A stretch of 64,000 bases of DNA from Vicinamibacterales bacterium (GTDB lineage: Bacteria; Acidobacteriota; Vicinamibacteria; Vicinamibacterales; UBA2999). Positions within the stretch are counted from its first letter, which is position 1. Each line of letters begins with the position of its first letter. The notes below the pieces were generated by a model, which ran no database searches, was not told the origin of the DNA, and saw only the letters and a list, made by a program, of their open reading frames with translations. Location of the stretch: positions 16,961 to 80,960 of the forward strand of contig DATJJE010000005.1 in assembly GCA_035492455.1 (NCBI GenBank), in the 5' to 3' direction. Shown here piece by piece: positions 1 to 64,000 of the stretch. Made by a program: the position numbers and the translations under genes.

Positions 1-1304
1 CGCCAGGCAAACCGCAATGCCTGCCACTCTTCTGCGCTCGGCTGGCGCTTCGTGACGACGTTCAGATCGGCCGATGGCCACGGCTGCGACGCCTCGATGA
101 CACGGTCGCGCGACTGCATCAGGACCGCGCCGAGAATCGAGCGCAGCTCGCGTCCGCTGTCTCTTGCGAGCGAGCTGAAGTCCGCGGCGACCACGCGCAG
201 GTTGGTCTTTTTAGCGAGGACCGGCCGCGCCGCTTCCTCGACGCCCGGCGCCACGACCGCTTCGATGAACGTCGACACGATCGCCTGCGCCGTCTCCACA
301 TCAATGGTTCGATTCAATCCGACGATCCCACCGAACGCGGCAAGCGAATCGGCATCACGCGCGCGGACGTAGGCATGCGCGGCGTTCGCTCCCGTGGCGG
401 CGCCGCACGGATTGGTGTGCTTGATGACCGCCGCCGCCGGCTCATCGAATTCGAGCACGATGCGGGCGGCGGCGTCGAGGTCGAGCAGGTTGGTGTAGGA
501 GAGCTCTTTGCCCTGAAGCACGTGCGCGTTGCCAAGACCGGTGGCGAGTTCCTCCGCGTACCATGCGGCCTGCTGATGCGGGTTCTCGCCGTAGCGCAGG
601 TCTCGCAGTTTACGCAGCGCCATGTTTACCGTAGGCGCAAACAGATCTGGCGGGTCCAAAAGCGCCCGCCCTCCTGGTGGCGTGACTTGGCCCACGTGCG
701 CGCGCGTAAACCCATGTTCGTCCGCCGTGACCGTCGCGAGTGTCGACGCAATCGCCGTGTCGTAGCTGCCGGTGTGCGCGAACGCCTTGCGCGCCAGGTC
801 GAAGCGGAACTCGCGCGTCGGTCCACCGCTTCGGTCGAGCTGCTGCAGCACGACGCCATAATCCGACGGCGAGACCACGACAAGCACGTCCTGAAAATTC
901 TTTGCGGCGGCGCGCACGAGACTGGGGCCGCCGATGTCGATCTCTTCGATCAGCGCCTCGAACGGCGTATCAGGATTGCTCGCTGCTTTCACGAACGGAT
1001 AGAGATTGACGACGACGAGATCGATGAGCGTGATGCTGTGAGCCGCCGCCGACGCGAGGTCGTCGGGGCGTGCGCGGCGCGCGAGGATGCCGCCGTGCAC
1101 GAGCGGATGCAGCGTCTTGACGCGGCCGTCCATCATCTCGGGAAACCCCGTGACCTCGGAAATGCCGATGACCGGCAAGCCGGTCTGTTGCAGCGTCTTC
1201 GCAGTGCCGCCCGTCGAGACCAGCTCGAATCCACGGGCGGAGAGCCCGCGGGCGAAATCCACCAGGCCGGTCTTGTCGGAAACACTGATCAGGGCTCTAC
1301 GCAT
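1..1304 (-). CDS. purH: Bifunctional AICAR transformylase / IMP cyclohydrolase PurH (C-terminal part cut by window edge)
   Basis: My own reverse-strand translation from the ATG at 1304-1302: MRRALISVSDKTGLVDFARGLSARGFELVSTGGTAKTL...VKTLHP...AIKHTNPCGAA. The frame stays open to position 1. It is absent from the ORF track because no stop lies in the window. Confidence 0.9.
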   Translation of the reverse strand, partial: MRRALISVSDKTGLVDFARGLSARGFELVSTGGTAKTLQQTGLPVIGISEVTGFPEMMDGRVKTLHPLVHGGILARRARPDDLASAAAHSITLIDLVVVNLYPFVKAASNPDTPFEALIEEIDIGGPSLVRAAAKNFQDVLVVVSPSDYGVVLQQLDRSGGPTREFRFDLARKAFAHTGSYDTAIASTLATVTADEHGFTRAHVGQVTPPGGRALLDPPDLFAPTVNMALRKLRDLRYGENPHQQAAWYAEELATGLGNAHVLQGKELSYTNLLDLDAAARIVLEFDEPAAAVIKHTNPCGAATGANAAHAYVRARDADSLAAFGGIVGLNRTIDVETAQAIVSTFIEAVVAPGVEEAARPVLAKKTNLRVVAADFSSLARDSGRELRSILGAVLMQSRDRVIEASQPWPSADLNVVTKRQPSAEEWQALRFAW

Positions 1305-1371
1305 TTGCACATCGGAGTGGGAGTAAGGGGATCCATCGTGTTGAAAGAATTACATTTCCAAGATGTGGCGC

Positions 1372-1400
1372 TTGACACGGCTGCGCCCGATGCTTAGTAT
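1372..1400 (+). promoter_or_regulatory. Sigma70-like promoter for the cspA leader
   Basis: TTGACA (1372-1377), a 17-nt spacer, then TAGTAT (1395-1400). It lies in the purH/cspA divergent intergenic region, about 125 nt upstream of the cspA ATG. Confidence 0.5.
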
Positions 1401-1440
1401 GGCGCTGCGTTGAGGGGCGTTCCCGCAGCGTAGAAGTCGA

Positions 1441-1469
1441 GGCCGCGCAAGCACTCGCGGTCTTTTTTT
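1441..1469 (+). terminator. Intrinsic-terminator-like hairpin inside the cspA leader (attenuator or end of a small RNA)
   Basis: GGCCGCG (1441-1447), an 8-nt loop, CGCGGTC (1456-1462), followed directly by T7 (1463-1469). A second 7-bp hairpin lies upstream (CGCTGCG 1403-1409 / CGCAGCG 1424-1430). Confidence 0.5.
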
Positions 1470-1526
1470 GTGTCCGGAAGCTCATCTGGGGCTTCGAGGG
1501 GCATGTTTCAGCAGGAAAGAAGAACG

Positions 1527-1730
1527 ATGCGTATCACAGGTAAGGTCAAGTGGTTCAACAACGCCAAGGGCTACGGTTTCATTGAACGGGACGGTGGAAG
1601 CGACGTGTTCGTGCACTATTCCGCTATCAGTGGCAACGGCTTCCGGTCCCTGGAAGAGGGGCAGGCGGTTGAATTTGAAATCGTCGACGGCCCCAAGGGT
1701 CCGCAGGCGGGGAACGTCACCAAAGCCTAG
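1527..1730 (+). CDS. cspA: Cold-shock protein (CspA family, S1-like CSD)
   Basis: [34 protein letters not shown] carries the RNP1 (KGYGFI) and RNP2 (VFVHY) motifs. ATG at 1527 is preceded by GGAAAGAAG. The track ORF start at 1470 is an upstream GTG extension. Confidence 0.93.
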
Positions 1731-1792
1731 AACCACTCCACGACCTGCCCGGCGTCGCTCATGGCGCCGGGCATCATCATCAGCACCCGGCT

Positions 1793-2392
1793 TCACCCTT
1801 CATCATCCTTCACGCCCTTCATCGCTCGCGCGGTGAATGCGACCTTGCCGTGCTTCACGGCGACGCGGAACGCGACTTCCGGCGTCCCCTTCGACTTGAA
1901 GGCCGTGACCTGTGTCTTGATCAGATCCGCGAACTTGTGGAATGGGATGGCATCTTCGCCAACCTCGCGGCGCGCCTCCGCAAGACTCTCGTACAGATCC
2001 TGCAGCTTGTCCATCTGCCGCAGCGGATCGTTGAACGTCGTCACGTGCAGGATTCGATCGAGCGGTCGCTTCGGCTTCTCTTCTGTGGGCGGCTTGAGGT
2101 TGGCGAAGGGACCGGGGCGTCCTTCCTCGCGTGCCTTCAGTCCGCGATCCCAGAGATCGATGAACGTCTGGTACCGCGTCTGCAGCGTGCTGAACCGAAA
2201 TCTGCCGCCGGTATTGGGGATATGTGCGTTGTCGAGCCGCCGGACCATGGCGGTAACGCGCCCGCGCGTCTCCCACGGTGGGCGCGGCAGGCGGCCGGCG
2301 AAGAACATGTTGTACTCGGCTTCGAGCCGCTTCAACTCCGCCTCGAGCAGTTCGAGCTCACGATCGAGATCGGAGAGGTCCTGCTTGGCCAC
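1793..2392 (-). CDS. Conserved hypothetical protein with N-terminal coiled coil (possibly MXAN_5187-like family)
   Basis: 199-aa ORF with coherent GC3 usage: MAKQDLSDLDRELELLEAELKRLEAEYNMFFAGRLPRPPWETR. It lies 12 nt downstream of the DUF2007 gene on the same strand as the nuo operon. The family name is from memory only. Confidence 0.6.
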   Translation of the reverse strand: MAKQDLSDLDRELELLEAELKRLEAEYNMFFAGRLPRPPWETRGRVTAMVRRLDNAHIPNTGGRFRFSTLQTRYQTFIDLWDRGLKAREEGRPGPFANLKPPTEEKPKRPLDRILHVTTFNDPLRQMDKLQDLYESLAEARREVGEDAIPFHKFADLIKTQVTAFKSKGTPEVAFRVAVKHGKVAFTARAMKGVKDDEG

Positions 2393-2403
2393 CGCCGATC
2401 ATT

Positions 2404-2652
2404 CTATTCCGGGTTGTGTCCTGGACTGCCGCCCGCCGACGCGAGCAGGTCGTTGGCGCGATCGACGTCTGCCGCGCGAACCATCAGGCGAACGCCGCCC
2501 AGCGCCGCGACGTAGAGCGGGTCCACACCTAAAGTGTACTGATCGGGGATAAACGACTCGATGCCCTCACTGTCCAGCACGGACCTCAGGAACTGCGCCT
2601 CGTGCAGATAATTGCAGTTGCGGACTTCGACCCAATCCCAATCGTCAGGCAT
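2404..2652 (-). CDS. DUF2007-like small protein (putative signal-transducing protein fold)
   Basis: 82 aa: MPDDWDWVEVRNCNYLHEAQFLRSVLDSEGIESFIPDQYTLGVDPLYVAALGGVRLMVRAADVDRANDLL. Its ATG (2652-2650) overlaps the nuoN TGA (2654-2652) as ATGA. Confidence 0.7.
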   Translation of the reverse strand: MPDDWDWVEVRNCNYLHEAQFLRSVLDSEGIESFIPDQYTLGVDPLYVAALGGVRLMVRAADVDRANDLLASAGGSPGHNPE

Positions 2653-4097
2653 CAGAAAATCGTGGCGATCGATTGCGCTGCGAGGTTCAAAACCTGCGCC
2701 GGGAGTATTCCGAGATAGAAAATCGCGGCAATCGACAACGACAGCGCGGTCATGCTGACGGCGCTTACGTGGATGCGCGGCGCTTCCGTGCCCCGTTCCT
2801 GCATGTACATCATGACGACGACCCGCAGGTAGAAGAAGACGGAGATGACGCTGGTCAACACGCCGATGACCGCGAGGCCGTAATAGCCTGCGCTGACGGC
2901 AGCGCTGAAGATGTACCACTTGCCGATAAAGCCTGCGGTCGGCGGGATGCCGCCGAGCGACAGAAGACAGACGGTCATCAGCCCGGCAAGAGCCGGATGA
3001 CTTTGCCACAGACCCGCGTAATCGCGAAGTTCGTCGTTGCCGCGATCGCGCGCACCGAGCAGCGCGATGACGCCGAACGCCGCGAGGTTGGTAATCGCGT
3101 ACGCGGCGAGGTAGAAGAGAATCGCCGCCTTCCCCACTTCGTTGGCGGCGACGAGACCGACCAGAAGGTAGCCGCCGTGCGCAATGCTCGAATACGCGAG
3201 CATCCGTTTCAAGTTCGACTGCGCAACACCAACCACCGTTCCGAGGATCATCGTCGCCGCCGCGATCACCCAGACGATCGGCGCCCAGTCGGCGCTGAAC
3301 GGCTCGAAGGATGAGAGGAACACGCGCGCGAACGCCGCAAACGCCGCCGCCTTGACGCCGGTGGACATGAAGCCGGTCACAATCGCCGGTGCGCCTTCGT
3401 AGGCATCGGGCGTCCACATGTGGAACGGCACGGCGGAAATCTTGAATGCAAAGCCGACCAGCAGCAGGCCGAGGGCGACAAGAATCAGCGGATTGTCGGA
3501 CAGCGACTGAGCCGCAAGGTACGAGCCGACACGATCGAGGTGCGTGCTGCCGGTGAGACCGAAGGTGAACGCGATGCCGTAGAGAAAGAACGCGCTCGAG
3601 AAGGCGCCGAGCAGGAAATACTTGAATGCCGCCTCGATGGCGCGTGGATCCTCGCGGCGAATGCCGGTCAGGACGTAGACAGCGAGCGAGAGCACTTCCA
3701 GGGCGATGAAGATGACGAGCAGATCGTTGGCCGTCGCCATCATGATCATGCCGGCGATGGCGAACAGGATCAGCGTGTAGTACTCGCCGGCCGGGATTCC
3801 GTCTCGGGTAATGACCTGCGACGAGAACATGATCGTCAGGATGCCGACGACGACCAGCACGAGCGTGACGAAGAGCCCGAAGTTGTCGCCCGACACCACG
3901 CCGAAGCTGGCGGCATTGCCGTTCCAAAGGAATGCCGCCGAAATGCCGGCGCCAATCAGACCGACGATGCCGAGCGCACCGACCGGCATCTGATCGGGCT
4001 CGCTCTTGTCGCGGAACGCCTCCCACGTCATGCAGGCGAGCGCCGCCAACGTGACCGACAGCATGGGGACGATGGCGTGGAGCTGAGGGCTGATCAT
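2652..4097 (-). CDS. nuoN: NADH-quinone oxidoreductase subunit N
   Basis: 481-aa polytopic antiporter-like protein in the last position of the nuo operon, with typical NuoN/ND2 segments (FKISAVPFHMWTPDAYEGAP). Confidence 0.92.
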   Translation of the reverse strand: MISPQLHAIVPMLSVTLAALACMTWEAFRDKSEPDQMPVGALGIVGLIGAGISAAFLWNGNAASFGVVSGDNFGLFVTLVLVVVGILTIMFSSQVITRDGIPAGEYYTLILFAIAGMIMMATANDLLVIFIALEVLSLAVYVLTGIRREDPRAIEAAFKYFLLGAFSSAFFLYGIAFTFGLTGSTHLDRVGSYLAAQSLSDNPLILVALGLLLVGFAFKISAVPFHMWTPDAYEGAPAIVTGFMSTGVKAAAFAAFARVFLSSFEPFSADWAPIVWVIAAATMILGTVVGVAQSNLKRMLAYSSIAHGGYLLVGLVAANEVGKAAILFYLAAYAITNLAAFGVIALLGARDRGNDELRDYAGLWQSHPALAGLMTVCLLSLGGIPPTAGFIGKWYIFSAAVSAGYYGLAVIGVLTSVISVFFYLRVVVMMYMQERGTEAPRIHVSAVSMTALSLSIAAIFYLGILPAQVLNLAAQSIATIF

Positions 4098-4098
4098 G

Positions 4099-4180
4099 TC
4101 AATTCAAAATGCAGCATTCAAAATACAAACGCGAATCACTTCACTTCACTCCCTGTTTGCATTTTGAATTTTGCATTTCG
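4099..4180. repeat. AT-rich heptamer-periodic inverted repeat (hairpin) between nuoM and nuoN
   Basis: Left arm 4101-4131 (ATTCAAA ATGCAGC ATTCAAA ATACAAA). Right arm 4152-4180 (GTTTGCA TTTTGAA TTTTGCA TTT). The arms are imperfectly complementary with a loop of about 20 nt. The right arm is read as the last 13 codons of the nuoM ORF. Confidence 0.75.
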
Positions 4181-5698
4181 CGCGTCGTTGCTCACCCTGA
4201 GCGTCTGCGTGTTCTGCAGCCGCTCAACGACCCGCGTGACGGCCGGTTCCATCGGCTTCAGGAACAGCGTCGGAAAGACACCCATCACCACGGCGATCGC
4301 GCAGAGTGGAATCACCGAGCCCCACTCGTGCGGCAGCAGATCGGGCAGCGTTGTGTTCTCACCGTGCGTCACCTTGCCGTAGTAGACCCGCTGGAACATC
4401 CAGAGCATGTAGACGGCTGACAGGATCACGCCGAGCCCGGCGGCGACCACATAGCGCGGGTCCCAACGAAAGGCGCCGAGCATGATGAGGAACTCGCCGA
4501 TGAATCCGTTCAGGCCGGGCAATCCGATCGAGGCGAGCGTGATGATCATGAACGCGGCGGTCAGACGCGGCATCACCGCCTTCAGTCCGCCGAACTCGCT
4601 GATCAGACGCGTGTGCCGGCGATCGGAGAGCATGCCGACGATGAGGAACAGACCGCCGGTGCTGACGCCGTGCGCCAGCATCTGGTACACCGCGCCCTGC
4701 ACGCCGTTGACGTTCATCGCGCAGATGCCAAGCACGACGAACCCGAGGTGGCTGACCGACGAATACGCCACCAGCTTCTTCATGTCCGGCTGCACCATCG
4801 CGACCAGTGCGCCGTAGATGATGCCGATGACCGCGAGCACCGCGATCCACGGCGCGAAGTAAGTTGCGGCCTCTGGGAACAACGGGAACGCGAAGCGCAC
4901 CAGACCGTAGGTGCCCATCTTCAGCAGCACGCCCGCCAGAATCACCGAGCCGGCGGTCGGCGCCTGCACGTGGGCGTCAGGCAGCCACGTGTGAAACGGG
5001 AAGAGCGGCACTTTGATCGCAAACGCCACCGCGAACGCGAGAAAGAACCAGAACTGCGTCCGCGGCGCGATGTCCAGCGTGTAGAGCTTCAACAGATCGA
5101 AGCTGTAGGTGCCGGTGGCGGCGTTGTGCAGGTAGGCGAGGCCGAGGATGGCGATCAGCATCAGCACGCTGCCGGCCATCGTGTAGAGCATGAACTTGAT
5201 GGCGGCGTAGATGCGCTGGTCGTAGCCCCAGATGCCGATGAGGAAATACATCGGCACGAGCATCGCGTCCCAGAATACGTAGAAGAGGAAGAGGTCGAGC
5301 GAGATGAAGACGCCGATCATCGCCGCTTCGAGAAGGAGCAGGAAGATGCAGAACTCCTTCACCTTCTTCTCGATGCCGATCCACGAGGAGAGCACGGCGA
5401 TCGGCGTCAGGAATCCCGTCAGCACGATCAGCAGCAGGCTGATCCCGTCGACGCCGACGTAGTAGTCGATACCGAAGGCAGGAATCCACGGCACGCGCTC
5501 GACGAGTTGAAACTCGGGCGAGCCCGGATTGAACGCTGCCCACATCGCGAGCGTCACGGCGAATACCGCGACCGACACGATGAGCGTAATCCAGCGTACC
5601 AGCGCGTTCCGTCGTCCGTCGCCGTTGCCGACGAACACAAGCAGCAACGCGCCGACAACCGGCAGCAACCACGAAACTGTTAGTAATCGAACGTTCAA
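4136..5698 (-). CDS. nuoM: NADH-quinone oxidoreductase subunit M
   Basis: 520-aa antiporter-like subunit (WLPDAHVQAPTAGSVILAGVLLKMGTYG) at the operon position between L and N. Confidence 0.93.
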   Translation of the reverse strand: MNVRLLTVSWLLPVVGALLLVFVGNGDGRRNALVRWITLIVSVAVFAVTLAMWAAFNPGSPEFQLVERVPWIPAFGIDYYVGVDGISLLLIVLTGFLTPIAVLSSWIGIEKKVKEFCIFLLLLEAAMIGVFISLDLFLFYVFWDAMLVPMYFLIGIWGYDQRIYAAIKFMLYTMAGSVLMLIAILGLAYLHNAATGTYSFDLLKLYTLDIAPRTQFWFFLAFAVAFAIKVPLFPFHTWLPDAHVQAPTAGSVILAGVLLKMGTYGLVRFAFPLFPEAATYFAPWIAVLAVIGIIYGALVAMVQPDMKKLVAYSSVSHLGFVVLGICAMNVNGVQGAVYQMLAHGVSTGGLFLIVGMLSDRRHTRLISEFGGLKAVMPRLTAAFMIITLASIGLPGLNGFIGEFLIMLGAFRWDPRYVVAAGLGVILSAVYMLWMFQRVYYGKVTHGENTTLPDLLPHEWGSVIPLCAIAVVMGVFPTLFLKPMEPAVTRVVERLQNTQTLRVSNDARNAKFKMQTGSEVK

Positions 5699-5735
5699 TC
5701 AGTCACCAGTAGGGCGGGTCCCCCGCCAGAGCTGC

Positions 5736-7808
5736 CTATCTCCAGAGGTAGTAGCCCAATATCAAAACGACGCCGATGAACAGCGACCCGGCATACGTGC
5801 GCACTGATCCGCTCTGCAGCCGCCGCAGTAGCGACGAACTCCCGTCGACGATCGACGCGGTTCCATTGACCGCGCCGTCGATGATGTTCACGTCGATGCC
5901 GCGCCACAACCCTTCCTGCGACACGATGCGGATTGGCTGCACGACAGTCGCGTCGTAAATTTCGTCGACGTAGTACTTGTTCAATAGCAGGCGATATAAA
6001 CCGGGGAAGGTGGCCGCAGCCTTGTCCGCGATCTCACGCCGCTTCAGCCAGATAAAGGCCGCGAGCGCGATCCCCGCAATGGCGACGACGCTGGAGACCA
6101 GCATCAGCGGCAGCTCGACCCCGCTGTTCACTTCCCCACCCGCCTCACCCGTCCCACTCGCCTCGCCCGGCTCGGCCACCTGTGCGTCCGCAAGCGTCGT
6201 GACCGAGCGCGCTGTAAATGACGGTTCGAGCCAGCTGCCAAGCGCGTTGTGGCCGCCAAGCGCACCGGGAATGCCGATGTAGCCGGCGAAGACGGAGCCG
6301 ATGGCGAGCACGACGAGCGCGAACGCCATCGCGGCAGGAGCGTCGTGAAGATGGTGCGATGGTGCGACGTGCGAGTCGTGCGATGGTGCGTCCGAAGCTG
6401 CGGTGTGCGACGGTGCACCATGAGCAGTCGGCTCTTCCTCTTCCGGATGCTGCGGCGCGGGAGCATCGTGGCGGCGCGTGCCGTGGAAGGTCAGGAACAC
6501 GAGCCGGAACATGTACGTCGCGGTGAGCAGCGACGTGAGGATGCCGATTGTCCAGAGGATCGTGTGACCGTGCGCGAAGGTTTCGAACAGGATCTCGTCC
6601 TTGCTGAAGAAACCGGCGAGCCCCGGCACGCCCGCAATCGCCAGCGACGCAATCAGAAACGTCCAGTACGTAGTCGGCAGCGCCGCCTTCAGGCCGCCCA
6701 TGTTGCGGACGTCCTGTTCGCCGTGCAGCGCGTGAATCACGGCGCCGCTGCCGAGGAAGAGGCAGGCCTTGAAAAACGCGTGCGTGTAGAGATGAAAGAT
6801 GCCCGCGCCGAACGCGCCGACGCCCATCGCCAGGAACATGTAGCCGAGCTGAGAAACGGTCGAGTACGCGAGCACGCGCTTGATGTCGTTCTGCACCAGC
6901 CCGATCGTTCCGGCGAACAACGCCGTGGCGGCACCGATCGTCGCCACGACCATCATTGTTTCCGGCGCATGGCTGAACAGCACCGCGTTGCGCCCGATCA
7001 TGTAGACGCCCGCGGTAACCATCGTCGCCGCGTGGATCAGCGCGGATACCGGCGTCGGACCTTCCATCGCATCCGGCAGCCACACATACAACGGAATCTG
7101 CGCGGACTTACCGGTGGCCCCGATGAACAGCAGCAGCGTGGCGACCGACAGCGTTCCGAACATCGACTCCGGCGCCAGCGGCGCTGTCGCCGAAGCGATG
7201 CGCTGGAAATCAAGCGTGCCGAATCGCACGAACAGCAGCAGCGTTCCAAGGATGAACGCGTAGTCGCCGATGCGGTTGACGACGAACGCCTTCTTGCCGG
7301 CGTCGGCCGCGGACCTCTTTTCGAACCAGAAGCCGATCAGCAGATACGAACAGAGACCGACACCTTCCCACCCGACAAACAGCACGAGGAAGCTCGCACC
7401 GAGGACGAGCACGAGCATGAAGAAGGCAAACAAGTTCAGATACGAGAAGTAGCGCGCGAACTCGCGGTCGACTTCCTCGTGCATGTACGCGGTCGAGTAG
7501 ATGTGAATCAGCGATCCGATGCCGGTGATGACCAGTATCATCACGGACGCGAGCGGATCGACACGCAGCGTCAAATCGATCTTGAAGTCACCCGACGTGA
7601 TCCACGTATAGAGCGTCTGCTCGATAACGCGCTGGGTCGGAGCAAGGTCGGCAATCTGCCAGACAACCATCACCGAGACGACGAACGAGGCGACCATCAC
7701 GAGCGACGCGAGGCCGCCGGAGACGGCCTTCGGCAGCCGTCGTCCCATCGACGCGTTGATGGCGAACCCGAGCAGCGGGAACAGCGGGATTAGAGCGATC
7801 ATCACCAC
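5736..7808 (-). CDS. nuoL: NADH-quinone oxidoreductase subunit L (with His/Pro/Ser-rich insertion)
   Basis: 690 aa, with [27 protein letters not shown] and a C-terminal lateral-helix region. The operon position fits NuoL. Confidence 0.93.
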
Positions 7809-8104
7809 TTCAACGACGTGAACGCGTCAGGGTTGAGCGATTCACGATGACGGAACAAAGCGATGACGATGGCCAGGCCGACGGCGGCTTCGGCGGCGGC
7901 GACGGTCATCACGAAGAACGTGATGATCTGGCCGTCAACGTTCCCCTGAGCGCGGCCGAACGCGACAAACGTCAGGTTCACCGCGTTCAGCATGATTTCG
8001 ATCGACAGAAGAATCGTGATCAGGTTGCGGCGCAGGAACACACCTGCGGTACCGATGGCAAACAGAATCGCGGAGACGACCAGGTAGTGGCCGAGCGGAA
8101 TCAC
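7802..8104 (-). CDS. nuoK: NADH-quinone oxidoreductase subunit K
   Basis: [44 protein letters not shown], about 100 aa. The GTG start at 8104 overlaps the nuoJ TGA as GTGA. The longer track ORF (to 8380) overlaps nuoJ and is rejected. Confidence 0.88.
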
Positions 8105-8634
8105 GACGCCGTCTCCCGCGCCGCCAGCACGACAGCACCGACCATTGCCACCAGAATCAGAATCGAGGTCGCTTCGAACGCGAACATGTAGTCCGTGAAG
8201 AGGACGCGTCCCACGGTTCGCACCGAGCTGATGGCGGCCACATCGCCGCGTGCGTTCACGGCCGTCGAGGCGTCGTTCACCCTGACGAGCGCCCACACGA
8301 GCTGAACGATCAGCAGGCCCGCCAGCAGCGCGCCGAAGCGCGCGACCCCCGGCCTGCGCAACGGATGCGTGCGGTCCCACACTGCCGCGTCCTCCTGCGG
8401 CGCGTTGAGCAGCATCACCACGAACAGGAAGAGCACCATGATGGCGCCGGCGTAGACGATGATCTGCGCCATCGCCACGAAGGGCGCGTCAAGCTGGATG
8501 TAGAGCGCCGCCAGCGCGCCGAACGACGCGATGAGCAGCATGATGCTGTACATCGGGTTGCGCTGACCGATGACCAGCGCCGACGCAAGAATCGCGACGA
8601 CTGAGAACAGGTAGAACAAAATCGTCTCAGACAT
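8101..8634 (-). CDS. nuoJ: NADH-quinone oxidoreductase subunit J
   Basis: [30 protein letters not shown]. The ATG at 8634 lies 2 nt after the nuoH stop. The upstream ATG at 8664 would overlap nuoH. Confidence 0.88.
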
Positions 8635-9667
8635 TGAAGTAGAGAATGGCCGCGGCGGTCGCAATCAGGTTCAGCACCGCTGCCGGAAACAGCCACTTCC
8701 ATCCGAACTGCATCAGCTGGTCGTAGCGATAGCGCGGCACCGTCCAGCGCACCCAGATGTAGGTGAAGAGGATGAATCCGACCTTCGCGAGGAAGAACAC
8801 CCACCCGAATCCATAGCGGTCGAGGATGGCGATGCCGTGCCACCCACCCAGATACAGGTCCGTCGCCACCGCGGCCATCGTCGTCATGTTGATGTATTCG
8901 GCCTGCGGGAACAGCGCGAACCGGACGGAGCTGTACTCGGTGTTGTAGCCGGCGACGAGCTCCTGCTCGGCTTCCGGGAAATCAAACGGCGCGCGATTCG
9001 TCTCGGCAACGCCTGCGATTACGTAGATGAGGAAGCCGACCGGCTGCAGAAAGACGTACCACTTCGGGATGAATCCGAACCAGGAGCCGTTCTGCGCGTC
9101 GACAACTTCACGCAGCGACAGCGAACCTGCAAGCATGATGACCGACGCGAGCGCCGTTGCATACGCAAGCTCGTAGCTGATCATCTGCGCCGATGAGCGA
9201 AGGCCGCCCAGCAGCGAATACTTGCTGTTCGACGACCATCCGGCGAGAACGATGCCGTAAACGCCCATCGAGGTAATCGCGAAAACGACGAGCACCGCGA
9301 CGTTCACATCGGCAACGCCCAGCTTCACCGGCGTATCGAGCAGCCCGAAAAGCGTCGTCTCCGCGCCCCAGGGTACCGCTGCAAACGCGGCAAATGCGGC
9401 GGTGACGGAAATGATCGGCGCGAGCGTGAACAGCCACTTGTCCGCGTCTTTCGGCCGCAGCTCCTCTTTGAACAGCAGCTTGACGATGTCGGCGAGCGGC
9501 TGCAGCAGACCCCACGGCCCGACGAGATACGGACCGTAGCGCTGCTGCATGAAGCCCATGACCTTCCGCTCGGCGAGCACCAGCAGCGCCGACGCATTGA
9601 TCAACATGAAGAACGTCAGACCGATGATGCCGAGCTGAATGGCAAAGCGGAGCGTCGCCTGATCCAT
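8627..9667 (-). CDS. nuoH: NADH-quinone oxidoreductase subunit H
   Basis: 346 aa (LAERKVMGFMQQRYGPYLVGPWGLLQPLAD, NRAPFDFPEAEQELVAGY). Its start shares one base with the nuoF stop (TGATG). Confidence 0.94.
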   Translation of the reverse strand: MDQATLRFAIQLGIIGLTFFMLINASALLVLAERKVMGFMQQRYGPYLVGPWGLLQPLADIVKLLFKEELRPKDADKWLFTLAPIISVTAAFAAFAAVPWGAETTLFGLLDTPVKLGVADVNVAVLVVFAITSMGVYGIVLAGWSSNSKYSLLGGLRSSAQMISYELAYATALASVIMLAGSLSLREVVDAQNGSWFGFIPKWYVFLQPVGFLIYVIAGVAETNRAPFDFPEAEQELVAGYNTEYSSVRFALFPQAEYINMTTMAAVATDLYLGGWHGIAILDRYGFGWVFFLAKVGFILFTYIWVRWTVPRYRYDQLMQFGWKWLFPAAVLNLIATAAAILYFNV

Positions 9668-10977
9668 CAGTGCACCCCCGCCAGCACCGGACCCTGACGT
9701 CGCCAGTCAGCCGGCAGCGTGCATCGTCCTTCGCGCACGTGCGCTTCGTACTCGTGCCGGAACAGCTTCATCGTCGTCAGCACCGGCGTGGCTGCGGCAT
9801 CGCCGAAGGCGCAGAGCGTCTTGCCGGTGATGTTGTTGGCGACACCGAAGAGTAAATCCAGGTCTTTGTCCTGTCCCTCGCCGCGCTCAATGCGCTGCAG
9901 CAGCTTGTACAACCAGTCGCAGCCCTCGCGGCATGGCGTGCATTTGCCGCACGACTCGTGGCGATAGAAGTGCAGCAGGTTCATCGCCAGCCACACCATG
10001 CAGACTGTGTCGTCGAGCACGATCAGGCCCGCCGAGCCGAGCAGCGAACCGGCTTTCTGAATCGCGTCGAAGCTGGCGGGCGTGTCGAGTTGATCGGGCA
10101 GCAGCAGCGGCACCGACGAGCCGCCGGGAATAATCGCTTTCAGCTGTCGGTCGCCGCGGATGCCGCCGGCGTAGTCGTAGATCAGCTCGCGCAGCGTCGT
10201 GTGCATCGACGCTTCGAACACACCCGGCTTCTTAACGTGGCCGCTGATGCAATAGAGCTTCGGGCCGCCGTTCTTCTCCGGCCCGAGCTTCGCGAACCAC
10301 TCCGCGCCATTGAGCACGATGAGCGGCACGTTGCAGAGTGTCTCGACGTTGTTCACCGCCGTCGGACAGTTGTAGAGACCTTCGACGGCCGGGAACGGCG
10401 GCTTCAGCCGCGGCTGCGCCCGCTTGCCTTCAAGCGATTCGATGAGTGCGGTCTCCTCGCCGGCTTCATATGCGCCGGCACCGCGATGGATGAAGACGTC
10501 GCAATCGAAGCCGCTGCCGAAAATGTTCGTGCCGAGATAACCGGCCTTGTACGCCTTCTCCAACTCCGTCTCGAGAATCTGCTGGACGTGATAGAACTCG
10601 CCGCGGATGTAGATGTAGGCGACTTTCGCGCCGATGGCGTAGCAGGCAATCGCGCAGCCTTCGATCAGCAGGTGCGGGTTGCGCTCCATCAGCACGTGAT
10701 CCTTGAATGTGCCGGGCTCGCTTTCGTCCGCGTTGCAGGCGATGTACTTCGGCTTCGGCGTGTCCTTCAGCACGAACTGCCACTTCATGCCGGTAGGGAA
10801 GCCGGCGCCGCCGCGGCCGCGGAGTCCCGAGGCCTTGACCTGCTCGATGATGTCGTTCGGCTTCTGGGTCAGCGCCTTGCGAAGCGCTTCGTAGCCGCGC
10901 TGATTCTTCTGATAGAAATCGAGCGTGAACGAGTTCGGCTCGTTGACGTGCGACGTGAGGACAGGTTCGTACGCCAC
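9667..10977 (-). CDS. nuoF: NADH-quinone oxidoreductase subunit F (FMN/NADH-binding, N3 cluster)
   Basis: 436 aa, with GLRGRGGAGFPTGMKW, YICNADESEPGTFKD-like and ESCGKCTPCREG motifs. Confidence 0.95.
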   Translation of the reverse strand: MAYEPVLTSHVNEPNSFTLDFYQKNQRGYEALRKALTQKPNDIIEQVKASGLRGRGGAGFPTGMKWQFVLKDTPKPKYIACNADESEPGTFKDHVLMERNPHLLIEGCAIACYAIGAKVAYIYIRGEFYHVQQILETELEKAYKAGYLGTNIFGSGFDCDVFIHRGAGAYEAGEETALIESLEGKRAQPRLKPPFPAVEGLYNCPTAVNNVETLCNVPLIVLNGAEWFAKLGPEKNGGPKLYCISGHVKKPGVFEASMHTTLRELIYDYAGGIRGDRQLKAIIPGGSSVPLLLPDQLDTPASFDAIQKAGSLLGSAGLIVLDDTVCMVWLAMNLLHFYRHESCGKCTPCREGCDWLYKLLQRIERGEGQDKDLDLLFGVANNITGKTLCAFGDAAATPVLTTMKLFRHEYEAHVREGRCTLPADWRRQGPVLAGVH

Positions 10978-10978
10978 G

Positions 10979-11563
10979 TTATTTCTCTTTGCGCAGGTGG
11001 CAACCCGTAAAGGCTGACTGGCCGCGTGAGCGGATGTCGTCGATGAACTTCGAGCACTGCTCCGGCGTCAAGCCTTCGTGCCAGTCGTCGTTCACCATCA
11101 CCACCGGCGCTCGATCGCAGGCGCCGAGGCATTCAACTTCCATCAGCGTGAACGTGCCGCTGGGATCGGTCTCCCCCGGCTTGATGCCAAGCTTGTTGCT
11201 CAATTCCTCGGTGACGCGCTCGGCGCCGAGCAGCGCACATGACAGCGTGCGGCAGACGTTGAGCACGTACTTGCCGACCTGCCGCGTGTAGAACATCGTG
11301 TAGTACGAAACGACGTCCTCGACTTCGGCCGGTGTGCAGCGGATCTGCTCGGCCACGAGCTTCATGCCCGCGGCGGTGATGTAGCCCTGCTGGTTCTGCA
11401 CGAGATAGAGCGCGTAGAGAATCGCGGACTTCCGCCGGTCGGGCGGATAACGCTTCACGACCTCGTCGAACTTCGCCTGGTTCTCGGCGGTGTACTTGAA
11501 CGGCTCGCCGGGTTCCGCCAGTTTGCGCTCCGACCGGTGAAACCTGGCCGGCGCGTACTCCAT
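10979..11563 (-). CDS. nuoE: NADH-quinone oxidoreductase subunit E (2Fe-2S)
   Basis: MEYAPARFHRSERKL...VCRTLSCALLGAE...VECLGACDRAPVVMVND. The ATG at 11563 avoids overlap with nuoD, whereas the track start at 11713 overlaps it. Confidence 0.9.
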   Translation of the reverse strand: MEYAPARFHRSERKLAEPGEPFKYTAENQAKFDEVVKRYPPDRRKSAILYALYLVQNQQGYITAAGMKLVAEQIRCTPAEVEDVVSYYTMFYTRQVGKYVLNVCRTLSCALLGAERVTEELSNKLGIKPGETDPSGTFTLMEVECLGACDRAPVVMVNDDWHEGLTPEQCSKFIDDIRSRGQSAFTGCHLRKEK

Positions 11564-11577
11564 CTGCGGATGAAAGC

Positions 11578-12759
11578 TCACCGGTCGCAGTCTCCCATGA
11601 CGACGTCCGTGGATCCGATGACCGCGATAACGTCGGCAATCATCCCGTTCTCGATGATCTTCGGCAGCGCCTGAATGGCCATGAACGATGGCGGTCGCAT
11701 CTTCACGCGCCACGGCCGATTCGTGCCGTCGGACACCACATAGCAGCCGTGCTCGCCGCGCGGTCCCTCGATCGGCACGTAGGCGTCGCCGACCGGCACG
11801 GTGAAGCCCTGTGAGTAAATCAGGAAGTGCTGAATGAGCGCTTCCATTTCCGTGTAGACCTTGTCCTTCGGCGGCGGCACGACGCGCGGGTCGTCACACG
11901 CCCACGCACCGGACGGTGAGATTCGCTGCACGGCCTGCCGCGCGATGCGCACGCTCTGCCGCATTTCCTCCACACGGACGCGATAGCGGGCGTAGACGTC
12001 ACCTTCGGTGGCGGTCGGCACGTTGAAGTCGTAGCTCTCGTATCCGGTGTACGGGAAGTACTTGCGGACGTCGTAATCCGAACCGGATCCACGCGCGATC
12101 GGACCAACGAGGCCCCACGCCAGCGCCTCGTCTTGCGTGATGACCCCGACGCCGCGCGTGCGACGGTTGAAGATGTCGTTCTTCGTCAGCAGGCCTTCGA
12201 ACTCGTCGATCTTGGCCGGGAAGCGGTCGAGGAAGGCGTTGACCGCGTCATGGAAGCCGCGCGGCAAATCCTCGCGCAGTCCTCCAACGCGGAAGTAACT
12301 CGGGAAGAAGCGAAAACCGGCAACGAGCTCGTTGATGTTCAGCAGCAGCTCGCGCTCGCGGATGGCGTAGAACAACATCGACACGGCGCCGATTTCCATG
12401 GCGTGCGTGCCGATCCATACCAGGTGGCTGGCGATGCGCTGCAGCTCCGCGAGCAATACGCGGATGTCCTTCACGCGCTGCGGCATCTCCAGACCGAGCA
12501 GCTTTTCGACGCACAGCACGTAGGCGAGGCTGTTCGACTGGGCGGCGAGGTAGTCCATCCGCTCCACGAGCGGCACCACCTGCTGCCATTTCTTCTGCTC
12601 CGCGGTCTTCTCGATGCCGGTGTGCAGATAGCCGATGGTGGGCATGCACGACTTGATCGTCTCGCCATCGAGCTCCAGCACCAGACGCAGCACGCCGTGC
12701 GTGCTGGGGTGCTGTGGCCCCATGTTGACGGTCATCGTTTCCGTGCGCAGTTCAGCCAC
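11578..12759 (-). CDS. nuoD: NADH-quinone oxidoreductase subunit D
   Basis: 393 aa: MTVNMGPQHPSTHGVLRLVLELDGE...ERMDYLA...GDCDR C-terminus. Confidence 0.95.
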   Translation of the reverse strand: MAELRTETMTVNMGPQHPSTHGVLRLVLELDGETIKSCMPTIGYLHTGIEKTAEQKKWQQVVPLVERMDYLAAQSNSLAYVLCVEKLLGLEMPQRVKDIRVLLAELQRIASHLVWIGTHAMEIGAVSMLFYAIRERELLLNINELVAGFRFFPSYFRVGGLREDLPRGFHDAVNAFLDRFPAKIDEFEGLLTKNDIFNRRTRGVGVITQDEALAWGLVGPIARGSGSDYDVRKYFPYTGYESYDFNVPTATEGDVYARYRVRVEEMRQSVRIARQAVQRISPSGAWACDDPRVVPPPKDKVYTEMEALIQHFLIYSQGFTVPVGDAYVPIEGPRGEHGCYVVSDGTNRPWRVKMRPPSFMAIQALPKIIENGMIADVIAVIGSTDVVMGDCDR

Positions 12760-13311
12760 TTAGTGAGCTCTCTTCATCCGATCGCGTGCGATGTTTGCCC
12801 TGAATTCTTCTTCGCTGACCTCGAGCGGCTCGTAGGTCTGTGCTGCCTTGCGAATCTGCACCGGATAGTCCTTGCGTGCAGGATGCCCTTCCCAATCCTC
12901 GGGCATCAGCAGCCGCCGCAGATCGCCGTGGCCGGCGAAGACGATGCCGAACATGTCCCAGACTTCGCGCTCGGGCCAGCCGGCGGCGGGCCAGATGCTC
13001 TGCACCGTCGGCACGGCGCCATCGATTTCGTTCGATGCGACGCGCACTTTCAGGCGCAGCCGCTGCCGGTTCGGAACCGACAGCAGGTGGTACACAACCT
13101 CGAAGCGCGGTTCCCGCGGCAGGTAATCGGCCGCGGTGACTTCGAGGAGCACGTTGAAACGAAGCGACGGCGTGTCGCGCAGTGCCTGGCAGGTGGCGAC
13201 GAGCGCGTTCGCCGGGACGTAGAGCGTCGCGAAGTCGACGCTCTTGCCGGCCTCGTACGACGCACCCGGGACGACGCCCGTCAGCGTATCAATGATGGAA
13301 GAAGCGTCCAC
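12760..13311 (-). CDS. nuoC: NADH-quinone oxidoreductase subunit C
   Basis: 183 aa: WPAAGWPEREVWDMFGIVFAGHGDLRRLLMPEDWEGHPARKDYP. Confidence 0.93.
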   Translation of the reverse strand: MDASSIIDTLTGVVPGASYEAGKSVDFATLYVPANALVATCQALRDTPSLRFNVLLEVTAADYLPREPRFEVVYHLLSVPNRQRLRLKVRVASNEIDGAVPTVQSIWPAAGWPEREVWDMFGIVFAGHGDLRRLLMPEDWEGHPARKDYPVQIRKAAQTYEPLEVSEEEFRANIARDRMKRAH

Positions 13312-13319
13312 GTATGCGG

Positions 13320-13817
13320 TTATGCGCGTGATCGGGCGATCTTCTGCTGCAGTTGCACGATTCCGTAGATGAGCGATTCGGGACGCGGGGGGCAGCCGGG
13401 CACATACACATCAACCGGCACCACCTGATCCACGCCCTGCACAATCGCGTAGTTATCGAATACGCCGCCGACCGACGCACAAGCGCCCATCGAGATCACC
13501 CACTTCGGGTCGGGCATCTGGTCATAGACGCGGCGCATCGCCGGCGCCATCTTTCGCGACAGCCGTCCGGCGACAATCATCAAATCCGACTGCCGCGGCG
13601 ATCCGCGGAACACTTCTGCACCGAACCGCGCGACGTCGTAGCGGCTGGTCGCCATCGACATCATCTCGATCGCGCAGCACGCCAGGCCGAACTGGGCCGG
13701 CCAGATGGCCGAGCGACGCGCCCACTGAATAAGCTTCTCTACTGTCGTGGTGATGAGCGGGAGTTCCGGGTCGACAAGCCCGTGTTCGTGATCGTGCGCC
13801 TGGGCGGGTGCATTCAT
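13320..13817 (-). CDS. nuoB: NADH-quinone oxidoreductase subunit B (N2 cluster)
   Basis: 165 aa: [15 protein letters not shown]...[16 protein letters not shown]...[13 protein letters not shown]. Confidence 0.95.
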
Positions 13818-13833
13818 GGATTACGTGTCGACC

Positions 13834-14226
13834 TCAGGCGGCCTTACGAGGCGCGGGCGTGACGCGGCGCCGTGACCCCCAGTCGAGCACGCCCTTGCGC
13901 CACACGTAGACGAACCCGACGAGCAAAATCAAAAAGAACGTGACGATCTGCACCAACCCGGCCCAGCCGAGGTCGCGCAGCGCGACCGCCCATGGATAGA
14001 GAAACGCGACTTCGATGTCGAACAGCAGGAAAATCATCGCGACGAGATAGAACTTCACCGACTGCCGCTCGCGCGCATCGCCAACAGCTGGCATGCCGCA
14101 TTCGTAAGGCGCCAGCTTCTCTGGAGTCGGATTTCTCGGTCCGAGCAGTACGGACAGCCCGATCATCACGGCCGCGAACCCCACGCCGAGGACGACCATG
14201 ATGACTACGCCAAGCCAGCCGTCCAT
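13834..14226 (-). CDS. nuoA: NADH-quinone oxidoreductase subunit A
   Basis: 130 aa: YECGMPAVGDARERQSVKFYLVAMIFLLFDIEVAFLYPWA. First gene of the operon. Confidence 0.92.
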   Translation of the reverse strand: MDGWLGVVIMVVLGVGFAAVMIGLSVLLGPRNPTPEKLAPYECGMPAVGDARERQSVKFYLVAMIFLLFDIEVAFLYPWAVALRDLGWAGLVQIVTFFLILLVGFVYVWRKGVLDWGSRRRVTPAPRKAA

Positions 14227-14344
14227 CTATTTCCCGGGGAGCCAGTCCGCCGACGCACAGACTGCATAGGCGAATGCTTGTGAAGAGTTTCCCAAACCTG
14301 TTCATGCTATAGAAACGAACGGGGCAAGGTCAATCACAGCGCCG

Positions 14345-15370
14345 ATGAGAATCGCCTGGTTTCGCGCCGACGCGCCTGACGCGAGGAACCTCCTCGACGA
14401 TACGGCGCCGCTCATCGACGAGCTGCGTTCCGCCCACGACATAGACGTCATCGTCGAAGCCAACGCGCACGATTTCGTCTGGCGGCAGACGCTGCGGCCA
14501 TGGGACATCTGCGTTTACGAGCTGGACCACACGCGCCCACATGCGTTCATCTGGGCGTATCTCATCAACTATCCGGGCGTCGTGATGCTGCGCAGCATGG
14601 CTGTGGCGCATCTGCGCGTTCCGCTCTTCGCATCCAGGTGCATCGTCACGACGACCACAGCAGCCGCTGATCTCCTGCGAGCGCGCTATGACAACATTCA
14701 TGTCCGTGTCGTCCCGCTCGGCGTGGCGGCAGCAAACGACGGCACACATCGAAGTGGCGGCGCCGCGAAGCTTCTCGTCGTGGACGACCGGGATCGTGGT
14801 CGCGACGTCGTCCGCCGTGCCTTGGAGCGCGCGCGAGACGCAGGCGCGACGTTCGAACTGCTGGCGGCGGATGCGCCGGTACATGCATGCGATGTCCTTA
14901 TCTCACCAGAATGGCCGCCCTTCCGGCATGTAGCGACGACCGTGCTCGCCGGCATGGCAGCGGGCAAGGCGGTGGTAACGATGGAGATGGACGCGACGGC
15001 GGACTGGCCAGCCATGGATCCGCAGACATGGAGGCCGCGTGGCATCGGCGCAGACCAGCTGCCCATCGTGGTCACCGTCGACCCACTGGATGAGGAGCAT
15101 TCGCTGCTGCTGGCCGTACGGCGGCTCTCGTCGGACGCGGCGCTGCGTGAGCAACTCGGTCACGCGGCACACGCATGGTGGAAACAACATGCAACGCCCG
15201 CCCACGCAGCGAAGGTGTGGAATCATATTCTCGAGGAGGCCGTCGGGCTGAACCCACCGCCTCGACCCAACGACTGGCCACAGCAGTTCTCGCGCGATGG
15301 CACCGAGCTGGCGCGCGAGATTCTCACCGAGATTGGAGTCCCTCCCACGGATATCCTGGCTCGCTCGTGA
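14345..15370 (+). CDS. Glycosyltransferase-like protein (GT-B/GT4-like, degenerate); function uncertain
   Basis: 341-aa ORF divergent from nuoA. The C-terminal half (ISPEWPPFRHVATTVLAGMAAGKAVVT) resembles the sugar-donor half of GT4 enzymes. This is a weak, motif-level call. Confidence 0.55.
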   Translation: MRIAWFRADAPDARNLLDDTAPLIDELRSAHDIDVIVEANAHDFVWRQTLRPWDICVYELDHTRPHAFIWAYLINYPGVVMLRSMAVAHLRVPLFASRCIVTTTTAAADLLRARYDNIHVRVVPLGVAAANDGTHRSGGAAKLLVVDDRDRGRDVVRRALERARDAGATFELLAADAPVHACDVLISPEWPPFRHVATTVLAGMAAGKAVVTMEMDATADWPAMDPQTWRPRGIGADQLPIVVTVDPLDEEHSLLLAVRRLSSDAALREQLGHAAHAWWKQHATPAHAAKVWNHILEEAVGLNPPPRPNDWPQQFSRDGTELAREILTEIGVPPTDILARS

Positions 15371-16898
15371 GCCGCGTATCCTCCACTGGCGTACCCATAG
15401 AGAAGTGATAGAGGCTTTGCCAGGCGGAGCCTGACAGGCCGAGCATCTCGTGAACCGGGTCGTCGTAGTAGCAACCGATACCGGTCGCCCGGGCGCCCGC
15501 GGCTTCGGCTTCGAGATAGAGAACCTGTCCGATCAGGCCGCATTCCCAGAACAATCGTCGATAGAACCACTCGCCGCGCCCGCGCAGCGGCTCGTCGAAG
15601 CGAGCGATCATGGCCAGCGCCAGGAAGCCATCTCCCGCGATGTCCTGATCGCACGAGAGGCGGTTGGCAATACGGCCGGCGTCGATCGGGACGAGCAGGA
15701 ACAGACCATCCGCTGCTTCTTCCCATAGGAACTCGGATCGCATCGCGATTTTCCACTCGTCGACGACAGCGGCATCGCGCACGAAAGCGTAGATGCCGGG
15801 GGTCATGTCGAGCACGCGGTGGATGAAGAGCACCAAGTGCACGTGCGGAGACCAATCGATCGCATCCCACGGTGGCCCGCCTGGGCGGAGTCGCGCCAGC
15901 ATCGAGAGAAACGCCGCGCGCGCCAGTGCACCTCGTGGATCGAAAGCAAGGGCACTGCGGCGACGAAGGATTACCTCACGCGCCGCAACATTCCGGCGTG
16001 GGAGTTGGACGTTGGAAGTTGCGAGTTGAGCCGCAACAACGGCGCCGCCGGGATAACGCGTCGCGGCGACGACTTCATCGATGATGGGCCAGTCGACGTG
16101 ATCGGGACTCAACAGGTTGGCGCGGCCGAACCACGAGCCTGCCCGCGCCTCTGCCACGAGCGCGTCCGGCACGAATCCCGAATCCCGAACTCCGAATCCC
16201 GGCCTTCCAACTACCGCAATGCATTCCGGCTCTTCCCGCTCGGAATCGCCAAAATCAATATCGCGATCGAGACCCAGCAGTGCCGCAATCTGCGCGTCCG
16301 ACCAGTCGGGCAGCAGTTGCATCCGCCAGCCGAGCATCGCGGCCGCGAACCGCAACGCTCCGATAGCGTGGCCGGTGTCGTGCTGACAGTAGCGGAAGGC
16401 GCGCTCTCCGTATTTCCACGCCTCACGCCAGGTAATCGACGTCAGCGCGACGAGGAAACGGTCCTCATCGGCGCGGACCTTCCCGCTCCGCGAATCCAGC
16501 GCGCATCGCTCTTCGAGCGCATGTTCCTTAGGCGCGTAGTGAGCCACGCGGCCGTCGTGGATGATCCACGCTTCGGTCGGATGCAGGTTGCCGCTTGACG
16601 GGTTCACGCGCAGCGCCCACCGCGACGAGCCATATTGCTTCCAGGCGGACAGTCCCATCGAGCATCGCAGGAACTCGCCGATCGAGTGTTCGGTGATTGC
16701 CTGGGGAGGAGTCCCGCCGGCGAAGAGGGAATCGTACGAGACGTCCGATGCCAGCGGCGCCCGCGGCAACTCATGCGTGGGCGCCCCTTCGTAGCGGCGG
16801 AACGGGTACGGCTGCGTGGCCCAGTCGAGATAGCCACGTGAGCGCGCGAATCGATTGAAGTGATGCTTGGTCGATTCGTGGTAACTGCCAGCGATCAC
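15324..16898 (-). CDS. SagB/ThcOx-family (nitroreductase-fold, two-domain) dehydrogenase
   Basis: 524 aa with the N-terminal YHESTKHHFNRFA signature of SagB-type dehydrogenase domains. The second nitroreductase-like half contains ...ATGIGCYYDDPVHEMLG. Confidence 0.8.
   Translation of the reverse strand: MIAGSYHESTKHHFNRFARSRGYLDWATQPYPFRRYEGAPTHELPRAPLASDVSYDSLFAGGTPPQAITEHSIGEFLRCSMGLSAWKQYGSSRWALRVNPSSGNLHPTEAWIIHDGRVAHYAPKEHALEERCALDSRSGKVRADEDRFLVALTSITWREAWKYGERAFRYCQHDTGHAIGALRFAAAMLGWRMQLLPDWSDAQIAALLGLDRDIDFGDSEREEPECIAVVGRPGFGVRDSGFVPDALVAEARAGSWFGRANLLSPDHVDWPIIDEVVAATRYPGGAVVAAQLATSNVQLPRRNVAAREVILRRRSALAFDPRGALARAAFLSMLARLRPGGPPWDAIDWSPHVHLVLFIHRVLDMTPGIYAFVRDAAVVDEWKIAMRSEFLWEEAADGLFLLVPIDAGRIANRLSCDQDIAGDGFLALAMIARFDEPLRGRGEWFYRRLFWECGLIGQVLYLEAEAAGARATGIGCYYDDPVHEMLGLSGSAWQSLYHFSMGTPVEDTRLTSEPGYPWEGLQSR
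16172..16199. repeat. Four tandem heptamers (CGAATCC CGAATCC CGAACTC CGAATCC) inside the SagB-like CDS
   Basis: Read directly from the sequence. It is translated on the minus strand as GFGVRDSGF, in the linker between the two nitroreductase-like halves. Confidence 0.85.
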
Positions 16899-17155
16899 GC
16901 CGACAGTTCTTTGATCCGCTTCTCGATTTCGGTCAGCGCCTGGTTCAACTGCTGCTTGCGCGCGGGGTGCGTGGCCACTTCGAGCTGGCGCTGCATTTCG
17001 GTGCGTGCCAGCTTCAGCGACTCCACCTGACGGACGCGCTCGGGGTCGCTGCCCTTGGCCCCCTGGCGCGCCTTCCGTTTTTCTTCTTCGCGTTCTTCCA
17101 TACGCTCGGCGAGGCGGGATTCCGCGTCGACGAGTCCTTCTCCGGCGTCACCCAT
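16895..17155 (-). CDS. Small charged coiled-coil protein, unknown function
   Basis: 86 aa (EEREEEKRKARQG...QLNQALTEIEKRIKELSA). Its stop overlaps the start of the SagB-like gene by 4 nt. Confidence 0.55.
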   Translation of the reverse strand: MGDAGEGLVDAESRLAERMEEREEEKRKARQGAKGSDPERVRQVESLKLARTEMQRQLEVATHPARKQQLNQALTEIEKRIKELSA

Positions 17156-17255
17156 GTCTAGTCCTGGTTGGAGAATCGATTCACTGTCGGGAGAGAGCGC
17201 TGAACATTATAAGAGGAACGCAACACGGCACGGCGAACGTGTTTAGGATGGTGGT

Positions 17256-20200
17256 GTGGCGCGTAGCGACGTGCTCCAACTCTTCCATCCGGCCGTACGG
17301 CAGTGGTTCGCCGGCGCGTTCGCCGCGCCGACGCGTCCACAGCAGCTTGGATGGCCGGCGATCGCCCGCGGCGAGTCGACACTCATCCTCGCACCGACCG
17401 GCAGCGGCAAGACGCTCGCAGCGTTCCTCTGGTGCCTCAACCGGCTCATGTTCGAGCCCGCGCCGCCGCCGAAGCAGCGATGCCGGGTGCTGTATGTCTC
17501 GCCGCTGAAGGCGCTCGCCGTCGACGTGGAGCGAAATCTGCGTGCGCCGCTCGCCGGCATTGCCAACATCGCGCGCGAAAGTGGCACCGCGATCAACGCT
17601 CCGGAGATCGCGATCCGCACCGGCGACACCTCCTCGATCGAGCGGGCGAGGTTCGGGCGGGAGGCCGCCGACATCCTGATCACGACGCCGGAATCGTTGT
17701 TCCTGCTGCTGACATCGAACGCACGCGAACGCCTGATGTCGGTGGACACGGTCATCATCGACGAGATTCACGCCTTGGTGCCCGGCAAGCGCGGCGCGCA
17801 TCTCATGCTGTCGTTGGAACGGTTGGAGGAGATCCGACGTGGAGGGGCGGATCTGCAGACCCGCCCAGACCCCCTTCAGCGCATCGGCCTCTCCGCCACC
17901 CAACGGCCGCTCGACGAAGTCGCGCGCTTCCTCGGCGGTGCCGAGCCGCGCATCCCAAAAAAGACGCGCGCCGCAACGAAGACGCGCTCCCGCACGCGTG
18001 ACGCGCAGCCGGTAGAGGAAATCGAGAGTGAGCTGCATGACGAGTTTGCGGCGGACGAGAAGGCTCCCACCTACCGCCAGGTCACTATCGTCAATGCCTC
18101 GGAGCGGAAACAGCTGAAGCTGCGCATCGAGGTGCCGGTCGAAGACATGGCGCGGCTGGCAAAGACGAACGAGATTCCCAGCGGGCCGGTGGGCGGCGCC
18201 AATCCGCGCGCATCGATCTGGAGCTCGATTCATCCACGGCTGCTCGAGCTGATTCACGCGCACCGGTCGACGCTCATCTTCGTCAACAGCCGCCGTCTCG
18301 CCGAGCGGCTGGCGGGCGCGTTGAACGAGCTGGCCGGCGAACCTCTCGTCCGCTCGCATCACGGCTCGCTCGCGCGTGCGGCGCGCAGCGAGGTCGAAGA
18401 TCTGCTCAAGGCCGGCCGCATCAAAGCGCTCGTCGCCACCTCCTCGCTCGAGCTCGGCATCGATATGGGCGCCATCGATCTCGTCATCCAGATCGAAGCG
18501 CCGCCGTCGGTGGCGAGCGGGCTGCAGCGGATCGGGCGTTCCGGCCATCAAGCCGGCGCCATCAGCGAAGGTATCGTCTTCCCGAAGTTCAGGGGCGATC
18601 TCGTCGCGTGCGCCGCTGTCTCGCGAGCGATGCATGAGGGGCTGGTCGAGTCCACGCGCTACCCGCGAAATCCGCTGGACGTGCTCGCCCAGCAGATCGT
18701 CGCGATGGCCGGTATGGACCCGTGGGACGTCTCCATGCTCTTCGCGCGCATCCGATGCGCGGCGCCCTACGCCGACCTCAGTCTTCGCATGTTCGAGGGC
18801 GTGCTCGACATGCTGTCCGGCCGCTATCCGTCGGACGAGTTCGCGGAACTGCGCCCGCGTGTCACGTGGGATCGCGTGCATGGCACGATCGCCGGCCGTG
18901 AAGGCGCCAAGCGGGTCGCGATTGCCAACGCCGGCACGATTCCTGACCGCGGCTTGTACGGCGTGTTTCTCGCCGGCGCCGACCGACCTGTGCGAGTCGG
19001 CGAACTCGACGAGGAGATGGTGTTCGAAAGCCAGGTCGGCGAGACGTTCACGCTCGGCGCATCGACGTGGCGCATCGAGGAGATCACGCACGATCGCGTG
19101 CTCGTCTCGCCGGCACCCGGCGAACCGGGCAAAATGCCGTTCTGGCACGGCGACCGCGAAGGCCGCCCGATCGAGCTGGGATACGCAATCGGCAAACTCG
19201 TTCGCGATCTGCGCGGTTCGTCGCGCCCCGCCGCGGTCGAGCGCCTCGTCAAACAGCACGATCTAGACAGCGTCGCCGCCGAGAACCTCCTCCGCTACCT
19301 GGACGATCAGGCGGCCTCGGGTGCCATCCCGGACGACCGCACTATCGTGATCGAGCGCTGCCTCGACGAACTCGGCGATTGGCGCGTCTGCCTCCTGTCG
19401 CCGTTCGGGAGCCGCATCCACGCGCCGTGGGCTATGGCGGCGACCGCCCACATCCGCAACCGCACCGGCATGGACGTCGAAGTGATGTGGGGCGACGAGG
19501 GCTTCGTCGCGCGGTTTCCGGAAGTCGAGAATCCACCGGACCCGATGCTGTTAATCCCGGACGTCGACGAGGTCGAGGCGCTGGTGCTCCGGCAGTTAGG
19601 ATCCACATCGCTCTTCGCGGCGCGCTTCAGAGAAACCGCCGCGCGTGCGCTGCTGCTGCCACGCCGCCGCCCGGGCATGCGCACGCCTCTCTGGCAACAA
19701 CGCAAGCGCGCGTCGGATCTGCTGGCCGTGGCCTCGCGATTCGGCTCGTTTCCGGCGCTGCTGGAAACCTACCGCGAGGTGCTGCGCGATCACTTCGACA
19801 TGCCCGCACTGGTGGAGACGCTGAAGAAGATCGGCACGCGCACGCTGCGCGTCGCCACGATCGATTCACGAGTGCCGTCGCCATTCGCCGCCTCGCTCCT
19901 TTTCAGCTACGTCGCGAACTACATCTACGACGGCGATGCGCCGCTGGCGGAGCGGCGCGCGCAGGCGTTGTCGGTCGATCAGGCGCAGCTGCGCGAGCTG
20001 CTCGGCGACGCGGAGCTGAGGGAACTGCTCGATGCCGAGGCGATAGTCGCCCTCGAGCGGCAGCTGCAGCACCTCGATGACAAATACAAAGTGCGAAGCA
20101 AAGACGGTCTGCACGACCTGTTGCTGCGGCTGGGCGACCTCGACCTCGACGAACTGTCCGACCGCACACTGATTGCGGACGCCGCCAGGACGATCCACGA

Positions 20201-22274
20201 ACTGGAAGACGAGCGTCGTGTGGTGTCGCTGCCGATGGCGGGCATGCGTCGTTATGTCGCCGTCGAAGACGTCGCACGCTATCGCGACGCACTCGGCGTT
20301 CCCCTTCCGCCCGGACTGCCGGAGTCGCTGCTCGAGCCGGTTCGCGATCCAGCCGGCGATCTGGCGCTGCGCTACGCGCGATCGCACGGACCGTTCACGG
20401 CAGGCGAGCTGGCCGCGCGTTATGGCCTCGGCATCGGCGTCGCAACGGCGCTGCTCCTGCAGCTCACAGCGGCAGGCAAACTAATCGAAGGCGAGTTCAG
20501 ACCGGGGGGCACCGAACGCGAGTGGATTGACCAGGACGTCCTCCGCAGCCTGCGTCGGCGATCGCTTGCGCGTCTTCGCCACGAGATCGAACCCGTCGAC
20601 GCGGAAGCGCTCGCACGGTTTCTCGCGTCATGGCACGGTGTTGGGTCCGGCCGCGTCGGACTCGAAGCGCTGCTCGATGCCGTCGAGCAGTTGCAAGGAG
20701 CGCCGGTCCCCGCGTCTGTTCTGGAACGCGAGATTCTGCCGGCGCGCGTGAACGATTACATGCCGGCGATGCTCGACACGTTGATGAGTGCGGGCGAAGT
20801 CGTATGGGTCGGCATCGAGCCGCTCGGTGAGCGGGACGGGCGCGTTGCGCTGTATCTGACAGATCAGATGCCGCGTCTGCGCGCGCCCTTTGGCCCACAA
20901 TCCGAAGTCGATGGACGTGCGGCGGAGGTGCTCGAGTATCTGCGCGAGCACGGCGCCTCCTTCTTCGCTGCCATTCATGAGGGGACGGGTGGCGGCTTCC
21001 CCGCCGAAACGGTCGACGCACTCTGGAGCCTCGTGTGGAATGGGCTGGTGACGAACGACACCATGCAGCCGCTTCGTGCATATGCGCGGACCGAAGACAC
21101 ACGCGCGTCCAAGCGCGTGCGCGGCGCGCCGTTCAGATCGCGGCGCATCGTCCCGCCGCGGGCAGAAGGACGGTGGTCGGCCGTCGCGCTGGCCCGCGGA
21201 AGGAAATCTTCGGCAACGGAATGGGCCACCGCGATGGCGCAGCAGCTGCTCGCGCGGCACGGCATCGTCACACGTGAGACTGTTGCTGCCGAATCGGTCA
21301 AGGGCGGGTTCTCCGCCATATATCAAGTGCTCAAAGCGATGGAGGACGCGGGCCGCATCAGGCGCGGCTACTTCGTCGCGGGACTCGGAGCGGCGCAGTT
21401 CGCCATGCCGGCTGCGCTCGATCTCCTGCGCTCGATGCGCGATGTCTCAGAGGAGCCGCGAACAGTTGTGATGGCCGCAACCGATCCTGCGAATCCCTAT
21501 GGCGCAATTACGAAATGGCCCGACACTGACGCTGCTGCACAGAGGCTTGTCGCGAGCGAGCACAGCGAGTCGAGGAGCAGAGGACCTACGCGGGCCGCCG
21601 GTGCGCTTGTCATCCTCGTCGATGGGCATGCGGCTGCGTACCTCCGTCGCGGCGAACGCGAGCTCCTCCTGTTCCTTCCAGAGGCTGAACCGCTGCGCTC
21701 GCGCATCGGCCGCCAGGTTGCGCGGATGCTTCTCCACCTCGCGGCGACGCGTCAGGGGCGGCGCGGCATGCTCATCGCGGAAATCAACGGCACACAGGCG
21801 ACGACGCATCCCGCGGCGCGTCTGTTTATCGAAGAGGGTTTCGCCGCGACGGGAATGGGTATTCAGGCCCGCACCGACAAGCTGCGACCTCGTGGATACG
21901 GTTCGGCCGATCTGAAAGGTGTCGCCGTCCAGGACACTGGCATCGGCATTGCGGCGGCCACGGGTGGAGGTGGATCCATGGCTGAGTCCCGCACGTCATC
22001 CAGCACGTTCGAGCACACGCGCCCGCGCGCCAACGAGGACAGCGAGGTGGAGCACGACCGCGTCCGCTCCTCGAACGATCAGGATCAGGAGTTGGAGCGC
22101 GAGGGAGTGGAGTCGAGCCGCAACCGCGGCTACGACGAGGCCGTGCGCGGTGGTCAGGAAGCCGTCAGGCGAGGCGACGTCGCACGCGAAGACCTCGGCG
22201 ACGTCGACGACCGCGATCTCGATCCCGACAGCGCCTTCTCAGACGTCGACCGTGATGACACCGTAGACGAATAG
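17256..22274 (+). CDS. lhr: Lhr-type large ATP-dependent DEAH helicase with acidic C-terminal tail
   Basis: 1672 aa with a GTG start. Motifs: LILAPTGSGKTLAAF (motif I), IIDEIHAL (DEAH), GLSATQRP, HHGSLAR, QRIGRSGH. The length fits Lhr plus a tail of about 135 aa rich in Asp/Glu/Arg. Confidence 0.92.
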   Translation: MARSDVLQLFHPAVRQWFAGAFAAPTRPQQLGWPAIARGESTLILAPTGSGKTLAAFLWCLNRLMFEPAPPPKQRCRVLYVSPLKALAVDVERNLRAPLAGIANIARESGTAINAPEIAIRTGDTSSIERARFGREAADILITTPESLFLLLTSNARERLMSVDTVIIDEIHALVPGKRGAHLMLSLERLEEIRRGGADLQTRPDPLQRIGLSATQRPLDEVARFLGGAEPRIPKKTRAATKTRSRTRDAQPVEEIESELHDEFAADEKAPTYRQVTIVNASERKQLKLRIEVPVEDMARLAKTNEIPSGPVGGANPRASIWSSIHPRLLELIHAHRSTLIFVNSRRLAERLAGALNELAGEPLVRSHHGSLARAARSEVEDLLKAGRIKALVATSSLELGIDMGAIDLVIQIEAPPSVASGLQRIGRSGHQAGAISEGIVFPKFRGDLVACAAVSRAMHEGLVESTRYPRNPLDVLAQQIVAMAGMDPWDVSMLFARIRCAAPYADLSLRMFEGVLDMLSGRYPSDEFAELRPRVTWDRVHGTIAGREGAKRVAIANAGTIPDRGLYGVFLAGADRPVRVGELDEEMVFESQVGETFTLGASTWRIEEITHDRVLVSPAPGEPGKMPFWHGDREGRPIELGYAIGKLVRDLRGSSRPAAVERLVKQHDLDSVAAENLLRYLDDQAASGAIPDDRTIVIERCLDELGDWRVCLLSPFGSRIHAPWAMAATAHIRNRTGMDVEVMWGDEGFVARFPEVENPPDPMLLIPDVDEVEALVLRQLGSTSLFAARFRETAARALLLPRRRPGMRTPLWQQRKRASDLLAVASRFGSFPALLETYREVLRDHFDMPALVETLKKIGTRTLRVATIDSRVPSPFAASLLFSYVANYIYDGDAPLAERRAQALSVDQAQLRELLGDAELRELLDAEAIVALERQLQHLDDKYKVRSKDGLHDLLLRLGDLDLDELSDRTLIADAARTIHELEDERRVVSLPMAGMRRYVAVEDVARYRDALGVPLPPGLPESLLEPVRDPAGDLALRYARSHGPFTAGELAARYGLGIGVATALLLQLTAAGKLIEGEFRPGGTEREWIDQDVLRSLRRRSLARLRHEIEPVDAEALARFLASWHGVGSGRVGLEALLDAVEQLQGAPVPASVLEREILPARVNDYMPAMLDTLMSAGEVVWVGIEPLGERDGRVALYLTDQMPRLRAPFGPQSEVDGRAAEVLEYLREHGASFFAAIHEGTGGGFPAETVDALWSLVWNGLVTNDTMQPLRAYARTEDTRASKRVRGAPFRSRRIVPPRAEGRWSAVALARGRKSSATEWATAMAQQLLARHGIVTRETVAAESVKGGFSAIYQVLKAMEDAGRIRRGYFVAGLGAAQFAMPAALDLLRSMRDVSEEPRTVVMAATDPANPYGAITKWPDTDAAAQRLVASEHSESRSRGPTRAAGALVILVDGHAAAYLRRGERELLLFLPEAEPLRSRIGRQVARMLLHLAATRQGRRGMLIAEINGTQATTHPAARLFIEEGFAATGMGIQARTDKLRPRGYGSADLKGVAVQDTGIGIAAATGGGGSMAESRTSSSTFEHTRPRANEDSEVEHDRVRSSNDQDQELEREGVESSRNRGYDEAVRGGQEAVRRGDVAREDLGDVDDRDLDPDSAFSDVDRDDTVDE

Positions 22275-23065
22275 TGCCCGAGGGCGACACTATCTTCCGT
22301 GCGGCACGCACGCTCAACGCAGCGCTGGCGGGCCGCACGGTCACCCGCTTTGAATCCGTTTTCGCACACGTGGCGCGCGTTAACGACGGGGCGCCACTCA
22401 GCGGGCGGAGCATCGAACGCGTGGAAGCGCGTGGCAAGCACCTGCTCATCTGGTTCTCCGGCGATCTCGTCCTGCGCACGCACATGCGGATGCACGGGTC
22501 GTGGCACCTGTATCGCCCGGGTGAGCGGTGGCAGCGGTCGCGCGCCGACATGCGTATCGTGATCGGAACGCCCGAGTACGAAGCGGTCGCTTTCAGCGTG
22601 CCGGTCGCGGCGCTGACGACGCGTCGCGAGCTCGAACGTGCGGCGGCGGTGCGAGAACTCGGACCAGACATCCTGTCACCCGGCTTTGATGCTGATGCAG
22701 TCGTGGAACGGATGCAGCAAATGCCAGATGTCGAAGTCGCGGACGCGCTCCTGGATCAAACCGTGGTCGCGGGAATCGGCAATATCTTCAAGTCGGAGTC
22801 GCTCTTCGCCTCGCGCGTCGATCCGTTTGCGCGTGTCGGTAAGCTCGCACGCGGCGACCTCGTCCGCGTCGTTGAAGCCGCGCATCGGCTGATGCAGGCG
22901 AGCGCCACCGGCCGGCCTGCAGCCGGATTCGCGGTGTACGGTCGCAGCGGCCGTCCGTGCCGCCGCTGCGGCACACTGATCTCGCGACGCAAGCAAGGGG
23001 AGCACGCGCGCATTACGTATTGGTGCGACCGATGCCAGCGTCGAATGCCCGCACCCGCCGGATGA
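22274..23065 (+). CDS. nei: Fpg/Nei-family DNA glycosylase (endonuclease VIII-like)
   Basis: N-terminal MPEGDT (catalytic Pro2/Glu3), an H2TH region (AGIGNIFKSESLF) and a C-terminal zinc finger (CRRCGTLI...YWCDRCQ). The GTG start overlaps the lhr TAG as TAGTG. Confidence 0.9.
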   Translation: MPEGDTIFRAARTLNAALAGRTVTRFESVFAHVARVNDGAPLSGRSIERVEARGKHLLIWFSGDLVLRTHMRMHGSWHLYRPGERWQRSRADMRIVIGTPEYEAVAFSVPVAALTTRRELERAAAVRELGPDILSPGFDADAVVERMQQMPDVEVADALLDQTVVAGIGNIFKSESLFASRVDPFARVGKLARGDLVRVVEAAHRLMQASATGRPAAGFAVYGRSGRPCRRCGTLISRRKQGEHARITYWCDRCQRRMPAPAG

Positions 23066-23555
23066 AATCGGCACGCGCAGCCGGATCGTCGAGCGCTTCT
23101 TCGTCGATCATCGGAAGTCCTGGGATGGCCGTGGCGAGCTGCTCCGCAAACAGGCCGCGCCCGTTTGGCGTCGGACTCGCATCGTCGTAATGCACGAGCA
23201 CGCCGGTGGGACCGCAGCTCGGTGACCGCGCCTTCAGCACAAATCCGCTGACGCGTTCGGCGGCCAGAGCGGCGACACGATCGCGCGCCCAGCGATCCAT
23301 CCGTCCGGTCCAGTCTTCTCTCGAATCCACGCCCTGCAGGCGTACGCGTTCGCGCTCCGACGCCACGGCGTGGATGGTCGCCACCAGCTGAATCGGCTCG
23401 CGCGGCACACCCATCCCGACTTCAACTTCAGGACAAACCGGTAGCCATTCGACGTCCTCACCGAGCGCAATCACCGCGTTGCTGCGCTTGTTCGTCCCGT
23501 CGTAGCGCACATCATCGCCGAGCAGGCAGCGTGAGATACCTACGCGTGGCTTCAC
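23013..23555 (-). CDS. DUF523 (YbbK/TudS-like) protein
   Basis: MKPRVGISRCLLGDDVRYDGTNKRS...PVCPEVEVGMGVPREP...SPSCG. The GTG start overlaps the gvpK TGA as GTGA. Confidence 0.8.
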   Translation of the reverse strand: MKPRVGISRCLLGDDVRYDGTNKRSNAVIALGEDVEWLPVCPEVEVGMGVPREPIQLVATIHAVASERERVRLQGVDSREDWTGRMDRWARDRVAALAAERVSGFVLKARSPSCGPTGVLVHYDDASPTPNGRGLFAEQLATAIPGLPMIDEEALDDPAARADFIRRVRAFDAGIGRTNT

Positions 23556-23971
23556 ATCAATTTTCCGACGGGACCGAGATCGAGATTGAGGTCTTCCGGG
23601 AGAATGCCGAATTTCGCCGCGATGTCGACGACAGTCTCTTCGAGCTTCATCAGCGCGCGGCCGATTTCCTCGATCTGCTGGCTGGTGAGCGTGCCAGCCT
23701 CCATGCGGCGAATCGCCTGTCGCTCCAGCAGCTGGCGGATGAATTCAACGAGAGTCAACACCAATTGAGCCACCGATCTCTGCACGTCGTCAGCATTCGC
23801 ATTCCATCTCAGCGGAGACGACGCCGAGCGGCTGGCGCGTTCGAGCTCGCGGCGGAGATCGTCGAGTTTGCCGACCTCGCTGATGGTGAGGGCGCCGCGG
23901 CGTGCGACGACCTTCTTACCGCGTGTCGTCCGTGGCGCGGACCGCCTGCTTCTACGAGCTTTCTTTGCCAT
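23552..23971 (-). CDS. gvpK: Gas vesicle protein K
   Basis: LVLTLVEFIRQLLERQAIRRMEAGTLTSQQIEEIGRALMKLEETV...DLNLDLGPVGKLM is the typical GvpK core. It has a basic N-terminal tail. Confidence 0.9.
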   Translation of the reverse strand: MAKKARRSRRSAPRTTRGKKVVARRGALTISEVGKLDDLRRELERASRSASSPLRWNANADDVQRSVAQLVLTLVEFIRQLLERQAIRRMEAGTLTSQQIEEIGRALMKLEETVVDIAAKFGILPEDLNLDLGPVGKLM

Positions 23972-24664
23972 TCACCACGTATCCGCGAATGCGTACGGTG
24001 GCCAGGGTCCCGTCACGACCAGACGCAGGGCCTGTTCGTCTGCGGCACGCTCCACGATGTCGCGGTATCTCTCGGCCGCGCCGCGCGGGACGAGATGGTT
24101 GATCGTTACGACACCGCCGCGCTTCTCAACCCGCTCGTCCTTGACGTAGGTGCGGATGGCCGGACGGATACGGTCGAATGCGGGCACCGCGCGCGCCGCT
24201 GCAGCATCTGCCACCTTTTGCCGCAAATACTGCGTACCTTGAGTCGCCCCGTACCCGAGTCGGAGTCGCGTACGACTCGTCACCGTACTCTGACTCGGGA
24301 ACGCGGCATCACCCGACTCTGACTCGAGAAGGCGGACGGTCATCTGGGCGCGGCCGCGAACGGTGGTAAGCCGGTGACGGAGGGCGGCGCGGCGCGATCG
24401 GATGACGACCGTGAGCTCGTCGGTGTCGGCGACAGTCGTCGCGTACCTCGCAGGCAGAGTCGCGGACGTCTTTGCCGCAATCGCTTCCACAGCCGCGGCA
24501 TACCGCCGCAGATTCCTGACGCTCGGCGCAGGCGCGCGCCGCAGTTCGCCCACGATGGCGCCGATGCGATCAATCGTGATCACCTTGAGACGCTCCCCTC
24601 CGACGCCGGGAAGATTCAGATGTGCCGGCGGCGGGCTGACGAGCGCATAGACGCAGAGAATCAC
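23972..24664 (-). CDS. gvpL: Gas vesicle protein GvpL/GvpF family
   Basis: 230 aa. N-terminus ILCVYALV..., C-terminus VVTGPWPPYAFAD (GvpF/L signature). It abuts gvpK and overlaps gvpJ by 4 nt. Confidence 0.85.
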   Translation of the reverse strand: MILCVYALVSPPPAHLNLPGVGGERLKVITIDRIGAIVGELRRAPAPSVRNLRRYAAAVEAIAAKTSATLPARYATTVADTDELTVVIRSRRAALRHRLTTVRGRAQMTVRLLESESGDAAFPSQSTVTSRTRLRLGYGATQGTQYLRQKVADAAAARAVPAFDRIRPAIRTYVKDERVEKRGGVVTINHLVPRGAAERYRDIVERAADEQALRLVVTGPWPPYAFADTW

Positions 24665-24984
24665 GCCCGCGTCCGGCGCGGCATTCGCGCCGCCAGCGCT
24701 CGACGTTTGCGCAGCTCATGACGCGCATGATGCCGCTCGATGAAATCCGGATTCTCGCCCGGCAGCACGCGATCCGCAGCGGAGAGCAGCAGCGACAGCC
24801 GGGCATAAACGAGCTCGATCTGCGCCAGGCCAAGAGTTAAATCTCCAGTGAGCACCACGCCTTTGTTCAACAGGTTGTCGACGATGTCGAGCAGCGAGGC
24901 GTCCTCGGTACCGAGGATCTCCTCTGCTTCGGTCGGACGGTGTGGCCGCGGTTGTTTTGGCGGAACTCGCCTCGGCGGAATCAT
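24661..24984 (-). CDS. gvpJ: Gas vesicle protein GvpJ (GvpA/J/M family)
   Basis: SLLDIVDNLLNKGVVLTGDLTLGLAQIELVYARLSLLLSAAD. The ATG at 24984 forms an ATGA overlap with the upstream gvpF/L stop. The alternative start at 25008 is less likely. Confidence 0.85.
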   Translation of the reverse strand: MIPPRRVPPKQPRPHRPTEAEEILGTEDASLLDIVDNLLNKGVVLTGDLTLGLAQIELVYARLSLLLSAADRVLPGENPDFIERHHARHELRKRRALAARMPRRTRA

Positions 24985-25766
24985 TGGATGAAGTTGTACG
25001 CCGGCCATGGACCGGTGAGCGATACGTCGACGCCGGAACCGCGCAGCTCACGCGTGCGCTGACGAATGGCGGATTTAAACGCTCCGCTCTTCGCAATGGC
25101 CACGAGAAACGCCGCGTCAAGCAGCAGGCGCGAGCCTGGTGCTGCGCGCTCGAGGCTGGTGCGACGCCGCGATGCGGCCGCCTGTTTCCCCATCACTTTG
25201 TACAACCGATCGGCAATCTTGCGCGCTTCCGCCAGCCGAGTGCGATTCACATCCAGGATGTCGCGCTTGCGAGCGAGGTAGGCAGCGCCGGATCGCGGGC
25301 TTGTAACGCCCGCGCTGCCGGCTGCTCGCTTTGTGGCTGTGCGTCGCGCACCGTTCGGGTCCGCGAACGTCAGCCTCAATCCGAACTCGACCTTCTTCTC
25401 GATCCGCTTGACGATGCGGTTGATCCGCGTGCGATCTGCTCGCACGTGCTCGACGACGCGCGCATCAGACGTGAAGAGTGTGAACAACTGCATGGGCAGA
25501 AGTGCCGGCAACGAGAGAAATGCTTCGATGACGCGCTCGTGGGCGATGGCGCGTGGACCCACCCAATCGAAATTCTGCAGCCCGCCTGCCAGCGCCTCCT
25601 CGCCGTACTCAGATGCGCGAACGCTCTGCACGACGGCCCAGAGTCCCTGATCCACGTCGACGGCACGCAAATCGCTGCCGCCCGGCATGCCGTCGGTGAT
25701 TCCGCGCAGGCTCGGAGGTCTCGTGCTCCTGACCAGACAGAAGACGTAGCTGAGCGCTCCGCTCAC
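24981..25766 (-). CDS. Gas vesicle protein GvpF/GvpL family (second paralogue)
   Basis: 261 aa: SYVFCLVRS..., AHERVIEAF, C-terminal LTGPWPAYNFIQ. Confidence 0.85.
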   Translation of the reverse strand: MSGALSYVFCLVRSTRPPSLRGITDGMPGGSDLRAVDVDQGLWAVVQSVRASEYGEEALAGGLQNFDWVGPRAIAHERVIEAFLSLPALLPMQLFTLFTSDARVVEHVRADRTRINRIVKRIEKKVEFGLRLTFADPNGARRTATKRAAGSAGVTSPRSGAAYLARKRDILDVNRTRLAEARKIADRLYKVMGKQAAASRRRTSLERAAPGSRLLLDAAFLVAIAKSGAFKSAIRQRTRELRGSGVDVSLTGPWPAYNFIQ

Positions 25767-25767
25767 G

Positions 25768-26328
25768 TCAGCGGATCTTACCCGCCTTCGCTCGCGTGGC
25801 CTTGCGACGCGAGCTTCGGCGCGGCTTCGGCGTAATCTTTCTCGTTCGTGTGGTTGTGGTGGGAAGCGGTAAGGCGGTTTCCTCGAGCGTCTCGGCGCTG
25901 GTGGGCTCGATGTCGATCACCTGCTCGGTCTGGCCGTGCGCGGTGCCGACGATACCGGGATGCGATTCGGGGCGTTCGACGATCGTGGTATGCGGCGCCT
26001 GTGCGGGCTCGTAGAAATCGCCCGATACGCTCGCCTCGATCTGGAAACGGCTGTCTTCGTCGGCTTCGAGCGGCTGGCCAGCGCCGAACTCGAGCGCGCC
26101 GGAACCGCCTTCGCGGCGCTGCTTGATTTCGCGGATGCGCGCCAGCAGATCCCGTTCGATCTCGCGGAACTCGTCGTCGCTGATCTCGCCCATTTCGCGC
26201 TGCATCTCCGCGGCGAGCAGCTGCTCGCGCAGCGCCGTATCGTCGTTCATCTCGGCTTCCGCCGCGGTGACGACAGTCTTCAACGCCCATGAGATGCCTT
26301 TGATCATGAGCGAGTCCAAAAGAAACAT
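25768..26328 (-). CDS. gvpG: Gas vesicle protein G
   Basis: MFLLDSLMIKGISWALKTVVTAAEAEMNDDTALREQLLAAEMQREMGEISDDEFREIERDLLARIREIK. The track N-terminus (MEFGSWSLEL) is translation of the heptamer repeat, so the start is set at 26328. Confidence 0.85.
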   Translation of the reverse strand: MFLLDSLMIKGISWALKTVVTAAEAEMNDDTALREQLLAAEMQREMGEISDDEFREIERDLLARIREIKQRREGGSGALEFGAGQPLEADEDSRFQIEASVSGDFYEPAQAPHTTIVERPESHPGIVGTAHGQTEQVIDIEPTSAETLEETALPLPTTTTRTRKITPKPRRSSRRKATRAKAGKIR

Positions 26329-26391
26329 AAGTTCCAAGCTCCAGGATCCAAATTCCAAACGTTTTTGAGCTTGGGACTTGGATCTTGGATC
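26329..26391. repeat. Heptamer-periodic inverted repeat filling the whole gvpF-gvpG intergenic gap
   Basis: TTCCAAG CTCCAGG ATCCAAA TTCCAAA (26332-26359), CGTTTTTGAG, then CTTGGGA CTTGGAT CTTGGAT (26370-26390). It uses the same unit as the 37784-37900 element. Confidence 0.85.
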
Positions 26392-27423
26392 CTAATGTTG
26401 CCCTGCTCGTTCCAGCTTGAGGCGAATGTTGACGAAGTTATACGGAGGCCACGGCCCTGTGTACTTGAACGTCAACTTGTCGAAGGTCGACGCGATTTCC
26501 TTGATCCTCCGGTCGAACGCCGGTTCCTGGTCGCGCTGCACGAGGAACGCAGCGTTCATGATCATCTTGTCGCCGATGGCGCGGTTGACGCGCGATGCAA
26601 CCGACACGTCGCGCAGTCGCTGCAGGAACTCGGCGACGTAACGCTCCGACCGTTGCTGCAGTGCGCCGTCGATCAAGCGGCCGTACTGCATTCGGGCGAA
26701 ATACGTGGACCCCTTCTGCGAGGAAATCTCGGTCTTGAGGCGATGAATGTCCTCGTCCTCCTGCTCGATCTGCCGGACGATCTCGTCGCGATCCCACAAC
26801 ACTTTCAGACCGAACTCGAGCTTGTCCTGCATCTTCGACAGGACGTCCGCAAACGCATCGTAGGCCGATCGCAGCAGCTCCACGATGTCCTCGCGCGTCT
26901 TGAAGATAGTGCCGAAGGACATCGGGATAACCGTGTGGTCGCGCATCACCGTCTCGTTGACGCGCTCGTGCGCGAGCACGTTTTCGCGCGTGGAATCGAG
27001 CGGTGCCAGCGGGATGTCGGAGACAACCGCCGCCATGTCCTTGAAGGTGATGGTGTAAACCTCGGGCCATTGCTCGTCCATGCCGATGGCCCCGAATTTC
27101 AGCGGCTGGCTCGCGCGGATGATGCAGTAGACGTAACGCCCACGGCCCGCCGACCGATCTACGTCGGGAAGGCTCGGCTTCGGCGCTCGTTCGACGACGC
27201 GCTCGACGCGGGTTTCGGTGCCGCGCACCTCGGTCTCGTGCGTGACGCGCGTGACGGCCGCGTCCTCGTCTCTCCTGCGGGCGACAGGCTTGGCCGCGCG
27301 ACCCGACGCCGCAGCGCCGTTGCCTCGCTTCAGCGTGCGCGTCGCTGTGGCCGCGCGCGGACGCGCGGACGCGGGGGGCGTGGCGGACTTGCGTGCGCTG
27401 GATTTGTTCTGAGCCTTCGCCAT
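26392..27423 (-). CDS. gvpF: Gas vesicle protein GvpF/GvpL family with ~100-aa basic N-terminal extension
   Basis: RYVYCIIRAS...AHERVNETVM...LEFGLKVLWD...KYTGPWPPYNFV. The N-terminus is rich in K/R/A/P. Confidence 0.87.
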   Translation of the reverse strand: MAKAQNKSSARKSATPPASARPRAATATRTLKRGNGAAASGRAAKPVARRRDEDAAVTRVTHETEVRGTETRVERVVERAPKPSLPDVDRSAGRGRYVYCIIRASQPLKFGAIGMDEQWPEVYTITFKDMAAVVSDIPLAPLDSTRENVLAHERVNETVMRDHTVIPMSFGTIFKTREDIVELLRSAYDAFADVLSKMQDKLEFGLKVLWDRDEIVRQIEQEDEDIHRLKTEISSQKGSTYFARMQYGRLIDGALQQRSERYVAEFLQRLRDVSVASRVNRAIGDKMIMNAAFLVQRDQEPAFDRRIKEIASTFDKLTFKYTGPWPPYNFVNIRLKLERAGQH

Positions 27424-27437
27424 ATGCGTACCTTATG

Positions 27438-27830
27438 TCAGGCTTTCTTGACGGTGTCGAGCATGCGCCTCACCTCGACCACAAGATCATCGGGCAGGCA
27501 TGGTTTGGTGACAAACGAGTCGCAGCCGGCCTTGCGCGCCCCTTCGGACGCGCCGGCCAGCGCATGACCGGTGAGCGCCACGACCGGAATATGTTTCGTC
27601 CGATCGTCGGCCTTCAACACTCGGGTCGCCTCCCACCCATCCATCCCGGGCAGCGACAGGTCCATGAGGATCAAATCCGGCCGCAGCGAGAACGCCTGCG
27701 CCACGGCCTCGTTGCCATTGCGGGCCTCCGCCACGCGGAAGCCGGAAAACTGGAGGTACTCCGCGTACATTTCCCGGGCATCCTGGTAGTCGTCGACGAC
27801 AAGAATCAACGGAGAGTCGGGTTGCGTCAT
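27438..27830 (-). CDS. Single-domain response regulator (CheY-like receiver)
   Basis: 130 aa: [15 protein letters not shown]...[16 protein letters not shown]...PVVALTGHA...KP. No output domain. Confidence 0.9.
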
Positions 27831-30004
27831 TGTTCTGCTTCCGCGGGGATAGTGAGCGTAAACGTTGACCCCTTCCCCATTTGGCTTTCAAGCGTAATGC
27901 GCCCACCCAGGGCGGTAGCCAGGCGCCGGCAAATCGCCAAACCAAGACCTGTGCCGCCATATGGGCGAGAGGGCGAGTCGTCCACCTGGCGGAAGTCTTC
28001 GAAGATCTTTTCGTGGTTCTCGGGAGAGATACCGATGCCGGTATCGACAACCGAGACGTTCGCCGTGCGATCGACGCTGTCGTAACCGACGGTAATTCGG
28101 ATGCCGCCTTCGTGCGTGAACTTCAACGCGTTGCTGAGCAGATTGACGATGATCTGCTTGACCTTCTGCCGGTCGCTGTAGACCATCGGCAGATCCGGAC
28201 ACAGCATCGGCGATACCGTCAGCTTTGAGCGCGCGATCACCGGGTCGAGCTCCGTCATCACTTCCGGCACCAGCTCGTTCAGGTTGAACTCGCTGAGCTG
28301 CATCGGCATCTTGCCCGCCTCGATGCGGGTGATGTCGAGAATCTCGTTGATGATCGTCATCAAATGACGACCGTTGCTGTCGATGCGCTGCAGCTGCCGT
28401 TTCACCGCCGGCAGCAGATCGCCGGCGACGCCCTGTAGCAGCATGTGCGTGTAGCCCAGAATCGCGTTCAGCGGCGTCCTGAACTCGTGCGACATGTTGG
28501 CGAGGAACTGCGACTTCAGGCGCGAGGCCTGTTCGAGCTCGATCGCCTGGCGTCGCAGCAGTTCGTTCTGCGTCGCCAGCTCGGCAGTCGCTGCCTGCAC
28601 GCGCGCCTGCAGCTCGTCTGACGCAGTCTTCAACTGCTCGTACAGCTTCGCGCGCTCGAGGGCCTCGCGGCGATCGTGCAGGATCGTCACGACGGCGGTC
28701 AGCTCGCCGGTTTCGGTGAGCACCTTGCCCGCGATCGCTTCAACCGGAATCGGCTCGTTCGTCGCCGGATTCATCAGGCTGATCTCACCGCGGCGGATTT
28801 CGCCGGGGCCGGTTTCGCCGAGCAGCAGGCCGGAAATGAAAGACGAGAAGTGCGCATCGTTGGCCTGCACCGTGCGCGCCGCCATTTCCGTCGCTCCGGG
28901 CGGCAGCGTGAAGAGATCTTCGGAAGGTGCGTTCATCAGCACGGTGGCACCCGTGGAATCGGTGACGATGATCGGGTCGGCAACCGAGTCGATGATCAGG
29001 TTCAGACGATCGCGTTCCGCGCGCACCGCGGCTTCGGCCACGCGCAGCTTCTGATAGTTCTCTTCGATCTGCTCCGTCGCCCGGCGCAGGTCCGTGATGT
29101 TGCGCAGGACCGACACAACGCCGGTGCCTTCCCGTGGGTCTTCAACGGTTGTCGAGAGCACTTCGAACAGCAGGTCGGACCCGTCGCTCGGATCCACGAG
29201 CAGCAGCTCGCGCGCTTCCTGCGACCCTTCCACCGCGGAGCGCGACAACGCCGCGGAAAACAGCATGTTGTTCAATTCGACGGCGCGGCGCCGGCCTTCG
29301 CTTTCCTCTTCGCTCGCGGCAAACAGCTTTTCCGCGCGTGCGTTGGCCACGATCAGCCGGCCTTCGATGTCGGTCAGCATGATCGGGTCGGTCACGGCAT
29401 TGATGATGGTGAAAAAGAGCGTCCGCTCGCGGCGCAGCTTGCGCGCTTCTTCGGCCAGGCTGCCGCGCCCGCGCACCTGATCGATCTTCTGGCCGAGCAC
29501 GGCGACGACCCAGTTGATGTCAGGCGTCAGCGCCGGCGTGCGCAGCAGCAGCAGACCGGGCGCGATCTCATCGCGCTCCGGCATGGTGCCGCCGCGAATG
29601 CCGAGTGGCACGGCGGTGAACGGGCCGCGTCCGAGCGGCAGTGAGGGCGGATGCGAGGCGTGGCCGTTGGGCCGGTACGATTTGATGTGAACGGGAGCGT
29701 GTGCCTCGAGTGCCGCGATCATTGGATCGTAGTTATCCGAGAGCGGCCACGAGAAGAGCTCGATGTCATCGCCGATTGTGCCGTGGGCGGCGATGCCCAC
29801 CAGCATGTTCGATTCGACGTCGACGGCCAGACACGCCGACTGCTTCACGCCGGAATGCCGCGCCAGCCATTCCAGGCTGACCTGCGCGCACCGCACGATG
29901 TCTTCGTGATGCGCGAGATAATGCTCGAGCAGCTCGAGGCGTGCTGCATAGCTGACGGCAGTGCCGGCTGTCCGAGTAAAGGTCCGCGCCTGAAGCGAGC
30001 TCAT
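27827..30004 (-). CDS. Cytoplasmic multi-sensor histidine kinase (GAF-like N-terminus, two PAS-like regions, HisKA, HATPase_c)
   Basis: 725 aa with the H-box [20 protein letters not shown]-box LLSNALKFT and G-boxes DTGIGI / [10 protein letters not shown] saw no hydrophobic TM segment. It overlaps the RR gene by 4 nt. Confidence 0.9.
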
Positions 30005-30056
30005 TTCCTACCCTGTGGTTCGATCCATCGCGGCGTCACGGTAGCGACGCGCGCGC

Positions 30057-30395
30057 CTACTGCCGGGTACGTCGTCGAGTTCCCGCGGGTGCGCGCGTGC
30101 CGGCGGTAGGAGCACCCTCGAGCTGCGCGCGCAGCGACACGTTCTCCGCCGCCAGTTCATCGTACGGACGAGGCGCCTCGATGGTTGGCCGTGCAGCCGA
30201 TGCCGCAGCGCCGACCGCCTCTGAGTACTTCAGGTATGTGTCGATCGAGGCCACGACAACGCGCGCTTCGACGGTGATCAAATCGATCCCGACGAGTGAC
30301 ACGCGCACCCAGGCATCGATGACGATCCCCTTGTCGAGGACGCGATCGAGGACGTCAATAAGACTTGTTCCGCCTGCAGCTCGTTCGACGGCCAT
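30057..30395 (-). CDS. gvpA: Gas vesicle structural protein GvpA (canonical core plus C-terminal extension)
   Basis: [52 protein letters not shown] matches the canonical GvpA core almost residue for residue. A tail of about 45 aa follows. Confidence 0.93.
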
Positions 30396-30407
30396 CGTGA
30401 AGACTCC

Positions 30408-30761
30408 TTAGTCGGACGTGTCTTTGCCGGTCGCGCGTCCGCGCCGGCCGGAAGCGCGCGTCAACGACGCGACCTTCCGCTCGAGCAGCCGCAGCTGCTC
30501 ACGCAGTTCAAGGTTTTCCCGGAGCACCTGCTCGCGTCCCGGCGAGAGGTGTCGGTCGTACTTCCACCAGTCCAGACCGATCTCCTCTGCCTTATCGATC
30601 GAGCAGATCATCAGGCGGATGCGGATCGTGAGGAGCTCGACTTCGGCAAGCGACACCTTGATGTCGCCCGCGACGACGAGACCTTTGTCAAGCACGCGAT
30701 CGAGAATGTCGACCAGCCCGGCATTGCCGCGGGTCGGACTCCCTGTCAGGTCGGTCGGCAT
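30408..30761 (-). CDS. GvpA/GvpJ-family protein (actinomycete-GvpA-like) with coiled-coil/basic tail
   Basis: [55 protein letters not shown]. First gene of the operon. Confidence 0.88.
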   Translation of the reverse strand: MPTDLTGSPTRGNAGLVDILDRVLDKGLVVAGDIKVSLAEVELLTIRIRLMICSIDKAEEIGLDWWKYDRHLSPGREQVLRENLELREQLRLLERKVASLTRASGRRGRATGKDTSD

Positions 30762-30792
30762 GCAGAAAGTGTGATCGGCTGGCCTTTCGTCG

Positions 30793-30815
30793 CGCGATCG
30801 CGGGCATGATGCCCG
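30793..30815. promoter_or_regulatory. Two adjacent palindromes upstream of the gvp operon (candidate operator)
   Basis: CGCGATCGCG (30793-30802) overlaps CGGGCATgATGCCCG (30801-30815). They lie 32-54 nt upstream of the first gvp start codon. Confidence 0.3.
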
Positions 30816-30918
30816 ACACGAAGCTCACGCGAACCGACGAAGTATAGATCAAGCCCTTCTTCTAAACCGACTCAACCGTAGTGGAATTTGGAGGCTATGC
30901 GCTACCATGTGAAGCCCG

Positions 30919-31422
30919 ATGGCGACGCAATGCTCTTTCGATATCACTTCGAATGTCGACCTTCAGGAAGTAGACAACGCACTCAACCAGGCTCGAAAGG
31001 AAGTCGCCCAGCGGTATGACTTCAAGGGCGCGAAGGCCTCGATCGAATTCGACACGAAAGAGTCGAAGCTCATCCTCATTGCCGACGACGATTTCAAGCT
31101 CAACGCGCTCTGGGAAATCATTTCGACCCGCCTCGTCCGGCGCAACGTCCCTGTTAAGAATCTGAGCCGCGGCACGGCGCAGCCTGCCGCCAACAGCACC
31201 GTCCGCCAGGAGATCGCGCTGCAGCAGGGCATCCCCACCGAAAAGGCGCGCGACATTGTCAAGTTCATCAAAGACTCGAAGATGAAGAAGGTGCAGGCGT
31301 CGATTCAGGGCGACCAGCTGCGCATCACGTCGCCGTCGCGAGACGACCTGCAGGAAGCCATGCGGCTGCTGCGCGAGCAGGACTTCGGCGTTGCACTGCA
31401 GTTCGGCAACTACCGCGGGTAA
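30919..31422 (+). CDS. yajQ: YajQ-family nucleotide (c-di-GMP)-binding protein (UPF0234)
   Basis: SFDITSNVDLQEVDNALNQARKEVAQRYDFKGAKASIEF...LQFGNYR is the hallmark YajQ sequence. Confidence 0.9.
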   Translation: MATQCSFDITSNVDLQEVDNALNQARKEVAQRYDFKGAKASIEFDTKESKLILIADDDFKLNALWEIISTRLVRRNVPVKNLSRGTAQPAANSTVRQEIALQQGIPTEKARDIVKFIKDSKMKKVQASIQGDQLRITSPSRDDLQEAMRLLREQDFGVALQFGNYRG

Positions 31423-32100
31423 TTACTTTTTTGTCTTCTTCTCGTCCCACGCGACTTCCGTTTCCGCGTTCTTCCCGACGCCGAGAATGGCATTAGCGAT
31501 GCGGTCGGTGCGCGTGTGCAACGGCAGCTCCGTGTCGTACACGACCTCCTTCTGACCGAGTGTTCGCAGCTCGAACTTGACGTGATAACGCCGCAGGATG
31601 GCTTCGATGTCCGTCCGCAGCGCGGCGGGATCGCCGGTTGAGACCTTCAGCTCGAAGTGCTTCGTCAGTTCGGGCTCGATTGATTCGACGGCCCACAACA
31701 CGGCCAGCAGAAAGACGGTGGCGAAGACCGCCAGCCCGTACAACTCCACGCCGCAGCACAGGCCGATGCTCAGGGTCGACAACATCACGACCGCATCCTT
31801 GGGGTCATCAATCTTCGCGCGGTAGCGAATGAGATTCGCCGCGCCGACGATGCCGAAAGCGCGCGCAAGGCTGGAGCCGACGACGAGCATCACGGTCGCA
31901 CCGACAACGGCGAGCACGATCTGCGTCTCGATGACGGGCGCCGATCGCGGCGGTGTGCCGCGGCGTCGCGGCCGGAATGCCAGCGCGGCGCCAAGCACCG
32001 TTGCAATCGGCAGTGAGAGCAGCGCCCGCTCGACCATGTCGAAATGTGACTCGAGGACCTGCGGCAACGTTTGCGCGAGCTCGGGCGGGGGTGGTTGCAT
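31423..32100 (-). CDS. DUF4956-like membrane protein
   Basis: The start is chosen at MQPPPPELAQ (32100) to avoid the upstream gene. It has three to four TM segments and GAANLIRYRAKIDDPKDA, typical of DUF4956. Confidence 0.7.
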   Translation of the reverse strand: MQPPPPELAQTLPQVLESHFDMVERALLSLPIATVLGAALAFRPRRRGTPPRSAPVIETQIVLAVVGATVMLVVGSSLARAFGIVGAANLIRYRAKIDDPKDAVVMLSTLSIGLCCGVELYGLAVFATVFLLAVLWAVESIEPELTKHFELKVSTGDPAALRTDIEAILRRYHVKFELRTLGQKEVVYDTELPLHTRTDRIANAILGVGKNAETEVAWDEKKTKK

Positions 32101-32131
32101 GTCGTCGTGTCGTGTCGAAGTCGAAATGTCG

Positions 32132-33094
32132 TCAGCGCGTCGCCTGGTCCACCGGCCGCGCGCGCAATGCGACGGCGTCGTCAATCTTTTCCTTCAACTT
32201 CCGGATATACCGATCGGCGTCGCCGTCCGAGTAGTTCCCGGCGCGAAAGGCGTCACGCCACTGCTTGTCGGTCAGGCGCGTCATCAGCTGCCCCGCCCAC
32301 TGCACGTCGGACGGGCGAACCATCGCCATCAGCTCCTGATGGCGACCGGCATAATCGAACTCGACGTGATCGCCGTTGATCGCGGTGATGAATCCATGCT
32401 GCTCGAAGCACTCGAGGCAGTTGCGGCGCGGGTACATCTTGCCGGTCTCACCGAGGGCGGCGCCGAGATCGCGTACGACAAACCAGCGCGTCGCGCCTTC
32501 AGCGGGTTCGTCAAATTTGTAGATGCTGTTGTTGTCGTTCTTCAGGTCCGTGCTGTTGAACATCAGCAGCACGACCAGCAACCCGTTCAGCTCGTGGGTG
32601 CCGACCAGCGGATTCTGCTGCCACCACCAGTACTCGTCGAGTCGATGGAACTCTTTCAGCTTCGGGCGAAAACGCGCTTCGCTCTCGATCGTTTTCACGC
32701 CGTCGCGATCGAGCGTCCACGAGGGCAGGTAGTAGATCGGCTGCTGGTGATAACCGAGGCCCCACAGAATGCGCGACATGACGACCTCTGTCTGCGCCTC
32801 GGGGCCGATCTTCGCGCTCCACTCGACGTCATGCGGACCCTCGACCTCGTACTTGGCGCTGAAGCCGGTTGCGTCGCGCTCTTTGAACGAGTAAGTGGCT
32901 TCGGGGTCTGGTGCGTACTTCTGGCCACCAATTCCCCAGAAGAGGTCGCGCGCTTCCCTGCCGGGGTCCACCCAAAGCTGTTTGATGGCGTCGGGCGAGG
33001 GCGGATGTTCGGGCGGTTTAATCTCGATCGCGCCGCCACACGCAAACGCCGCGAGCGCCAACACCGCTACGGCTGAGGTCGATCGCGCAAGCAC
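32132..33094 (-). CDS. Lipoprotein of unknown function with kinase-like catalytic-loop motifs
   Basis: Signal peptide plus lipobox (LAAFACGG). Motifs: WSAKIG, EVVMSRILW, STDLKNDN and VRDLGAALG. Confidence 0.6.
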   Translation of the reverse strand: MLARSTSAVAVLALAAFACGGAIEIKPPEHPPSPDAIKQLWVDPGREARDLFWGIGGQKYAPDPEATYSFKERDATGFSAKYEVEGPHDVEWSAKIGPEAQTEVVMSRILWGLGYHQQPIYYLPSWTLDRDGVKTIESEARFRPKLKEFHRLDEYWWWQQNPLVGTHELNGLLVVLLMFNSTDLKNDNNSIYKFDEPAEGATRWFVVRDLGAALGETGKMYPRRNCLECFEQHGFITAINGDHVEFDYAGRHQELMAMVRPSDVQWAGQLMTRLTDKQWRDAFRAGNYSDGDADRYIRKLKEKIDDAVALRARPVDQATR

Positions 33095-33154
33095 ATCACC
33101 TGCTCAGCAAGCGGTGTTCCAGTGGCACCGGGTTTGGTTTCAGGTACCTCGGCA

Positions 33155-36025
33155 ATGTCTCCCGCGATCGTTCCCGCAGCAACGTACCGCCTGCAATTCA
33201 ACAAATCGTTCACGTTCGACGACGCGACGGCGGTGGTCGACTATCTGGACCGTCTTGGAATCTCGCACTGCTATGCATCGAGCTACTTCAAGGCGGTGCC
33301 GGGCAGCACACACGGCTACGACGTGGCCGATCCGACGCGCCTCAATCCCGAGATTGGCGACCGCGCCAGCTACGACCGCTGGGTGGCGGCGCTGCGCGGC
33401 CACGGCATGGGTCACATCATCGACATGGTGCCGAATCACATGGGTATCGCCCAGTCGGCGAATCCCTGGTGGCAGGACGTGCTGGAGAACGGCCCCAGCT
33501 CGCAGTACGCGTCGTACTTCGACATCGACTGGCACCCGCTGAAACCGGAGCTCGAAAACAAGGTCCTGCTGCCGATTCTTGGCGATTCGTATGGCGCCGT
33601 GCTCGAGCGGCAGGAGATTCAGCTGCGCTACACGAACGGCGCCTTCACGGCGCACTATTTCGAGACAGTCCTACCGATTGCACCGGGCACCTACGATCGC
33701 ATCCTCGAGCTCGATGACGACACGCTGCTGGCGGAGATCGGCGAGACCGATGACGGCCTCGAGTTTCTGAGCATCATTACCGCGATTCGCAACCTTCCCG
33801 GACGCGCTGCGCAGACGCCGCAAACACGTGCCGAGCGGAATCGCGAGAAAGAAGTGATTAAGAAGCGGCTGGCGCGTCTGACCGCCGCATCGGCCGCCGT
33901 GCTGGCGCACATCGAAGGCTCAGTGACGACCTTCAACGGCAGGAAGGACGATCCGCGCAGCTTCGATCGCCTGGATGCGCTGCTCTCTGCGCAGCCTTAT
34001 CGACTTGCCTACTGGCGCGTCGCCGCGGAGGAAATCAACTACCGGCGCTTCTTTGACATCAACGATCTGGCGGCCCTGCGCATGGAAGATCCGGCGGTGT
34101 TCGAGCGGACGCACGCCTTCGCGTTCGAGCTGCTGCGCGACGGGTGCATCGACGGAATCCGCATCGATCATGTCGATGGTCTGTACGACCCGGGTGACTA
34201 TCTCGATCGCCTGCAGGCGCGCGCGCGCGACGTGCGGCCGGACCTGTTCTCCGACGACAAGCGGATGTATCTGATCGTCGAAAAGATCCTCGGCCTCGAC
34301 GAATGGCTGCCGGCGTGGCCCGTCGAAGGCACGACTGGCTACGACTTTCTCGTGCGCGTGAACGGTCTATTCGTCAACGGACGCAACGAGCGTGCGGTGA
34401 ACGAGGCGTTCGAGCGCTTCACGCGTCTACGTGCGCCCTTCCGCGAGTTTGCCTACCGCAGCAAACAGTTGATCCTGCGGATGAGCATGGCCAGTGAGCT
34501 GCAGGTGCTGGCACACGGTCTGAATCGATTCTCCGAACGCAACCGCCACTCGCGCGACTTCACGCTGAACCTGCTGGTGTATGCGATGCGCGAGATCATC
34601 GCGTCTTTTCCGGTCTACCGCACCTATGTCAACGGACGCGAGCCGGACGTCAGCGCGCACGATCGTCGCTACATCGATAACGCCGTGAACGAGGCGAAGC
34701 GTCGCAACCCTCGTCATCCAGGCGTAGTGTTCGAGTTTGTGCGCAGTCTCCTGTTGAAGAATGCGGGCTACATCCCCGAAGAAGAGCGCGGCGAACACCT
34801 GAAGTTCGTGAGCAAGTTTCAGCAGGTGACGAGCCCCGTCACCGCCAAGGGCATCGAAGACACGGCGCTCTACATCTACAACCGCCTCGTGTCGCTGAAT
34901 GAGGTCGGCGGCGAGCCCGACAAGTTCGGCGTGACGCCCGAGGCGCTGCACGCCTGGCTCGCCGATCGCGCGCGCAGGTGGCCGCACTCGCTCTCGGCGA
35001 TGTCGACGCACGACACCAAGCGCAGCGAAGACGTCCGCGCGAGAATCAACGCGCTCTCCGAGATTCCATCCGAATGGCGTCAAGCCGCGGGGCGATGGGC
35101 GCGGCTGAATCGCAAGGCGCGGACGCTGATCGACGGCGAATCCTACCCGAGCCGCAACGAGGAGTATCTGTTTTACCAGACGCTCATCGGCACCTGGCCG
35201 ATGCACGAGATGAGCGATGAGGACGAACGCGAGTATCTGCGGCGCATCCGCGAATACATGCTGAAGACGATGCGCGAGGCGAAGGTGTTCACGAGCTGGT
35301 TGAGCCCGAGTGAGCCGCACGAGAACGCGATGACGCGGTTCGTCGAGACGGCTCTCTCACCCGCCAACGTGGCGTTCCGTCGTGATTTTCTCGAGTTGGC
35401 GTCCCGTGTCGCGCGCTACGGCATCTACAACTCGCTCGCGCAGCTGGCGATCAAGATCGCGGCACCGGGTGTTCCCGATTTTTATCAGGGCACCGAGCTA
35501 TGGGATTTCAGCCTCGTCGATCCCGACAACCGGCGTGCCGTCGACTACAAGAGGCGCCGCGAGCTGCTCGATGCGCTGCTCGATCCTGCGGCGGCCGAAC
35601 AGGCGGGTTTCGTCCGTGATCTGCTCTCCCACCCGGAGGACGACCGGCTAAAGCTCTTTGCAACCGCGACGATGCTGCGAACGCGGAGGGCGGCGCACGA
35701 CGTCTTCAGATGCGGACGGTATGAGGCGCTGGCCGTCGACGGCGGCGCGCGCGATCATGTCTTCGCCTTCGCGCGCGTTCACGGCACACGCCAGGTTATC
35801 GTCGCGGTGCCGCGTCTGGTGGCCGCATTGAAACCCGATGGCGGCGCGCCGGTTGGCGACATATGGGGCGAGACGCGAATCGCCGTTCCGGATGAAGGCC
35901 CGCGCTGCTACCAGCAGGCATTCACGGCGACCTGTGTGGCCGTCGTCGAGGAGGACGGCCGGCGGTGGGTTCGCGCCGCCGACGCATTTTCGCAATTCCC
36001 AGTCGCCTTCCTGGAGACAATGTAA
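33155..36025 (+). CDS. treY: Malto-oligosyltrehalose synthase
   Basis: PAATYRLQFNKSFTFDDA...LGISHCYASSYFKAVPGSTHGYDV...GIRIDHVDGL...STHDTKRSEDVRARI. The alternative GTG start is at 33122. Confidence 0.9.
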   Translation: MSPAIVPAATYRLQFNKSFTFDDATAVVDYLDRLGISHCYASSYFKAVPGSTHGYDVADPTRLNPEIGDRASYDRWVAALRGHGMGHIIDMVPNHMGIAQSANPWWQDVLENGPSSQYASYFDIDWHPLKPELENKVLLPILGDSYGAVLERQEIQLRYTNGAFTAHYFETVLPIAPGTYDRILELDDDTLLAEIGETDDGLEFLSIITAIRNLPGRAAQTPQTRAERNREKEVIKKRLARLTAASAAVLAHIEGSVTTFNGRKDDPRSFDRLDALLSAQPYRLAYWRVAAEEINYRRFFDINDLAALRMEDPAVFERTHAFAFELLRDGCIDGIRIDHVDGLYDPGDYLDRLQARARDVRPDLFSDDKRMYLIVEKILGLDEWLPAWPVEGTTGYDFLVRVNGLFVNGRNERAVNEAFERFTRLRAPFREFAYRSKQLILRMSMASELQVLAHGLNRFSERNRHSRDFTLNLLVYAMREIIASFPVYRTYVNGREPDVSAHDRRYIDNAVNEAKRRNPRHPGVVFEFVRSLLLKNAGYIPEEERGEHLKFVSKFQQVTSPVTAKGIEDTALYIYNRLVSLNEVGGEPDKFGVTPEALHAWLADRARRWPHSLSAMSTHDTKRSEDVRARINALSEIPSEWRQAAGRWARLNRKARTLIDGESYPSRNEEYLFYQTLIGTWPMHEMSDEDEREYLRRIREYMLKTMREAKVFTSWLSPSEPHENAMTRFVETALSPANVAFRRDFLELASRVARYGIYNSLAQLAIKIAAPGVPDFYQGTELWDFSLVDPDNRRAVDYKRRRELLDALLDPAAAEQAGFVRDLLSHPEDDRLKLFATATMLRTRRAAHDVFRCGRYEALAVDGGARDHVFAFARVHGTRQVIVAVPRLVAALKPDGGAPVGDIWGETRIAVPDEGPRCYQQAFTATCVAVVEEDGRRWVRAADAFSQFPVAFLETM

Positions 36026-36027
36026 TC

Positions 36028-37281
36028 GTGGGTTGGATGATCATCGGCCTCGGCTTCATCACCTGGTTCGTCCTCGTGTTGTTCTTCACGCCGAGGATCG
36101 ACTTCAAGGTGTCGAATCCGCTTCGACCGGATAGCGACGAGTTCCTGCACGTCATCCAGTCCACATGCCAGGCCGCGATCCACTTCAACAACAAGGTTGA
36201 GGTCTTCACCAACGGCGCGCAGTTTTATCCAGCGATGCGCGACGCAATCGTCGCGGCGGAGTCGTCGGTAAATATGGAGGCGTACATCTTCAAACGCGGA
36301 GATGCCGCCGACATGTTGATCGACGCGATGATCGATCGTGCGCGCGCCGGGGTTGAAGTGCGGCTGACGCTCGACGCAGTCGGCAGCTTCCTCATGGCGT
36401 TCGGTGCGCCGGTGAGGCGTCTGCGCGAGGCGGGCTGTAAGGTGCAGTTCTACCAGCGCCCGACGTGGTACCGGCTGCACCGTCTGAACAATCGTACGCA
36501 CCGCGAGCTGCTCATCATCGACGGACGGATCGCCTTCAGCGGCGGCGCGGGGGTCGCCGATCAATGGTTGAAGCCACATCGCCGCCGCGCCGCATGGCGC
36601 GACACGATGGCGCGTATCGAAGGTCCGATCGTCGCGGCGCTGCAGGGCGTATTCACCGAGAACTGGCTCGAGTGCTGTGGCGAAATCCTCACCGACCCGC
36701 GTCACTGGCCGGTTCTGCCCGAAGCCGATGGCGCCGAGGCCATGCTCGTGAAGAGCTCCCCGTCGGATCGGTCGACCACCTCGCGTATGGTGTTTCAGAT
36801 GCTCATCGAGGGCGCGGTCAGCTGCATCGACATCCAGACACCGTACTTTCTGCCGGACAGGGCTCTGCGCCGGGCGCTCGTCCGCGCTGCCCGCCGGGGT
36901 GTGCGGGTACGCGTCATCGTGCCAGGAAAGTACACGGATCAGCGGCTCGTCCGGCTGGCCAGCCGCCGCATGTACCGCGAGCTGCTGGTCGGCGGTATCC
37001 GTTTGTTCGAGTACCGGCCCGCGATGATCCATGTCAAAGCGTTGATGGTTGACGCTGTCTGGGCCGTGATGGGAACGACGAACGTCGACAATCGTTCGTT
37101 TGAACACAATGATGAAATCAACGTCGCCTTCCGCGAGCCCGCCGTCGTTACACGCCTGCGCCGCGATTTCGAGTCGGATCTGGCCGCATCCGATGAAATA
37201 ACCCTTTCGGAATGGGGTCGAAGGCCGGCGCTCGAAAAACTCGTCGAGCCGGTCTGCTGGATTCTGGAACGTCAGCAGTAG
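36028..37281 (+). CDS. cls: Phospholipase D / cardiolipin-synthase-like protein
   Basis: One N-terminal TM segment. First PLD motif NNRTHRELLIIDG (Glu where Lys is expected). Second motif IHVKALMVDAVWAVMGTTNVDNRS. The GTG start lies 3 nt after the treY stop. Confidence 0.8.
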   Translation: MGWMIIGLGFITWFVLVLFFTPRIDFKVSNPLRPDSDEFLHVIQSTCQAAIHFNNKVEVFTNGAQFYPAMRDAIVAAESSVNMEAYIFKRGDAADMLIDAMIDRARAGVEVRLTLDAVGSFLMAFGAPVRRLREAGCKVQFYQRPTWYRLHRLNNRTHRELLIIDGRIAFSGGAGVADQWLKPHRRRAAWRDTMARIEGPIVAALQGVFTENWLECCGEILTDPRHWPVLPEADGAEAMLVKSSPSDRSTTSRMVFQMLIEGAVSCIDIQTPYFLPDRALRRALVRAARRGVRVRVIVPGKYTDQRLVRLASRRMYRELLVGGIRLFEYRPAMIHVKALMVDAVWAVMGTTNVDNRSFEHNDEINVAFREPAVVTRLRRDFESDLAASDEITLSEWGRRPALEKLVEPVCWILERQQ

Positions 37282-37393
37282 TCGACCCTCGCCGTCACAC
37301 CGGCGCTCTGCGACCGGTGGCTTGCCATCCCAATCTGACGAAACGGGGAAGGCTGGTACGTCCGTTGCTGTGTCCGAGCCAGAGGTTAGTACC

Positions 37394-37783
37394 GTGGCTC
37401 GAAACATCATCCGATCACTTGCACTCATCGCCCCGTTGCTCGCGCTCACGGGCACCGTGGGATCCGCCAAAGACAACGTCGAAATCAGGCTCAATGGACG
37501 GTTCTTCTCGGAGCCGGCGACGGTGCAGCTCGTTGTCAGTGTTGAACCGAACGCTGAGAACCGCAGGCTGCGCGTCGAGGCCGATGGCGACAACATGTTC
37601 CGTGCAACCGAAATGGAACTCGAGGGCGCCAGTGAAAAGCGCCTGCACACCATCGAGTTCAGAAACCTTGCGGCCGGCGGCTACACACTGCGCGCGCAGG
37701 TGCTCTCGAACAGCTCGGTGCGCTCACAGGCAGAACAGGAAATCATGGTCGCAGGCGACGGAACGGCGCCGGGCGGCTGGTAA
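37394..37783 (+). CDS. Small secreted protein, unknown function
   Basis: VARNIIRSLALIAPLLALTGTVGSAKD is a signal peptide. The track start (TTG at 37322) is possible, but the GTG at 37394 has AGAGG upstream. Confidence 0.5.
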   Translation: MARNIIRSLALIAPLLALTGTVGSAKDNVEIRLNGRFFSEPATVQLVVSVEPNAENRRLRVEADGDNMFRATEMELEGASEKRLHTIEFRNLAAGGYTLRAQVLSNSSVRSQAEQEIMVAGDGTAPGGW

Positions 37784-37900
37784 ATTCAAGTTCCAAATTC
37801 CAAGCTCCAAGGTCCAAGATCCAAGCTCCAAGCGTGAACGCGCTTGGAGCTTCTTTTTTTTTGAGCTTCGAACTTCGAACTTGGAGCTTGGAACTTGGAC
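37784..37900. repeat. Heptamer-periodic inverted repeat filling a convergent intergenic gap
   Basis: Seven tandem NTCCAAG units (37784-37832), a central terminator hairpin, then five tandem CTTSGAN units (37866-37900). The element spans exactly from stop codon to stop codon. Confidence 0.9.
37823..37862 (+). terminator. Rho-independent terminator
   Basis: AAGCTCCAAGCG (37823-37834), loop TGAACG, CGCTTGGAGCTT (37841-37852), C, then T9 (37854-37862). Confidence 0.85.
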
Positions 37901-38707
37901 TTAGTGAGACTTGTCTATGCCAGCAGTCCACTCAGCGATCTGCTCCGGCGTCATCGCTCCGCGCGGCGTCAGGCGCGCGTCCTCATAACCCCAGTCGTCG
38001 ATGTCAACGAGATACTGCGCGCGTGACAGCAGTGTGCCCTGGCACACCTTGCTGTCACGCGTCGGAACTTCGAGTTCCGCCTGCACGCGGCCAAGCAGGT
38101 CTTTGATCACGGCCGAGGGGATGAGCGAGCGTTCACCCGGGTAGATGAAGCCGAACAGAACGAGGTGGTTGAGGAGAACGCGCCAGTGCGCTGCGAATCT
38201 CCGGACGAGGCGCTCCCAGTTGATCAACCCCGCGCAATGCCGCAGCATGTGCGCGACGTCGGCGCCGTCATACCGCTCGCGCTCCATGATGAATGCCTTC
38301 GTCCAGATCATTTCCTCGGCCGGCACCAGCTTGACCGGAGTGCCGAGCACGGTTTCGTCGACCGCGTGGGCGAACCACTCGTCATCGACTTCGGCGACGG
38401 CATTGCCGGAGCTGTAGATCACGTCGATAAACTTCTCGCCGTGATGCGCCTTGGCCAGCCAGTGATCGAAGGCGATCTCCGTCTTGAAACCGCAGCGCGT
38501 GAGCACATCGAGGACACGCCGCACGTCACGCGGACGGACGAAAATATCGAAGTCCTTCGTCGTACGCGCAATGCCCGCGTAGTACTGAAACGCATACGTC
38601 CCGCCCACGAGATACGGCACGCCGCAGCGATTCAGCATCTCAAGCGCGTCACGATACAGCTGCGCTGTATCGGGCGACGTCAGCAGCGGTGTGTCGGTGT
38701 CTATCAC
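37901..38707 (-). CDS. Nucleotidyltransferase-fold protein (uncharacterised NTase family)
   Basis: The GTG at 38707 was chosen because the longer track ORF overlaps the upstream gene and is Arg/Ser-rich there. VPYLVGGTYAFQYYAGIARTTKDFDIFV resembles the G[SG]..D.D minimal NTase motif. Confidence 0.6.
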   Translation of the reverse strand: MIDTDTPLLTSPDTAQLYRDALEMLNRCGVPYLVGGTYAFQYYAGIARTTKDFDIFVRPRDVRRVLDVLTRCGFKTEIAFDHWLAKAHHGEKFIDVIYSSGNAVAEVDDEWFAHAVDETVLGTPVKLVPAEEMIWTKAFIMERERYDGADVAHMLRHCAGLINWERLVRRFAAHWRVLLNHLVLFGFIYPGERSLIPSAVIKDLLGRVQAELEVPTRDSKVCQGTLLSRAQYLVDIDDWGYEDARLTPRGAMTPEQIAEWTAGIDKSH

Positions 38708-38738
38708 GCGATTCAGTCCCCGTCGGGTTGTGCAGGAA

Positions 38739-39545
38739 TCAGGCCGATTTGACCAGCGGCTGGCCACGCGGCTCGACCGCAACAGCGGTATCAACTTCAT
38801 CGAGCGGCATTTCGACGATGAGGAACGGCGGGCGATCGGGGTTGACGCGCTGCAGGAGCGGCATCGAGACGTTATGCACAGGAATGCCGGTCGACGTGCG
38901 GCCTTCAGCGGTACCGCGATGTGCGTGGCCGTGGAACACGGCACTAACCCGATAGCGATTGATCGGCTCCTCGAGCCGACTCGAACCGAGATAGGCAAAG
39001 ATTTCGGGCGGCTCGCCTTCAACGGTTGAACGCACCGGCGAGTAATGCAGCAGCGCAACGCGCTTCTGCGTGCGCAGCCGCGCCAATGCCGCTTCGAGCT
39101 TCAACGCCTCGTCAACAGCTTCCTGCACGAACGCTTTGATGGCCTGTTCGCCCCACGGTCCGAGCGCGCCGCGGCCGAATCCACCAGCGAAACCCTTTAC
39201 CCCCGCGAAGCCGACACCGTGTATTTCAGTGGCTTCGCCGTCCAGGACCGTGACACCCCCGTCGATGAGAATCTGCCGGATCTCCTGTGGCTTTCCGCCT
39301 TCGAAATCATGGTTGCCAAGCACCGCGATGACGGGCACCTTCAACGCCGCATTCAACTCGCGGACGAGAACGCGCGCTTCGTCGGGCAGTCCATAGTCGG
39401 TAAAGTCGCCGCACAGCAGCAGCACATCCGCGGCCCCGCTGATCTGGCTGAACAGCGCCTGAAACGCCCCCTGCGAGTTCTTCGACACATGCAGGTCGCC
39501 CATGGCGGCGATCCGCAGGTGGCTCCGAGCTGGTCTGTCGGGCAT
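38739..39545 (-). CDS. Calcineurin-like metallophosphoesterase
   Basis: IAAMGDLH, LLCGDFTDYG, VLGNHD and FHGHAHR motifs in the canonical order. Confidence 0.85.
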   Translation of the reverse strand: MPDRPARSHLRIAAMGDLHVSKNSQGAFQALFSQISGAADVLLLCGDFTDYGLPDEARVLVRELNAALKVPVIAVLGNHDFEGGKPQEIRQILIDGGVTVLDGEATEIHGVGFAGVKGFAGGFGRGALGPWGEQAIKAFVQEAVDEALKLEAALARLRTQKRVALLHYSPVRSTVEGEPPEIFAYLGSSRLEEPINRYRVSAVFHGHAHRGTAEGRTSTGIPVHNVSMPLLQRVNPDRPPFLIVEMPLDEVDTAVAVEPRGQPLVKSA

Positions 39546-39591
39546 GCTCAGGCGTTGTACTCAAACGAAATGCCCGTTGTAAGCTGAAGCA

Positions 39592-40026
39592 ATGGCTGTG
39601 CTGCACCAGATCTGGATTAAGCGTGTCCATCGCGGGCCAATGGATGCAGCAAATCGTGCGACCCTCGTTACAGGTCGCGGCATCGTCGGCAATGCAGATC
39701 AGGGCGGGAAGCGACAGGTCACGATCGTGGATCTGGAGCGGTGGCAGGAGCTTATGGATCTCCTCCGTGCCGATATCGATCCGCGCATTCGGCGGGCGAA
39801 CCTGGTCATCGATTCACTGGATCTTTTCGACAGCCGGGGCAAGACATTGCGCGTTGGCGGAACACGGCTTCACATTGTCGGCGAAACGCGACCATGCGAG
39901 CGGATGGACGAAGCACTGCCAGGATTACAGACGTCCATGCGTGACCGCTGGGGCGGCGGCGTGTTCGCCGAAGTTGTCACAGGTGGCGAGATCGCGATCG
40001 GAGACCAGGTCGGATTCGATTTGTGA
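39592..40026 (+). CDS. MOSC domain protein
   Basis: 144 aa: GIVGNADQGGKRQVTIV...RANLVI...LRVGGTRLHIVGETRPCERM. Confidence 0.8.
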   Translation: MAVLHQIWIKRVHRGPMDAANRATLVTGRGIVGNADQGGKRQVTIVDLERWQELMDLLRADIDPRIRRANLVIDSLDLFDSRGKTLRVGGTRLHIVGETRPCERMDEALPGLQTSMRDRWGGGVFAEVVTGGEIAIGDQVGFDL

Positions 40027-40033
40027 TGAGTAA

Positions 40034-40552
40034 TCAACGATTCGCGATTGAAGATGGCGGGCGCCATGTGACCGGCGGTATTTGTGCGCCGTGTGTCGCC
40101 GTCAGGTACGGGACGACGATGCGTGCCCAGCGCGACAGAGTGACGTTGTCCAGTTCAGCCGGCGAGAAGTACCGCGCTTCGGAGATCTCGTCACCGTCGG
40201 CCCTCAGGCCTCCGCCGATGACGTGGCATTCGTAGACGGCCATCATGTAGCCGACCTCGTCGCCGTTCGCATACCACACGCGATACTCGGGGCCACCGAA
40301 CACGCCTCGCAATTCCGTCGGTTCGACCAGCAGGCCCGTTTCCTCCCACACCTCGCGCACCACTGCGTCCTGCGGGTGCTCGTCGGGATCCACTGCACCA
40401 CCGGGTGCGACCCACACGTTTTCACGATGCGTTGGACGAACCAGGAGCACTCTGCGGCTTTCGTCGAAGACGAGCGCCGTTACCGACGGCATCAGCAGAA
40501 GTTCGTTGCCCACCTTCGCCCGCAGACGACGGGCGTAATTCGATATCGGCAT
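40034..40552 (-). CDS. NUDIX hydrolase
   Basis: Nudix box GGAVDPDEHPQDAVVREVWEETGL. Confidence 0.88.
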   Translation of the reverse strand: MPISNYARRLRAKVGNELLLMPSVTALVFDESRRVLLVRPTHRENVWVAPGGAVDPDEHPQDAVVREVWEETGLLVEPTELRGVFGGPEYRVWYANGDEVGYMMAVYECHVIGGGLRADGDEISEARYFSPAELDNVTLSRWARIVVPYLTATHGAQIPPVTWRPPSSIANR

Positions 40553-40569
40553 GCCGATGTTCTATCACG

Positions 40570-41337
40570 TCACTCGACGAGAATTCCGCCGGAGCCGGTA
40601 GACAGCTCCAGGCGCGGTCCGCCGCCGCGGACGATGCCGTGAACGCGATGCCGCGAATTGGTAGCAGTGGATGTCAGGTGGGCGCTGGTCGCGATCCCAC
40701 CAGAGCCGGCGGTGGCATCCAGCTCGAAGCCGGCGCTATCGGCCAGCGACACGATGATGCCGCCGCTGCCAGCCCGTGCGACGACCGGACCGCGAACGCC
40801 GGTGAGACGGATGCCGCCTGACCCGGCGGTGACGCGCACATCCGCCTGCGTATCGTCGATGCGGATGCCGCCGGATCCGGTGGTCGCGGAAATCGATCCT
40901 CGGACGTGGCGAATCGTCTGCCCGCCAGAACCCGATGACGAGCGAACGACCGTCGATTCGGGAACCGTGATCTCGTAGCCGATGCTCACGTGCTGATAGC
41001 GGTCATCTGCACCCGTCGGTCCGATGCGAATCGCCTGTCCCTCTTGTGTAATCGGCGGGTGCTCCTCGATGTCTTTCACGCGCCGCGCCGCATCGTCATC
41101 GAACCAGTCGCTGGCGCGGATGCGCGCGACCACGTGAACGGTGTTCACCGGCCCAGACTCGATGCGAATGCCGCCGGAGCCCGTGCGAACGTCAAGTTCG
41201 ACAGGGCCGGTGACGCTCAACGTCCGTTCGAAGCGTCCTTCGACCGGCGCGCCGGCATACAGGTCACACGCCGCGGTTACCAGAACCGTGAGCGCGCACA
41301 CGAGGATCTGCGTCAGCAGTCGTACAGCCTTCATCAC
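40570..41337 (-). CDS. DUF4097-type (putative adhesin, beta-helical repeat) lipoprotein
   Basis: Lipobox LVTAAC and repeated GSGGI(R/I) strands. Confidence 0.75.
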   Translation of the reverse strand: MMKAVRLLTQILVCALTVLVTAACDLYAGAPVEGRFERTLSVTGPVELDVRTGSGGIRIESGPVNTVHVVARIRASDWFDDDAARRVKDIEEHPPITQEGQAIRIGPTGADDRYQHVSIGYEITVPESTVVRSSSGSGGQTIRHVRGSISATTGSGGIRIDDTQADVRVTAGSGGIRLTGVRGPVVARAGSGGIIVSLADSAGFELDATAGSGGIATSAHLTSTATNSRHRVHGIVRGGGPRLELSTGSGGILVE

Positions 41338-41449
41338 GTCACCTCATAGCGCTATACGGAAGGTCCGCCGCGCCGGTTTCACGTTATAAACCGTCGCGGC
41401 GCGCAAAGGTTACGCGCCGCTGTCAATGTGATATCGTGCCGCCGCTTCA

Positions 41450-42208
41450 ATGACGAGTCGGCTCACGAGCGTCGCATTCATCGTGTTCGGATCGATGCTG
41501 CTGGTGGCGCGAATGGGCGCGCAGGGCCAGGCCGCGATTCCGCGCGCGGCCGACGGCAAGCCGGACCTTTCCGGCATCTGGCAGGTGATCAACACCGCGG
41601 CCTGGGATATTCAGGATCACTCGGCATCGCTCGGCGTTCCCGCCGGACAGGGTGTGGTCGAGGGCAATGAAATTCCCTACCAGACCTGGGCACTGCAGAA
41701 GAAGAAGGAGAACTTCGCGAATCGGCGCACGGCCGATCCGGAAACGAAGTGCTATCAGCCAGGTGTCCCACGCATCACCTACATGCCGTATCCGTTTCAG
41801 ATCGTCCAGACACCCGACTACACTGCGGTGCTCTACGAGTACAACCACGTGACGCGGCACATCTACGTCGACGGCTCGCCGCATCCGAAGGGGCCGATTG
41901 ACAACTGGTTTATGGGCGACTCACGGGCGCGGTGGGACGGAGACACACTCGTGGTGGACGTGATTCATTTCACCGATCAGACGTGGCTCGATCGCGCGGG
42001 CAATTTCAACAGCGAGCAGCTGCACGTTGTCGAGCGCTACACGCCGACCGACCGCGACCACATCCAGTACGAGGCGACGATTGAAGACCCGAAAGTGTTC
42101 ACGCGTCCCTGGAAGATGAGTATGCCCCTCTATCGACGCAAAGAAGCCAATGTGCAACTGCTCGAGTATGAGTGCTACTCGATGCTGCAGGAATCTAAGG
42201 TTCAGTAG
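41450..42208 (+). CDS. Secreted protein, unknown function
   Basis: 252 aa with a signal peptide and coherent codon usage. I recognise no motif. Confidence 0.6.
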   Translation: MTSRLTSVAFIVFGSMLLVARMGAQGQAAIPRAADGKPDLSGIWQVINTAAWDIQDHSASLGVPAGQGVVEGNEIPYQTWALQKKKENFANRRTADPETKCYQPGVPRITYMPYPFQIVQTPDYTAVLYEYNHVTRHIYVDGSPHPKGPIDNWFMGDSRARWDGDTLVVDVIHFTDQTWLDRAGNFNSEQLHVVERYTPTDRDHIQYEATIEDPKVFTRPWKMSMPLYRRKEANVQLLEYECYSMLQESKVQ

Positions 42209-42236
42209 GTTCAGTGGGTGCGGTAGGCAGTTCGGT

Positions 42237-43244
42237 TCAGCGCCAGCCAAGTTGAATCACGTCAAAGTCCGACGCGCTCAGGCTTGCGAAGGCGGGGTTC
42301 AGCTCCGAGTTATTCCACCGAGCGTCCATCGATCCCGTGACGTACATATCGCTGCCGTTGTCTGCGACGATGAGGCCGTAGGTCTGCATCGCGCGGAAGA
42401 TGTTCTGGATGTACGTGGGATACCGTGAAAGATCCTTTGACGACTTGAGGCGAAGCCTCGCGCCCATCGGCAGCGCACCTGCGGTGTTCCCGGCGCGGTG
42501 CGACGCCGGCCAGACGTAGCCGTTCGTGCTGTGCACCGTGAGACGGAACGCGTGCCGGACAGGACCGCGCGCCGCCTCGTCGTAACGAACGAGGCCCGGA
42601 AGAATCGCCAGGCCCGCGGCATCCGCCGACGTCCAACCCTCAGGGCGCCGCGTGTTCGATGACAGGTCGAAAATCGCGCCCGATCCCGCTTCCCACCGGT
42701 TGAGCGATGCGTTCCATCGCGCCGCGAACAGCTCGAAGAGCAGCCACCGATCGCGGTCAACGACCAGCAGATGGCGATCGCCATTCGATCCCCCTCCGGG
42801 GACGCCGCCTTCGATGTAATTGGGCTGCGATCTGGCGGCGTCGGGAACCGGATAACCGTTCTCGCCGCGATAACCCTGGTCGCTTTCCGACCCGTAATCC
42901 ACAAACGTAACCGACACGCGCGGCTGACTGCCGCCGACGCCGACATATGGAATGCCGTACGGCGGCGGACCGAAATCGGGATGCGCCGTGCGCGTACGTC
43001 CAATGAAATTTATGTAAGCGTCGGACTGCGCGTCCAACGGCGCGGTCGCGATGTTCTGGTTCCACCAGTTGTCGGGCGGGAACAGCTGGCGGCCGCCGAA
43101 GTCGTCCGTAAGCACTACGCCTACTCCGGGATCCGAGGTCCGGGGGCCCGGATCCGTGGGGTTGGTCGGGTTCGACGGTGCGGTCGGATGCGAGCCGCAC
43201 GCGGTGCACAGAGCGGCTACGAAAATCGCGCGGAACAGGCGCAT
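42237..43244 (-). CDS. Lipoprotein, unknown function
   Basis: The start is set at MRLFRAIFVAALCTACG (43244, lipobox). The upstream 129 codons of the track ORF are antisense to the ECF sigma gene and were rejected. Confidence 0.6.
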   Translation of the reverse strand: MRLFRAIFVAALCTACGSHPTAPSNPTNPTDPGPRTSDPGVGVVLTDDFGGRQLFPPDNWWNQNIATAPLDAQSDAYINFIGRTRTAHPDFGPPPYGIPYVGVGGSQPRVSVTFVDYGSESDQGYRGENGYPVPDAARSQPNYIEGGVPGGGSNGDRHLLVVDRDRWLLFELFAARWNASLNRWEAGSGAIFDLSSNTRRPEGWTSADAAGLAILPGLVRYDEAARGPVRHAFRLTVHSTNGYVWPASHRAGNTAGALPMGARLRLKSSKDLSRYPTYIQNIFRAMQTYGLIVADNGSDMYVTGSMDARWNNSELNPAFASLSASDFDVIQLGWR

Positions 43245-43307
43245 ACGGACCGGTTCGGGCAATAAGCACGCCACCTCGGCTGGAAGGCCAAGCGTAACCT
43301 TTTCGGA

Positions 43308-43919
43308 GTGCCGCAGTTTTCTAGAGACGACGGAACTGTGACCGACGAGACACTCATGCACGCGGTACGCAACGGAGACGTCGGCAAGCTCGGAATCCTC
43401 TTCGAGCGGTACCACCGCACGCTGTTCGACTTTCTCGTGCGCGTGACCGGCAACGCCACTGCGGCGGAGGACCTGGTGCAGGACGTGTTCGTGCGGGTGC
43501 TCAAGTACCGCACGACGTGGCGCGACGAGGGCCGCTTCGACACCTGGCTGTTCCGCATCGCGCGCAACGCGCGCGTGGATTATTTCAGAAACCGCAGCAC
43601 CGACGCGCCGATTGACGCGGCAGCGGAGCATCCCTCAACAGCGCCTCTGGCCAGCGAGACCCTCGCTCGTAATCGAGAGGTCGCCCGGCTGCAGCGCGCG
43701 CTGATGCTCCTGCGCGACGACAAGCGGGAGCTGATCGTGCTTGCCCGTTACCGCGGCATGAAGCTGGATGCGATTGCGGATCTTCTCGGCGTCGAAGTCG
43801 GCACCGTAAAAGTGCGGATGCACCGCGCGGTCAAGGAGCTCCGCGATATCTTTCTTCGATTGGACGAAAGCGAATCATGGAACACGACAGACTCGGTCGG
43901 CTCTTACCCGACGGCGTAG
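43308..43919 (+). CDS. ECF (sigma-70 group IV) sigma factor
   Basis: Region 2 (AEDLVQDVFVRVLKY...FDTWLFRIARN) and region 4 (RELIVLARYRGMKLDAIADLLGVEVGTVKVRMHRA). The start is uncertain; an alternative GTG lies at 43338. Confidence 0.88.
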   Translation: MPQFSRDDGTVTDETLMHAVRNGDVGKLGILFERYHRTLFDFLVRVTGNATAAEDLVQDVFVRVLKYRTTWRDEGRFDTWLFRIARNARVDYFRNRSTDAPIDAAAEHPSTAPLASETLARNREVARLQRALMLLRDDKRELIVLARYRGMKLDAIADLLGVEVGTVKVRMHRAVKELRDIFLRLDESESWNTTDSVGSYPTA

Positions 43920-44638
43920 ATCCACGCGAGGCCGACGAGCTCGATGCGACGTGGCAGATGCTCGGCGCCATCGAATCGCCCGCACCCAATTCGGAACGGA
44001 TGCGCGCGCGCATCGACGCAGTGATTGATGCGCTCGAACACACACCCCCCTCCGCTAAAGCTACGGCGGGCAAGCGCCAGACCAGTCGACATTACGTGCT
44101 GCAGGGCCTTGCCGCCGCGGCGATGCTCGTGATCGGCATCGGCATCGGCTGGTTTGCGCGTTCCGACGGGTCCGCCTTCGGCGGCACCCGGCCTACGTCA
44201 AACGACGCGACGACGCAGATTGCCGCGATGCGGACCGAGATGCACGACCTGCGGGAGATGGTGTCGTTGTCGCTCATGCAACAGCAATCGGCGACCGAAC
44301 GGCTGAAAGGGGTCACGTGGACCGGGCAGCTCGATCAGCCGAGCGGCGAGGTCGTCACCGCGCTGCTGGATGCGCTGATACACGACCCGAACGTCAACGT
44401 TCGGCTGGCGACGATCGACGCACTCGAGCGCTTCGCCTCGCGTCCGGACGTCCGCCGCGGCACGATTCAGGCCGTGCAGCAGCAGCCGTCGGCGCTGGTG
44501 CAGATCGCACTCATCGATTTCATGGTCAAGACCAACGAGCGCGAGTCGGTGCCGACGCTGCAGCGACTCGCCATGGATCCGCAGGTCAACGAGGCCGTGC
44601 GTGCACGCGCCGCCTGGGGCCTGCAGCAACTGGGGTAG
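43877..44638 (+). CDS. Putative anti-sigma factor, single TM, periplasmic HEAT-repeat domain
   Basis: It overlaps the sigma gene 3' end. One TM segment (VLQGLAAAAMLVIGIGIGWF) and HEAT-like repeats (HDPNVNVRLATIDALERF, PQVNEAVRARAAWGL). Confidence 0.65.
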   Translation: MEHDRLGRLLPDGVDPREADELDATWQMLGAIESPAPNSERMRARIDAVIDALEHTPPSAKATAGKRQTSRHYVLQGLAAAAMLVIGIGIGWFARSDGSAFGGTRPTSNDATTQIAAMRTEMHDLREMVSLSLMQQQSATERLKGVTWTGQLDQPSGEVVTALLDALIHDPNVNVRLATIDALERFASRPDVRRGTIQAVQQQPSALVQIALIDFMVKTNERESVPTLQRLAMDPQVNEAVRARAAWGLQQLG

Positions 44639-44640
44639 AC

Positions 44641-45540
44641 ATGCGACACGTCATTCTCGGCACGCTCCTCCTTACGGCGTTGGCCGCGCCGCTCGCGGCA
44701 CAGCAGCCCGACGCCCAGGCGCAGCGCATCACGATTCCGCTGAGCGATCCGGGCCGTCCCGGATCGCTGCAGGTCGACATCGTCATGGGCAGCATCACGG
44801 TGAAGGGCAGCAATCGAAAGGACATGCTCATCGAAGCGCGCGGCAGTTCGGTCGTCGGCCTCCCGCGCAACCGGCGCGCGCAGGACGAACCGCCGCCGCC
44901 CGGTCTTCGCCGCCTGACACAAAACGCGCCGTTCACCGTGGAAGAGGACAGAAACGAAGTGAGCATCGAGGTCGAGGCTCCGACCCGTTCGATCGACTTC
45001 ACTATCGAGGTTCCGCTGCGCACGAACCTTGACGTTGAAACCGTCATGGGCTCGGTGACCGTAGAGGGGATCGAAGGCGAGCTGGAAATCGAAAGCGTCA
45101 ACGGCGCGGTGACGTTGACGAACGTGGGCGGCTCCGTCGTTGCCCACACGGTGAACGGCAAGCTGCTGGCGACAATCGCGCGCGCGACGCCGCAGCAGCC
45201 GATGGCGTTCACCTCGCTGAACGGCTCTGTCGACGTAACGCTGCCGGCAAACGTGAAGGCGAATCTGAAGCTGAGGAGCGATCAGGGAGACGTGTATACG
45301 GATTTCGACCTGCAGCAGGTTCGGCAGGACGCGGCGAATCCAAATCCGAACCAGAACCCGAACCCGAATGTCGACATTGACCGCAACAGACTCCGGCGCG
45401 ACATCGACCGCCAACGTGCGGACCTGCAACGGCGGCGTGTCGAGATCGACAACGCGATCTATGGCTCGATTAACGGTGGTGGACCCGATTTCGAGATGCG
45501 GACGTTCAATGGAAACGTATACGTCAGGAAGGGAAAGTAG
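44641..45540 (+). CDS. DUF4097-like secreted protein
   Basis: ATG at 44641 with a signal peptide (MRHVILGTLLLTALAAPLAAQ). It has repeated ...GSITVKG / GSVTVEG / NGAVTLTN strands and an NPNPNQNPNPN low-complexity stretch. Confidence 0.7.
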   Translation: MRHVILGTLLLTALAAPLAAQQPDAQAQRITIPLSDPGRPGSLQVDIVMGSITVKGSNRKDMLIEARGSSVVGLPRNRRAQDEPPPPGLRRLTQNAPFTVEEDRNEVSIEVEAPTRSIDFTIEVPLRTNLDVETVMGSVTVEGIEGELEIESVNGAVTLTNVGGSVVAHTVNGKLLATIARATPQQPMAFTSLNGSVDVTLPANVKANLKLRSDQGDVYTDFDLQQVRQDAANPNPNQNPNPNVDIDRNRLRRDIDRQRADLQRRRVEIDNAIYGSINGGGPDFEMRTFNGNVYVRKGK

Positions 45541-45559
45541 ACAGGGCCTCCCGCTGCGC

Positions 45560-45910
45560 GTGATAGTGCACGAGCCGTCGCGGGAGCTGCTGAAAGGCAC
45601 TACGCGCGTGCGCCTGCAGGAGCAGCCATTTCAGATTCTGCAGCTCCTGCTCGCGCGCGCCGGCGAAGTCGTTACACGCGAGGAGCTGCGGGACCGCCTC
45701 TGGCCGCAGGGAACGTTCGTCGATTACGAGCACAGCCTCAACGCGGCAGTGAAGCGATTGCGCGCGGTGCTTGGCGACGATGCGAAGTCGCCGCGCTACA
45801 TCGAAACGCTGCCGCGCCTCGGCTACCGGTGGATCGGATCGACACGCCCGTCGATGCAGAATCAGTTCGCCGATCGCGTCGACGATCGGATTCAGATCGT
45901 CTGGAATTAA
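45560..45910 (+). CDS. Stand-alone OmpR/PhoB-type winged-helix DNA-binding domain protein (possibly a truncated regulator)
   Basis: LQEQPFQILQLLLARAGEVVTREELRDRLWP...SLNAAVKRLRAVLGDD...YIETLPRLGYRW. The start is uncertain (GTG at 45560 or 45566). Confidence 0.6.
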   Translation: MIVHEPSRELLKGTTRVRLQEQPFQILQLLLARAGEVVTREELRDRLWPQGTFVDYEHSLNAAVKRLRAVLGDDAKSPRYIETLPRLGYRWIGSTRPSMQNQFADRVDDRIQIVWN

Positions 45911-45922
45911 GATAGGGCTACT

Positions 45923-46483
45923 ATGAAGAGAGCGATCGTCGCGGCGTCGCTGATCCTCGTTGCTGTCGTGGCCACTCGCGCACAGTCATCGTCGCCCGCG
46001 CCGGTCATGCCGAAGTACAACGCGCAACGTGCGCTGATCCTGCCCGCCGATTACCGGCAGTGGATCCTGGCCGGCAGTTCGCTCGGTCTGAGCTACGCCG
46101 AAGGCGCGCCGGCACATCCGACGTTTCACGAAACGCTTATCGAGCCGACTGCATATCAGCACTTCGTGCGGACCGGTCAGTTCCGCGATGGAACGATGCT
46201 GGCGCTCATCGTCCACGATCCTCAGGAGGCAGCGGCGCCCAGTAAACACGGTCAGTACGCGGCTGCCGTTCAGGCGGTCGAAATGGCGGTCAAGGACAGC
46301 GGTCGTCTTCCTGAAGGATGGGGGTACTACGGGTTCGGACAGTCGCCGCAACCAGGCGCCGCGACGGCGATGCCGAATCCAAAGGCCAGCTGCTACAGCT
46401 GCCATGTGGCAAACGCAGCACGCGACAACGTGTTCCTGCAGTTCTACTCGCTGCTGTCGGCTGCCGCTCCGCGCACGAACTAA
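45923..46483 (+). CDS. Cytochrome P460-family protein
   Basis: Signal peptide, GWGYYGF, and a C-terminal haem motif CYSCH followed by DNVFLQFY. Confidence 0.75.
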   Translation: MKRAIVAASLILVAVVATRAQSSSPAPVMPKYNAQRALILPADYRQWILAGSSLGLSYAEGAPAHPTFHETLIEPTAYQHFVRTGQFRDGTMLALIVHDPQEAAAPSKHGQYAAAVQAVEMAVKDSGRLPEGWGYYGFGQSPQPGAATAMPNPKASCYSCHVANAARDNVFLQFYSLLSAAAPRTN

Positions 46484-47241
46484 CGAACGAAGCGAGGGAT
46501 ATTCTCGCGCGTCACACGTACGTGTCCGTCCTCGAGATGACCCACCATCACGAAGTCGAAAAGATCGCGCTGCAGCGCGAGCAAAATGTCCTCCCTCGGC
46601 CGGTAATCGTGCTCACCGCGCAGGCTGGCGGCGATCTCCGGATCGTGCATGCACTCCCAGATTGCGTGTACATGATCGTACGTCTCGCTACCGCCGGCGC
46701 CTACCAGGGTCTCTGCGCCGGCGCTTAGCATCAACAACGATTCGATGTAATCGCCGCATCGCTCGTCTTCGACGGATGGACGAACACCTTCAAATCCCAT
46801 CGCCACAATCGTCACGTCGGTCTCACTGTTCGCGCGCCTGCGGATGTAGGCCGCCGTCGCTGCTGCCGTCATGTAGCTGCCGAGCACGACGACCTCCGCG
46901 GTCGCGGCTGCCGCCAGGACACCTTGCGTGCCGGCTGACGATCGCGCCGCCACGCAGCGCCCGCGGAAGAACGATTCGCCCCTGGCGACGATTTCCGCCG
47001 GTGAGTTCCCGATGTCGAAGCCGTCAACCTTGCGGCCTCTTACTTCCCCCGCGATGACATAGTGGGGGTCCCGTTCCCGAAAGCGGAGCGCTTCGGGGGG
47101 CGTTCTCACCAGCGCCAGATCGCGGATGCCGAAGTGGAACATCAGTGCGCTGCAGCTGAACGCGCGCAGCACATCGATGACAACGACGATGCCGCGGGCA
47201 TCGGCAGCGCCGTCGAGAAGGCTGCGGCGTTGGACGCGCAC
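46480..47241 (-). CDS. 2-phosphosulfolactate phosphatase (ComB)-family protein
   Basis: VVVIDVLRAFS...DIGNSP... pattern typical of the ComB family. Confidence 0.7.
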   Translation of the reverse strand: MRVQRRSLLDGAADARGIVVVIDVLRAFSCSALMFHFGIRDLALVRTPPEALRFRERDPHYVIAGEVRGRKVDGFDIGNSPAEIVARGESFFRGRCVAARSSAGTQGVLAAAATAEVVVLGSYMTAAATAAYIRRRANSETDVTIVAMGFEGVRPSVEDERCGDYIESLLMLSAGAETLVGAGGSETYDHVHAIWECMHDPEIAASLRGEHDYRPREDILLALQRDLFDFVMVGHLEDGHVRVTRENIPRFVR

Positions 47242-47314
47242 TGGACCATTCTATGGCCGAGCTTGACGGGATACTCAGCTTGAGGGATACAGAAGTGGCG
47301 GCGCTGCCGCATCA

Positions 47315-47854
47315 ATGACGCGTCCCGCCGAAGTAGTCCTCCTCGTCGACGACATCCGCGACCACGCTGTCAACTACGAAGCCGCGCTCACGCGCCACGG
47401 GTTCAATGTGCGCGTGGCGACGACCGGCGAAGAAGCGCTGCGCGTCGCGCGGGAGGCGCTTCCCGATTGCGCAGTGATCGATCTGCGTCTGCCCGACATG
47501 TCTGGGTGGGATCTCTGTCGCGAGATTCGCAAACCACACAGCGGCGATCCGCCGCCGATCATCGTGCTGACGCCTGAAGTCTCGAGGATGTGCGCGGAGG
47601 ACAGCGCGAAGTCGGGATGCAACGCCTGGCTCGCGCATCCCACCATTGCCGATGATCTCGCGCGAACGGTCCGCCAGGTGCTCGATCTCGGAGCCGACGC
47701 GCCAGCGTCAGCTGACGAAGCGCTCGTCGGCTTCAAGCGGTGTCCGGTCTGCGAAGCGGAGACCGTTCGCGCGACGCTCCGTGTCGGCGCCATCCAGTAT
47801 TACTGCTGCAGAACGTGCAGCTTCTGCTGGCGCGCCGAAGCGTTCAAGGCTTAG
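47315..47854 (+). CDS. Response regulator receiver with C-terminal 4-Cys zinc-ribbon-like segment
   Basis: VLLVDDIRD...AVIDLRLPDMSGWDL...IIVLT, then CPVCEAE...(18 aa)...CCRTCSFCW. Confidence 0.8.
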   Translation: MTRPAEVVLLVDDIRDHAVNYEAALTRHGFNVRVATTGEEALRVAREALPDCAVIDLRLPDMSGWDLCREIRKPHSGDPPPIIVLTPEVSRMCAEDSAKSGCNAWLAHPTIADDLARTVRQVLDLGADAPASADEALVGFKRCPVCEAETVRATLRVGAIQYYCCRTCSFCWRAEAFKA

Positions 47855-48114
47855 GGCCGCAGCGCGCGCCTCCTCACCATCATCCGATACAGGATCAGCA
47901 GGACCACTGCGCCGAGAAACGACATCAGGAATCCCGCGCCTGTCTGGCCGGGGCCGTACATGCCGGCCGCGCGGCCGATGAATCCACCAAGCAGCGAACC
48001 GGCGATACCGAGCAGCATCGTCACGATGATGCCGCCGGGATCACGACCCGGCATCACGAGCTTGGCCAGGGCTCCGACGATCAAACCAAAAACAATCCAT
48101 CCGATCACGGTCAT
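47851..48114 (-). CDS. GlsB/YeaQ/YmgE-family small membrane stress protein
   Basis: 87 aa: GWIVFGLIVGALAKLVMPGRDPGGIIVTMLLGIAGSLLGGFIG. Confidence 0.85.
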   Translation of the reverse strand: MTVIGWIVFGLIVGALAKLVMPGRDPGGIIVTMLLGIAGSLLGGFIGRAAGMYGPGQTGAGFLMSFLGAVVLLILYRMMVRRRALRP

Positions 48115-48284
48115 GCGTATCCCTCCTGCGAAACATAGGGCCCAGGCGTGACGGGCGGCGGCGGATCGATGCGCGGCACGACCGCCGGCTCGTCAAGAGG
48201 CGTATCCGGAATCTCGTCGTCGCGATCGTGGTCGCGCGGCTGCGGGTCGGGGGGAGTATCGATGTGCTCCGACTGGCTCGACAT
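48111..48284 (-). CDS. Possible 57-aa Pro/Asp-rich leader ORF coupled to the GlsB-family gene
   Basis: My own translation: MSSQSEHIDTPPDPQPRDHDRDDEIPDTPLDEPAVVPRIDPPPPVTPGPYVSQEGYA. Its TGA overlaps the downstream ATG as ATGA. It is below the ORF-track length cutoff and GC3-rich. Confidence 0.3.
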   Translation of the reverse strand: MSSQSEHIDTPPDPQPRDHDRDDEIPDTPLDEPAVVPRIDPPPPVTPGPYVSQEGYA

Positions 48285-48345
48285 GAGAAGTGTTCATGCG
48301 AGTTCGCTGCCGGGTGGTAATCTGATCAGCCTGAGGAGGGTGAAG

Positions 48346-48732
48346 GTGAACAAAGTTGTCGTCCTCGGGCTCGCGCTGCTCACCGCGACGGCCGCATACG
48401 CGCATCACTCCTTCGCAAGAGATTACGCGGAAGACAAACAGATCTCGCTCGAAGGCGATGTCGTCAGCTTCGAGTACAGGAATCCCCATGCGTGGGTGTA
48501 TTTCACGGCCGGTGATGACCGCGGCGTGCTGAGGCGGTTTGGCGCCGAGTGGGCAAACCCGCGGCGTCTCGAGCAGCAGGGAATCGCCGCCGGCGATCTA
48601 CGGCCCGGCGATCACGTGGTCATCACCGGTGCGCCGAGCCGAAGCGCGACCAATTACTCGGTGCACTTGAAGAGCATCCGCCGCGCATCGGATGGATGGT
48701 CGTGGCCGGGCGGGCGCGCACGCACCCGCTGA
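48346..48732 (+). CDS. Small secreted protein with AHHSF N-terminal motif (DUF6152-like, from memory)
   Basis: The GTG at 48346 lies 6 nt after GAGGAGG. VNKVVVLGLALLTATAAYAHHSFARDY...NPHAWVYF. Confidence 0.55.
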   Translation: MNKVVVLGLALLTATAAYAHHSFARDYAEDKQISLEGDVVSFEYRNPHAWVYFTAGDDRGVLRRFGAEWANPRRLEQQGIAAGDLRPGDHVVITGAPSRSATNYSVHLKSIRRASDGWSWPGGRARTR

Positions 48733-48781
48733 GCGTTACCGCGTCCGTGAAATGTTTTTCCAGTTCAGAGCAGGAGCCGTT

Positions 48782-49291
48782 TCATTCAGCTGTTCGGCTT
48801 AGCTCGAGCCATACCTGACGGGCGGCGTCAATTGCGGCGCGGCTTTCGAAGCCCGAGCCGGGCGGCACGCCGTGCGACGCGAATCCGATGCGCCTGTACT
48901 CCTCGCCGAGCGACGCGGTGTCAACCACTGATGGGGCCTCGGCAACCTCTACAGCATGGCGCAGCTCGTGACCGAGTGCCGCGATTTGTTCGTCACCCGT
49001 CAACGCGCATGAGACGAGAACGTGCACGTAGCGGCGCCCGCCGCCGGCGCCCATGAATGCCAGCCTGCCGAAGAGGCGGCGCGACATCCCGCAGCGAGAC
49101 TGGATATAGACAATCACATCCGAAGCATCGAGCCGTGCCACGAGCTGGCGGAACAACGAGGAGCGCGCCAGCCCCGCGTTGATCTCCGGCTGCAGCCGCG
49201 CGTCCAACGTCCGCACGTGGCTGCCGTCGCCCGGCAGCTGACCGGCGGCGAGCGAAGACACCAGAACCAATACGCCGAGTGCGAAATCCAT
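48782..49291 (-). CDS. Small secreted protein with HExxH motif (putative metallopeptidase-like)
   Basis: Signal peptide MDFALGVLVLVSSLAAG. The only recognisable motif is ALGHELRHAVE. Confidence 0.5.
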   Translation of the reverse strand: MDFALGVLVLVSSLAAGQLPGDGSHVRTLDARLQPEINAGLARSSLFRQLVARLDASDVIVYIQSRCGMSRRLFGRLAFMGAGGGRRYVHVLVSCALTGDEQIAALGHELRHAVEVAEAPSVVDTASLGEEYRRIGFASHGVPPGSGFESRAAIDAARQVWLELSRTAE

Positions 49292-49347
49292 GATGGAACG
49301 ATCCTGTGGGTGCGAGACGACACGAACGCGACGCGGCCGCGAATTTT

Positions 49348-52239
49348 CTAAAACGCGAGCCTGAAGCCGAACTGCAGCATGCGCGCCTGATACGCGAGAT
49401 TGCTGTTGTAGGACGGCTTGCCGTAACTCGCGCTCGTCTCGGTCAGCGTGTAGGAGCCGTAGTTCGAATGATTGAAAACGTTGAACACGTCGACGATTCC
49501 GGAGAGAGAGCGACGGCCGAAAGCAACTGACTTCTGCACGCGCATGTCTACTCGGTGTAAGGGCAGACCGACAAAGTTGTTGCGGTCGATGAGGGTGCCG
49601 TTGGGACGCAGCCGCTGCGTCGCCATCTGGTTGAAGCCGACGTCGCGAACGTCGCTGCCATACCTCGTGGCGAAGCGTGAGCCAGATCCGTAGAAGTAGA
49701 GGCCGCTAATCTGGATGCCCAGGCCAGGACTGTAGATGCCGTTGACGACGGCACGGTGCCGTTGATCGGTCACCGCCGGTCCGTAGCCGCCATAGACATC
49801 CGGGGCAATGGTGAATGCATACGGCATGCGAGTCAGCATTCCGTCAACAATCGAGTACTGCTGCGGCTGATCGGATCCGTCGCGGAACGATGAGAGTGTG
49901 TAGGTCGCTTCAGCCTGCCACCGGTGGCTGAAGCGTTTGTTGAAGCTCGTCTCGAGACCTTTGTAATTCGAGTAGCCTTCGAGAAGGCCGAGTGGAACGA
50001 TTGCCCACTCCTGAAACGGCCGATGCGCGATGTCGCTCGACGGATAATTCACCCCGGTCGCAGGGTCGTAGGAAAGGTTGATGTTGGTATCGACCTCCTC
50101 GCCGCGGCCGCCCGTAAAAACATAGTTCGCCTGCACGGACATGTCTGAGCCAACCTGACGCTCCAGGCCAATCGATCCCTGGCGAGCGTACGGCATCCGC
50201 CGCCACTTATTGTTGATTTCATCCGTGATGGAGCGACGGTAGCAGCCCGGTGCGCTGCCATTCTGGTCGCACACGTTGGCCATCACCTGTGCGTAAGTCG
50301 GAACAGGGCCGTTGAACGGATTCACCGCGAAGTCTGCGCGGCCATCGTAGAGGATGTCGGCGGCAGCCTGATGCACGGCTTCCGCCGTCTGGTGCCCTTC
50401 ATCCGTTGACGCCTGCGCATAGAAGAGACCGTATCCGCCGCGGATCACCGTCCTGTCGTTCACGCTGTACGCGAACCCGAACCGCGGACCCACGTTGTTC
50501 AAGTCGTGCGGTATGTCGTCGTTGATCCACGGCTTGAACACGTAGCCTTCCGAGTTCGCCCCGATCTGCACGTCGTAGCGGACGCCAAGGTTCAGCGTCA
50601 GGCGGCCCGTAATCTTCCAATCGTCCTGCAGCCATCCAGCGTAGAGGTTCTGCGGAATCTTGTAATGGAAGTTGGTGTTGGACACGTTCATCGTGAAGCG
50701 CCTCGAAATCGCCGACAGCGGCGCGAGGTTCCATGTCGACGCGTCGTTCCACACGGGGAAGAGCGATTGGATGTTGGCGGGCACGGGACCGTTGCTCGCG
50801 TCCAGATTACCCGTGCAGGTAGCGCACCAGAGGATGAGCGTTTGCTGACGGATGTACTCGCCGCCGATCTTCACGTCCTGCCGCCCACCCTGGTCGAAGG
50901 AGAAGGCGAAATCATCGCGGAGCGAATAGTTGTCCTGCGTCTGGTCCTGTCCGACCGCCTGGCCGATCGAGTAGCCGCGCAGCGTAATCGTCTGCGAGCC
51001 ACCGCAGCGCACCGGCGCATTCGGGAAGCAGCCGCCGTTCCACGTGACCGCCGCATCGCGTGTGTAATTGAACAACGATGCGCCCCCTTTTAACTCGTTG
51101 ACGGCCCGTACGCCGAGCACCTGCGTCAGCGTGCTGAACAGCTCGTTGCTATGCCGCTGCTCGCGTCGTGCGGTCGAGGGATGTGACGTGGCGCCGCCCG
51201 TGCCGCTGTTCGGCAGGTCGTTGTAATACTTCTGAAAGCGCAGCATGAAGTGCGTCCGCGAGGAGACCTGCGTATCGCCGCGAACAATCCCCTTGCGCTG
51301 CCGGTTCCGGGCTGCCAGATCGATGTTGAACGCCGGGTACGGGCTGGAAAACGTCACCGTCTGCGGCTGCCGCTCCTGTTCGTAGTTGCCGAAGAAGTGC
51401 ACACGGTCCTTGCGGATGGGACCACCGAAGGTGGCGACGACCTGCTGGTCCTGATACGGCACCGCACGGTTCTGGATGAAGTCCGAGGCGTTGAAGCGGT
51501 CGCTGCGGAAATAGCCCGCGACCGTGCCGGCGAACGTGTTCGTGCCGGACTTGGTCACCGCATTGGCAAGCATTCCCGACGATCGTCCTTGCGTCGCGTC
51601 GAAACGGTTCGTCAGCACGACAAACTCCGCGATCGCATCCATGCTGTAACTCGGCTGGTTCTGATCCGTGCCGGGAATCAGGTGCGTGATCTGCTGGCCG
51701 TCGATGTTGATCTGCGAGTAGCCCTGGCGCGCCTGCGGAATGTTGCTGCTTTCGTTCTGCCGGCTGCCGGGGGCAAGCATCGCCAGGTCCATCCAGTTAC
51801 GGCCGTTGATCGGCAAATCCTGCATCTGACGCCTGTCGATGTTTCCGCCGAGCGTTGAGGACGCGGTGTCAACGAGCGGCGCTTCGCCGCTGACGAGCAC
51901 CGTCTCCTGCACGGCAGAAAGCGCCATCTGCAGGTTGATGACGAGCGTCTGCCCGACCTGCACGGCCGCCGTTTTCGTTGCGGTGCCGAACCCGGGCAGC
52001 TCCGCGCTGACGCGGTACTCGCCGATGCGGAGTGGAATGCGATAGCGGCCGCGATCGTCGGTGACGGCGACGAAGCTGTTGCCCGAGGCAATGTGCACGG
52101 CGGTGATGGTGACGCCCGGCAGCACGCCGGCGCTGCTGTCGGTGATGATGCCGGTGAGCGTTGCTTCCTGCGCGAAGCTGCGACGCGACCCGCACACGAG
52201 GAGGAGCGCGAACAAAACCACGAGACGACGATTGAGCAT
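49348..52239 (-). CDS. TonB-dependent outer-membrane receptor with N-terminal carboxypeptidase-regulatory-like domain
   Basis: 963 aa. Signal peptide, GIITDSSAGVLPGVTITAVH...DDRGRYRIP, a plug-like region (DLPINGRNWMDLAML) and C-terminal ...FGFRLAF ending in Phe. Confidence 0.85.
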   Translation of the reverse strand: MLNRRLVVLFALLLVCGSRRSFAQEATLTGIITDSSAGVLPGVTITAVHIASGNSFVAVTDDRGRYRIPLRIGEYRVSAELPGFGTATKTAAVQVGQTLVINLQMALSAVQETVLVSGEAPLVDTASSTLGGNIDRRQMQDLPINGRNWMDLAMLAPGSRQNESSNIPQARQGYSQINIDGQQITHLIPGTDQNQPSYSMDAIAEFVVLTNRFDATQGRSSGMLANAVTKSGTNTFAGTVAGYFRSDRFNASDFIQNRAVPYQDQQVVATFGGPIRKDRVHFFGNYEQERQPQTVTFSSPYPAFNIDLAARNRQRKGIVRGDTQVSSRTHFMLRFQKYYNDLPNSGTGGATSHPSTARREQRHSNELFSTLTQVLGVRAVNELKGGASLFNYTRDAAVTWNGGCFPNAPVRCGGSQTITLRGYSIGQAVGQDQTQDNYSLRDDFAFSFDQGGRQDVKIGGEYIRQQTLILWCATCTGNLDASNGPVPANIQSLFPVWNDASTWNLAPLSAISRRFTMNVSNTNFHYKIPQNLYAGWLQDDWKITGRLTLNLGVRYDVQIGANSEGYVFKPWINDDIPHDLNNVGPRFGFAYSVNDRTVIRGGYGLFYAQASTDEGHQTAEAVHQAAADILYDGRADFAVNPFNGPVPTYAQVMANVCDQNGSAPGCYRRSITDEINNKWRRMPYARQGSIGLERQVGSDMSVQANYVFTGGRGEEVDTNINLSYDPATGVNYPSSDIAHRPFQEWAIVPLGLLEGYSNYKGLETSFNKRFSHRWQAEATYTLSSFRDGSDQPQQYSIVDGMLTRMPYAFTIAPDVYGGYGPAVTDQRHRAVVNGIYSPGLGIQISGLYFYGSGSRFATRYGSDVRDVGFNQMATQRLRPNGTLIDRNNFVGLPLHRVDMRVQKSVAFGRRSLSGIVDVFNVFNHSNYGSYTLTETSASYGKPSYNSNLAYQARMLQFGFRLAF

Positions 52240-52381
52240 GGTGTCCGCGCTCGGAGCAAGGAGCAGTCCAGCCGTCGAGCTGCGCGTGTTGCTTAAGGAT
52301 TTCGGCGATTCGACAGGAGTGTCGGCGCGCAGCGAACAAACATGTGCGCCATCGATGTCGCGTGCTGCGCGCGAAGCGACA

Positions 52382-52822
52382 CTAATGCGTGATGCGAGTC
52401 GAGGCGGGCAACGCGCTCATCACGGCACGATGCATCAGGACGATCGCAGGGTCGGCGTGCAGCACCGCGTCGTAATGCTGACGGAAGCCGCCCGGCGCAT
52501 CACCAGCGGTCAACAACTCACGCGTTTCCATCAACAGGATTTCCGCCTCGGCGTTCACCTGGTCGGGCGTCATCGCTGGCCGCGCCGGCGTCGGCCGCCG
52601 CCGATCGTTCGCATTGCTGATGAGTTCGTCGACGCGGACGATCAGTTCCGAGATCGGATGCAGCCACGAAAAGTTGTCATCGCGGATGAGGAGCTGCAGC
52701 ATCTGTGCAGGCGTAACCGCCCCGTGGCCCCGTTCGTACGCGGCACGTTCACGTTCGATCAGCGCTTTGTGCAGATCCAGGAGGGCGCGGCGTACTTCGC
52801 TCAGGCTTTCCGGCGGAATCAT
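52382..52822 (-). CDS. Hypothetical cytoplasmic protein
   Basis: 146-aa ORF with coherent codon usage. I recognise no motif. Confidence 0.5.
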   Translation of the reverse strand: MIPPESLSEVRRALLDLHKALIERERAAYERGHGAVTPAQMLQLLIRDDNFSWLHPISELIVRVDELISNANDRRRPTPARPAMTPDQVNAEAEILLMETRELLTAGDAPGGFRQHYDAVLHADPAIVLMHRAVMSALPASTRITH

Positions 52823-52878
52823 GGTCTAGTTTAAACTCTTCCTGTAGTTGCGGGCCTTCCAGTCCATTCCGATATATT

Positions 52879-54303
52879 GTGCGCGTTGCTGCCCTGCTCC
52901 TCACGCTTGCAACAACTGGTGCGGCGTGTGCGATCCACACCCCGCCGCGTAAGTCTGCGCCTTCCCTCGACTCGACTGCCGCCGCGAGTATTGATGCGCT
53001 CGTGCAACGCGGCTGTTACCGCTGCCTGGAGCAGGCGCAGCAGGAAGCGCTGGCGGCTGGCGATCGCGTCCGCATCTTTGAGACCGCGCTGCTGCTCGTG
53101 GCACGCGCCAAGGAACTGGGACTTCCCTTCTCCGGCTGGCTCTATCATGCGCTCGCTGCGACACCGCCGGGCGCCGACTGGTCCGACTACCTCGCCATCG
53201 TGCAGTCATTGCGGACGGACCCGCTCGCCGACGATCGTGACATCGTCCTGCTGGACACGCTGAAGAATCGCGCGTCGCCGCAAACGGTCACGGCGTGGCG
53301 CACCGACCTCGCCGCCGGCTCCGGTTCACCGCTGCTCCGCACCTATCTCGAGCTCTCGCTTATCTGTCAGTACATCGTCGAAGACCGCAACGTGACGATT
53401 GCGGCAGCCGTTCAGCGCTTTCACGATGTTCCGTTGATTCAGTATCGGGCGGGCGCATGCAATGCGACGCAGGCGCCGCACCTGCAGGAGGTGCGGGAGA
53501 CGGTACCCGAATTCGCGGACGTGGAGTTTCTGCTCGGGCGGTATGCGCTGGAGGTCCCGCAGCAACCTGACCAGGAGGAAGGCCTGCGTCGCTTCAATGC
53601 GGCACGCGCCGCGTTTTCGCAATCGCCGGCGATTCTGGCAAGTCTCGGTGCGCTTCACCGTGATCGCGAGGAGTGGGCGGACGCGCTCGAGGCGTACGAC
53701 GCGGCGCTCGCGCTGGTGCCGACGCATCGTGACGCGCTGCTCGGTCGCGTCGTGACCCTTTCGCATCTCGCGCGCTATGACGATGCGGTGGCGGCGGCGA
53801 CACGCATCATCGATCTGGGCAGCTGGTTCACCGGCGAGGCGTACTACTGGCGCGCGTGGAACGAATATCATCTGTCACAGATAGACGACGCTCGGTCCGA
53901 CACCGATCGCGCGAAGGGCTTGATGCACAATTCGTCGGTCCTCGTGTTGTCGGGAATGATCGAGTGGCACGAGCGGCGGTTCGAAGAGAGCGAAGCCGAG
54001 CTGCAGGATGCGCTGACGCTCGATGCGGGTCAGTGCGAAGCGGCGTTCCTGCTCGGCACCGTGCGCGCCGAGCGACGGCAGTGGACGTCGGGTGCGGCGG
54101 CATTCGAACTGGCGCAGCGCTGTTACGACCTGTCAGTGACGCTGCGGCGCGAGACGATCTCGCGCATCACCACCGGACCCGGCAGCGATGAAGGAAAAGC
54201 GCGGCTCATCGCGCGCCAGCAGCGCGCGATGACCGAAGAGGAGCAGCACCGCGACGAAGCCGCGGAAAACGCCGCGCAGATGCAGAAGCGAGCCGGCGGC
54301 TAG
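52879..54303 (+). CDS. TPR-repeat lipoprotein
   Basis: GTG start and lipobox LATTGAAC. TPR-like helices (WADALEAYDAALALVPTHRDALLGRV..., EAYYWRAWNEY...). Confidence 0.7.
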   Translation: MRVAALLLTLATTGAACAIHTPPRKSAPSLDSTAAASIDALVQRGCYRCLEQAQQEALAAGDRVRIFETALLLVARAKELGLPFSGWLYHALAATPPGADWSDYLAIVQSLRTDPLADDRDIVLLDTLKNRASPQTVTAWRTDLAAGSGSPLLRTYLELSLICQYIVEDRNVTIAAAVQRFHDVPLIQYRAGACNATQAPHLQEVRETVPEFADVEFLLGRYALEVPQQPDQEEGLRRFNAARAAFSQSPAILASLGALHRDREEWADALEAYDAALALVPTHRDALLGRVVTLSHLARYDDAVAAATRIIDLGSWFTGEAYYWRAWNEYHLSQIDDARSDTDRAKGLMHNSSVLVLSGMIEWHERRFEESEAELQDALTLDAGQCEAAFLLGTVRAERRQWTSGAAAFELAQRCYDLSVTLRRETISRITTGPGSDEGKARLIARQQRAMTEEEQHRDEAAENAAQMQKRAGG

Positions 54304-54321
54304 CGCCTCGCCAACACGGTG

Positions 54322-55485
54322 CTACATATACAGGTGCAGCTGCGTCAGCAGCGTCGACGAGTTCACTTCGAAGGTGTGGTTGTGATCGTGGTAGTACGAC
54401 ACGCCGACGTTCCAGTGCGTGCGCGGCAGAAAGTCGGCTTCGAAGAGCAGCCGCCGCAATTCCGAAAACCCGGGCTGCCCACCGGACGTCTTCAGCTGCG
54501 GCGAAAACTTCAACCACACGCCCCGATATGCCTCGAACGAGGTTTCGTTGACCGCCACCCACTGCAGCCCACCATGGGCTTCAGTCTGCAGGTCGGCGTC
54601 GACCTCGGTCCAGATCGATAGTCGCGACGTCGGCGCGAAGCCCAGTGCGCCTCCGACTGCTCCTGATTTCGGGTCGAGATCGCTCGCATGGCGATAGGCG
54701 GCTGATCCGACCAGCGCCGTGCGCGGTGTGAGATCCACCTGCCAGCGGCCGGCCAGCGACATGGCGCGATGACCGGTATCGGTGCGGAATGCTTCTGCTT
54801 TGCCCGCCGCTACGGTCACCTGCAGCAGCGACGGTCCCATCGTATCGCTCACCTCGACGCCATAGACCTGGTCCTGATGATCGAGGTCGAGGTAGGCGCG
54901 CGTAAAGGCCGTGTGATCGGCGAACCGGATGCCGTACGCCGGCAGGAAGCGTCCCGCGCGGATGCCGAAGCCGTCGTCGCGCTGATAGGCGAGCCAGTGT
55001 TCGTAGGAGATAAAGCGCGCATCTTCGCCGTGTGCCGGAGGTTCGCGTCCGACGCTGCCGTACGCCGTCCAGCCTCCGTGCTGGACCGCACCGATCAGAT
55101 CGAGATTCATGAGCAGATTCTGATCGACGCTGCCGCCGGGAAAGCCGACGTGCAGGTGTGACGGCCGCATCTCGAGGCCGAGATGCACCGGACCCAGGGC
55201 GTCACCCAGTGCACCGAAGAGGAACGCCTGCTCACCGTGCGGATCGTCTTCCGCGCCGGCCGCCGGTGCGGTGGCAGTGGCACCTGTCGTCGACAGCTCG
55301 CGATGCGAGAGCAGACGGCCGTACGGCGTCAGCATGCCGCCGCCGGTGGGCGAGTAATGGCACGCCGCGCAGCGTGTGTACTGCTTGGCGAGAAACATCG
55401 GCTCCGCCGAGGCGGAAGACGCGAACCCGAACATCGCAGCGACGAGCCCCAGAGACGCAGAGACGCAGAAGAATCGTTTTGTCAT
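54322..55485 (-). CDS. Secreted protein with single N-terminal CxxCH haem motif and beta-strand-rich (barrel-like) body
   Basis: Signal peptide, then YTRCAACHYSPTGGGMLTPYGR. The remaining ~320 aa show alternating hydrophobic/polar strands. It overlaps the YceI gene by 4 nt. Confidence 0.65.
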   Translation of the reverse strand: MTKRFFCVSASLGLVAAMFGFASSASAEPMFLAKQYTRCAACHYSPTGGGMLTPYGRLLSHRELSTTGATATAPAAGAEDDPHGEQAFLFGALGDALGPVHLGLEMRPSHLHVGFPGGSVDQNLLMNLDLIGAVQHGGWTAYGSVGREPPAHGEDARFISYEHWLAYQRDDGFGIRAGRFLPAYGIRFADHTAFTRAYLDLDHQDQVYGVEVSDTMGPSLLQVTVAAGKAEAFRTDTGHRAMSLAGRWQVDLTPRTALVGSAAYRHASDLDPKSGAVGGALGFAPTSRLSIWTEVDADLQTEAHGGLQWVAVNETSFEAYRGVWLKFSPQLKTSGGQPGFSELRRLLFEADFLPRTHWNVGVSYYHDHNHTFEVNSSTLLTQLHLYM

Positions 55486-56033
55486 TGTGCGGTGGTGAAG
55501 GTCACGTCGACCTGCACCGTGTCTCTTACACCGACGCCAAGGTAGCGCGGCTCGGCGATGTTGTAATCGTGAAGGTTCACGGGAAACGATGCCTTGACGC
55601 GCAGGCCGGCCCCAGCTTTCCGGACTTCAACGGGCCCGCCGACCGTCTTCGTTACACCATGCAGCGTCAGCGATCCGCTGAACGATCCTGTACCGTCCGG
55701 TGCTTCGACATTCAGTCCCTTGAGCGTGATGTCCGACAGCACCGCCTTGTCGAAGCCGGCCCCTTTGTCCACCTCGAGATATTTTTCGCGAAGATGATCG
55801 TTGCGCAGGCTGATCCCCGTATCGATTGACCGTAGATCGACGGCAAGGCTTCCGTCCAGCGCCGATCCACCATTCGCGTTGACGGTGCCGGTGAGCGCGG
55901 TTGTCTTTGCGTCGAAGCTGCCGCCGATCGTCATCGGACACTTGACGCTGATATCGCCCCGCTCGACACGCCGGGGACCGGCGCCAAGAAGGGTGACGCC
56001 TGCCAGCAGGACAGCAACTATGGTCTGATTCAT
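55482..56033 (-). CDS. YceI-family (polyisoprenoid-binding, lipocalin-like) periplasmic protein
   Basis: VDLRSIDTGISLRNDHLRE...LTLHGVTK...F is the YceI pattern. It overlaps the Rieske gene by 4 nt. Confidence 0.8.
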   Translation of the reverse strand: MNQTIVAVLLAGVTLLGAGPRRVERGDISVKCPMTIGGSFDAKTTALTGTVNANGGSALDGSLAVDLRSIDTGISLRNDHLREKYLEVDKGAGFDKAVLSDITLKGLNVEAPDGTGSFSGSLTLHGVTKTVGGPVEVRKAGAGLRVKASFPVNLHDYNIAEPRYLGVGVRDTVQVDVTFTTAQ

Positions 56034-56500
56034 GACGAGATCGTCAACACGTTGTTCGAGAACGACGTTGGAAAGGACCGGAGCGGCGCGCTTGCCGGCC
56101 CGTTAACCACCCGGCCGGTGGTTGAAAAGCGCGAGCCGTGGCACGGGCACACAAAATTCGAGTTGTCGAATCCGGTGATCGTACACGTCTGGTGCGTGCA
56201 GATGGTTGTAAGCGCACTGAAGCTCTCCTGGCCGGTGCGCGCGACGAGGAACGCACCGCTGGAGCTCCTGACCATTGCCGCGCCGCCGACACCGGCCAAT
56301 GGAGACGACGAATCGATCTGGACCTGCACGGTTGCACCGCTCACGCTGCCGTTCACGGTGGTGAGCTGCGGCACGTTGCTCGGGCTCGAGCCGCCGCCAC
56401 CGCCGCATGCCGCCGCCAGCGCGCCCAACGCCAGGCACGAGGCAGACTGGCAAGCCTGAACACAAAATGACCTGCGAGTGATGTCTGTTTCTTGTGACAT
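56030..56500 (-). CDS. Tat-exported Rieske [2Fe-2S] lipoprotein
   Basis: MSQETDITRRSFCVQ (twin-Arg), lipobox LAAACGG, Rieske boxes CTHQTC and CPCHGSRF. The start is set at 56500. Confidence 0.85.
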   Translation of the reverse strand: MSQETDITRRSFCVQACQSASCLALGALAAACGGGGGSSPSNVPQLTTVNGSVSGATVQVQIDSSSPLAGVGGAAMVRSSSGAFLVARTGQESFSALTTICTHQTCTITGFDNSNFVCPCHGSRFSTTGRVVNGPASAPLRSFPTSFSNNVLTISS

Positions 56501-56629
56501 TTCGATGATTTCAAGCGCTGGCGACAGGTCAGGAGCAAGAGATGTGCCCGGCGAAATCCCTCGTAAAGTGCGCACGTGCCCCAACGGGATTACCAGCGGG
56601 GAAAGGCCTTACGTATCATTGCGGCACGA

Positions 56630-57022
56630 ATGAATACCGCGTACGGATACATGCTTGTGTTTCTCGGAGGCGGACTTGGTGCGGCCGCGCGCCACTGGGT
56701 GAATCGCACCGCGCTCAACGTCGTGGGACCCGACTATCCCGCCGGCACGCTGGCGGTCAACATCGTCGGATCGGCTGCGATGGGCATGCTCGCCGCGTGG
56801 TTCGCGTTTCGCGGCGAGACGACAACAGCGGCCGAGCGGTTGTTTCTGACGACCGGCGTGCTGGGGGGCTTCACGACGTTCTCCGCCTTCGCGCTGGACA
56901 CGCGATTGATGTGGGAGCGCCACGATATCGGTGCGGCGCTGCTGTATGCGGGAGCGTCGGTGATTCTCTCGATCGTTGCGCTTATTGCGGGTATGTTTAT
57001 CGTCAAACTGCCACTGTCGTAG
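56630..57022 (+). CDS. crcB: Fluoride channel CrcB/FluC
   Basis: MNTAYGYMLVFLGGGLGAAARHWV...GTLAVNIVGS...GVLGGFTTFSAF. Confidence 0.9.
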   Translation: MNTAYGYMLVFLGGGLGAAARHWVNRTALNVVGPDYPAGTLAVNIVGSAAMGMLAAWFAFRGETTTAAERLFLTTGVLGGFTTFSAFALDTRLMWERHDIGAALLYAGASVILSIVALIAGMFIVKLPLS

Positions 57023-57033
57023 TGAGGAAAAAC

Positions 57034-58191
57034 ATGCGCGCTGCCACATTACTGCTGGTCGTCGTCGCCGGTGTGTTCGTTGCCGCCCAACAGGCGCCGC
57101 AGCTGCCGGCGCCATTCACGACCGGGTCCGCGAACAACGCTCCGCGCGTTGTAGACGCGCCTGCGGGCGCGAAGCTGCAGGTGCCGCAGGGATTCACTGT
57201 CGAGACGTGGGCAAGCGGCTTCGATATGCCCCGCTACATGCTGCTCGCGCCCGGCGGCGAGATCCTGCTCTCGGACAGCGGCGCCGGTGCGGTGTACGTC
57301 TTCGCTGGAGGCAAAGCAGCTGGCAAGAAGCAACTGATTTCGGGATTGAGCCGGCCGTTCGGCCTCGCCTTCTGGCAGAACTACCTGTATGTCGCCGAAA
57401 CGAACTCCGTCAAACGATACCCCTACGATGCGAAAGCGCTGACGGTGGGCCCGGGTCAGGAAGTCGTGAAGGTTCCGGGCGGCGGCAATCACTGGACACG
57501 CGCGATCGTGTTCGATCGCACGGGACAGAAGATGTACGTGTCGGTGGGCTCTTCGTCGAACATCACGCCGGACCCCGAGGAGCGCGCCGCGATCAACCGC
57601 TACAACCCCGACGGAAGCGGCCACGAGATTTATGCGGCGGGCACGCGCAATCCATCGAGCATCCACTGGTATCCGAACAGCGACACGCTGTGGGTCACGG
57701 TCATCGAGCGTGACGGGCTCGGCGACAATCTGCCACCCGACTACTTCACGCACGTGCAGCAGGGCGGCTTTTACGGCTGGCCATGGGCGTACTTCGGCCC
57801 ACATCCGGAACCGCGGCACAACGGACAGCATCCCGAGCTCGTGACGAAGACGATTACACCTGACGTGGCGCTGCCTGCGCACAACTCTCCGCTCGACTTC
57901 GCCTTCTACACCGGCACGCAGTTCCCCACGGAGTACCGCGGCGGCGCGTTTATCACCCTGCACGGCACGTGGAATCGCTCGCAGCGTGCGGGCTACAAGG
58001 TCGTCTACGTTCCGTTGGCGAACGGCAAGCCTTCCGGTCCGCCGAAGGATTTCCTGACCGGCTGGATGATCGCGCCGGGCAACAAGGACGTGTGGGGCCG
58101 TCCGGTCGGCGTGATCATGCTGCCCGATGGCAGCCTGCTCGTATCGGACGATGGCGGAAAGAAAATCTGGCGGGTCAGCTACCGTTCCTGA
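57034..58191 (+). CDS. PQQ-dependent (sorbosone/aldose) sugar dehydrogenase-like beta-propeller
   Basis: Signal peptide. RPFGLAFWQNYLYVAE, GNHWTRAIVF, GTRNPSSIHWYP, GGFYGWPW and LLVSDDGGKKIWRVSY. Confidence 0.8.
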   Translation: MRAATLLLVVVAGVFVAAQQAPQLPAPFTTGSANNAPRVVDAPAGAKLQVPQGFTVETWASGFDMPRYMLLAPGGEILLSDSGAGAVYVFAGGKAAGKKQLISGLSRPFGLAFWQNYLYVAETNSVKRYPYDAKALTVGPGQEVVKVPGGGNHWTRAIVFDRTGQKMYVSVGSSSNITPDPEERAAINRYNPDGSGHEIYAAGTRNPSSIHWYPNSDTLWVTVIERDGLGDNLPPDYFTHVQQGGFYGWPWAYFGPHPEPRHNGQHPELVTKTITPDVALPAHNSPLDFAFYTGTQFPTEYRGGAFITLHGTWNRSQRAGYKVVYVPLANGKPSGPPKDFLTGWMIAPGNKDVWGRPVGVIMLPDGSLLVSDDGGKKIWRVSYRS

Positions 58192-58777
58192 GTCCGTCGA
58201 GCACCGAGGGAAAACACTCGGGACAGATACCGTGGCTGAACTCGGCGTCCGAGTGCTCTGACAGATACCCTTCGAGCTGCTGCCAGTACTTATCGTCGAC
58301 GCGAATCTTCTTGCAGTAGGAACACATCGGCAGCAGACCACGCAGCTGCTTCACGTTGGCCAGCGCCTGCTCGAGCTCGGCGAGCCGACGTGCCATGCTC
58401 TCCTGCAGCGCCACCATGCGCATGCCGACCTGCGCGCGCGCCCGCAGCTCCGCGGCCTTGAACGGTTTGATCACGTAATCGTCGGCGCCGGCGTCGAGCC
58501 CCGTGGTGATATCGGTCGTCTCTGACGCGCTTGTCACCATGAGGATATAGAGCGGCGGAAACGAGGGCAGCAGCCGGGCCGACTTGCACAGGTCGACGCC
58601 GTCGATGCCCGGCATCATGCGATCGAGAATCAGCACGGTGGATTGCGTGCGCTCCTGAATCAGCGACCACGCGCCTTGGCCGTCCTCGGCGACTGTCACG
58701 TCCGCACCGCATCCCGACAGTGCATGTGTTGCCAGTCGTCGGCTGATGGCGTCGTCATCGGCAATCAGAATCTGCAT
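58175..58777 (-). CDS. Response regulator with C-terminal CSYCKKIR...HGICPEC cysteine motif domain
   Basis: The start is set at MQILIADDD (58777). Receiver domain, coiled-coil linker, then LPMCSYCKKIRVDDKYWQQLEGYLSEHSDAEFSHGICPECF. Confidence 0.85.
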   Translation of the reverse strand: MQILIADDDAISRRLATHALSGCGADVTVAEDGQGAWSLIQERTQSTVLILDRMMPGIDGVDLCKSARLLPSFPPLYILMVTSASETTDITTGLDAGADDYVIKPFKAAELRARAQVGMRMVALQESMARRLAELEQALANVKQLRGLLPMCSYCKKIRVDDKYWQQLEGYLSEHSDAEFSHGICPECFPSVLDGLRNGS

Positions 58778-58907
58778 GGGGCTTCCTTCGTGCTGCCGCG
58801 GCGTATGCGCCGCGGCCGGTCGCGCCGAGCGGAGCAGGGAGCGTGCCGGGTGCGGCGCGGAAAACATCGCGGTTTTACGGAGGCTTGGAAGCGGCACCTG
58901 CTGCGAA

Positions 58908-58947
58908 CGTGTGCGGTGTGCACGGATATGTGCACCGCGCGCACACG
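58908..58947. other. Strong GC hairpin between two co-oriented genes (possible U-tract-less terminator/processing site)
   Basis: CGTGTGCG GTGTGCAC ggatat GTGCAC cg CGCACACG: 8 + 6 bp with small bulges. It lies 8 nt downstream of the 58955-59953 gene stop. Confidence 0.35.
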
Positions 58948-58954
58948 TCCGTAA

Positions 58955-59953
58955 TTACCCCGGAAAGAATGATGGGAGCGGCATGTCGCGCATTGACCGC
59001 AGCCCCGGTCGCGCCGTAATCACATGCGGAATCGAATTCACCGCCATCGAAGCGGTGGCGATGTCGCCGTGAATGCCGCCCTGCACTTTGGAGTAGAGCC
59101 GTGGTGAGCCGTCGATGAGCACGGAGTCGAACGACTCCGGTGCGCCGAGGTACGCATCGAGCTGCAGATGGATTTTGACCTCGTCGCCGATGTAGCCGAT
59201 CGCTTCCTGGCTAATGCCGGCAACGTAACCCGGGTCCACGGCGAGCAGCTCGCTATGCACCTCTTCTTCGGCCATCCATGGGCGGACCGTATCGGTGATG
59301 CGTGTGAGCGCCCAGCCCATGGCGTCGGCAATCATCGCGATCGATTCGGTGAACCCGACGTGCCGGACCGCTCCCAACGCAACCTGATGCTCGAATTGCT
59401 CCCGGGTAAGGCCGGCACCAATCTTCTGCTGAAATGGAAGCCGCCGCTGACGCGCGTCCTGCACGCGCCTCACCTCGATGCGGTTCACGTGTTCGCAGAC
59501 CGAGGTCATCACAATCGGCAGCGCGTCCATTGCAAACCCGGGGTTGACGCCGGTGCCAAGGACGGCAACTTTTGCCTTGCGCGCCATCTCATCGATCCGC
59601 TTCGCCAGGCGGCGGTTGCGCGGAGCGGGATAGGACAGTTCTTCGGTCGTCGAGACGATCGGGATGCGCAGCTTGCACAGCGTCTCCAACTGCGGCATCA
59701 CGCTCGTGAGCGATGAGGAAGTGCAATGCACGACGACGTCGGGCTTGGCCGACTTCGCGGCCTGCCGCGCGTCTTTCGAGACTTTGATGCGAAGCCTCTT
59801 ACTCAGCTCGGCGATTTCGCCGACGTCGCGTCCGACTTTGTTCGGATCGATATCGACGGCAGCGACGATGCGGAAGCCCTTGCGCTCGGCGAGTTGGCGC
59901 GCAACGGCACAGCCAATAGGCCCGAGCCCGACGTGCATCACGCGGATAGTCAT
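58955..59953 (-). CDS. NAD(P)-binding DapB-N-like / amine-dehydrogenase-family oxidoreductase
   Basis: MTIRVMHVGLGPIGCAVARQL is a Rossmann GxGxxG motif. The start is set at 59953 because the track N-terminus (MIGDSWVNHQSLTANHESL) is translation of the repeat. Confidence 0.7.
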   Translation of the reverse strand: MTIRVMHVGLGPIGCAVARQLAERKGFRIVAAVDIDPNKVGRDVGEIAELSKRLRIKVSKDARQAAKSAKPDVVVHCTSSSLTSVMPQLETLCKLRIPIVSTTEELSYPAPRNRRLAKRIDEMARKAKVAVLGTGVNPGFAMDALPIVMTSVCEHVNRIEVRRVQDARQRRLPFQQKIGAGLTREQFEHQVALGAVRHVGFTESIAMIADAMGWALTRITDTVRPWMAEEEVHSELLAVDPGYVAGISQEAIGYIGDEVKIHLQLDAYLGAPESFDSVLIDGSPRLYSKVQGGIHGDIATASMAVNSIPHVITARPGLRSMRDMPLPSFFPG

Positions 59954-60034
59954 AAGCGATTCGTGATTTGCAGTTAGTGATTGGTGATTCACCCACGAAT
60001 CACCAATCACAAACGCTTAATGTAACATTCGCGC
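59954..60034. repeat. Heptamer-periodic inverted repeat filling a divergent intergenic gap
   Basis: GATTCGT GATTTGC AGTTAGT GATTGGT GATTCAC | CCACGAA TCACCAA TCACAAA. Perfect 14-bp arms at 59977-59990 and 59997-60010 with a 6-nt loop. An outer AAGCG/CGCTT pair is also present. Confidence 0.85.
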
Positions 60035-61984
60035 GTGCGACCGCTGATTCTTTTCGCGGCTGGGCTCGTGATGCTGTGCACCGGTGTCGCAGAGAGCTCT
60101 CAAAAGTACGATCAACCCGTACCAGGAGCGCGCTCACCACGGAATGCCAGCTACGACATCGACGTGCGCCTCGAGCCTGGCGACCGGTCGCTGCACGGCA
60201 CCGAGCGCATCCGTTGGCGCAACATCAGCGCGAATCCAACGAGTGAGCTGCAGTTCCATCTGTACTGGAATGCATGGCGCAACGGCGAATCCACCTGGCT
60301 GCGCGAGCGGCGTCTCGGCGGGAACACCGCCACGCCTCGCAGCGATGCGTGGGGATGGACCGACATCAGGCAGCTCCGCGTCCGCTGGGCCGACAATCGG
60401 ATCGATGCGCTGACGCCGCGGTTGCATTTCATCGCGCCCGACGATGGCAACACGGCGGATCAGACCGTCGCCTCCGTGCCATTACCGCGATCCGTTGCGC
60501 CGAACGAAACCATCGACATCGACATCGAATGGTCGGCGAAGATTCCGCGGCCGTTCTCCCGCACCGGCTACATCGACCAGTACTACTTCTTCGGCCAGTG
60601 GTTCCCGAAGCTTGGGGTACTCGAGGATGCAGGGTGGAACACGCACCAGTTCCACTCTGGAACGGAGTTCTACTCCGACTACGGTGTTTACGACGTGCGC
60701 ATGACGGTGCCGCACGGCTATGTCGTCGGTGCGTCAGGACGCCAAGTGAGCGTTGGCGACGGTCCGAACGGCAGCGCGATTCACCGATACCACGAGGAGG
60801 ACATCCACGATTTCGCGTGGACCACGAGCCCGCATTTCCTCGTACGCACGCGCGCGTTCCAGCATTCGACGCTTCCCCACGTACAGATGCGGCTTCTGCT
60901 GCAGCCCGAGCATGCGGATCAGGAGGATCGGCATTTCGACTCCACGGTCGCGGCGCTGCAGAACTATGGCGAGTGGTTCGGCGCCTATCCGTACGACCAC
61001 GTCACGGTCGTCGATCCTGCTTTTCAAAGCGCGAGCCGCGGCATGGAGTATCCGACGCTGTTCACCGCCGGCACACGGTGGATTGCGCCGCGCCGCGATA
61101 TCGCGCTGGAGGAAGTGACGATTCACGAAGCCGGCCACCAATGGTGGTACGGCGTCGTCGGCAGCAACGAGTTCGAGCACGCGTGGATGGACGAAGGCAT
61201 CAACCAGTTCTCGGAGGCGCGGGCCGATGATGTGGCGTTCGGCGCGAACAACTATCTGGTGCGCCGCTATTTCGGCGGATTTGTTCCTTGGGTCTTCAAG
61301 GACATCCGCGTGCAGCGCCATTGGGACGAGGGAATCAGCGGCTATCGCGTCCAGGCGGAATCCGATGCGGAGGCAACGCCATCGTTCCGCTATTGGCCGT
61401 CCACGGGCGGCAACATCACCTACTTCAAGACCGCGCTCTGGCTGCACACGCTGGAGAAGTGGTTTGGATGGTCGACCTTGCAGCGCGGCATGTCGGTCTA
61501 TTTCGAACGCTGGAAGTTCCGCCATCCGCAGCCGGAAGACTTTTTCGCGGCAATCAGCGAGGCAGCGGGCCGCGACCTGACCCCCTTCTGGAATGAGGTG
61601 TACCGCGGCTCGAATACGTTTGACTACGGCGTGCAGCAGTTGACGAGCACTCCGGCCGGACCAGGCAAATTTCGCACGACCGTCGTGGCTCGCAGATTCG
61701 GCGAAGCAACCTTTCCGGTCGACGTCGTGACGACCTTCAGCGATGGAACAAAGAAGACTGAACGATGGGACGGCGTTGAGCGGCGAATCATCTACCGGTA
61801 TGACTCGAAGGTGCGCGCACGATCGGTGCAAGTCGATCCCGATCGAGTGCTGATGCTTGATGTGAACTACACGAACAACAGCCGCACGCTGCAGCCGCGC
61901 GCAGGCGAAGCCAGCTTGAAATGGAGCCTCAAGTGGATGACGTGGCTGCAGGATGTCCTGCTGACGTATGCGTCCCTGGTTTGA
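60035..61984 (+). CDS. M1-family zinc metallopeptidase (aminopeptidase N-like), secreted
   Basis: GTG start and signal peptide. GMEYP exopeptidase-like motif and HEAGHQWWYGVVGSNEFEHAWMDEG (HExxH-18-E). Confidence 0.88.
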   Translation: MRPLILFAAGLVMLCTGVAESSQKYDQPVPGARSPRNASYDIDVRLEPGDRSLHGTERIRWRNISANPTSELQFHLYWNAWRNGESTWLRERRLGGNTATPRSDAWGWTDIRQLRVRWADNRIDALTPRLHFIAPDDGNTADQTVASVPLPRSVAPNETIDIDIEWSAKIPRPFSRTGYIDQYYFFGQWFPKLGVLEDAGWNTHQFHSGTEFYSDYGVYDVRMTVPHGYVVGASGRQVSVGDGPNGSAIHRYHEEDIHDFAWTTSPHFLVRTRAFQHSTLPHVQMRLLLQPEHADQEDRHFDSTVAALQNYGEWFGAYPYDHVTVVDPAFQSASRGMEYPTLFTAGTRWIAPRRDIALEEVTIHEAGHQWWYGVVGSNEFEHAWMDEGINQFSEARADDVAFGANNYLVRRYFGGFVPWVFKDIRVQRHWDEGISGYRVQAESDAEATPSFRYWPSTGGNITYFKTALWLHTLEKWFGWSTLQRGMSVYFERWKFRHPQPEDFFAAISEAAGRDLTPFWNEVYRGSNTFDYGVQQLTSTPAGPGKFRTTVVARRFGEATFPVDVVTTFSDGTKKTERWDGVERRIIYRYDSKVRARSVQVDPDRVLMLDVNYTNNSRTLQPRAGEASLKWSLKWMTWLQDVLLTYASLV

Positions 61985-62957
61985 CGGCTGGCGACGTGTC
62001 TTCTCCGCGCCAGCGGCGATCGTCGGGGTCTTTATTCTGACCGTCGTGGCGGCGCTGCCGTTCGCACTCACGCTGCGCGATGTGTTGCAGGATCATTTCG
62101 GCGCCAGCCTCGCGGCGAACGAAGCGGCCGATTCGGTGAACTACGACTGGTGGCAGGAGTTCGCCGCACAGGCCGACGGCATCGGCACTACTTTCACGAC
62201 CAGCGTGATCGGCTTTGCCACGACGCTCGACAGCATCAGCGGCCTGCTGGATCGCCGACAACTGATCACGCCAATCGCGGCAGCCGTCGCGTTTTACCTT
62301 GCCGCGTGGCTGTTCGTGTCCGGCGGCATTCTCGATCGCTACGCACGCGGCCGCGGCATCGGCGCGTACGGGTTCTTCGCCGCCTCAGGCACGTTCTTCC
62401 TCCGCTTCCTGCGCCTCGGACTGATAGCCGCACTCGTGTATTGGCTTCTCTTTACGCGCGTTCATGAATGGCTGTTTGACCGCTACACGAACGCGACGCG
62501 CGACCTGGCCATCGAGCGCACGGTCTTCTACTGGCGCCTGATGACGTATGCGATCTTCACCGCACTTCTCGCACTGACGACGGTCGTTTTCGATTACGCG
62601 AAGGTGCGGACGGTGGTCGAAGACCGGCGAAGCATGGCCGGCGCGCTCATCGCCGGCATCCGCTTCATGGTCCACCACCCGCGACGTGTTCTGGCGGTTT
62701 ATCTGCTCAACACGCTCCTGTTCCTCATCGTCGTCGGTGTGTGGGCGTTGATTGCCCCCGGCGCTGGCGGGTCGGGGCTGTCGATGTGGATGGGGGTGTT
62801 CGCGGCGCAGTGTTATATCCTCGCGCGACTTGTCGTGAAGCTGCAGGTGATGGCGTCGGAGACGGCCGCGTTTCAGCAGTCGCTCGCCCATTGGGGTTAT
62901 ACGGCCGCGCCGATCAATGAGCAGCCGCTGCCACCCGTCCTTTCGGCCTCCGCATAA
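61968..62957 (+). CDS. Polytopic membrane protein, unknown function
   Basis: 329 aa with about 6 hydrophobic segments. It overlaps the peptidase 3' end by 17 nt. Confidence 0.55.
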   Translation: MRPWFDGWRRVFSAPAAIVGVFILTVVAALPFALTLRDVLQDHFGASLAANEAADSVNYDWWQEFAAQADGIGTTFTTSVIGFATTLDSISGLLDRRQLITPIAAAVAFYLAAWLFVSGGILDRYARGRGIGAYGFFAASGTFFLRFLRLGLIAALVYWLLFTRVHEWLFDRYTNATRDLAIERTVFYWRLMTYAIFTALLALTTVVFDYAKVRTVVEDRRSMAGALIAGIRFMVHHPRRVLAVYLLNTLLFLIVVGVWALIAPGAGGSGLSMWMGVFAAQCYILARLVVKLQVMASETAAFQQSLAHWGYTAAPINEQPLPPVLSASA

Positions 62958-64000
62958 TAAAAATCAACGGCAGCAGCATCAGGAATATTCCGCCGAGCAG
63001 GCGGAACAGCCATACGAACGAAACCATCGATGCCTGCTGCAGTAGAAATCCGTGCAGCGCCGCGTAGGCGCGTTCGGTTGCGGTGACCGCATCGACGCCG
63101 CGTGCCATGAAGGCGGCCTTCATCTGCGCGAGGACGGTCTGCGTCTGCGGGTCGTAGATGTTGATGTTCTCGCCCAGCCGCGCGGCGACCGTTTGACGCT
63201 GCCGCGTCAGCATTGTGCCCGTCACAGCGATGCCGACGCTTCCGCCAATATTCCTCATCAGGTTGAACAGGCTCGTCGCATTGCCCATCCGCTGCGGCGG
63301 TATCGCCTGCATCGTGGCCGTCGTCAGCGGAACAAACGTCAATGCCATGCCCGTTCCCTGAAGCAGCTGCGGCCAGAAGATGTCCCAGTAGCCGGCATTG
63401 AGGTTCAGCGACCCCAGCCAGATGAGCGTCAAACCGGCAACGGTGAAGCCGCAGGCGAGGAGCTTGCGTACGTCCACCTTGCTCGTGAGAAAGCCCACGA
63501 TCGGCATGAAGACCAGAGATCCCATGCCGCGCGGCGCCATCGCGATACCAGCCTGCATCGATGGATAACCGAGCAGCGTCTGCAGCATGACCGGCAGCAG
63601 CACCATGCTTCCGTAGAGCACGAAGCCGAGCATCGTCATCATGAACACTCCGGTTGCGTAGCTGCGCTCCTTGAACACACGCAGGTCGATGATCGGGTGT
63701 TCGGTGGTCCACTCGTGGATGATGAGAATCAGCAAGGTGACGCCCGAAATGATCGAGAGCGTCAGGATCGCGGTGTTCGAGAACCAGTCGACTTCCTGAC
63801 CTTTATCGAGCACGTACTGGAGCGCGCCGATTCCGACGACGAGCATGCCGATGCCCCAGTAGTCGATCCGTTCCGTCTCGCGCCGCAGGTACGGCGGATC
63901 GAAGACGAACATGTTCGTCATGATGATCGAGGCGATACCGACCGGCAGGTTGATGTAGAAAACCCAGCGCCAGCTGTAGCTGTCGGTCAGCCATCCACCA
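62914..64000 (-). CDS. DHA2 (EmrB/QacA-type) MFS efflux transporter, N-terminal part beyond window edge
   Basis: The frame is open to position 64000: ...GGWLTDSYSWRWVFYINLPVGIASIIM..., continuing through the track ORF (DYWGIGMLVVGIGALQYVLDKGQEVDWF). Confidence 0.85.
   Translation of the reverse strand, partial: GGWLTDSYSWRWVFYINLPVGIASIIMTNMFVFDPPYLRRETERIDYWGIGMLVVGIGALQYVLDKGQEVDWFSNTAILTLSIISGVTLLILIIHEWTTEHPIIDLRVFKERSYATGVFMMTMLGFVLYGSMVLLPVMLQTLLGYPSMQAGIAMAPRGMGSLVFMPIVGFLTSKVDVRKLLACGFTVAGLTLIWLGSLNLNAGYWDIFWPQLLQGTGMALTFVPLTTATMQAIPPQRMGNATSLFNLMRNIGGSVGIAVTGTMLTRQRQTVAARLGENINIYDPQTQTVLAQMKAAFMARGVDAVTATERAYAALHGFLLQQASMVSFVWLFRLLGGIFLMLLPLIFIMRRPKGRVAAAAH

Follow-up and report, generated by a model that had tools for sequence, protein, structure and literature searches.

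A probable core gas-vesicle operon with a built-in kinase–regulator pair in an uncultured soil bacterium of the Vicinamibacterales

The actinomycete gas-vesicle (GV) cluster was reportedly described by van Keulen et al. in 2005, with the order gvpO-A-F-G-J-L-S-K, and the gvp/gvr cluster of Serratia sp. ATCC 39006 is said to have been described by Ramsay in 2011. In Acidobacteria, gvp genes linked with ArsA are already known from Ellin345 (Castillo & Saier 2010, PMC2963123). In Serratia, no GV forms without A1, A2, A3, F1, F2, F3, G and K, and gvrA, gvrB and gvrC stand among the gvp genes, gvpA1 expression being dependent on them (PMC4982088). The minimal set of Haloferax consists of A, F, G, J, K, L, M and O (PMC9501494 Table 2, the haloarchaeal essential eight), and that of B. 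megaterium of B, N, F, G, L, S, K and J (PMC11223475). A sequence-only reading of the DNA studied here had regarded acidobacterial GVs as essentially unexplored. The literature searched indeed contains no paper that mentions gas vesicles together with Vicinamibacter, but the ArsA–gvp link was published in 2010 for Ellin345 (PMC2963123), and acidobacterial gvp genes are therefore not wholly unexplored at the level of annotation.

The window, as we call the whole 64-kb stretch analysed, carries 11 closely spaced ORFs on its minus strand between 23013 and 30761, all of which were recovered by an ORF check where the sequence-only reading had placed them. That reading took the Gvp identities from the translations and proposed an HMM search, which, run on the window, supports all eight (Pfam, NCBIfam), 8/11 genes matching gas-vesicle Pfam families with E values of 1e-13 to 1e-76. 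Its overall gene set stands, with changes of name: the first gene ('GvpA/J-like') is a true GvpJ orthologue, its 'gvpJ' is GvpS/GvpM-like, and its gvpF/L genes comprise one GvpF-like (26392-27423) and two GvpL-like (24981-25766, 23972-24664) paralogues. The corrected order is as follows, preceded by the putative promoter:

30841..30849, minus strand: ATCTATACT box, -10-like, putative operon promoter, ~88 nt upstream of the gvpJ start codon
30408..30761, minus strand: gvpJ, 117 aa (Pfam Gas_vesicle PF00741, 62 bits; NCBIfam best match GvpJ)
30057..30395, minus strand: gvpA, major shell protein, 112 aa (Pfam PF00741, 61 bits; NCBIfam GvpA, 114 bits against a curated cut-off of 100 bits)
27827..30004, minus strand: soluble sensor (PAS) histidine kinase, 725 aa (Pfam: two PAS, HisKA, HATPase_c)
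27438..27830, minus strand: REC-only response regulator, DivK/CheY-like, 130 aa (Pfam Response_reg as sole domain)
26392..27423, minus strand: gvpF, 343 aa (Pfam GvpL_GvpF PF06386, 256 bits, residues 95-332)
25768..26358, minus strand: gvpG (Pfam GvpG PF05120, 63 bits, residues 12-77 of the long form)
24981..25766, minus strand: gvpL1, GvpL-like, 261 aa (Pfam GvpL_GvpF PF06386, 134 bits)
24661..25008, minus strand: gvpS/gvpM-like gene of the GvpA family (Pfam Gas_vesicle PF00741, 50 bits; NCBIfam best match GvpM)
23972..24664, minus strand: gvpL2, second GvpL-like paralogue, 230 aa (Pfam GvpL_GvpF PF06386, 115 bits)
23552..23971, minus strand: gvpK, 139 aa (Pfam GvpK PF05121, 112 bits)
23013..23555, minus strand: DUF523/2-thiouracil-desulfurase-like (TudS-like) gene, 180 aa (Pfam PF04463, 117 bits)

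Intergenic distances, in gene order, are 12, 52, -4, 14, 33-63, 1, -4, -4, 0 and -4 nt. The proposed spacing of 0-52 nt gaps or 4-nt overlaps is thus accurate in general, the gvpF–gvpG gap alone possibly exceeding it, depending on the choice of gvpG start. All ORFs are intact, without frameshift or stop codon, and the 4-nt overlaps are consistent with translational coupling. An acidobacterial host had been guessed correctly, judging from how its nearest relatives are labelled: those with 89-94% GvpF identity as Vicinamibacterales, and 71 of the 80 closest genomes as Acidobacteriota. The host is a soil-dwelling member of the Vicinamibacterales. Some relatives are groundwater MAGs according to their record titles, and those labelled MFD are presumably Danish soil and sediment MAGs.

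GvpA shows a canonical core, identical to Anabaena GvpA at 38/51 positions and nearly invariant within the cluster family, followed by a conserved C-terminal extension of ~40 aa (AEN..LRAQL, then an RRR end). It aligns without gaps with the solved structures of Anabaena GvpA (8GBS; 47/70 identical, E 1e-25) and of the B. megaterium protein (7R1C; 37/64 identical); its gene carries AAGGAG, the operon's best Shine-Dalgarno sequence, and has a dN/dS value of 0.07. GvpJ, predicted to be a minor shell or nucleation protein of the GvpA family, shows 54% identity with the annotated GvpJ of Streptomyces and 45% with that of Spartinivicinus; it has the motifs IDWW and EN..LREQL in common with annotated GvpJ proteins and ends in a coiled-coil tail kept in 15 relatives (dN/dS 0.12). 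The best annotated match of the GvpS/M-like protein is Kitasatospora GvpS (44%); this product is probably 107 aa long, the form chosen by gene callers, from an ATG at 24984 that lies in a 4-nt overlap with the gvpL1 stop.

GvpF, whose best annotated matches are GvpF proteins, also matches the solved GvpF structures 6L5D (E 3e-18) and 4QSG (E 1e-17), and has a basic N-terminal extension of ~94 aa that is probably disordered (dN/dS 0.15). The longest gvpG ORF opens with TTG at 26358, but translation probably begins at the ATG at 26328 and gives 186 aa, a form of 186-192 aa being picked by gene callers in five contigs; the protein ends in a low-complexity tail of ~110 aa. GvpL1 best matches annotated actinomycete GvpL proteins (27%) and GvpL2 Kitasatospora GvpL (30%). 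Both are poorly conserved, gvpL1 with a dN/dS value of 0.31 and 52% identity to its orthologues, and gvpL2, the fastest-evolving gene of the cluster, with 0.34 and a median of 42%. The closest labelled relatives of GvpK are actinomycete (Nonomuraea 57%, Streptomyces 51%; dN/dS 0.16). The DUF523 gene shares 4 nt with gvpK, and the two are probably co-transcribed. It comes after gvpK in 6 other window-clade relatives out of about two dozen and in 0 more distant clusters, and does not belong to the conserved gene set.

The kinase comprises an N-terminal domain without a Pfam assignment (residues 1-195) followed by two PAS domains, HisKA and HATPase_c; no transmembrane segment was found in its 725 aa, and its H (H506), N, G1 and G2 boxes are intact. 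It occupies the same position in essentially all related clusters, with 54-94% identity and a dN/dS value of 0.18. Between the kinase stop and the start of the response regulator there is a 4-nt overlap. The regulator has residues D13-D14, D57, T87 and K109; among solved structures, DivK matches it best over the full length (E 6e-22), and it is the most constrained gene of the cluster (dN/dS 0.06, median amino-acid identity 87%). The J-A-HK-RR-F-G order is kept across 80 species-level genomes, even at ~55% kinase identity, and the kinase–regulator pair between gvpA and gvpF is conserved throughout the cluster family.

Purifying selection extends over all cluster genes (dN/dS 0.06-0.34), a range also seen for the adjacent genes lhr, yajQ and fpg. 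Contigs with identical GvpF occur in four metagenomes and one NCBI MAG, with the same synteny and 95-100% identity of the other cluster proteins. The closest relatives of the window cluster are other acidobacterial clusters carrying an ArsA-type ATPase, and sister clades within Vicinamibacterales have a two-domain ArsA between gvpG and gvpL1. ArsA is absent from the whole window clade, with no detectable remnant, whereas every other gene is retained under selection. The ATCTATACT box occurs once in the 64-kb window, where 0.09 matches would be expected. In 20/21 scored window-clade loci (L001-L028), gvpJ is preceded at a distance of 58-96 nt (mostly at about -88) by a TATACT box, 15 of these 20 having the exact 9-mer; such a box is present in 0/30 scored ArsA-type clusters; in its place, 23/30 ArsA-clade loci show TGGCAY-N5-TTGC. 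These motifs suggest that the ArsA-type sister clades use a sigma-54 promoter and the window's clade the conserved TATACT box instead. No sigma-54 promoter was found at the window cluster, and no NtrC-type activator (GAFTGA motif) in the 64-kb window.

The claimed lack of gvpN, gvpC and gvpO is borne out over ~82 kb centred on the cluster (Pfam, Walker A, tblastn), that is, the window plus ~9 kb beyond each end, a region also devoid of ArsA. Pfam detected no gvp family outside 23.5-30.8 kb in sizeable ORFs from ~4 to 63 kb, and a Walker A screen of the ORFs outside that scan gave no ATPase candidate; tblastn with verified GvpN (AAA_5) and with two verified GvpO proteins (PF05800) found no match in the 64-kb window. 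A gvpN or gvpC directly beyond the window had been named as what would make the cluster conventional: the ~9 kb on either side contain no gvp gene, their sole AAA+ protein being FtsH. No GvpN or ArsA-type ATPase lies within 10 kb of gvpF in window-clade loci L001-L029.

The cluster is evolutionarily maintained and pared down to eight core genes for assembly, with a sensor kinase and a regulator built in. The central claim of the sequence-only reading is supported and the cluster is probably functional; we put at roughly 0.7 the probability that an uncultured Vicinamibacterales bacterium from soil has here a functional core GV operon. PAS domains typically sense redox, oxygen or energy state. 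Transcription would start from the TATACT-box promoter ~88 nt upstream of gvpJ, gvpA being presumably the most strongly translated gene because it has the best ribosome-binding site. GvpA would form the ribs of the shell, with GvpJ and GvpS/M as minor, early-acting proteins, and the three GvpF/L proteins, GvpG and GvpK would build the nucleation and assembly complex. The kinase may sense such a cytoplasmic signal and phosphorylate the regulator, which has no DNA-binding domain and would therefore act through protein–protein contact, on assembly proteins or a partner regulator. Without elongation ATPase or GvpC, the cluster would, to judge from gvpN mutants in other systems, yield small, narrow or spindle-shaped vesicles, unless another locus of the genome contributes an ATPase. 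The window clade would be a reduced, rewired derivative, the sister clades having kept ArsA after gvpG and the sigma-54 promoter.

In favour of function, PMC7376271 cites GVs from the gvpN-less cluster of Streptomyces sp. CB03234-S. Against it, mature GVs need GvpN in Serratia (PMC4982088), Halobacterium (PMC9501494) and B. megaterium, whose cluster without GvpN gives no EM-visible GVs in E. coli (PMC11223475); a review lists gvpC and gvpN as conserved in all clusters, and GvpO, absent here, is essential in Haloferax (PMC9501494). S. coelicolor, whose cluster likewise lacks gvpN, is reported to be GV-free (PMC4982088). It also counts against this reading that 80/80 closest genomes are MAGs, with no cultured member among them. 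Having eight core genes and no assembly ATPase nearby, the cluster is a natural test of how few genes suffice for gas-filled protein shells.

An unlikely but by no means negligible alternative is that the cluster functions but depends on genes elsewhere in the genome: an ATPase of GvpN or ArsA type, perhaps together with a GvpC-like stiffener, would act in trans to give conventional vesicles. Full-size GVs need ATPases in every system tested (PMC9501494, PMC11223475, PMC4982088), sister clades retain ArsA inside the cluster, and split gvp loci exist, for instance in Microcystis and several haloarchaea (PMC9501494 table); yet no such gene occurs in the ~82 kb around the cluster or near gvpF in loci L001-L029, and the whole clade has lost ArsA while its other genes stay under selection.

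It is improbable that the proteins are made without forming buoyant GVs, giving merely tiny bicones or another GvpA-based structure that serves some purpose in soil other than buoyancy, or are expressed only under rare conditions. Flotation is of no obvious use in unsaturated soil and GvpA bears its unusual conserved tail, but the near-invariance of the Anabaena-like GvpA core argues that the same shell lattice is conserved. Some relatives come moreover from groundwater, where water-filled pores exist, as they presumably also do in the habitat of the Danish soil and sediment relatives (MFD label). Such a reading was proposed for S. coelicolor, which has a gvpN-less cluster and in which GVs were not seen (PMC4982088); gvpN loss elsewhere still yields gas-filled bicones (PMC9501494, PMC11223475). 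Decay after loss of the ArsA ATPase is strongly disfavoured: ArsA is missing here and present in two related clades, and gvpL2 and gvpL1 are poorly conserved, but frameshifts and stop codons are absent, overlaps consistent with translational coupling are retained, dN/dS is <0.35 for every gene, gvpL1 and gvpL2 included, and >20 species-level relatives share the gene set, along with a conserved, clade-specific putative promoter motif.

The cluster resembles the Ellin345-type ArsA-associated clusters (PMC2963123) in phylum, soil host and the lack of a listed gvpN; the two GvpF/L copies and J, K and M-type genes described there have counterparts here. It differs in that the window clade lacks ArsA and has the TATACT box in place of the sigma-54 promoter, and the kinase–regulator pair is not described in the 2010 paper (PMC2963123); this pair, the ArsA and sigma-54 promoter of the sister clades, the lack of both in the window clade and its TATACT box are the new context. 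Annotated clusters of Streptomyces fungicidicus p1 and Kitasatospora sp. NBC_00039 served for comparison with actinomycetes. They share the soil host, eight small genes without gvpN and gvpC, and a similar order (A-F-G...L-S...K), and among the sequences compared no labelled homologue is closer than their GvpK (46-52%) and GvpJ (44-54%). The proposed actinomycete-type likeness holds for this order but fails elsewhere: actinomycete clusters start with gvpO (PF05800), have a divergent GvpA (LELILDRG...VFVRVSL), two GvpF/L genes, gvpJ in the middle and no embedded kinase–regulator pair. Assignment to that type is ruled out by the absence of gvpO, the canonical GvpA and the three GvpF/L paralogues, and gvpJ stands first here.

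Regulatory genes embedded among gvp genes are common to the window and Serratia sp. ATCC 39006, whose cluster, in two operons, also contains gvpC, gvpN, gvpV and others, gvpC and gvpN being absent here. If GvrA, as we take it, is a sigma-54 activator of the NtrC type, its role in Serratia would parallel the sigma-54 promoter of the ArsA clade. The window differs in that it has no such activator, and no such promoter at its cluster. Family for family, the window gvp set equals that required in Serratia, as given in PMC4982088; it matches the haloarchaeal essential eight except for GvpO (PMC9501494 Table 2) and the B. megaterium set except for GvpN (PMC11223475). By this comparison, it holds one member per protein family that genetic work found indispensable for initiating and building GVs in Serratia, Haloferax and B. 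megaterium, and its gvp genes number eight, as in the latter two minimal sets, the eighth place being taken by the third GvpF/L paralogue.

The cluster consists of 11 co-oriented ORFs, all on the minus strand, that occupy positions 23013-30761 of the window, whose base composition is 61-67% G+C in 2-kb bins. Eight of the 11 match four gas-vesicle Pfam families well over the curated thresholds, with Gas_vesicle (the GvpA/J/M family) and GvpL_GvpF found three times each and GvpG and GvpK once each. Individual genes were named by BLASTP against the annotated clusters of Streptomyces fungicidicus, Kitasatospora and the gammaproteobacterium Spartinivicinus, which gives the corrected order below.

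Genes of the cluster, in order along the minus strand
30408-30761 (-): gvpJ orthologue, first gene; 54% identity to Streptomyces GvpJ, with the IDWW and EN..LREQL motifs in common
30057-30395 (-): gvpA
27827-30004 (-): histidine kinase (HK), 725 aa; two PAS domains, HisKA and HATPase_c
27438-27830 (-): response regulator (RR), 130 aa; receiver domain only
26392-27423 (-): gvpF, GvpF-like
25768-26328 (-): gvpG
24981-25766 (-): gvpL1, GvpL-like
24661-25008 (-): gvpS/M, a small GvpS/GvpM-like gene
23972-24664 (-): gvpL2, GvpL-like
next after gvpL2 (-): gvpK
last, at the 23013 end (-): member of the DUF523/2-thiouracil-desulfurase family

HK and RR, with a 4-nt overlap of their coding regions, are thus placed after the second gvp gene and before the third. 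Intergenic distances are, in order, 12, 52, -4, 14, 33-63, 1, -4, -4, 0 and -4 nt, and the best Shine-Dalgarno sequence of the operon (AAGGAG) belongs to gvpA. Next to gvpA stand genes for GvpF/L, GvpG and GvpK together with two or more other members of the GvpA family of J, M or S type (Pfam above the gathering threshold; orthology), which is the content expected of a gvp cluster in general. The sequence-only reading had proposed eleven tightly packed genes with Gvp identities; ORF location and measured spacing bear out the former, and the HMM check upholds the latter at the level of families. Two of its labels change, however: the first gene, taken to be GvpA/J-like, is a GvpJ orthologue, and the gene at 24661-25008, taken to be gvpJ, is GvpS/GvpM-like. 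Only 6 other relatives have the DUF523 gene after gvpK, and it is treated as a passenger rather than a component of the cluster. Two gvp products carry regions with no Pfam match, namely a basic low-complexity N-terminal extension of ~94 aa in GvpF (residues 1-94) and a charged tail of ~110 aa with a Lys/Arg-rich end in GvpG (residues ~80-186); the GvpG of L079, a related locus of ArsA type, is only ~99 aa long.

GvpA scores 114 bits with the NCBIfam GvpA model (cut-off 100). Gapless alignments were obtained with the solved Anabaena shell protein 8GBS (47/70 identical over residues 1-70) and with B. megaterium 7R1C (37/64 identical over residues 1-64). The match to GvpA of the Spartinivicinus/Anabaena type spans the full 68-70 residues, whereas that to actinomycete GvpA is limited to a core of 51-60 residues and has a lower score (70 versus 87 bits). 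These comparisons indicate that the window GvpA is of the canonical and not of the divergent actinomycete form. Residues 71-112 form a conserved tail of ~40 aa (AEN..LRAQL, then an RRR end) that resembles the coiled-coil tail of GvpJ (residues 70-117; EN.ELREQ.R.LE). Both tails are conserved in 15 diverse relatives; the canonical GvpA proteins of Anabaena and Spartinivicinus, of only 71-78 aa, are without such a tail.

The kinase and the REC-only regulator occur between gvpA and gvpF not only in the window but in essentially every related locus of sufficient length, and the J-A-HK-RR-F-G...K order is kept throughout the 85 loci annotated with the window proteins, even at ~55% kinase identity. 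HK has no transmembrane segment and retains intact H, N, G1 and G2 boxes, while RR has the full set of phospho-acceptor residues. Because the order is conserved across related loci and the catalytic and phospho-acceptor residues are intact, the pair is an integral part of the cluster rather than a chance insertion. The best full-length solved match of RR is DivK, a single-domain regulator that works through protein-protein contact. The N-terminal 195 residues of HK gave no Pfam match even at E values of up to 5. Several of the loci L010-L020, which belong to the window's own clade, have an extra, divergently oriented histidine-kinase-like gene (~34% identical to HK) between yajQ and gvpJ, directly upstream of the latter, that is absent from the window.

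Pfam scans of sizeable ORFs over ~4-63 kb of the window revealed no further gvp family. Neither an AAA_5 protein (Pfam) nor a Walker A candidate (screen of the ORFs outside the Pfam scans) was found in the window. Likewise, tblastn with Spartinivicinus GvpN (AAA_5 by Pfam) and with both GvpO proteins (PF05800), the products of the first genes of two actinomycete clusters, gave no match either in the window or among the 85 related loci. Gas_vesicle_C, the GvpC family, was matched in no Pfam scan of the window, and every cluster ORF belongs to another family. Contigs sharing the outermost genes show housekeeping functions only and no gvp gene within ~9 kb past either end, the sole AAA+ protein in these flanks being FtsH. 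Across the resulting stretch of ~82 kb around the cluster, gvpN, gvpC and gvpO are missing, in agreement with the sequence-only reading, for which a gvpN or gvpC just outside the window would have made the cluster conventional.

An ArsA ATPase gene follows gvpG in sister clades. With four ArsA proteins from sister loci as tblastn queries, no ArsA-related match was obtained in the window. A pseudogene or remnant of ArsA was rejected as well; the only match with E <0.01 is the GvpG-like N terminus of an ORF of locus L033, which aligns inside gvpG.

Elsewhere in the window, a gene for a 1672-aa Lhr-type helicase (17256-23065, +) ends exactly at the start of an Fpg/Nei-family DNA glycosylase gene; this pair adjoins the gvp cluster in many relatives, and an lhr-nei pairing is known in mycobacteria too. 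The NADH dehydrogenase operon at 2652-14226 (-) comprises nuoA, B, C, D, E and F followed directly by H, J, K, L, M and N, with no nuoG or nuoI between nuoF (9667-10977) and nuoH (8627-9667). The protein encoded at 45368-46483 (+), adjoining a cytochrome P460 gene, has an OmpR-type winged-helix DNA-binding domain only, with no receiver domain, and two more receiver-domain proteins are encoded at 47315-47854 and 58175-58897; no link of these three proteins to the gvp cluster was found. The ORF at the right end (62914-63921) is a truncated portion of a 499-aa MFS gene.

When features were mapped on a GvpF tree, the family fell into three groups: ArsA clusters, a 'second-type' clade, and the window clade (L001-L029). 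The ArsA clusters form two branches, a large Vicinamibacterales group and another that includes Myxococcales-, Rokuibacteriota- and Planctomycetota-labelled bins. A two-domain ArsA-family ATPase (620-770 aa; PF02374, 291-351 bits) follows gvpG in 35 related loci. In the 'second-type' clade the cluster is rearranged, partly duplicated and accompanied by an NtrC-type activator with a GAFTGA motif (~485 aa). Its layout, seen in L043-L045, L051, L053-L055, L059, L061, L062, L066-L068, L070, L072 and L073, is a gvpA-gvpF-(G)-gvpL-gvpS block, then the activator, then a second gvpJ-gvpA-HK-RR block plus gvpK, with no ArsA. The window clade has neither ArsA nor the NtrC-type activator, and no GAFTGA-motif protein was found in the window.

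The regions ahead of the clusters divide in a correlated manner. A perfect sigma-54 -24/-12 element (TGGCAY-N5-TTGC) lies 74-108 nt upstream of gvpJ in 23 of the 30 ArsA-type clusters scored (ArsA-carrying examples are L031, L036, L046, L060 and L065) versus none of the 21 window-clade loci scored. Most of the ArsA clusters with this element show no enhancer-binding protein within 10 kb, so their activator must lie elsewhere in the genome. Upstream of gvpJ in the window clade there is instead a TATACT box, mostly at ~88 nt (20/21 loci scored), and 15 of these 20 contain the exact 9-mer ATCTATACT, which occurs once in the 64-kb window (30841-30849; 0.09 expected by chance). The single TGGCAY-N5-TTGC match in the window sits inside the 3' end of lhr and not at the cluster. 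Scanning 22.8-31.1 kb for generic sigma-70 promoters and terminators did no better than on shuffled sequence. The perfect palindrome GGGCAT-C-ATGCCC upstream of gvpJ was discarded as a conserved operator, being present only in the window and L007 (a window-clade locus) among 26 upstream regions and absent from the clade at large. That the window lineage lost ArsA and sigma-54 control is the more likely course, because several phyla have ArsA-linked gvp clusters (PMC2963123), with the direction of change uncertain since the GvpF tree is midpoint-rooted only.

A search with GvpF brought up metagenomic relatives in the thousands, of which those with names are 'Acidobacteria bacterium' and 'Vicinamibacterales bacterium'. 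In species-representative genomes there are at least 578 matching stretches; 71 of the best 80 are labelled Acidobacteriota, mostly Vicinamibacterales, and all 80 are MAGs. The top matches among those listed have 89-94% identity, and the labels of these nearest relatives support the acidobacterial host that the earlier reading had suggested. Isolate names include 'NC_groundwater' (groundwater MAGs), 'SMAG' (which we take to be a soil MAG catalogue) and 'MFD' (presumably MAGs from soil and sediment in Denmark). Clusters with 64-82% identity to that of Vicinamibacterales also turn up in bins labelled Gemmatimonadaceae and Bifidobacteriaceae (L022, L029, L072), probably through mis-binning of MAG contigs or mislabelling rather than gene transfer. 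L079, labelled Myxococcaceae, has a very high GC3 and looks more like a genuinely different host.

An identical GvpF is encoded on contigs of four metagenomes and of one NCBI MAG, where the other cluster proteins are 95-100% identical and synteny is unchanged. Comparison with up to 14 species-level relatives shows purifying selection on every cluster gene, with dN/dS values, rough because dS is close to saturation (0.8-1.5), of 0.07 for GvpA, 0.06 for RR, 0.18 for HK, 0.15 for GvpF, 0.16 for GvpK and 0.34 for gvpL2, the least constrained. The values for lhr, yajQ and fpg, housekeeping genes next to the cluster, lie within the range of the cluster genes. Rough though they are, the ratios of the cluster genes exclude a decaying remnant. 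A stem-loop after gvpA was considered as a transcript-ratio device and rejected: the 52-nt gap folds at -27.7 kcal/mol, but with a z-score of 0.16, and the 40 nt after the stop codon in 21 clade members show no stronger folding than GC-matched background (p = 0.29). In the groundwater MAG locus L009, a tandem repeat of GGCTTCCGAGTTCC in about four copies starts right after the gvpA stop codon and occupies the gvpA-kinase gap, which is enlarged there.

The ribbed shell is a polymer of GvpA; GvpJ and GvpM/S are early-acting, tight-binding proteins, and GvpF, L, G and K form a nucleation complex. Where GvpN is lost or impaired, Halobacterium, Serratia and B. megaterium are left with small bicones or spindle-shaped vesicles, and the role of GvpC is limited to stiffening and shaping the shell (PMC9501494, PMC11223475); on these grounds the operon would make small or narrow vesicles from the core proteins alone. 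In E. coli, however, a gvpN knockout of the B. megaterium cluster yielded no vesicles visible by EM (PMC11223475). A gvpN-less Streptomyces strain is reported to make gas vesicles (cited in PMC7376271), whereas S. coelicolor is reported to make none (PMC4982088); vesicle formation without an ATPase would thus be plausible. HK and its DivK-like partner may gate vesicle formation on a cytoplasmic signal. Taken together, the cluster is a real, selected and probably functional gas-vesicle operon. The fuller reading is that Vicinamibacterales build gas vesicles with an eight-protein core only, dispensing with an assembly ATPase and GvpC, that the PAS kinase acts through the DivK-like RR to switch assembly post-translationally, and that the conserved GvpJ-like tail helix of GvpA serves instead to stabilise or recruit; as a whole it is tentative, and we give it a probability of roughly 0.2.

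Vicinamibacterales rank with the most abundant of all soil bacteria, and the closest GvpF relatives among the at least 578 stretches listed are mostly soil and groundwater Acidobacteriota. Literature searches on gas vesicles and Vicinamibacter found nothing, and the literature searched on soil metagenomes held no description of the present cluster type. Four aspects are new: the ATPase-free eight-gene core; the conserved kinase and REC-only module; the correlated split between ArsA/sigma-54 and TATACT-box clusters in sister clades; and how widely the family occurs in uncultured Vicinamibacterales. Should the clusters be expressed, floating or forming gas spaces would be a common, unstudied soil trait; if the reading of an ATPase-free core is true, this would be the natural minimal gas-vesicle system, and a response by buoyancy or gas spaces to flooding or oxygen in soil pore water would be widespread. 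Gas vesicles serve as genetically encoded ultrasound and MRI reporters, whose engineering is limited by cluster size and the need for GvpN. An eight-gene cluster shaped by natural selection, with a canonical GvpA and no ATPase, would serve directly as a minimal chassis, and sister clusters differing mainly by the ArsA ATPase and the sigma-54 promoter offer a natural comparison for the contribution of the ATPase. The conserved kinase and REC-only regulator could provide a new handle on gas-vesicle control outside the few model organisms.

The sequence-only reading had likened the cluster to the actinomycete type, taken here as gvpOAFGJLSK. The likeness holds for the lack of gvpN and gvpC and for the A-F-G...L-S-K order (J-A-(HK-RR)-F-G-L1-S/M-L2-K in the window). 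However, the actinomycete type begins with gvpO (PF05800; Streptomyces, Kitasatospora) and has a divergent GvpA, whereas the window has gvpJ first, no gvpO, a canonical GvpA, three GvpF/L genes and the embedded HK-RR pair; it does not belong to that type. GvrA of Serratia is an NtrC-type activator, and the Serratia-type gvr module combines it with a sigma-54 promoter; the window contains no NtrC-type activator, and its cluster no sigma-54 promoter. The embedded regulators gvrA, gvrB and gvrC, described in PMC4982088, are nonetheless a precedent for regulators within a gvp cluster. The ArsA-associated type (Castillo & Saier 2010; acidobacterium Ellin345; PMC2963123) is the nearest evolutionary neighbour, although the window, lacking the two-domain ArsA, is not a member. 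GvpN is listed as conserved in all gvp clusters (PMC9501494), unlike in the ~82 kb around the window cluster. With respect to essential genes, the eight gvp genes match the haloarchaeal set except for GvpO (PMC9501494) and the B. megaterium set except for GvpN (PMC11223475), and they correspond family for family to the genes indispensable for any vesicle in Serratia, A1, A2, A3, F1, F2, F3, G and K (PMC4982088).

Follow-up and report, generated by a model that had tools for sequence, protein, structure and literature searches.

A putative two-component control module embedded in a gas vesicle operon lineage of Vicinamibacterales

Why should a sensor kinase and a response regulator be encoded in the middle of an operon for gas vesicles, between gvpA and gvpF? 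Gas vesicles are flotation organelles from which acoustic and MRI reporters are currently being engineered; to our knowledge, their natural regulation is understood in few organisms only. Here, we analysed a 64-kb stretch of DNA (the window) from Vicinamibacterales bacterium (assembly GCA_035492455.1, contig DATJJE010000005.1). With good confidence, comparative sequence data suggest that the histidine kinase (HK) and response regulator (RR) encoded there are a cognate pair, recruited long ago by one gvp-operon lineage and kept as a dedicated control module of gas-vesicle production, since their catalytic residues are complete, their genes are coupled within the operon, the two proteins have co-diverged and both are lost together with the gvp genes.

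The operon and its two regulatory proteins

All genes of this single, tight operon lie on the minus strand, in the order gvpJ-like, gvpA, HK, RR and then gvpF-G-F-J-L-K. The gvpJ-like first gene (30408..30761; 117 aa; Pfam Gas_vesicle, E=5e-17; best NCBIfam match GvpJ) is followed by gvpA (30057..30395), whose 112-aa product has a C-terminal extension and belongs to the NCBIfam GvpA subfamily NF006874 (114 bits, cut-off 100). A 52-nt spacer with an AGG..GGA ribosome-binding-like motif (30005..30056) leads to the HK gene (27827..30004; 725 aa, delineated by its ORF, Pfam and structure models). The RR gene (27438..27830; 130 aa, Pfam Response_reg, phospho-acceptor D57) starts within the HK stop, in the 4-nt overlap ATGA at 27827-30, and its TGA stop (27438-40) is separated by 14 nt (cataaggtacgcat) from the ATG of gvpF at 27423. 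The protein encoded by the latter gene, GvpF/L (GvpF1; 26392..27423; 343 aa), matches Pfam GvpL_GvpF over residues 95-332 (E=7e-76) and begins with a basic tail of ~95 aa. The remaining operon (23552..26358) comprises gvpG, gvpF/L, gvpJ/M-like, a further gvpF/L and gvpK (Pfam GvpG, GvpL_GvpF twice, Gas_vesicle and GvpK). The original prediction had placed the pair inside a gvp operon, between gvpA and gvpF, with exactly this overlap and gap; ORFs together with the Pfam and NCBIfam assignments of the flanking genes bear out the placement, and both distances are confirmed on the sequence. The HK and RR genes are thus translationally coupled within the operon.

Co-transcription of the pair with the gvp genes, also proposed originally, is very probable given the tight spacing, the lack of any predicted terminator between gvpA and HK, and RNA contigs that cross the gvpA/HK and HK/RR junctions. 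Soil metatranscriptome contigs 100% identical to the window were found in gvpJ, gvpA, HK and gvpF, although such contigs are unstranded and may include carried-over DNA. Two of them lie in the gvpJ region (30518-30726 and 30628-30865), and one (29951-30117; run X25, 100% identical) bridges the gvpA/HK junction. The HK/RR overlap is bridged by a fragment with one mismatch (27789-27923; X32) and, at 95% identity, by an X27 contig that represents a relative; none of the RNA contigs covered the RR/gvpF junction.

HK is a soluble kinase with the domains originally proposed, as Pfam, AlphaFold2/Foldseek and hydropathy analysis agree: no transmembrane segment was detected, the highest 19-residue Kyte-Doolittle mean being 1.27. 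Its N-terminal region (aa 31-190; 29435-29914, minus strand, as for all domains here) had no match in the Pfam scan, including to GAF, but is modelled by AlphaFold2 as a GAF domain (pLDDT 83.6) whose top Foldseek matches in the PDB are all GAF domains (Lcd1, PtsP, DevS; E=2e-6, TM 0.48-0.58); as modelled, it belongs to this group at the fold level only. There follow PAS1 (aa 197-308; 29081-29416; Pfam) and PAS2 (aa ~336-455; 28640-28999; Pfam E=1.6e-5 when the region is scanned alone), which AlphaFold2 renders as two PAS folds with a long helix between them (pLDDT 86.9), then HisKA (aa 497-564; 28313-28516; Pfam E=2e-19) and HATPase_c (aa 611-722; 27839-28174; Pfam E=3e-30). The catalytic motifs are intact (H-box HEFRTP with H506, N-box at 621, G1 at 654 and G2 at 684). 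Among 70 HK orthologues, PAS1 and PAS2 are among the slowest-evolving parts, with only HisKA slower (mean pairwise distances: PAS1 0.25, PAS2 0.30, HATPase 0.34, GAF 0.62). PAS2 carries an invariant histidine, His385, which falls in the F-alpha helix of the modelled fold. Scanning HK and RR against NCBIfam returned only sub-cut-off matches to unrelated kinases and RRs, and a profile search of PDB sequences from the PAS-PAS alignment retrieved only weak, WalK-type PAS matches.

Response_reg is the sole Pfam domain of RR. Residues D12, D13, D57, T87 and K109 are invariant across 79 orthologues, all of which lack an output domain and, with the exception of one ORF whose start call is doubtful, measure 125-152 aa; the proposal that RR has no DNA-binding output domain therefore stood in 79/79 cases. 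Together, HK and RR have the catalytic residues of classical two-component proteins, namely the kinase boxes on one side and the acidic pocket, Asp, Thr and Lys on the other. By sequence, the closest solved relatives of RR are PleD REC1 and DivK (E=1e-22). A flagellar CheY role was rejected because the flagellar switch protein FliM had no match in this 94%-complete genome, in which the control searches were positive. We likewise rejected a nearby phosphorelay: no Hpt protein is encoded near the gvp cluster of the window, and the genome's only Hpt domains, in two Hpt-containing proteins, sit on other contigs.

Conservation and origin of the pair

The order gvpJ-gvpA-HK-RR-gvpF-gvpG...gvpK is preserved in 80/80 kinase-centred loci from Vicinamibacterales, Methylomirabilota/Rokubacteria and Binatia, over HK identities from 91% down to 53%, so the pair is syntenic with gvp genes in related genomes. 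An unbiased sample of 401 Vicinamibacterales genomes, centred on GvpK, comprised 110 that encoded GvpK, 114 that encoded the sensor part of the kinase and 104 that encoded both; in 96 of these 104, HK and GvpK shared a contig, 1.9-7.7 kb apart. The six GvpK-positive genomes without HK are all accounted for by contig ends or by a gvp cluster of another type; within the order, therefore, every window-type cluster with an adequate contig carried the pair. Conversely, no intact HK/RR copy was found outside gvp clusters in the 401 genomes, only decayed remnants with a truncated kinase; in genomes G178, G216, G266 and G287, which have no gvpK, the kinase is truncated or the gvp genes are fragmentary. 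The pair has thus accompanied the gvp genes in >100 species, and it is lost or decays when the gvp genes are lost. RR is kept in all intact clusters but one (G575, which has the kinase only), and its rate of evolution is as low as that of GvpF. Comparison of distance matrices gave r=0.95 between HK and RR and r=0.82 between HK and GvpF1, as against 0.57-0.69 between Gvp proteins.

A more distant family of Acidobacteriota (f50) has a homologous gvp set in the order F-G-ArsA-F-K-J-A (GvpF1 58% and GvpA 81% identical) without HK and RR. Since f50 thus manages with these gvp genes alone, HK and RR appear dispensable for assembly, and hence regulatory rather than structural. For the same reason, the sequence comparison identifies the pair as an acquisition, though an old one and not a recent passenger. 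The recent insertion considered initially is contradicted by the synteny in 80/80 loci and the presence in 104/110 genomes. Neither refuting condition named originally, the same gvp cluster without the pair or the pair without gvp genes, held within the order.

HK and RR mark a large gvp cluster lineage of which we found no description in the literature searched; searches combining gas vesicles with Acidobacteria or Rokubacteria yielded nothing relevant. It occurs in about a quarter of the sampled Vicinamibacterales as well as in Methylomirabilota and Binatia, with >4,000 relatives in a protein collection, mainly from JGI and ENA metagenome data, and near-identical copies in 20 DNA runs from soil or rhizosphere. 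The lineage is compact, lacking GvpN and GvpC and, in the clade of the window, also ArsA, with the switch built in. We know of no cultured carrier of the pair. The question of why soil bacteria that are not aquatic produce and regulate gas vesicles becomes testable through a 7-kb cassette.

Promoters and possible routes of control

The gvp promoter of the window's own clade is sigma-70-like in appearance. A conserved GATCTATACT element with a -10-like TATACT (30841..30850, minus strand) lies ~85 nt 5' of the first gvp start codon; it recurs at the same relative place in ~26 close-clade loci, and a CTATACT version in ~14 loci of Methylomirabilota/Binatia, which makes it a candidate promoter element. 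Within the 64 kb of the window, there was no sigma-54 motif at the operon, no GAFTGA protein and no DNA-binding regulator nearby. In the sister clade, a canonical sigma-54 promoter (TGGCAY-N5-RTTGC) precedes the operon by 82-114 nt in 24 loci, and one locus (L051) encodes an NtrC-type regulator (REC-Sigma54_activat-HTH_8) directly upstream of it; L051 is an exception among the 80 loci, as the clusters of the other 79 are free of DNA-binding regulators. The only sigma-54 activator (EBP) seen repeatedly is a REC-less one, 5-8 kb upstream of sister-clade clusters. We rejected it as a gvp-specific partner, because its 78% orthologue is found on another contig of the window genome, whose gvp promoter is not of the sigma-54 type. 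It had been argued that, given an RR without output domain, any control must be post-transcriptional. This does not follow, in view of the 24 sister-clade sigma-54 promoters and the L051 activator.

As for the mechanism, the cytoplasmic GAF-PAS-PAS sensor would read an intracellular cue, upon which HK would autophosphorylate on H506 and hand the phosphate to D57 of RR; lacking an output domain, RR would then act by protein contact. By analogy with the Gvr regulators of Serratia, the route we prefer, at slightly less than an even chance, is that RR and HK signal to a DNA-binding partner, encoded separately, by which gvp transcription is set. As HK and RR would be made from the same transcript that they regulate, this Gvr-like route would constitute a feedback loop. 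In the window's clade, the final component of a transcriptional route is missing locally, as the promoter is sigma-70-like and neither a DNA-binding regulator nor an Hpt protein is encoded nearby.

A direct switch on assembly is the main alternative, a tentative one to which we give appreciable but clearly minor weight. Here, RR in its phosphorylated or unphosphorylated form would bind an assembly protein and license or block vesicle nucleation or growth without involving transcription, the candidates being GvpF/L from the adjacent gene, GvpG or the ArsA-like ATPase of sister clusters. It would suit the REC-only make-up of all 79 orthologues, the dearth of DNA-binding regulators in the clusters (79/80 loci), the position of gvpF directly after RR in nearly all loci, and the fact that DivK and PleD REC1 work through protein contact. 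Besides, the GvpF leader is only 9-13 aa long in the HK/RR-free family f50, compared with a basic tail of 60-95 aa in GvpF1 of Vicinamibacterales/Rokubacteria. However, this correlation is only partial, with G626 combining HK and RR with a short leader, and the tail was dropped as a candidate RR target. A switch on assembly is also hard to reconcile with genus g5, where RR lies upstream of gvpJ/gvpA, apart from gvpF, with the RR-less kinase of G575, and with the analogous REC-only GvrC of Serratia, which affects transcription (PMC4982088). An elaborated version, a self-contained organelle checkpoint, is unlikely: PAS-PAS, conserved to an unusual degree, might read the state of the building blocks (e.g. 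unassembled GvpA/GvpJ) or a physical correlate (oxygen/redox via a cofactor on His385), and the phosphorylated, DivK-like RR might bind GvpF/L, GvpG or the ArsA-like ATPase, thereby licensing or halting vesicle growth with no DNA-binding step.

We consider it improbable that RR is a phosphate sink or branch, in which case HK would really target a DNA-binding RR from an unlinked locus, and the small RR would only drain or buffer phosphate and thereby sharpen the response. The NtrC-type regulator of L051, with its own REC beside the operon and the small RR, has the layout of a classical branched pathway, and the genome offers two Hpt-containing proteins and many further RRs. Yet the close HK-RR co-divergence, the slow evolution of RR and its retention in all but one intact cluster indicate a constraint unusually strong for a mere sink. 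Lastly, that the pair are passenger genes, inserted by chance and serving an unrelated cellular function, would accord with the pair-free f50 clusters and the non-orthology to GvrB/GvrC, but is very hard to maintain against 104 of 110 GvpK-positive genomes (with the other six explained by contig ends or cluster type), 401 genomes in which every intact copy belongs to a gvp cluster, truncated or fragmentary genes where gvpK is gone, co-divergence with GvpF, and no FliM for a CheY-like protein to serve.

Comparison with known systems

Returning to the dedicated control module, its individual parts resemble well-known proteins. RR shares with DivK and PleD-REC1 of Caulobacter the stand-alone REC and the complete active site, yet the genomic context is wholly different and allosteric control of another kinase is a feature of DivK. 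Tandem-PAS kinases (FixL PAS-A/PAS-B, Brucella LOV-PAS-HK, DosP PAS-PAS) are the best match in fold and domain order (Foldseek E 2e-13 to 1e-8), but the PAS-PAS region of HK is only 13-17% identical to them, with no recognisable cofactor motif. The haem-binding His of FixL lies in the F-alpha helix, where His385 of HK sits; a haem or flavin in the modelled PAS region is conjecture. As a whole, the cluster recalls the gvpO-A-F-G-J-L-S-K arrangement of Streptomyces, likewise compact, without gvpN/gvpC, with a C-terminally extended GvpA and from soil organisms (PMC9501494, Table 1), whereas clusters of this actinomycete type have no kinase or receiver and that of the window has no gvpO.

The nearest parallel is Serratia sp. 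ATCC 39006, in which gvpA1 transcription depends on each of GvrA (NtrC-type), GvrB and GvrC, and whose operon order gives the positions of gvrB and gvrC (PMC4982088). For comparison, a gvpA-centred scan of genomes supplied clusters of the Serratia type, among them those of Shewanella salipaludis and Desulfomonile, with the domain make-up of GvrB/GvrC inferred from gene position; plasmids searched by gvpA yielded clusters without gvr genes. These clusters, which also occur in other Proteobacteria and Acidobacteriota, have the order EBP-CDC48-like-F-F-HK-REC-A, with a soluble PAS kinase of ~500 aa and an overlapping receiver-only RR of 122-135 aa placed right after gvpF-gvpF and just upstream of gvpA, at the published gvrB/gvrC positions. 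Thus, the design principle is already known, and the earlier view that a CheY-like RR in mid-operon differs in arrangement from gvrA-C cannot be upheld. In both systems, the gvp cluster harbours its own regulators, and the gene of a soluble PAS kinase runs into that of a receiver-only RR (~125 aa in the Serratia type) near gvpA; the sister clade further shares the sigma-54 promoter and, in L051, an NtrC-type RR, as GvrA is. In contrast, the pair of the window follows gvpA within the structural operon, whereas gvrB/gvrC end a separate, gvrA-led operon; its kinase has an extra N-terminal GAF; the cluster has no GvpN, GvpC or CDC48-like ATPase; and its clade lacks both the sigma-54 promoter and a linked EBP. 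Judging by sequence searches against the window genome, the pair is not orthologous to GvrB/GvrC: with GvrB-like kinases as queries, the gvp kinase ranked only 14-34 (25-26% identity), and with GvrC-like RRs, the gvp RR ranked 15-18 or was absent. Compared with Gvr, the differences lie in the protein family, in the placement behind gvpA and in a linked NtrC-type partner being absent as a rule. HK and RR are probably an unstudied control switch for gas vesicles, analogous to but not descended from GvrB/GvrC, and gvp clusters have acquired a PAS kinase with a receiver-only RR on at least two independent occasions.

The kinase, the receiver and their operon

On the minus strand of the window (63% G+C; the source genome is a 4.9-Mb Vicinamibacterales genome of the Acidobacteriota), eleven consecutive genes are separated by overlaps or very short spacers: a gvpJ-like gene (30408-30761), gvpA (30057-30395), the 725-aa kinase (27827-30004), the 130-aa receiver (27438-27830), a first gvpF/L (26392-27423, encoding GvpF1), gvpG (within 25768-26358), a second gvpF/L (24981-25766), a gvpJ/M-like gene (24661-25008), a third gvpF/L (23972-24664), gvpK (23552-23971) and a last gene (23013-23555), which we take to be DUF523. 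The original prediction had the coordinates and spacing of the pair exactly right. The kinase stop and the receiver start share ATGA, and gvpF starts 14 nt from the receiver stop. No terminator-like hairpin was predicted in the 52-nt gvpA-kinase spacer. Upstream, a yajQ-family gene (30919-31422, plus strand) diverges from the operon across a common 157-nt intergenic region; most close-clade loci retain this neighbourhood, and some have genes for a TonB receptor, a small secreted protein and a HAMP hybrid kinase in between.

The kinase has a complete set of catalytic boxes, no membrane segment, and Pfam matches to PAS (aa 197-308), HisKA (497-564) and HATPase_c (611-722), with a weaker match to a second PAS at about aa 336-455. 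Its N-terminal 195 residues had no Pfam match. Two structures were predicted: this N-terminal region as a GAF fold (pLDDT 83.6), whose top Foldseek matches were GAF domains without exception, and PAS1-PAS2 (pLDDT 86.9) as two PAS cores connected by a 37-residue helix, with the tandem PAS sensors of DosP, a Brucella LOV-PAS kinase and FixL as best PDB matches. Across 70 aligned orthologues divergence is uneven, mean pairwise distances falling from 0.62 (GAF) through 0.34 (HATPase), 0.30 (PAS2) and 0.25 (PAS1) to 0.18 (HisKA). The slower divergence of the PAS domains compared with the ATPase domain suggests a conserved ligand or protein partner; the PAS domains also contain long invariant motifs (DPxxLTD, EGRRRAV..NNML, DSVADPI.VTD and one of 11 residues). 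Candidate cofactor or redox sites are the invariant His385 (28850-28852), which lies in the PAS2 F-alpha helix inside the 11-residue motif, and Cys39 (29888-29890) and Cys58 (29831-29833), nearly invariant within the otherwise fast-evolving GAF domain.

The receiver is a REC domain only, with PleD REC1 and DivK as closest solved relatives; among its 79 orthologues, the active-site residues are invariant and an output domain is absent from all. No match to FliM was found in the 94%-complete genome, so the receiver is excluded as a flagellar CheY.

A near-identical cluster occurs in twenty soil and rhizosphere DNA runs. Metatranscriptome contigs from soil, which are unstranded and may include DNA carry-over, matched at 100% identity several spans of gvpJ and gvpA (runs X25, X26, X33), the kinase gene (28885-29035 and 29378-29645; X25, X28), gvpF (26412-26581; X25) and the gvpA/kinase spacer (29951-30117; X25). 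The kinase/receiver overlap was covered by an adapter-flanked fragment with one mismatch (27789-27923; X32) and by a relative at 95% (27775-27965; X27); no contig from these runs crossed the receiver/gvpF junction.

Linkage of the pair to gvp genes

A kinase-centred scan of 185,579 species genomes yielded 119 relatives, of which 80 loci were kept. All 80 show the order gvpJ-gvpA-kinase-receiver-gvpF-gvpG...gvpK, at kinase identities from 91% down to 53%, and they span Vicinamibacterales, Methylomirabilota/Rokubacteria and one Binatia genome. As this test is biased towards the kinase, we ran the GvpK-centred converse on 401 evenly drawn Vicinamibacterales genomes. GvpK was found in 110 and the kinase sensor part (E<=1e-15) in 114; 104 carry both, 96 of them on the same contig at a spacing of 1.9-7.7 kb. 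Inspected one by one, the sixteen discordant genomes comprised contig ends (five), a different, Serratia-like gvp cluster (four), a partial cluster (one), a genus rearranged as receiver-J-A-kinase-F (two) and remnants without gvpK (four). In two of the last (L092, L094) the kinase is reduced to its C-terminal half (aa ~310-725) adjoining the receiver, and in the other two (L091, L093) a near-full kinase and receiver adjoin gvpA fragments, which looks like cluster decay in progress. This inspection left, among the 401 genomes, neither a window-type cluster lacking the pair nor an intact pair lacking gvp genes. The original prediction had named both as findings that would count against it, and within Vicinamibacterales neither turned up.

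Outside the order the linkage is looser: among eleven GvpK-positive Acidobacteriota, one genome (G626) has the complete arrangement and another reads K-J-A-kinase-F without GAF or receiver. Three from family f50 have the order F-G-ArsA-F-K-J-A with neither kinase nor receiver, in clearly homologous genes (GvpF1 58%, GvpA 81%); one from family f65 retains F-K-J-A (GvpA 83%), accompanied by no kinase except a distant one encoded on the other strand; the other five clusters are of the Serratia-like type. Judged from these clusters, the pair is an old acquisition by one sub-lineage and is not required for assembly itself, in keeping with a role in regulation. GvpF1 of pair-bearing clusters typically bears a Lys/Arg/Ala-rich tail of 60-95 aa (window 27139-27423; exception G626), and the GvpF leader is 9-13 aa in pair-free f50 clusters (L102, L103, L111).

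More than 4,000 relatives stand in the protein collection under generic names only, and our literature search found no paper describing this family.

Promoters and the role of the pair

The pair is real, old and gvp-specific, and very probably dedicated to regulating gas-vesicle production, a reading that we hold with fair confidence. Our favoured, still tentative view of its action is that it would control transcription indirectly, in a Gvr-like manner and with feedback. In a sister Vicinamibacterales clade, whose kinase is ~58% identical and whose clusters have a tandem ArsA-like ATPase between gvpG and gvpF, 24 loci carry a predicted sigma-54 promoter of textbook form (TGGCAY-N5-RTTGC, -82 to -114), against a chance expectation that we estimate at ~0.01 per locus. 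The motif precedes gvpJ-gvpA-kinase-receiver in L028 (~90 nt before the gvpJ-like start, near 9150), L029-L047, L063 and L071-L079; the window's clade lacks it. Transcription from such promoters depends on an enhancer-binding protein. At one locus, an NtrC-type REC-Sigma54_activat-HTH_8 regulator (L051:1129-2673, plus strand) is encoded immediately upstream of the gvp operon on the same strand, and a near-consensus GG-N10-GC motif separates the two. This completes a GvrA/B/C-like triad, the only one found; no REC-bearing activator is linked at other loci. A REC-less activator 5-8 kb from sister-clade clusters is probably irrelevant, because a 78% orthologue sits on another contig of the source genome.

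Upstream sequences differ by lineage. The window's clade (~26 loci) has GATCTATACT ~85 nt before the first ATG (30841-30850), followed in the window by GGTTCGCGTGAGCTTCGTG (both elements within 30810-30850, minus strand), a TTCGCG/TTCGTG direct repeat at 11-nt spacing that could be an operator or leader-RNA element; its first half is conserved throughout the clade. Methylomirabilota and Binatia (~14 loci) have CTATACT, preceded in most Methylomirabilota loci by a GGGAAAA-N-TTTTC palindrome. In Rokubacteria clusters, gvpF and gvpG are separated by the gene for an additional membrane hybrid kinase (DUF4118-HisKA-HATPase-REC; L052:13512-15026; also L048, L054, L056-L058, L065).

The 64-kb window contains no activator, Hpt protein or sigma-54 motif. 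Over 48 loci, distance matrices of the kinase correlate at 0.95 with the receiver and 0.82 with GvpF1, above the correlations among Gvp proteins themselves. A direct phospho-switch on assembly ranks second and seems unlikely; the receiver as a phosphate sink, third, is improbable.

Relation to Serratia-type clusters

The transcriptional route favoured here has its model in Serratia, where gvpA1 transcription requires each Gvr protein (PMC4982088, PMC6617781). Our gvpA-centred scan returned many Serratia-type clusters (Shewanella salipaludis, Desulfomonile, Burkholderiales, Terriglobia), ordered REC-sigma54 activator, CDC48-like ATPase, gvpF, gvpF, kinase, REC-only protein, gvpA-gvpN-..., in which a soluble PAS kinase of ~500 aa is overlapped by a REC-only protein of 122-135 aa, followed by gvpA. 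A few Vicinamibacterales carry a Serratia-like cluster instead (CDC48-like ATPase, GvpN; L085:2500-4068, L087:1134-1568, L087:8624-10456), which encodes a PAS kinase or REC-only protein of its own; the two types therefore exist within one order. Most distant clusters (e.g. L028:13942-16050, L052:15343-17355, L067:7144-8961) have the gene for a 600-700-aa tandem ArsA/GET3-like ATPase placed between gvpG and the second gvpF, and Serratia-type clusters have this ATPase too. The window's clade lacks it, and the source genome has no tandem copy anywhere.

Given the Serratia-type gene order, the design shared with the window, a PAS kinase plus receiver-only regulator beside gvpA, already exists under the names GvrB/GvrC. 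Searched against the whole source genome, however, GvrB-like kinases retrieved the gvp kinase no better than at rank 14-34, and for GvrC-like receivers the gvp receiver came up at rank 15-18 or was missed altogether, with proteins of Serratia-type clusters from the gvpA-centred scan standing in for Serratia's own sequences; these low ranks rule out orthology. The window's pair and GvrB/GvrC look like the same kind of module, independently recruited.
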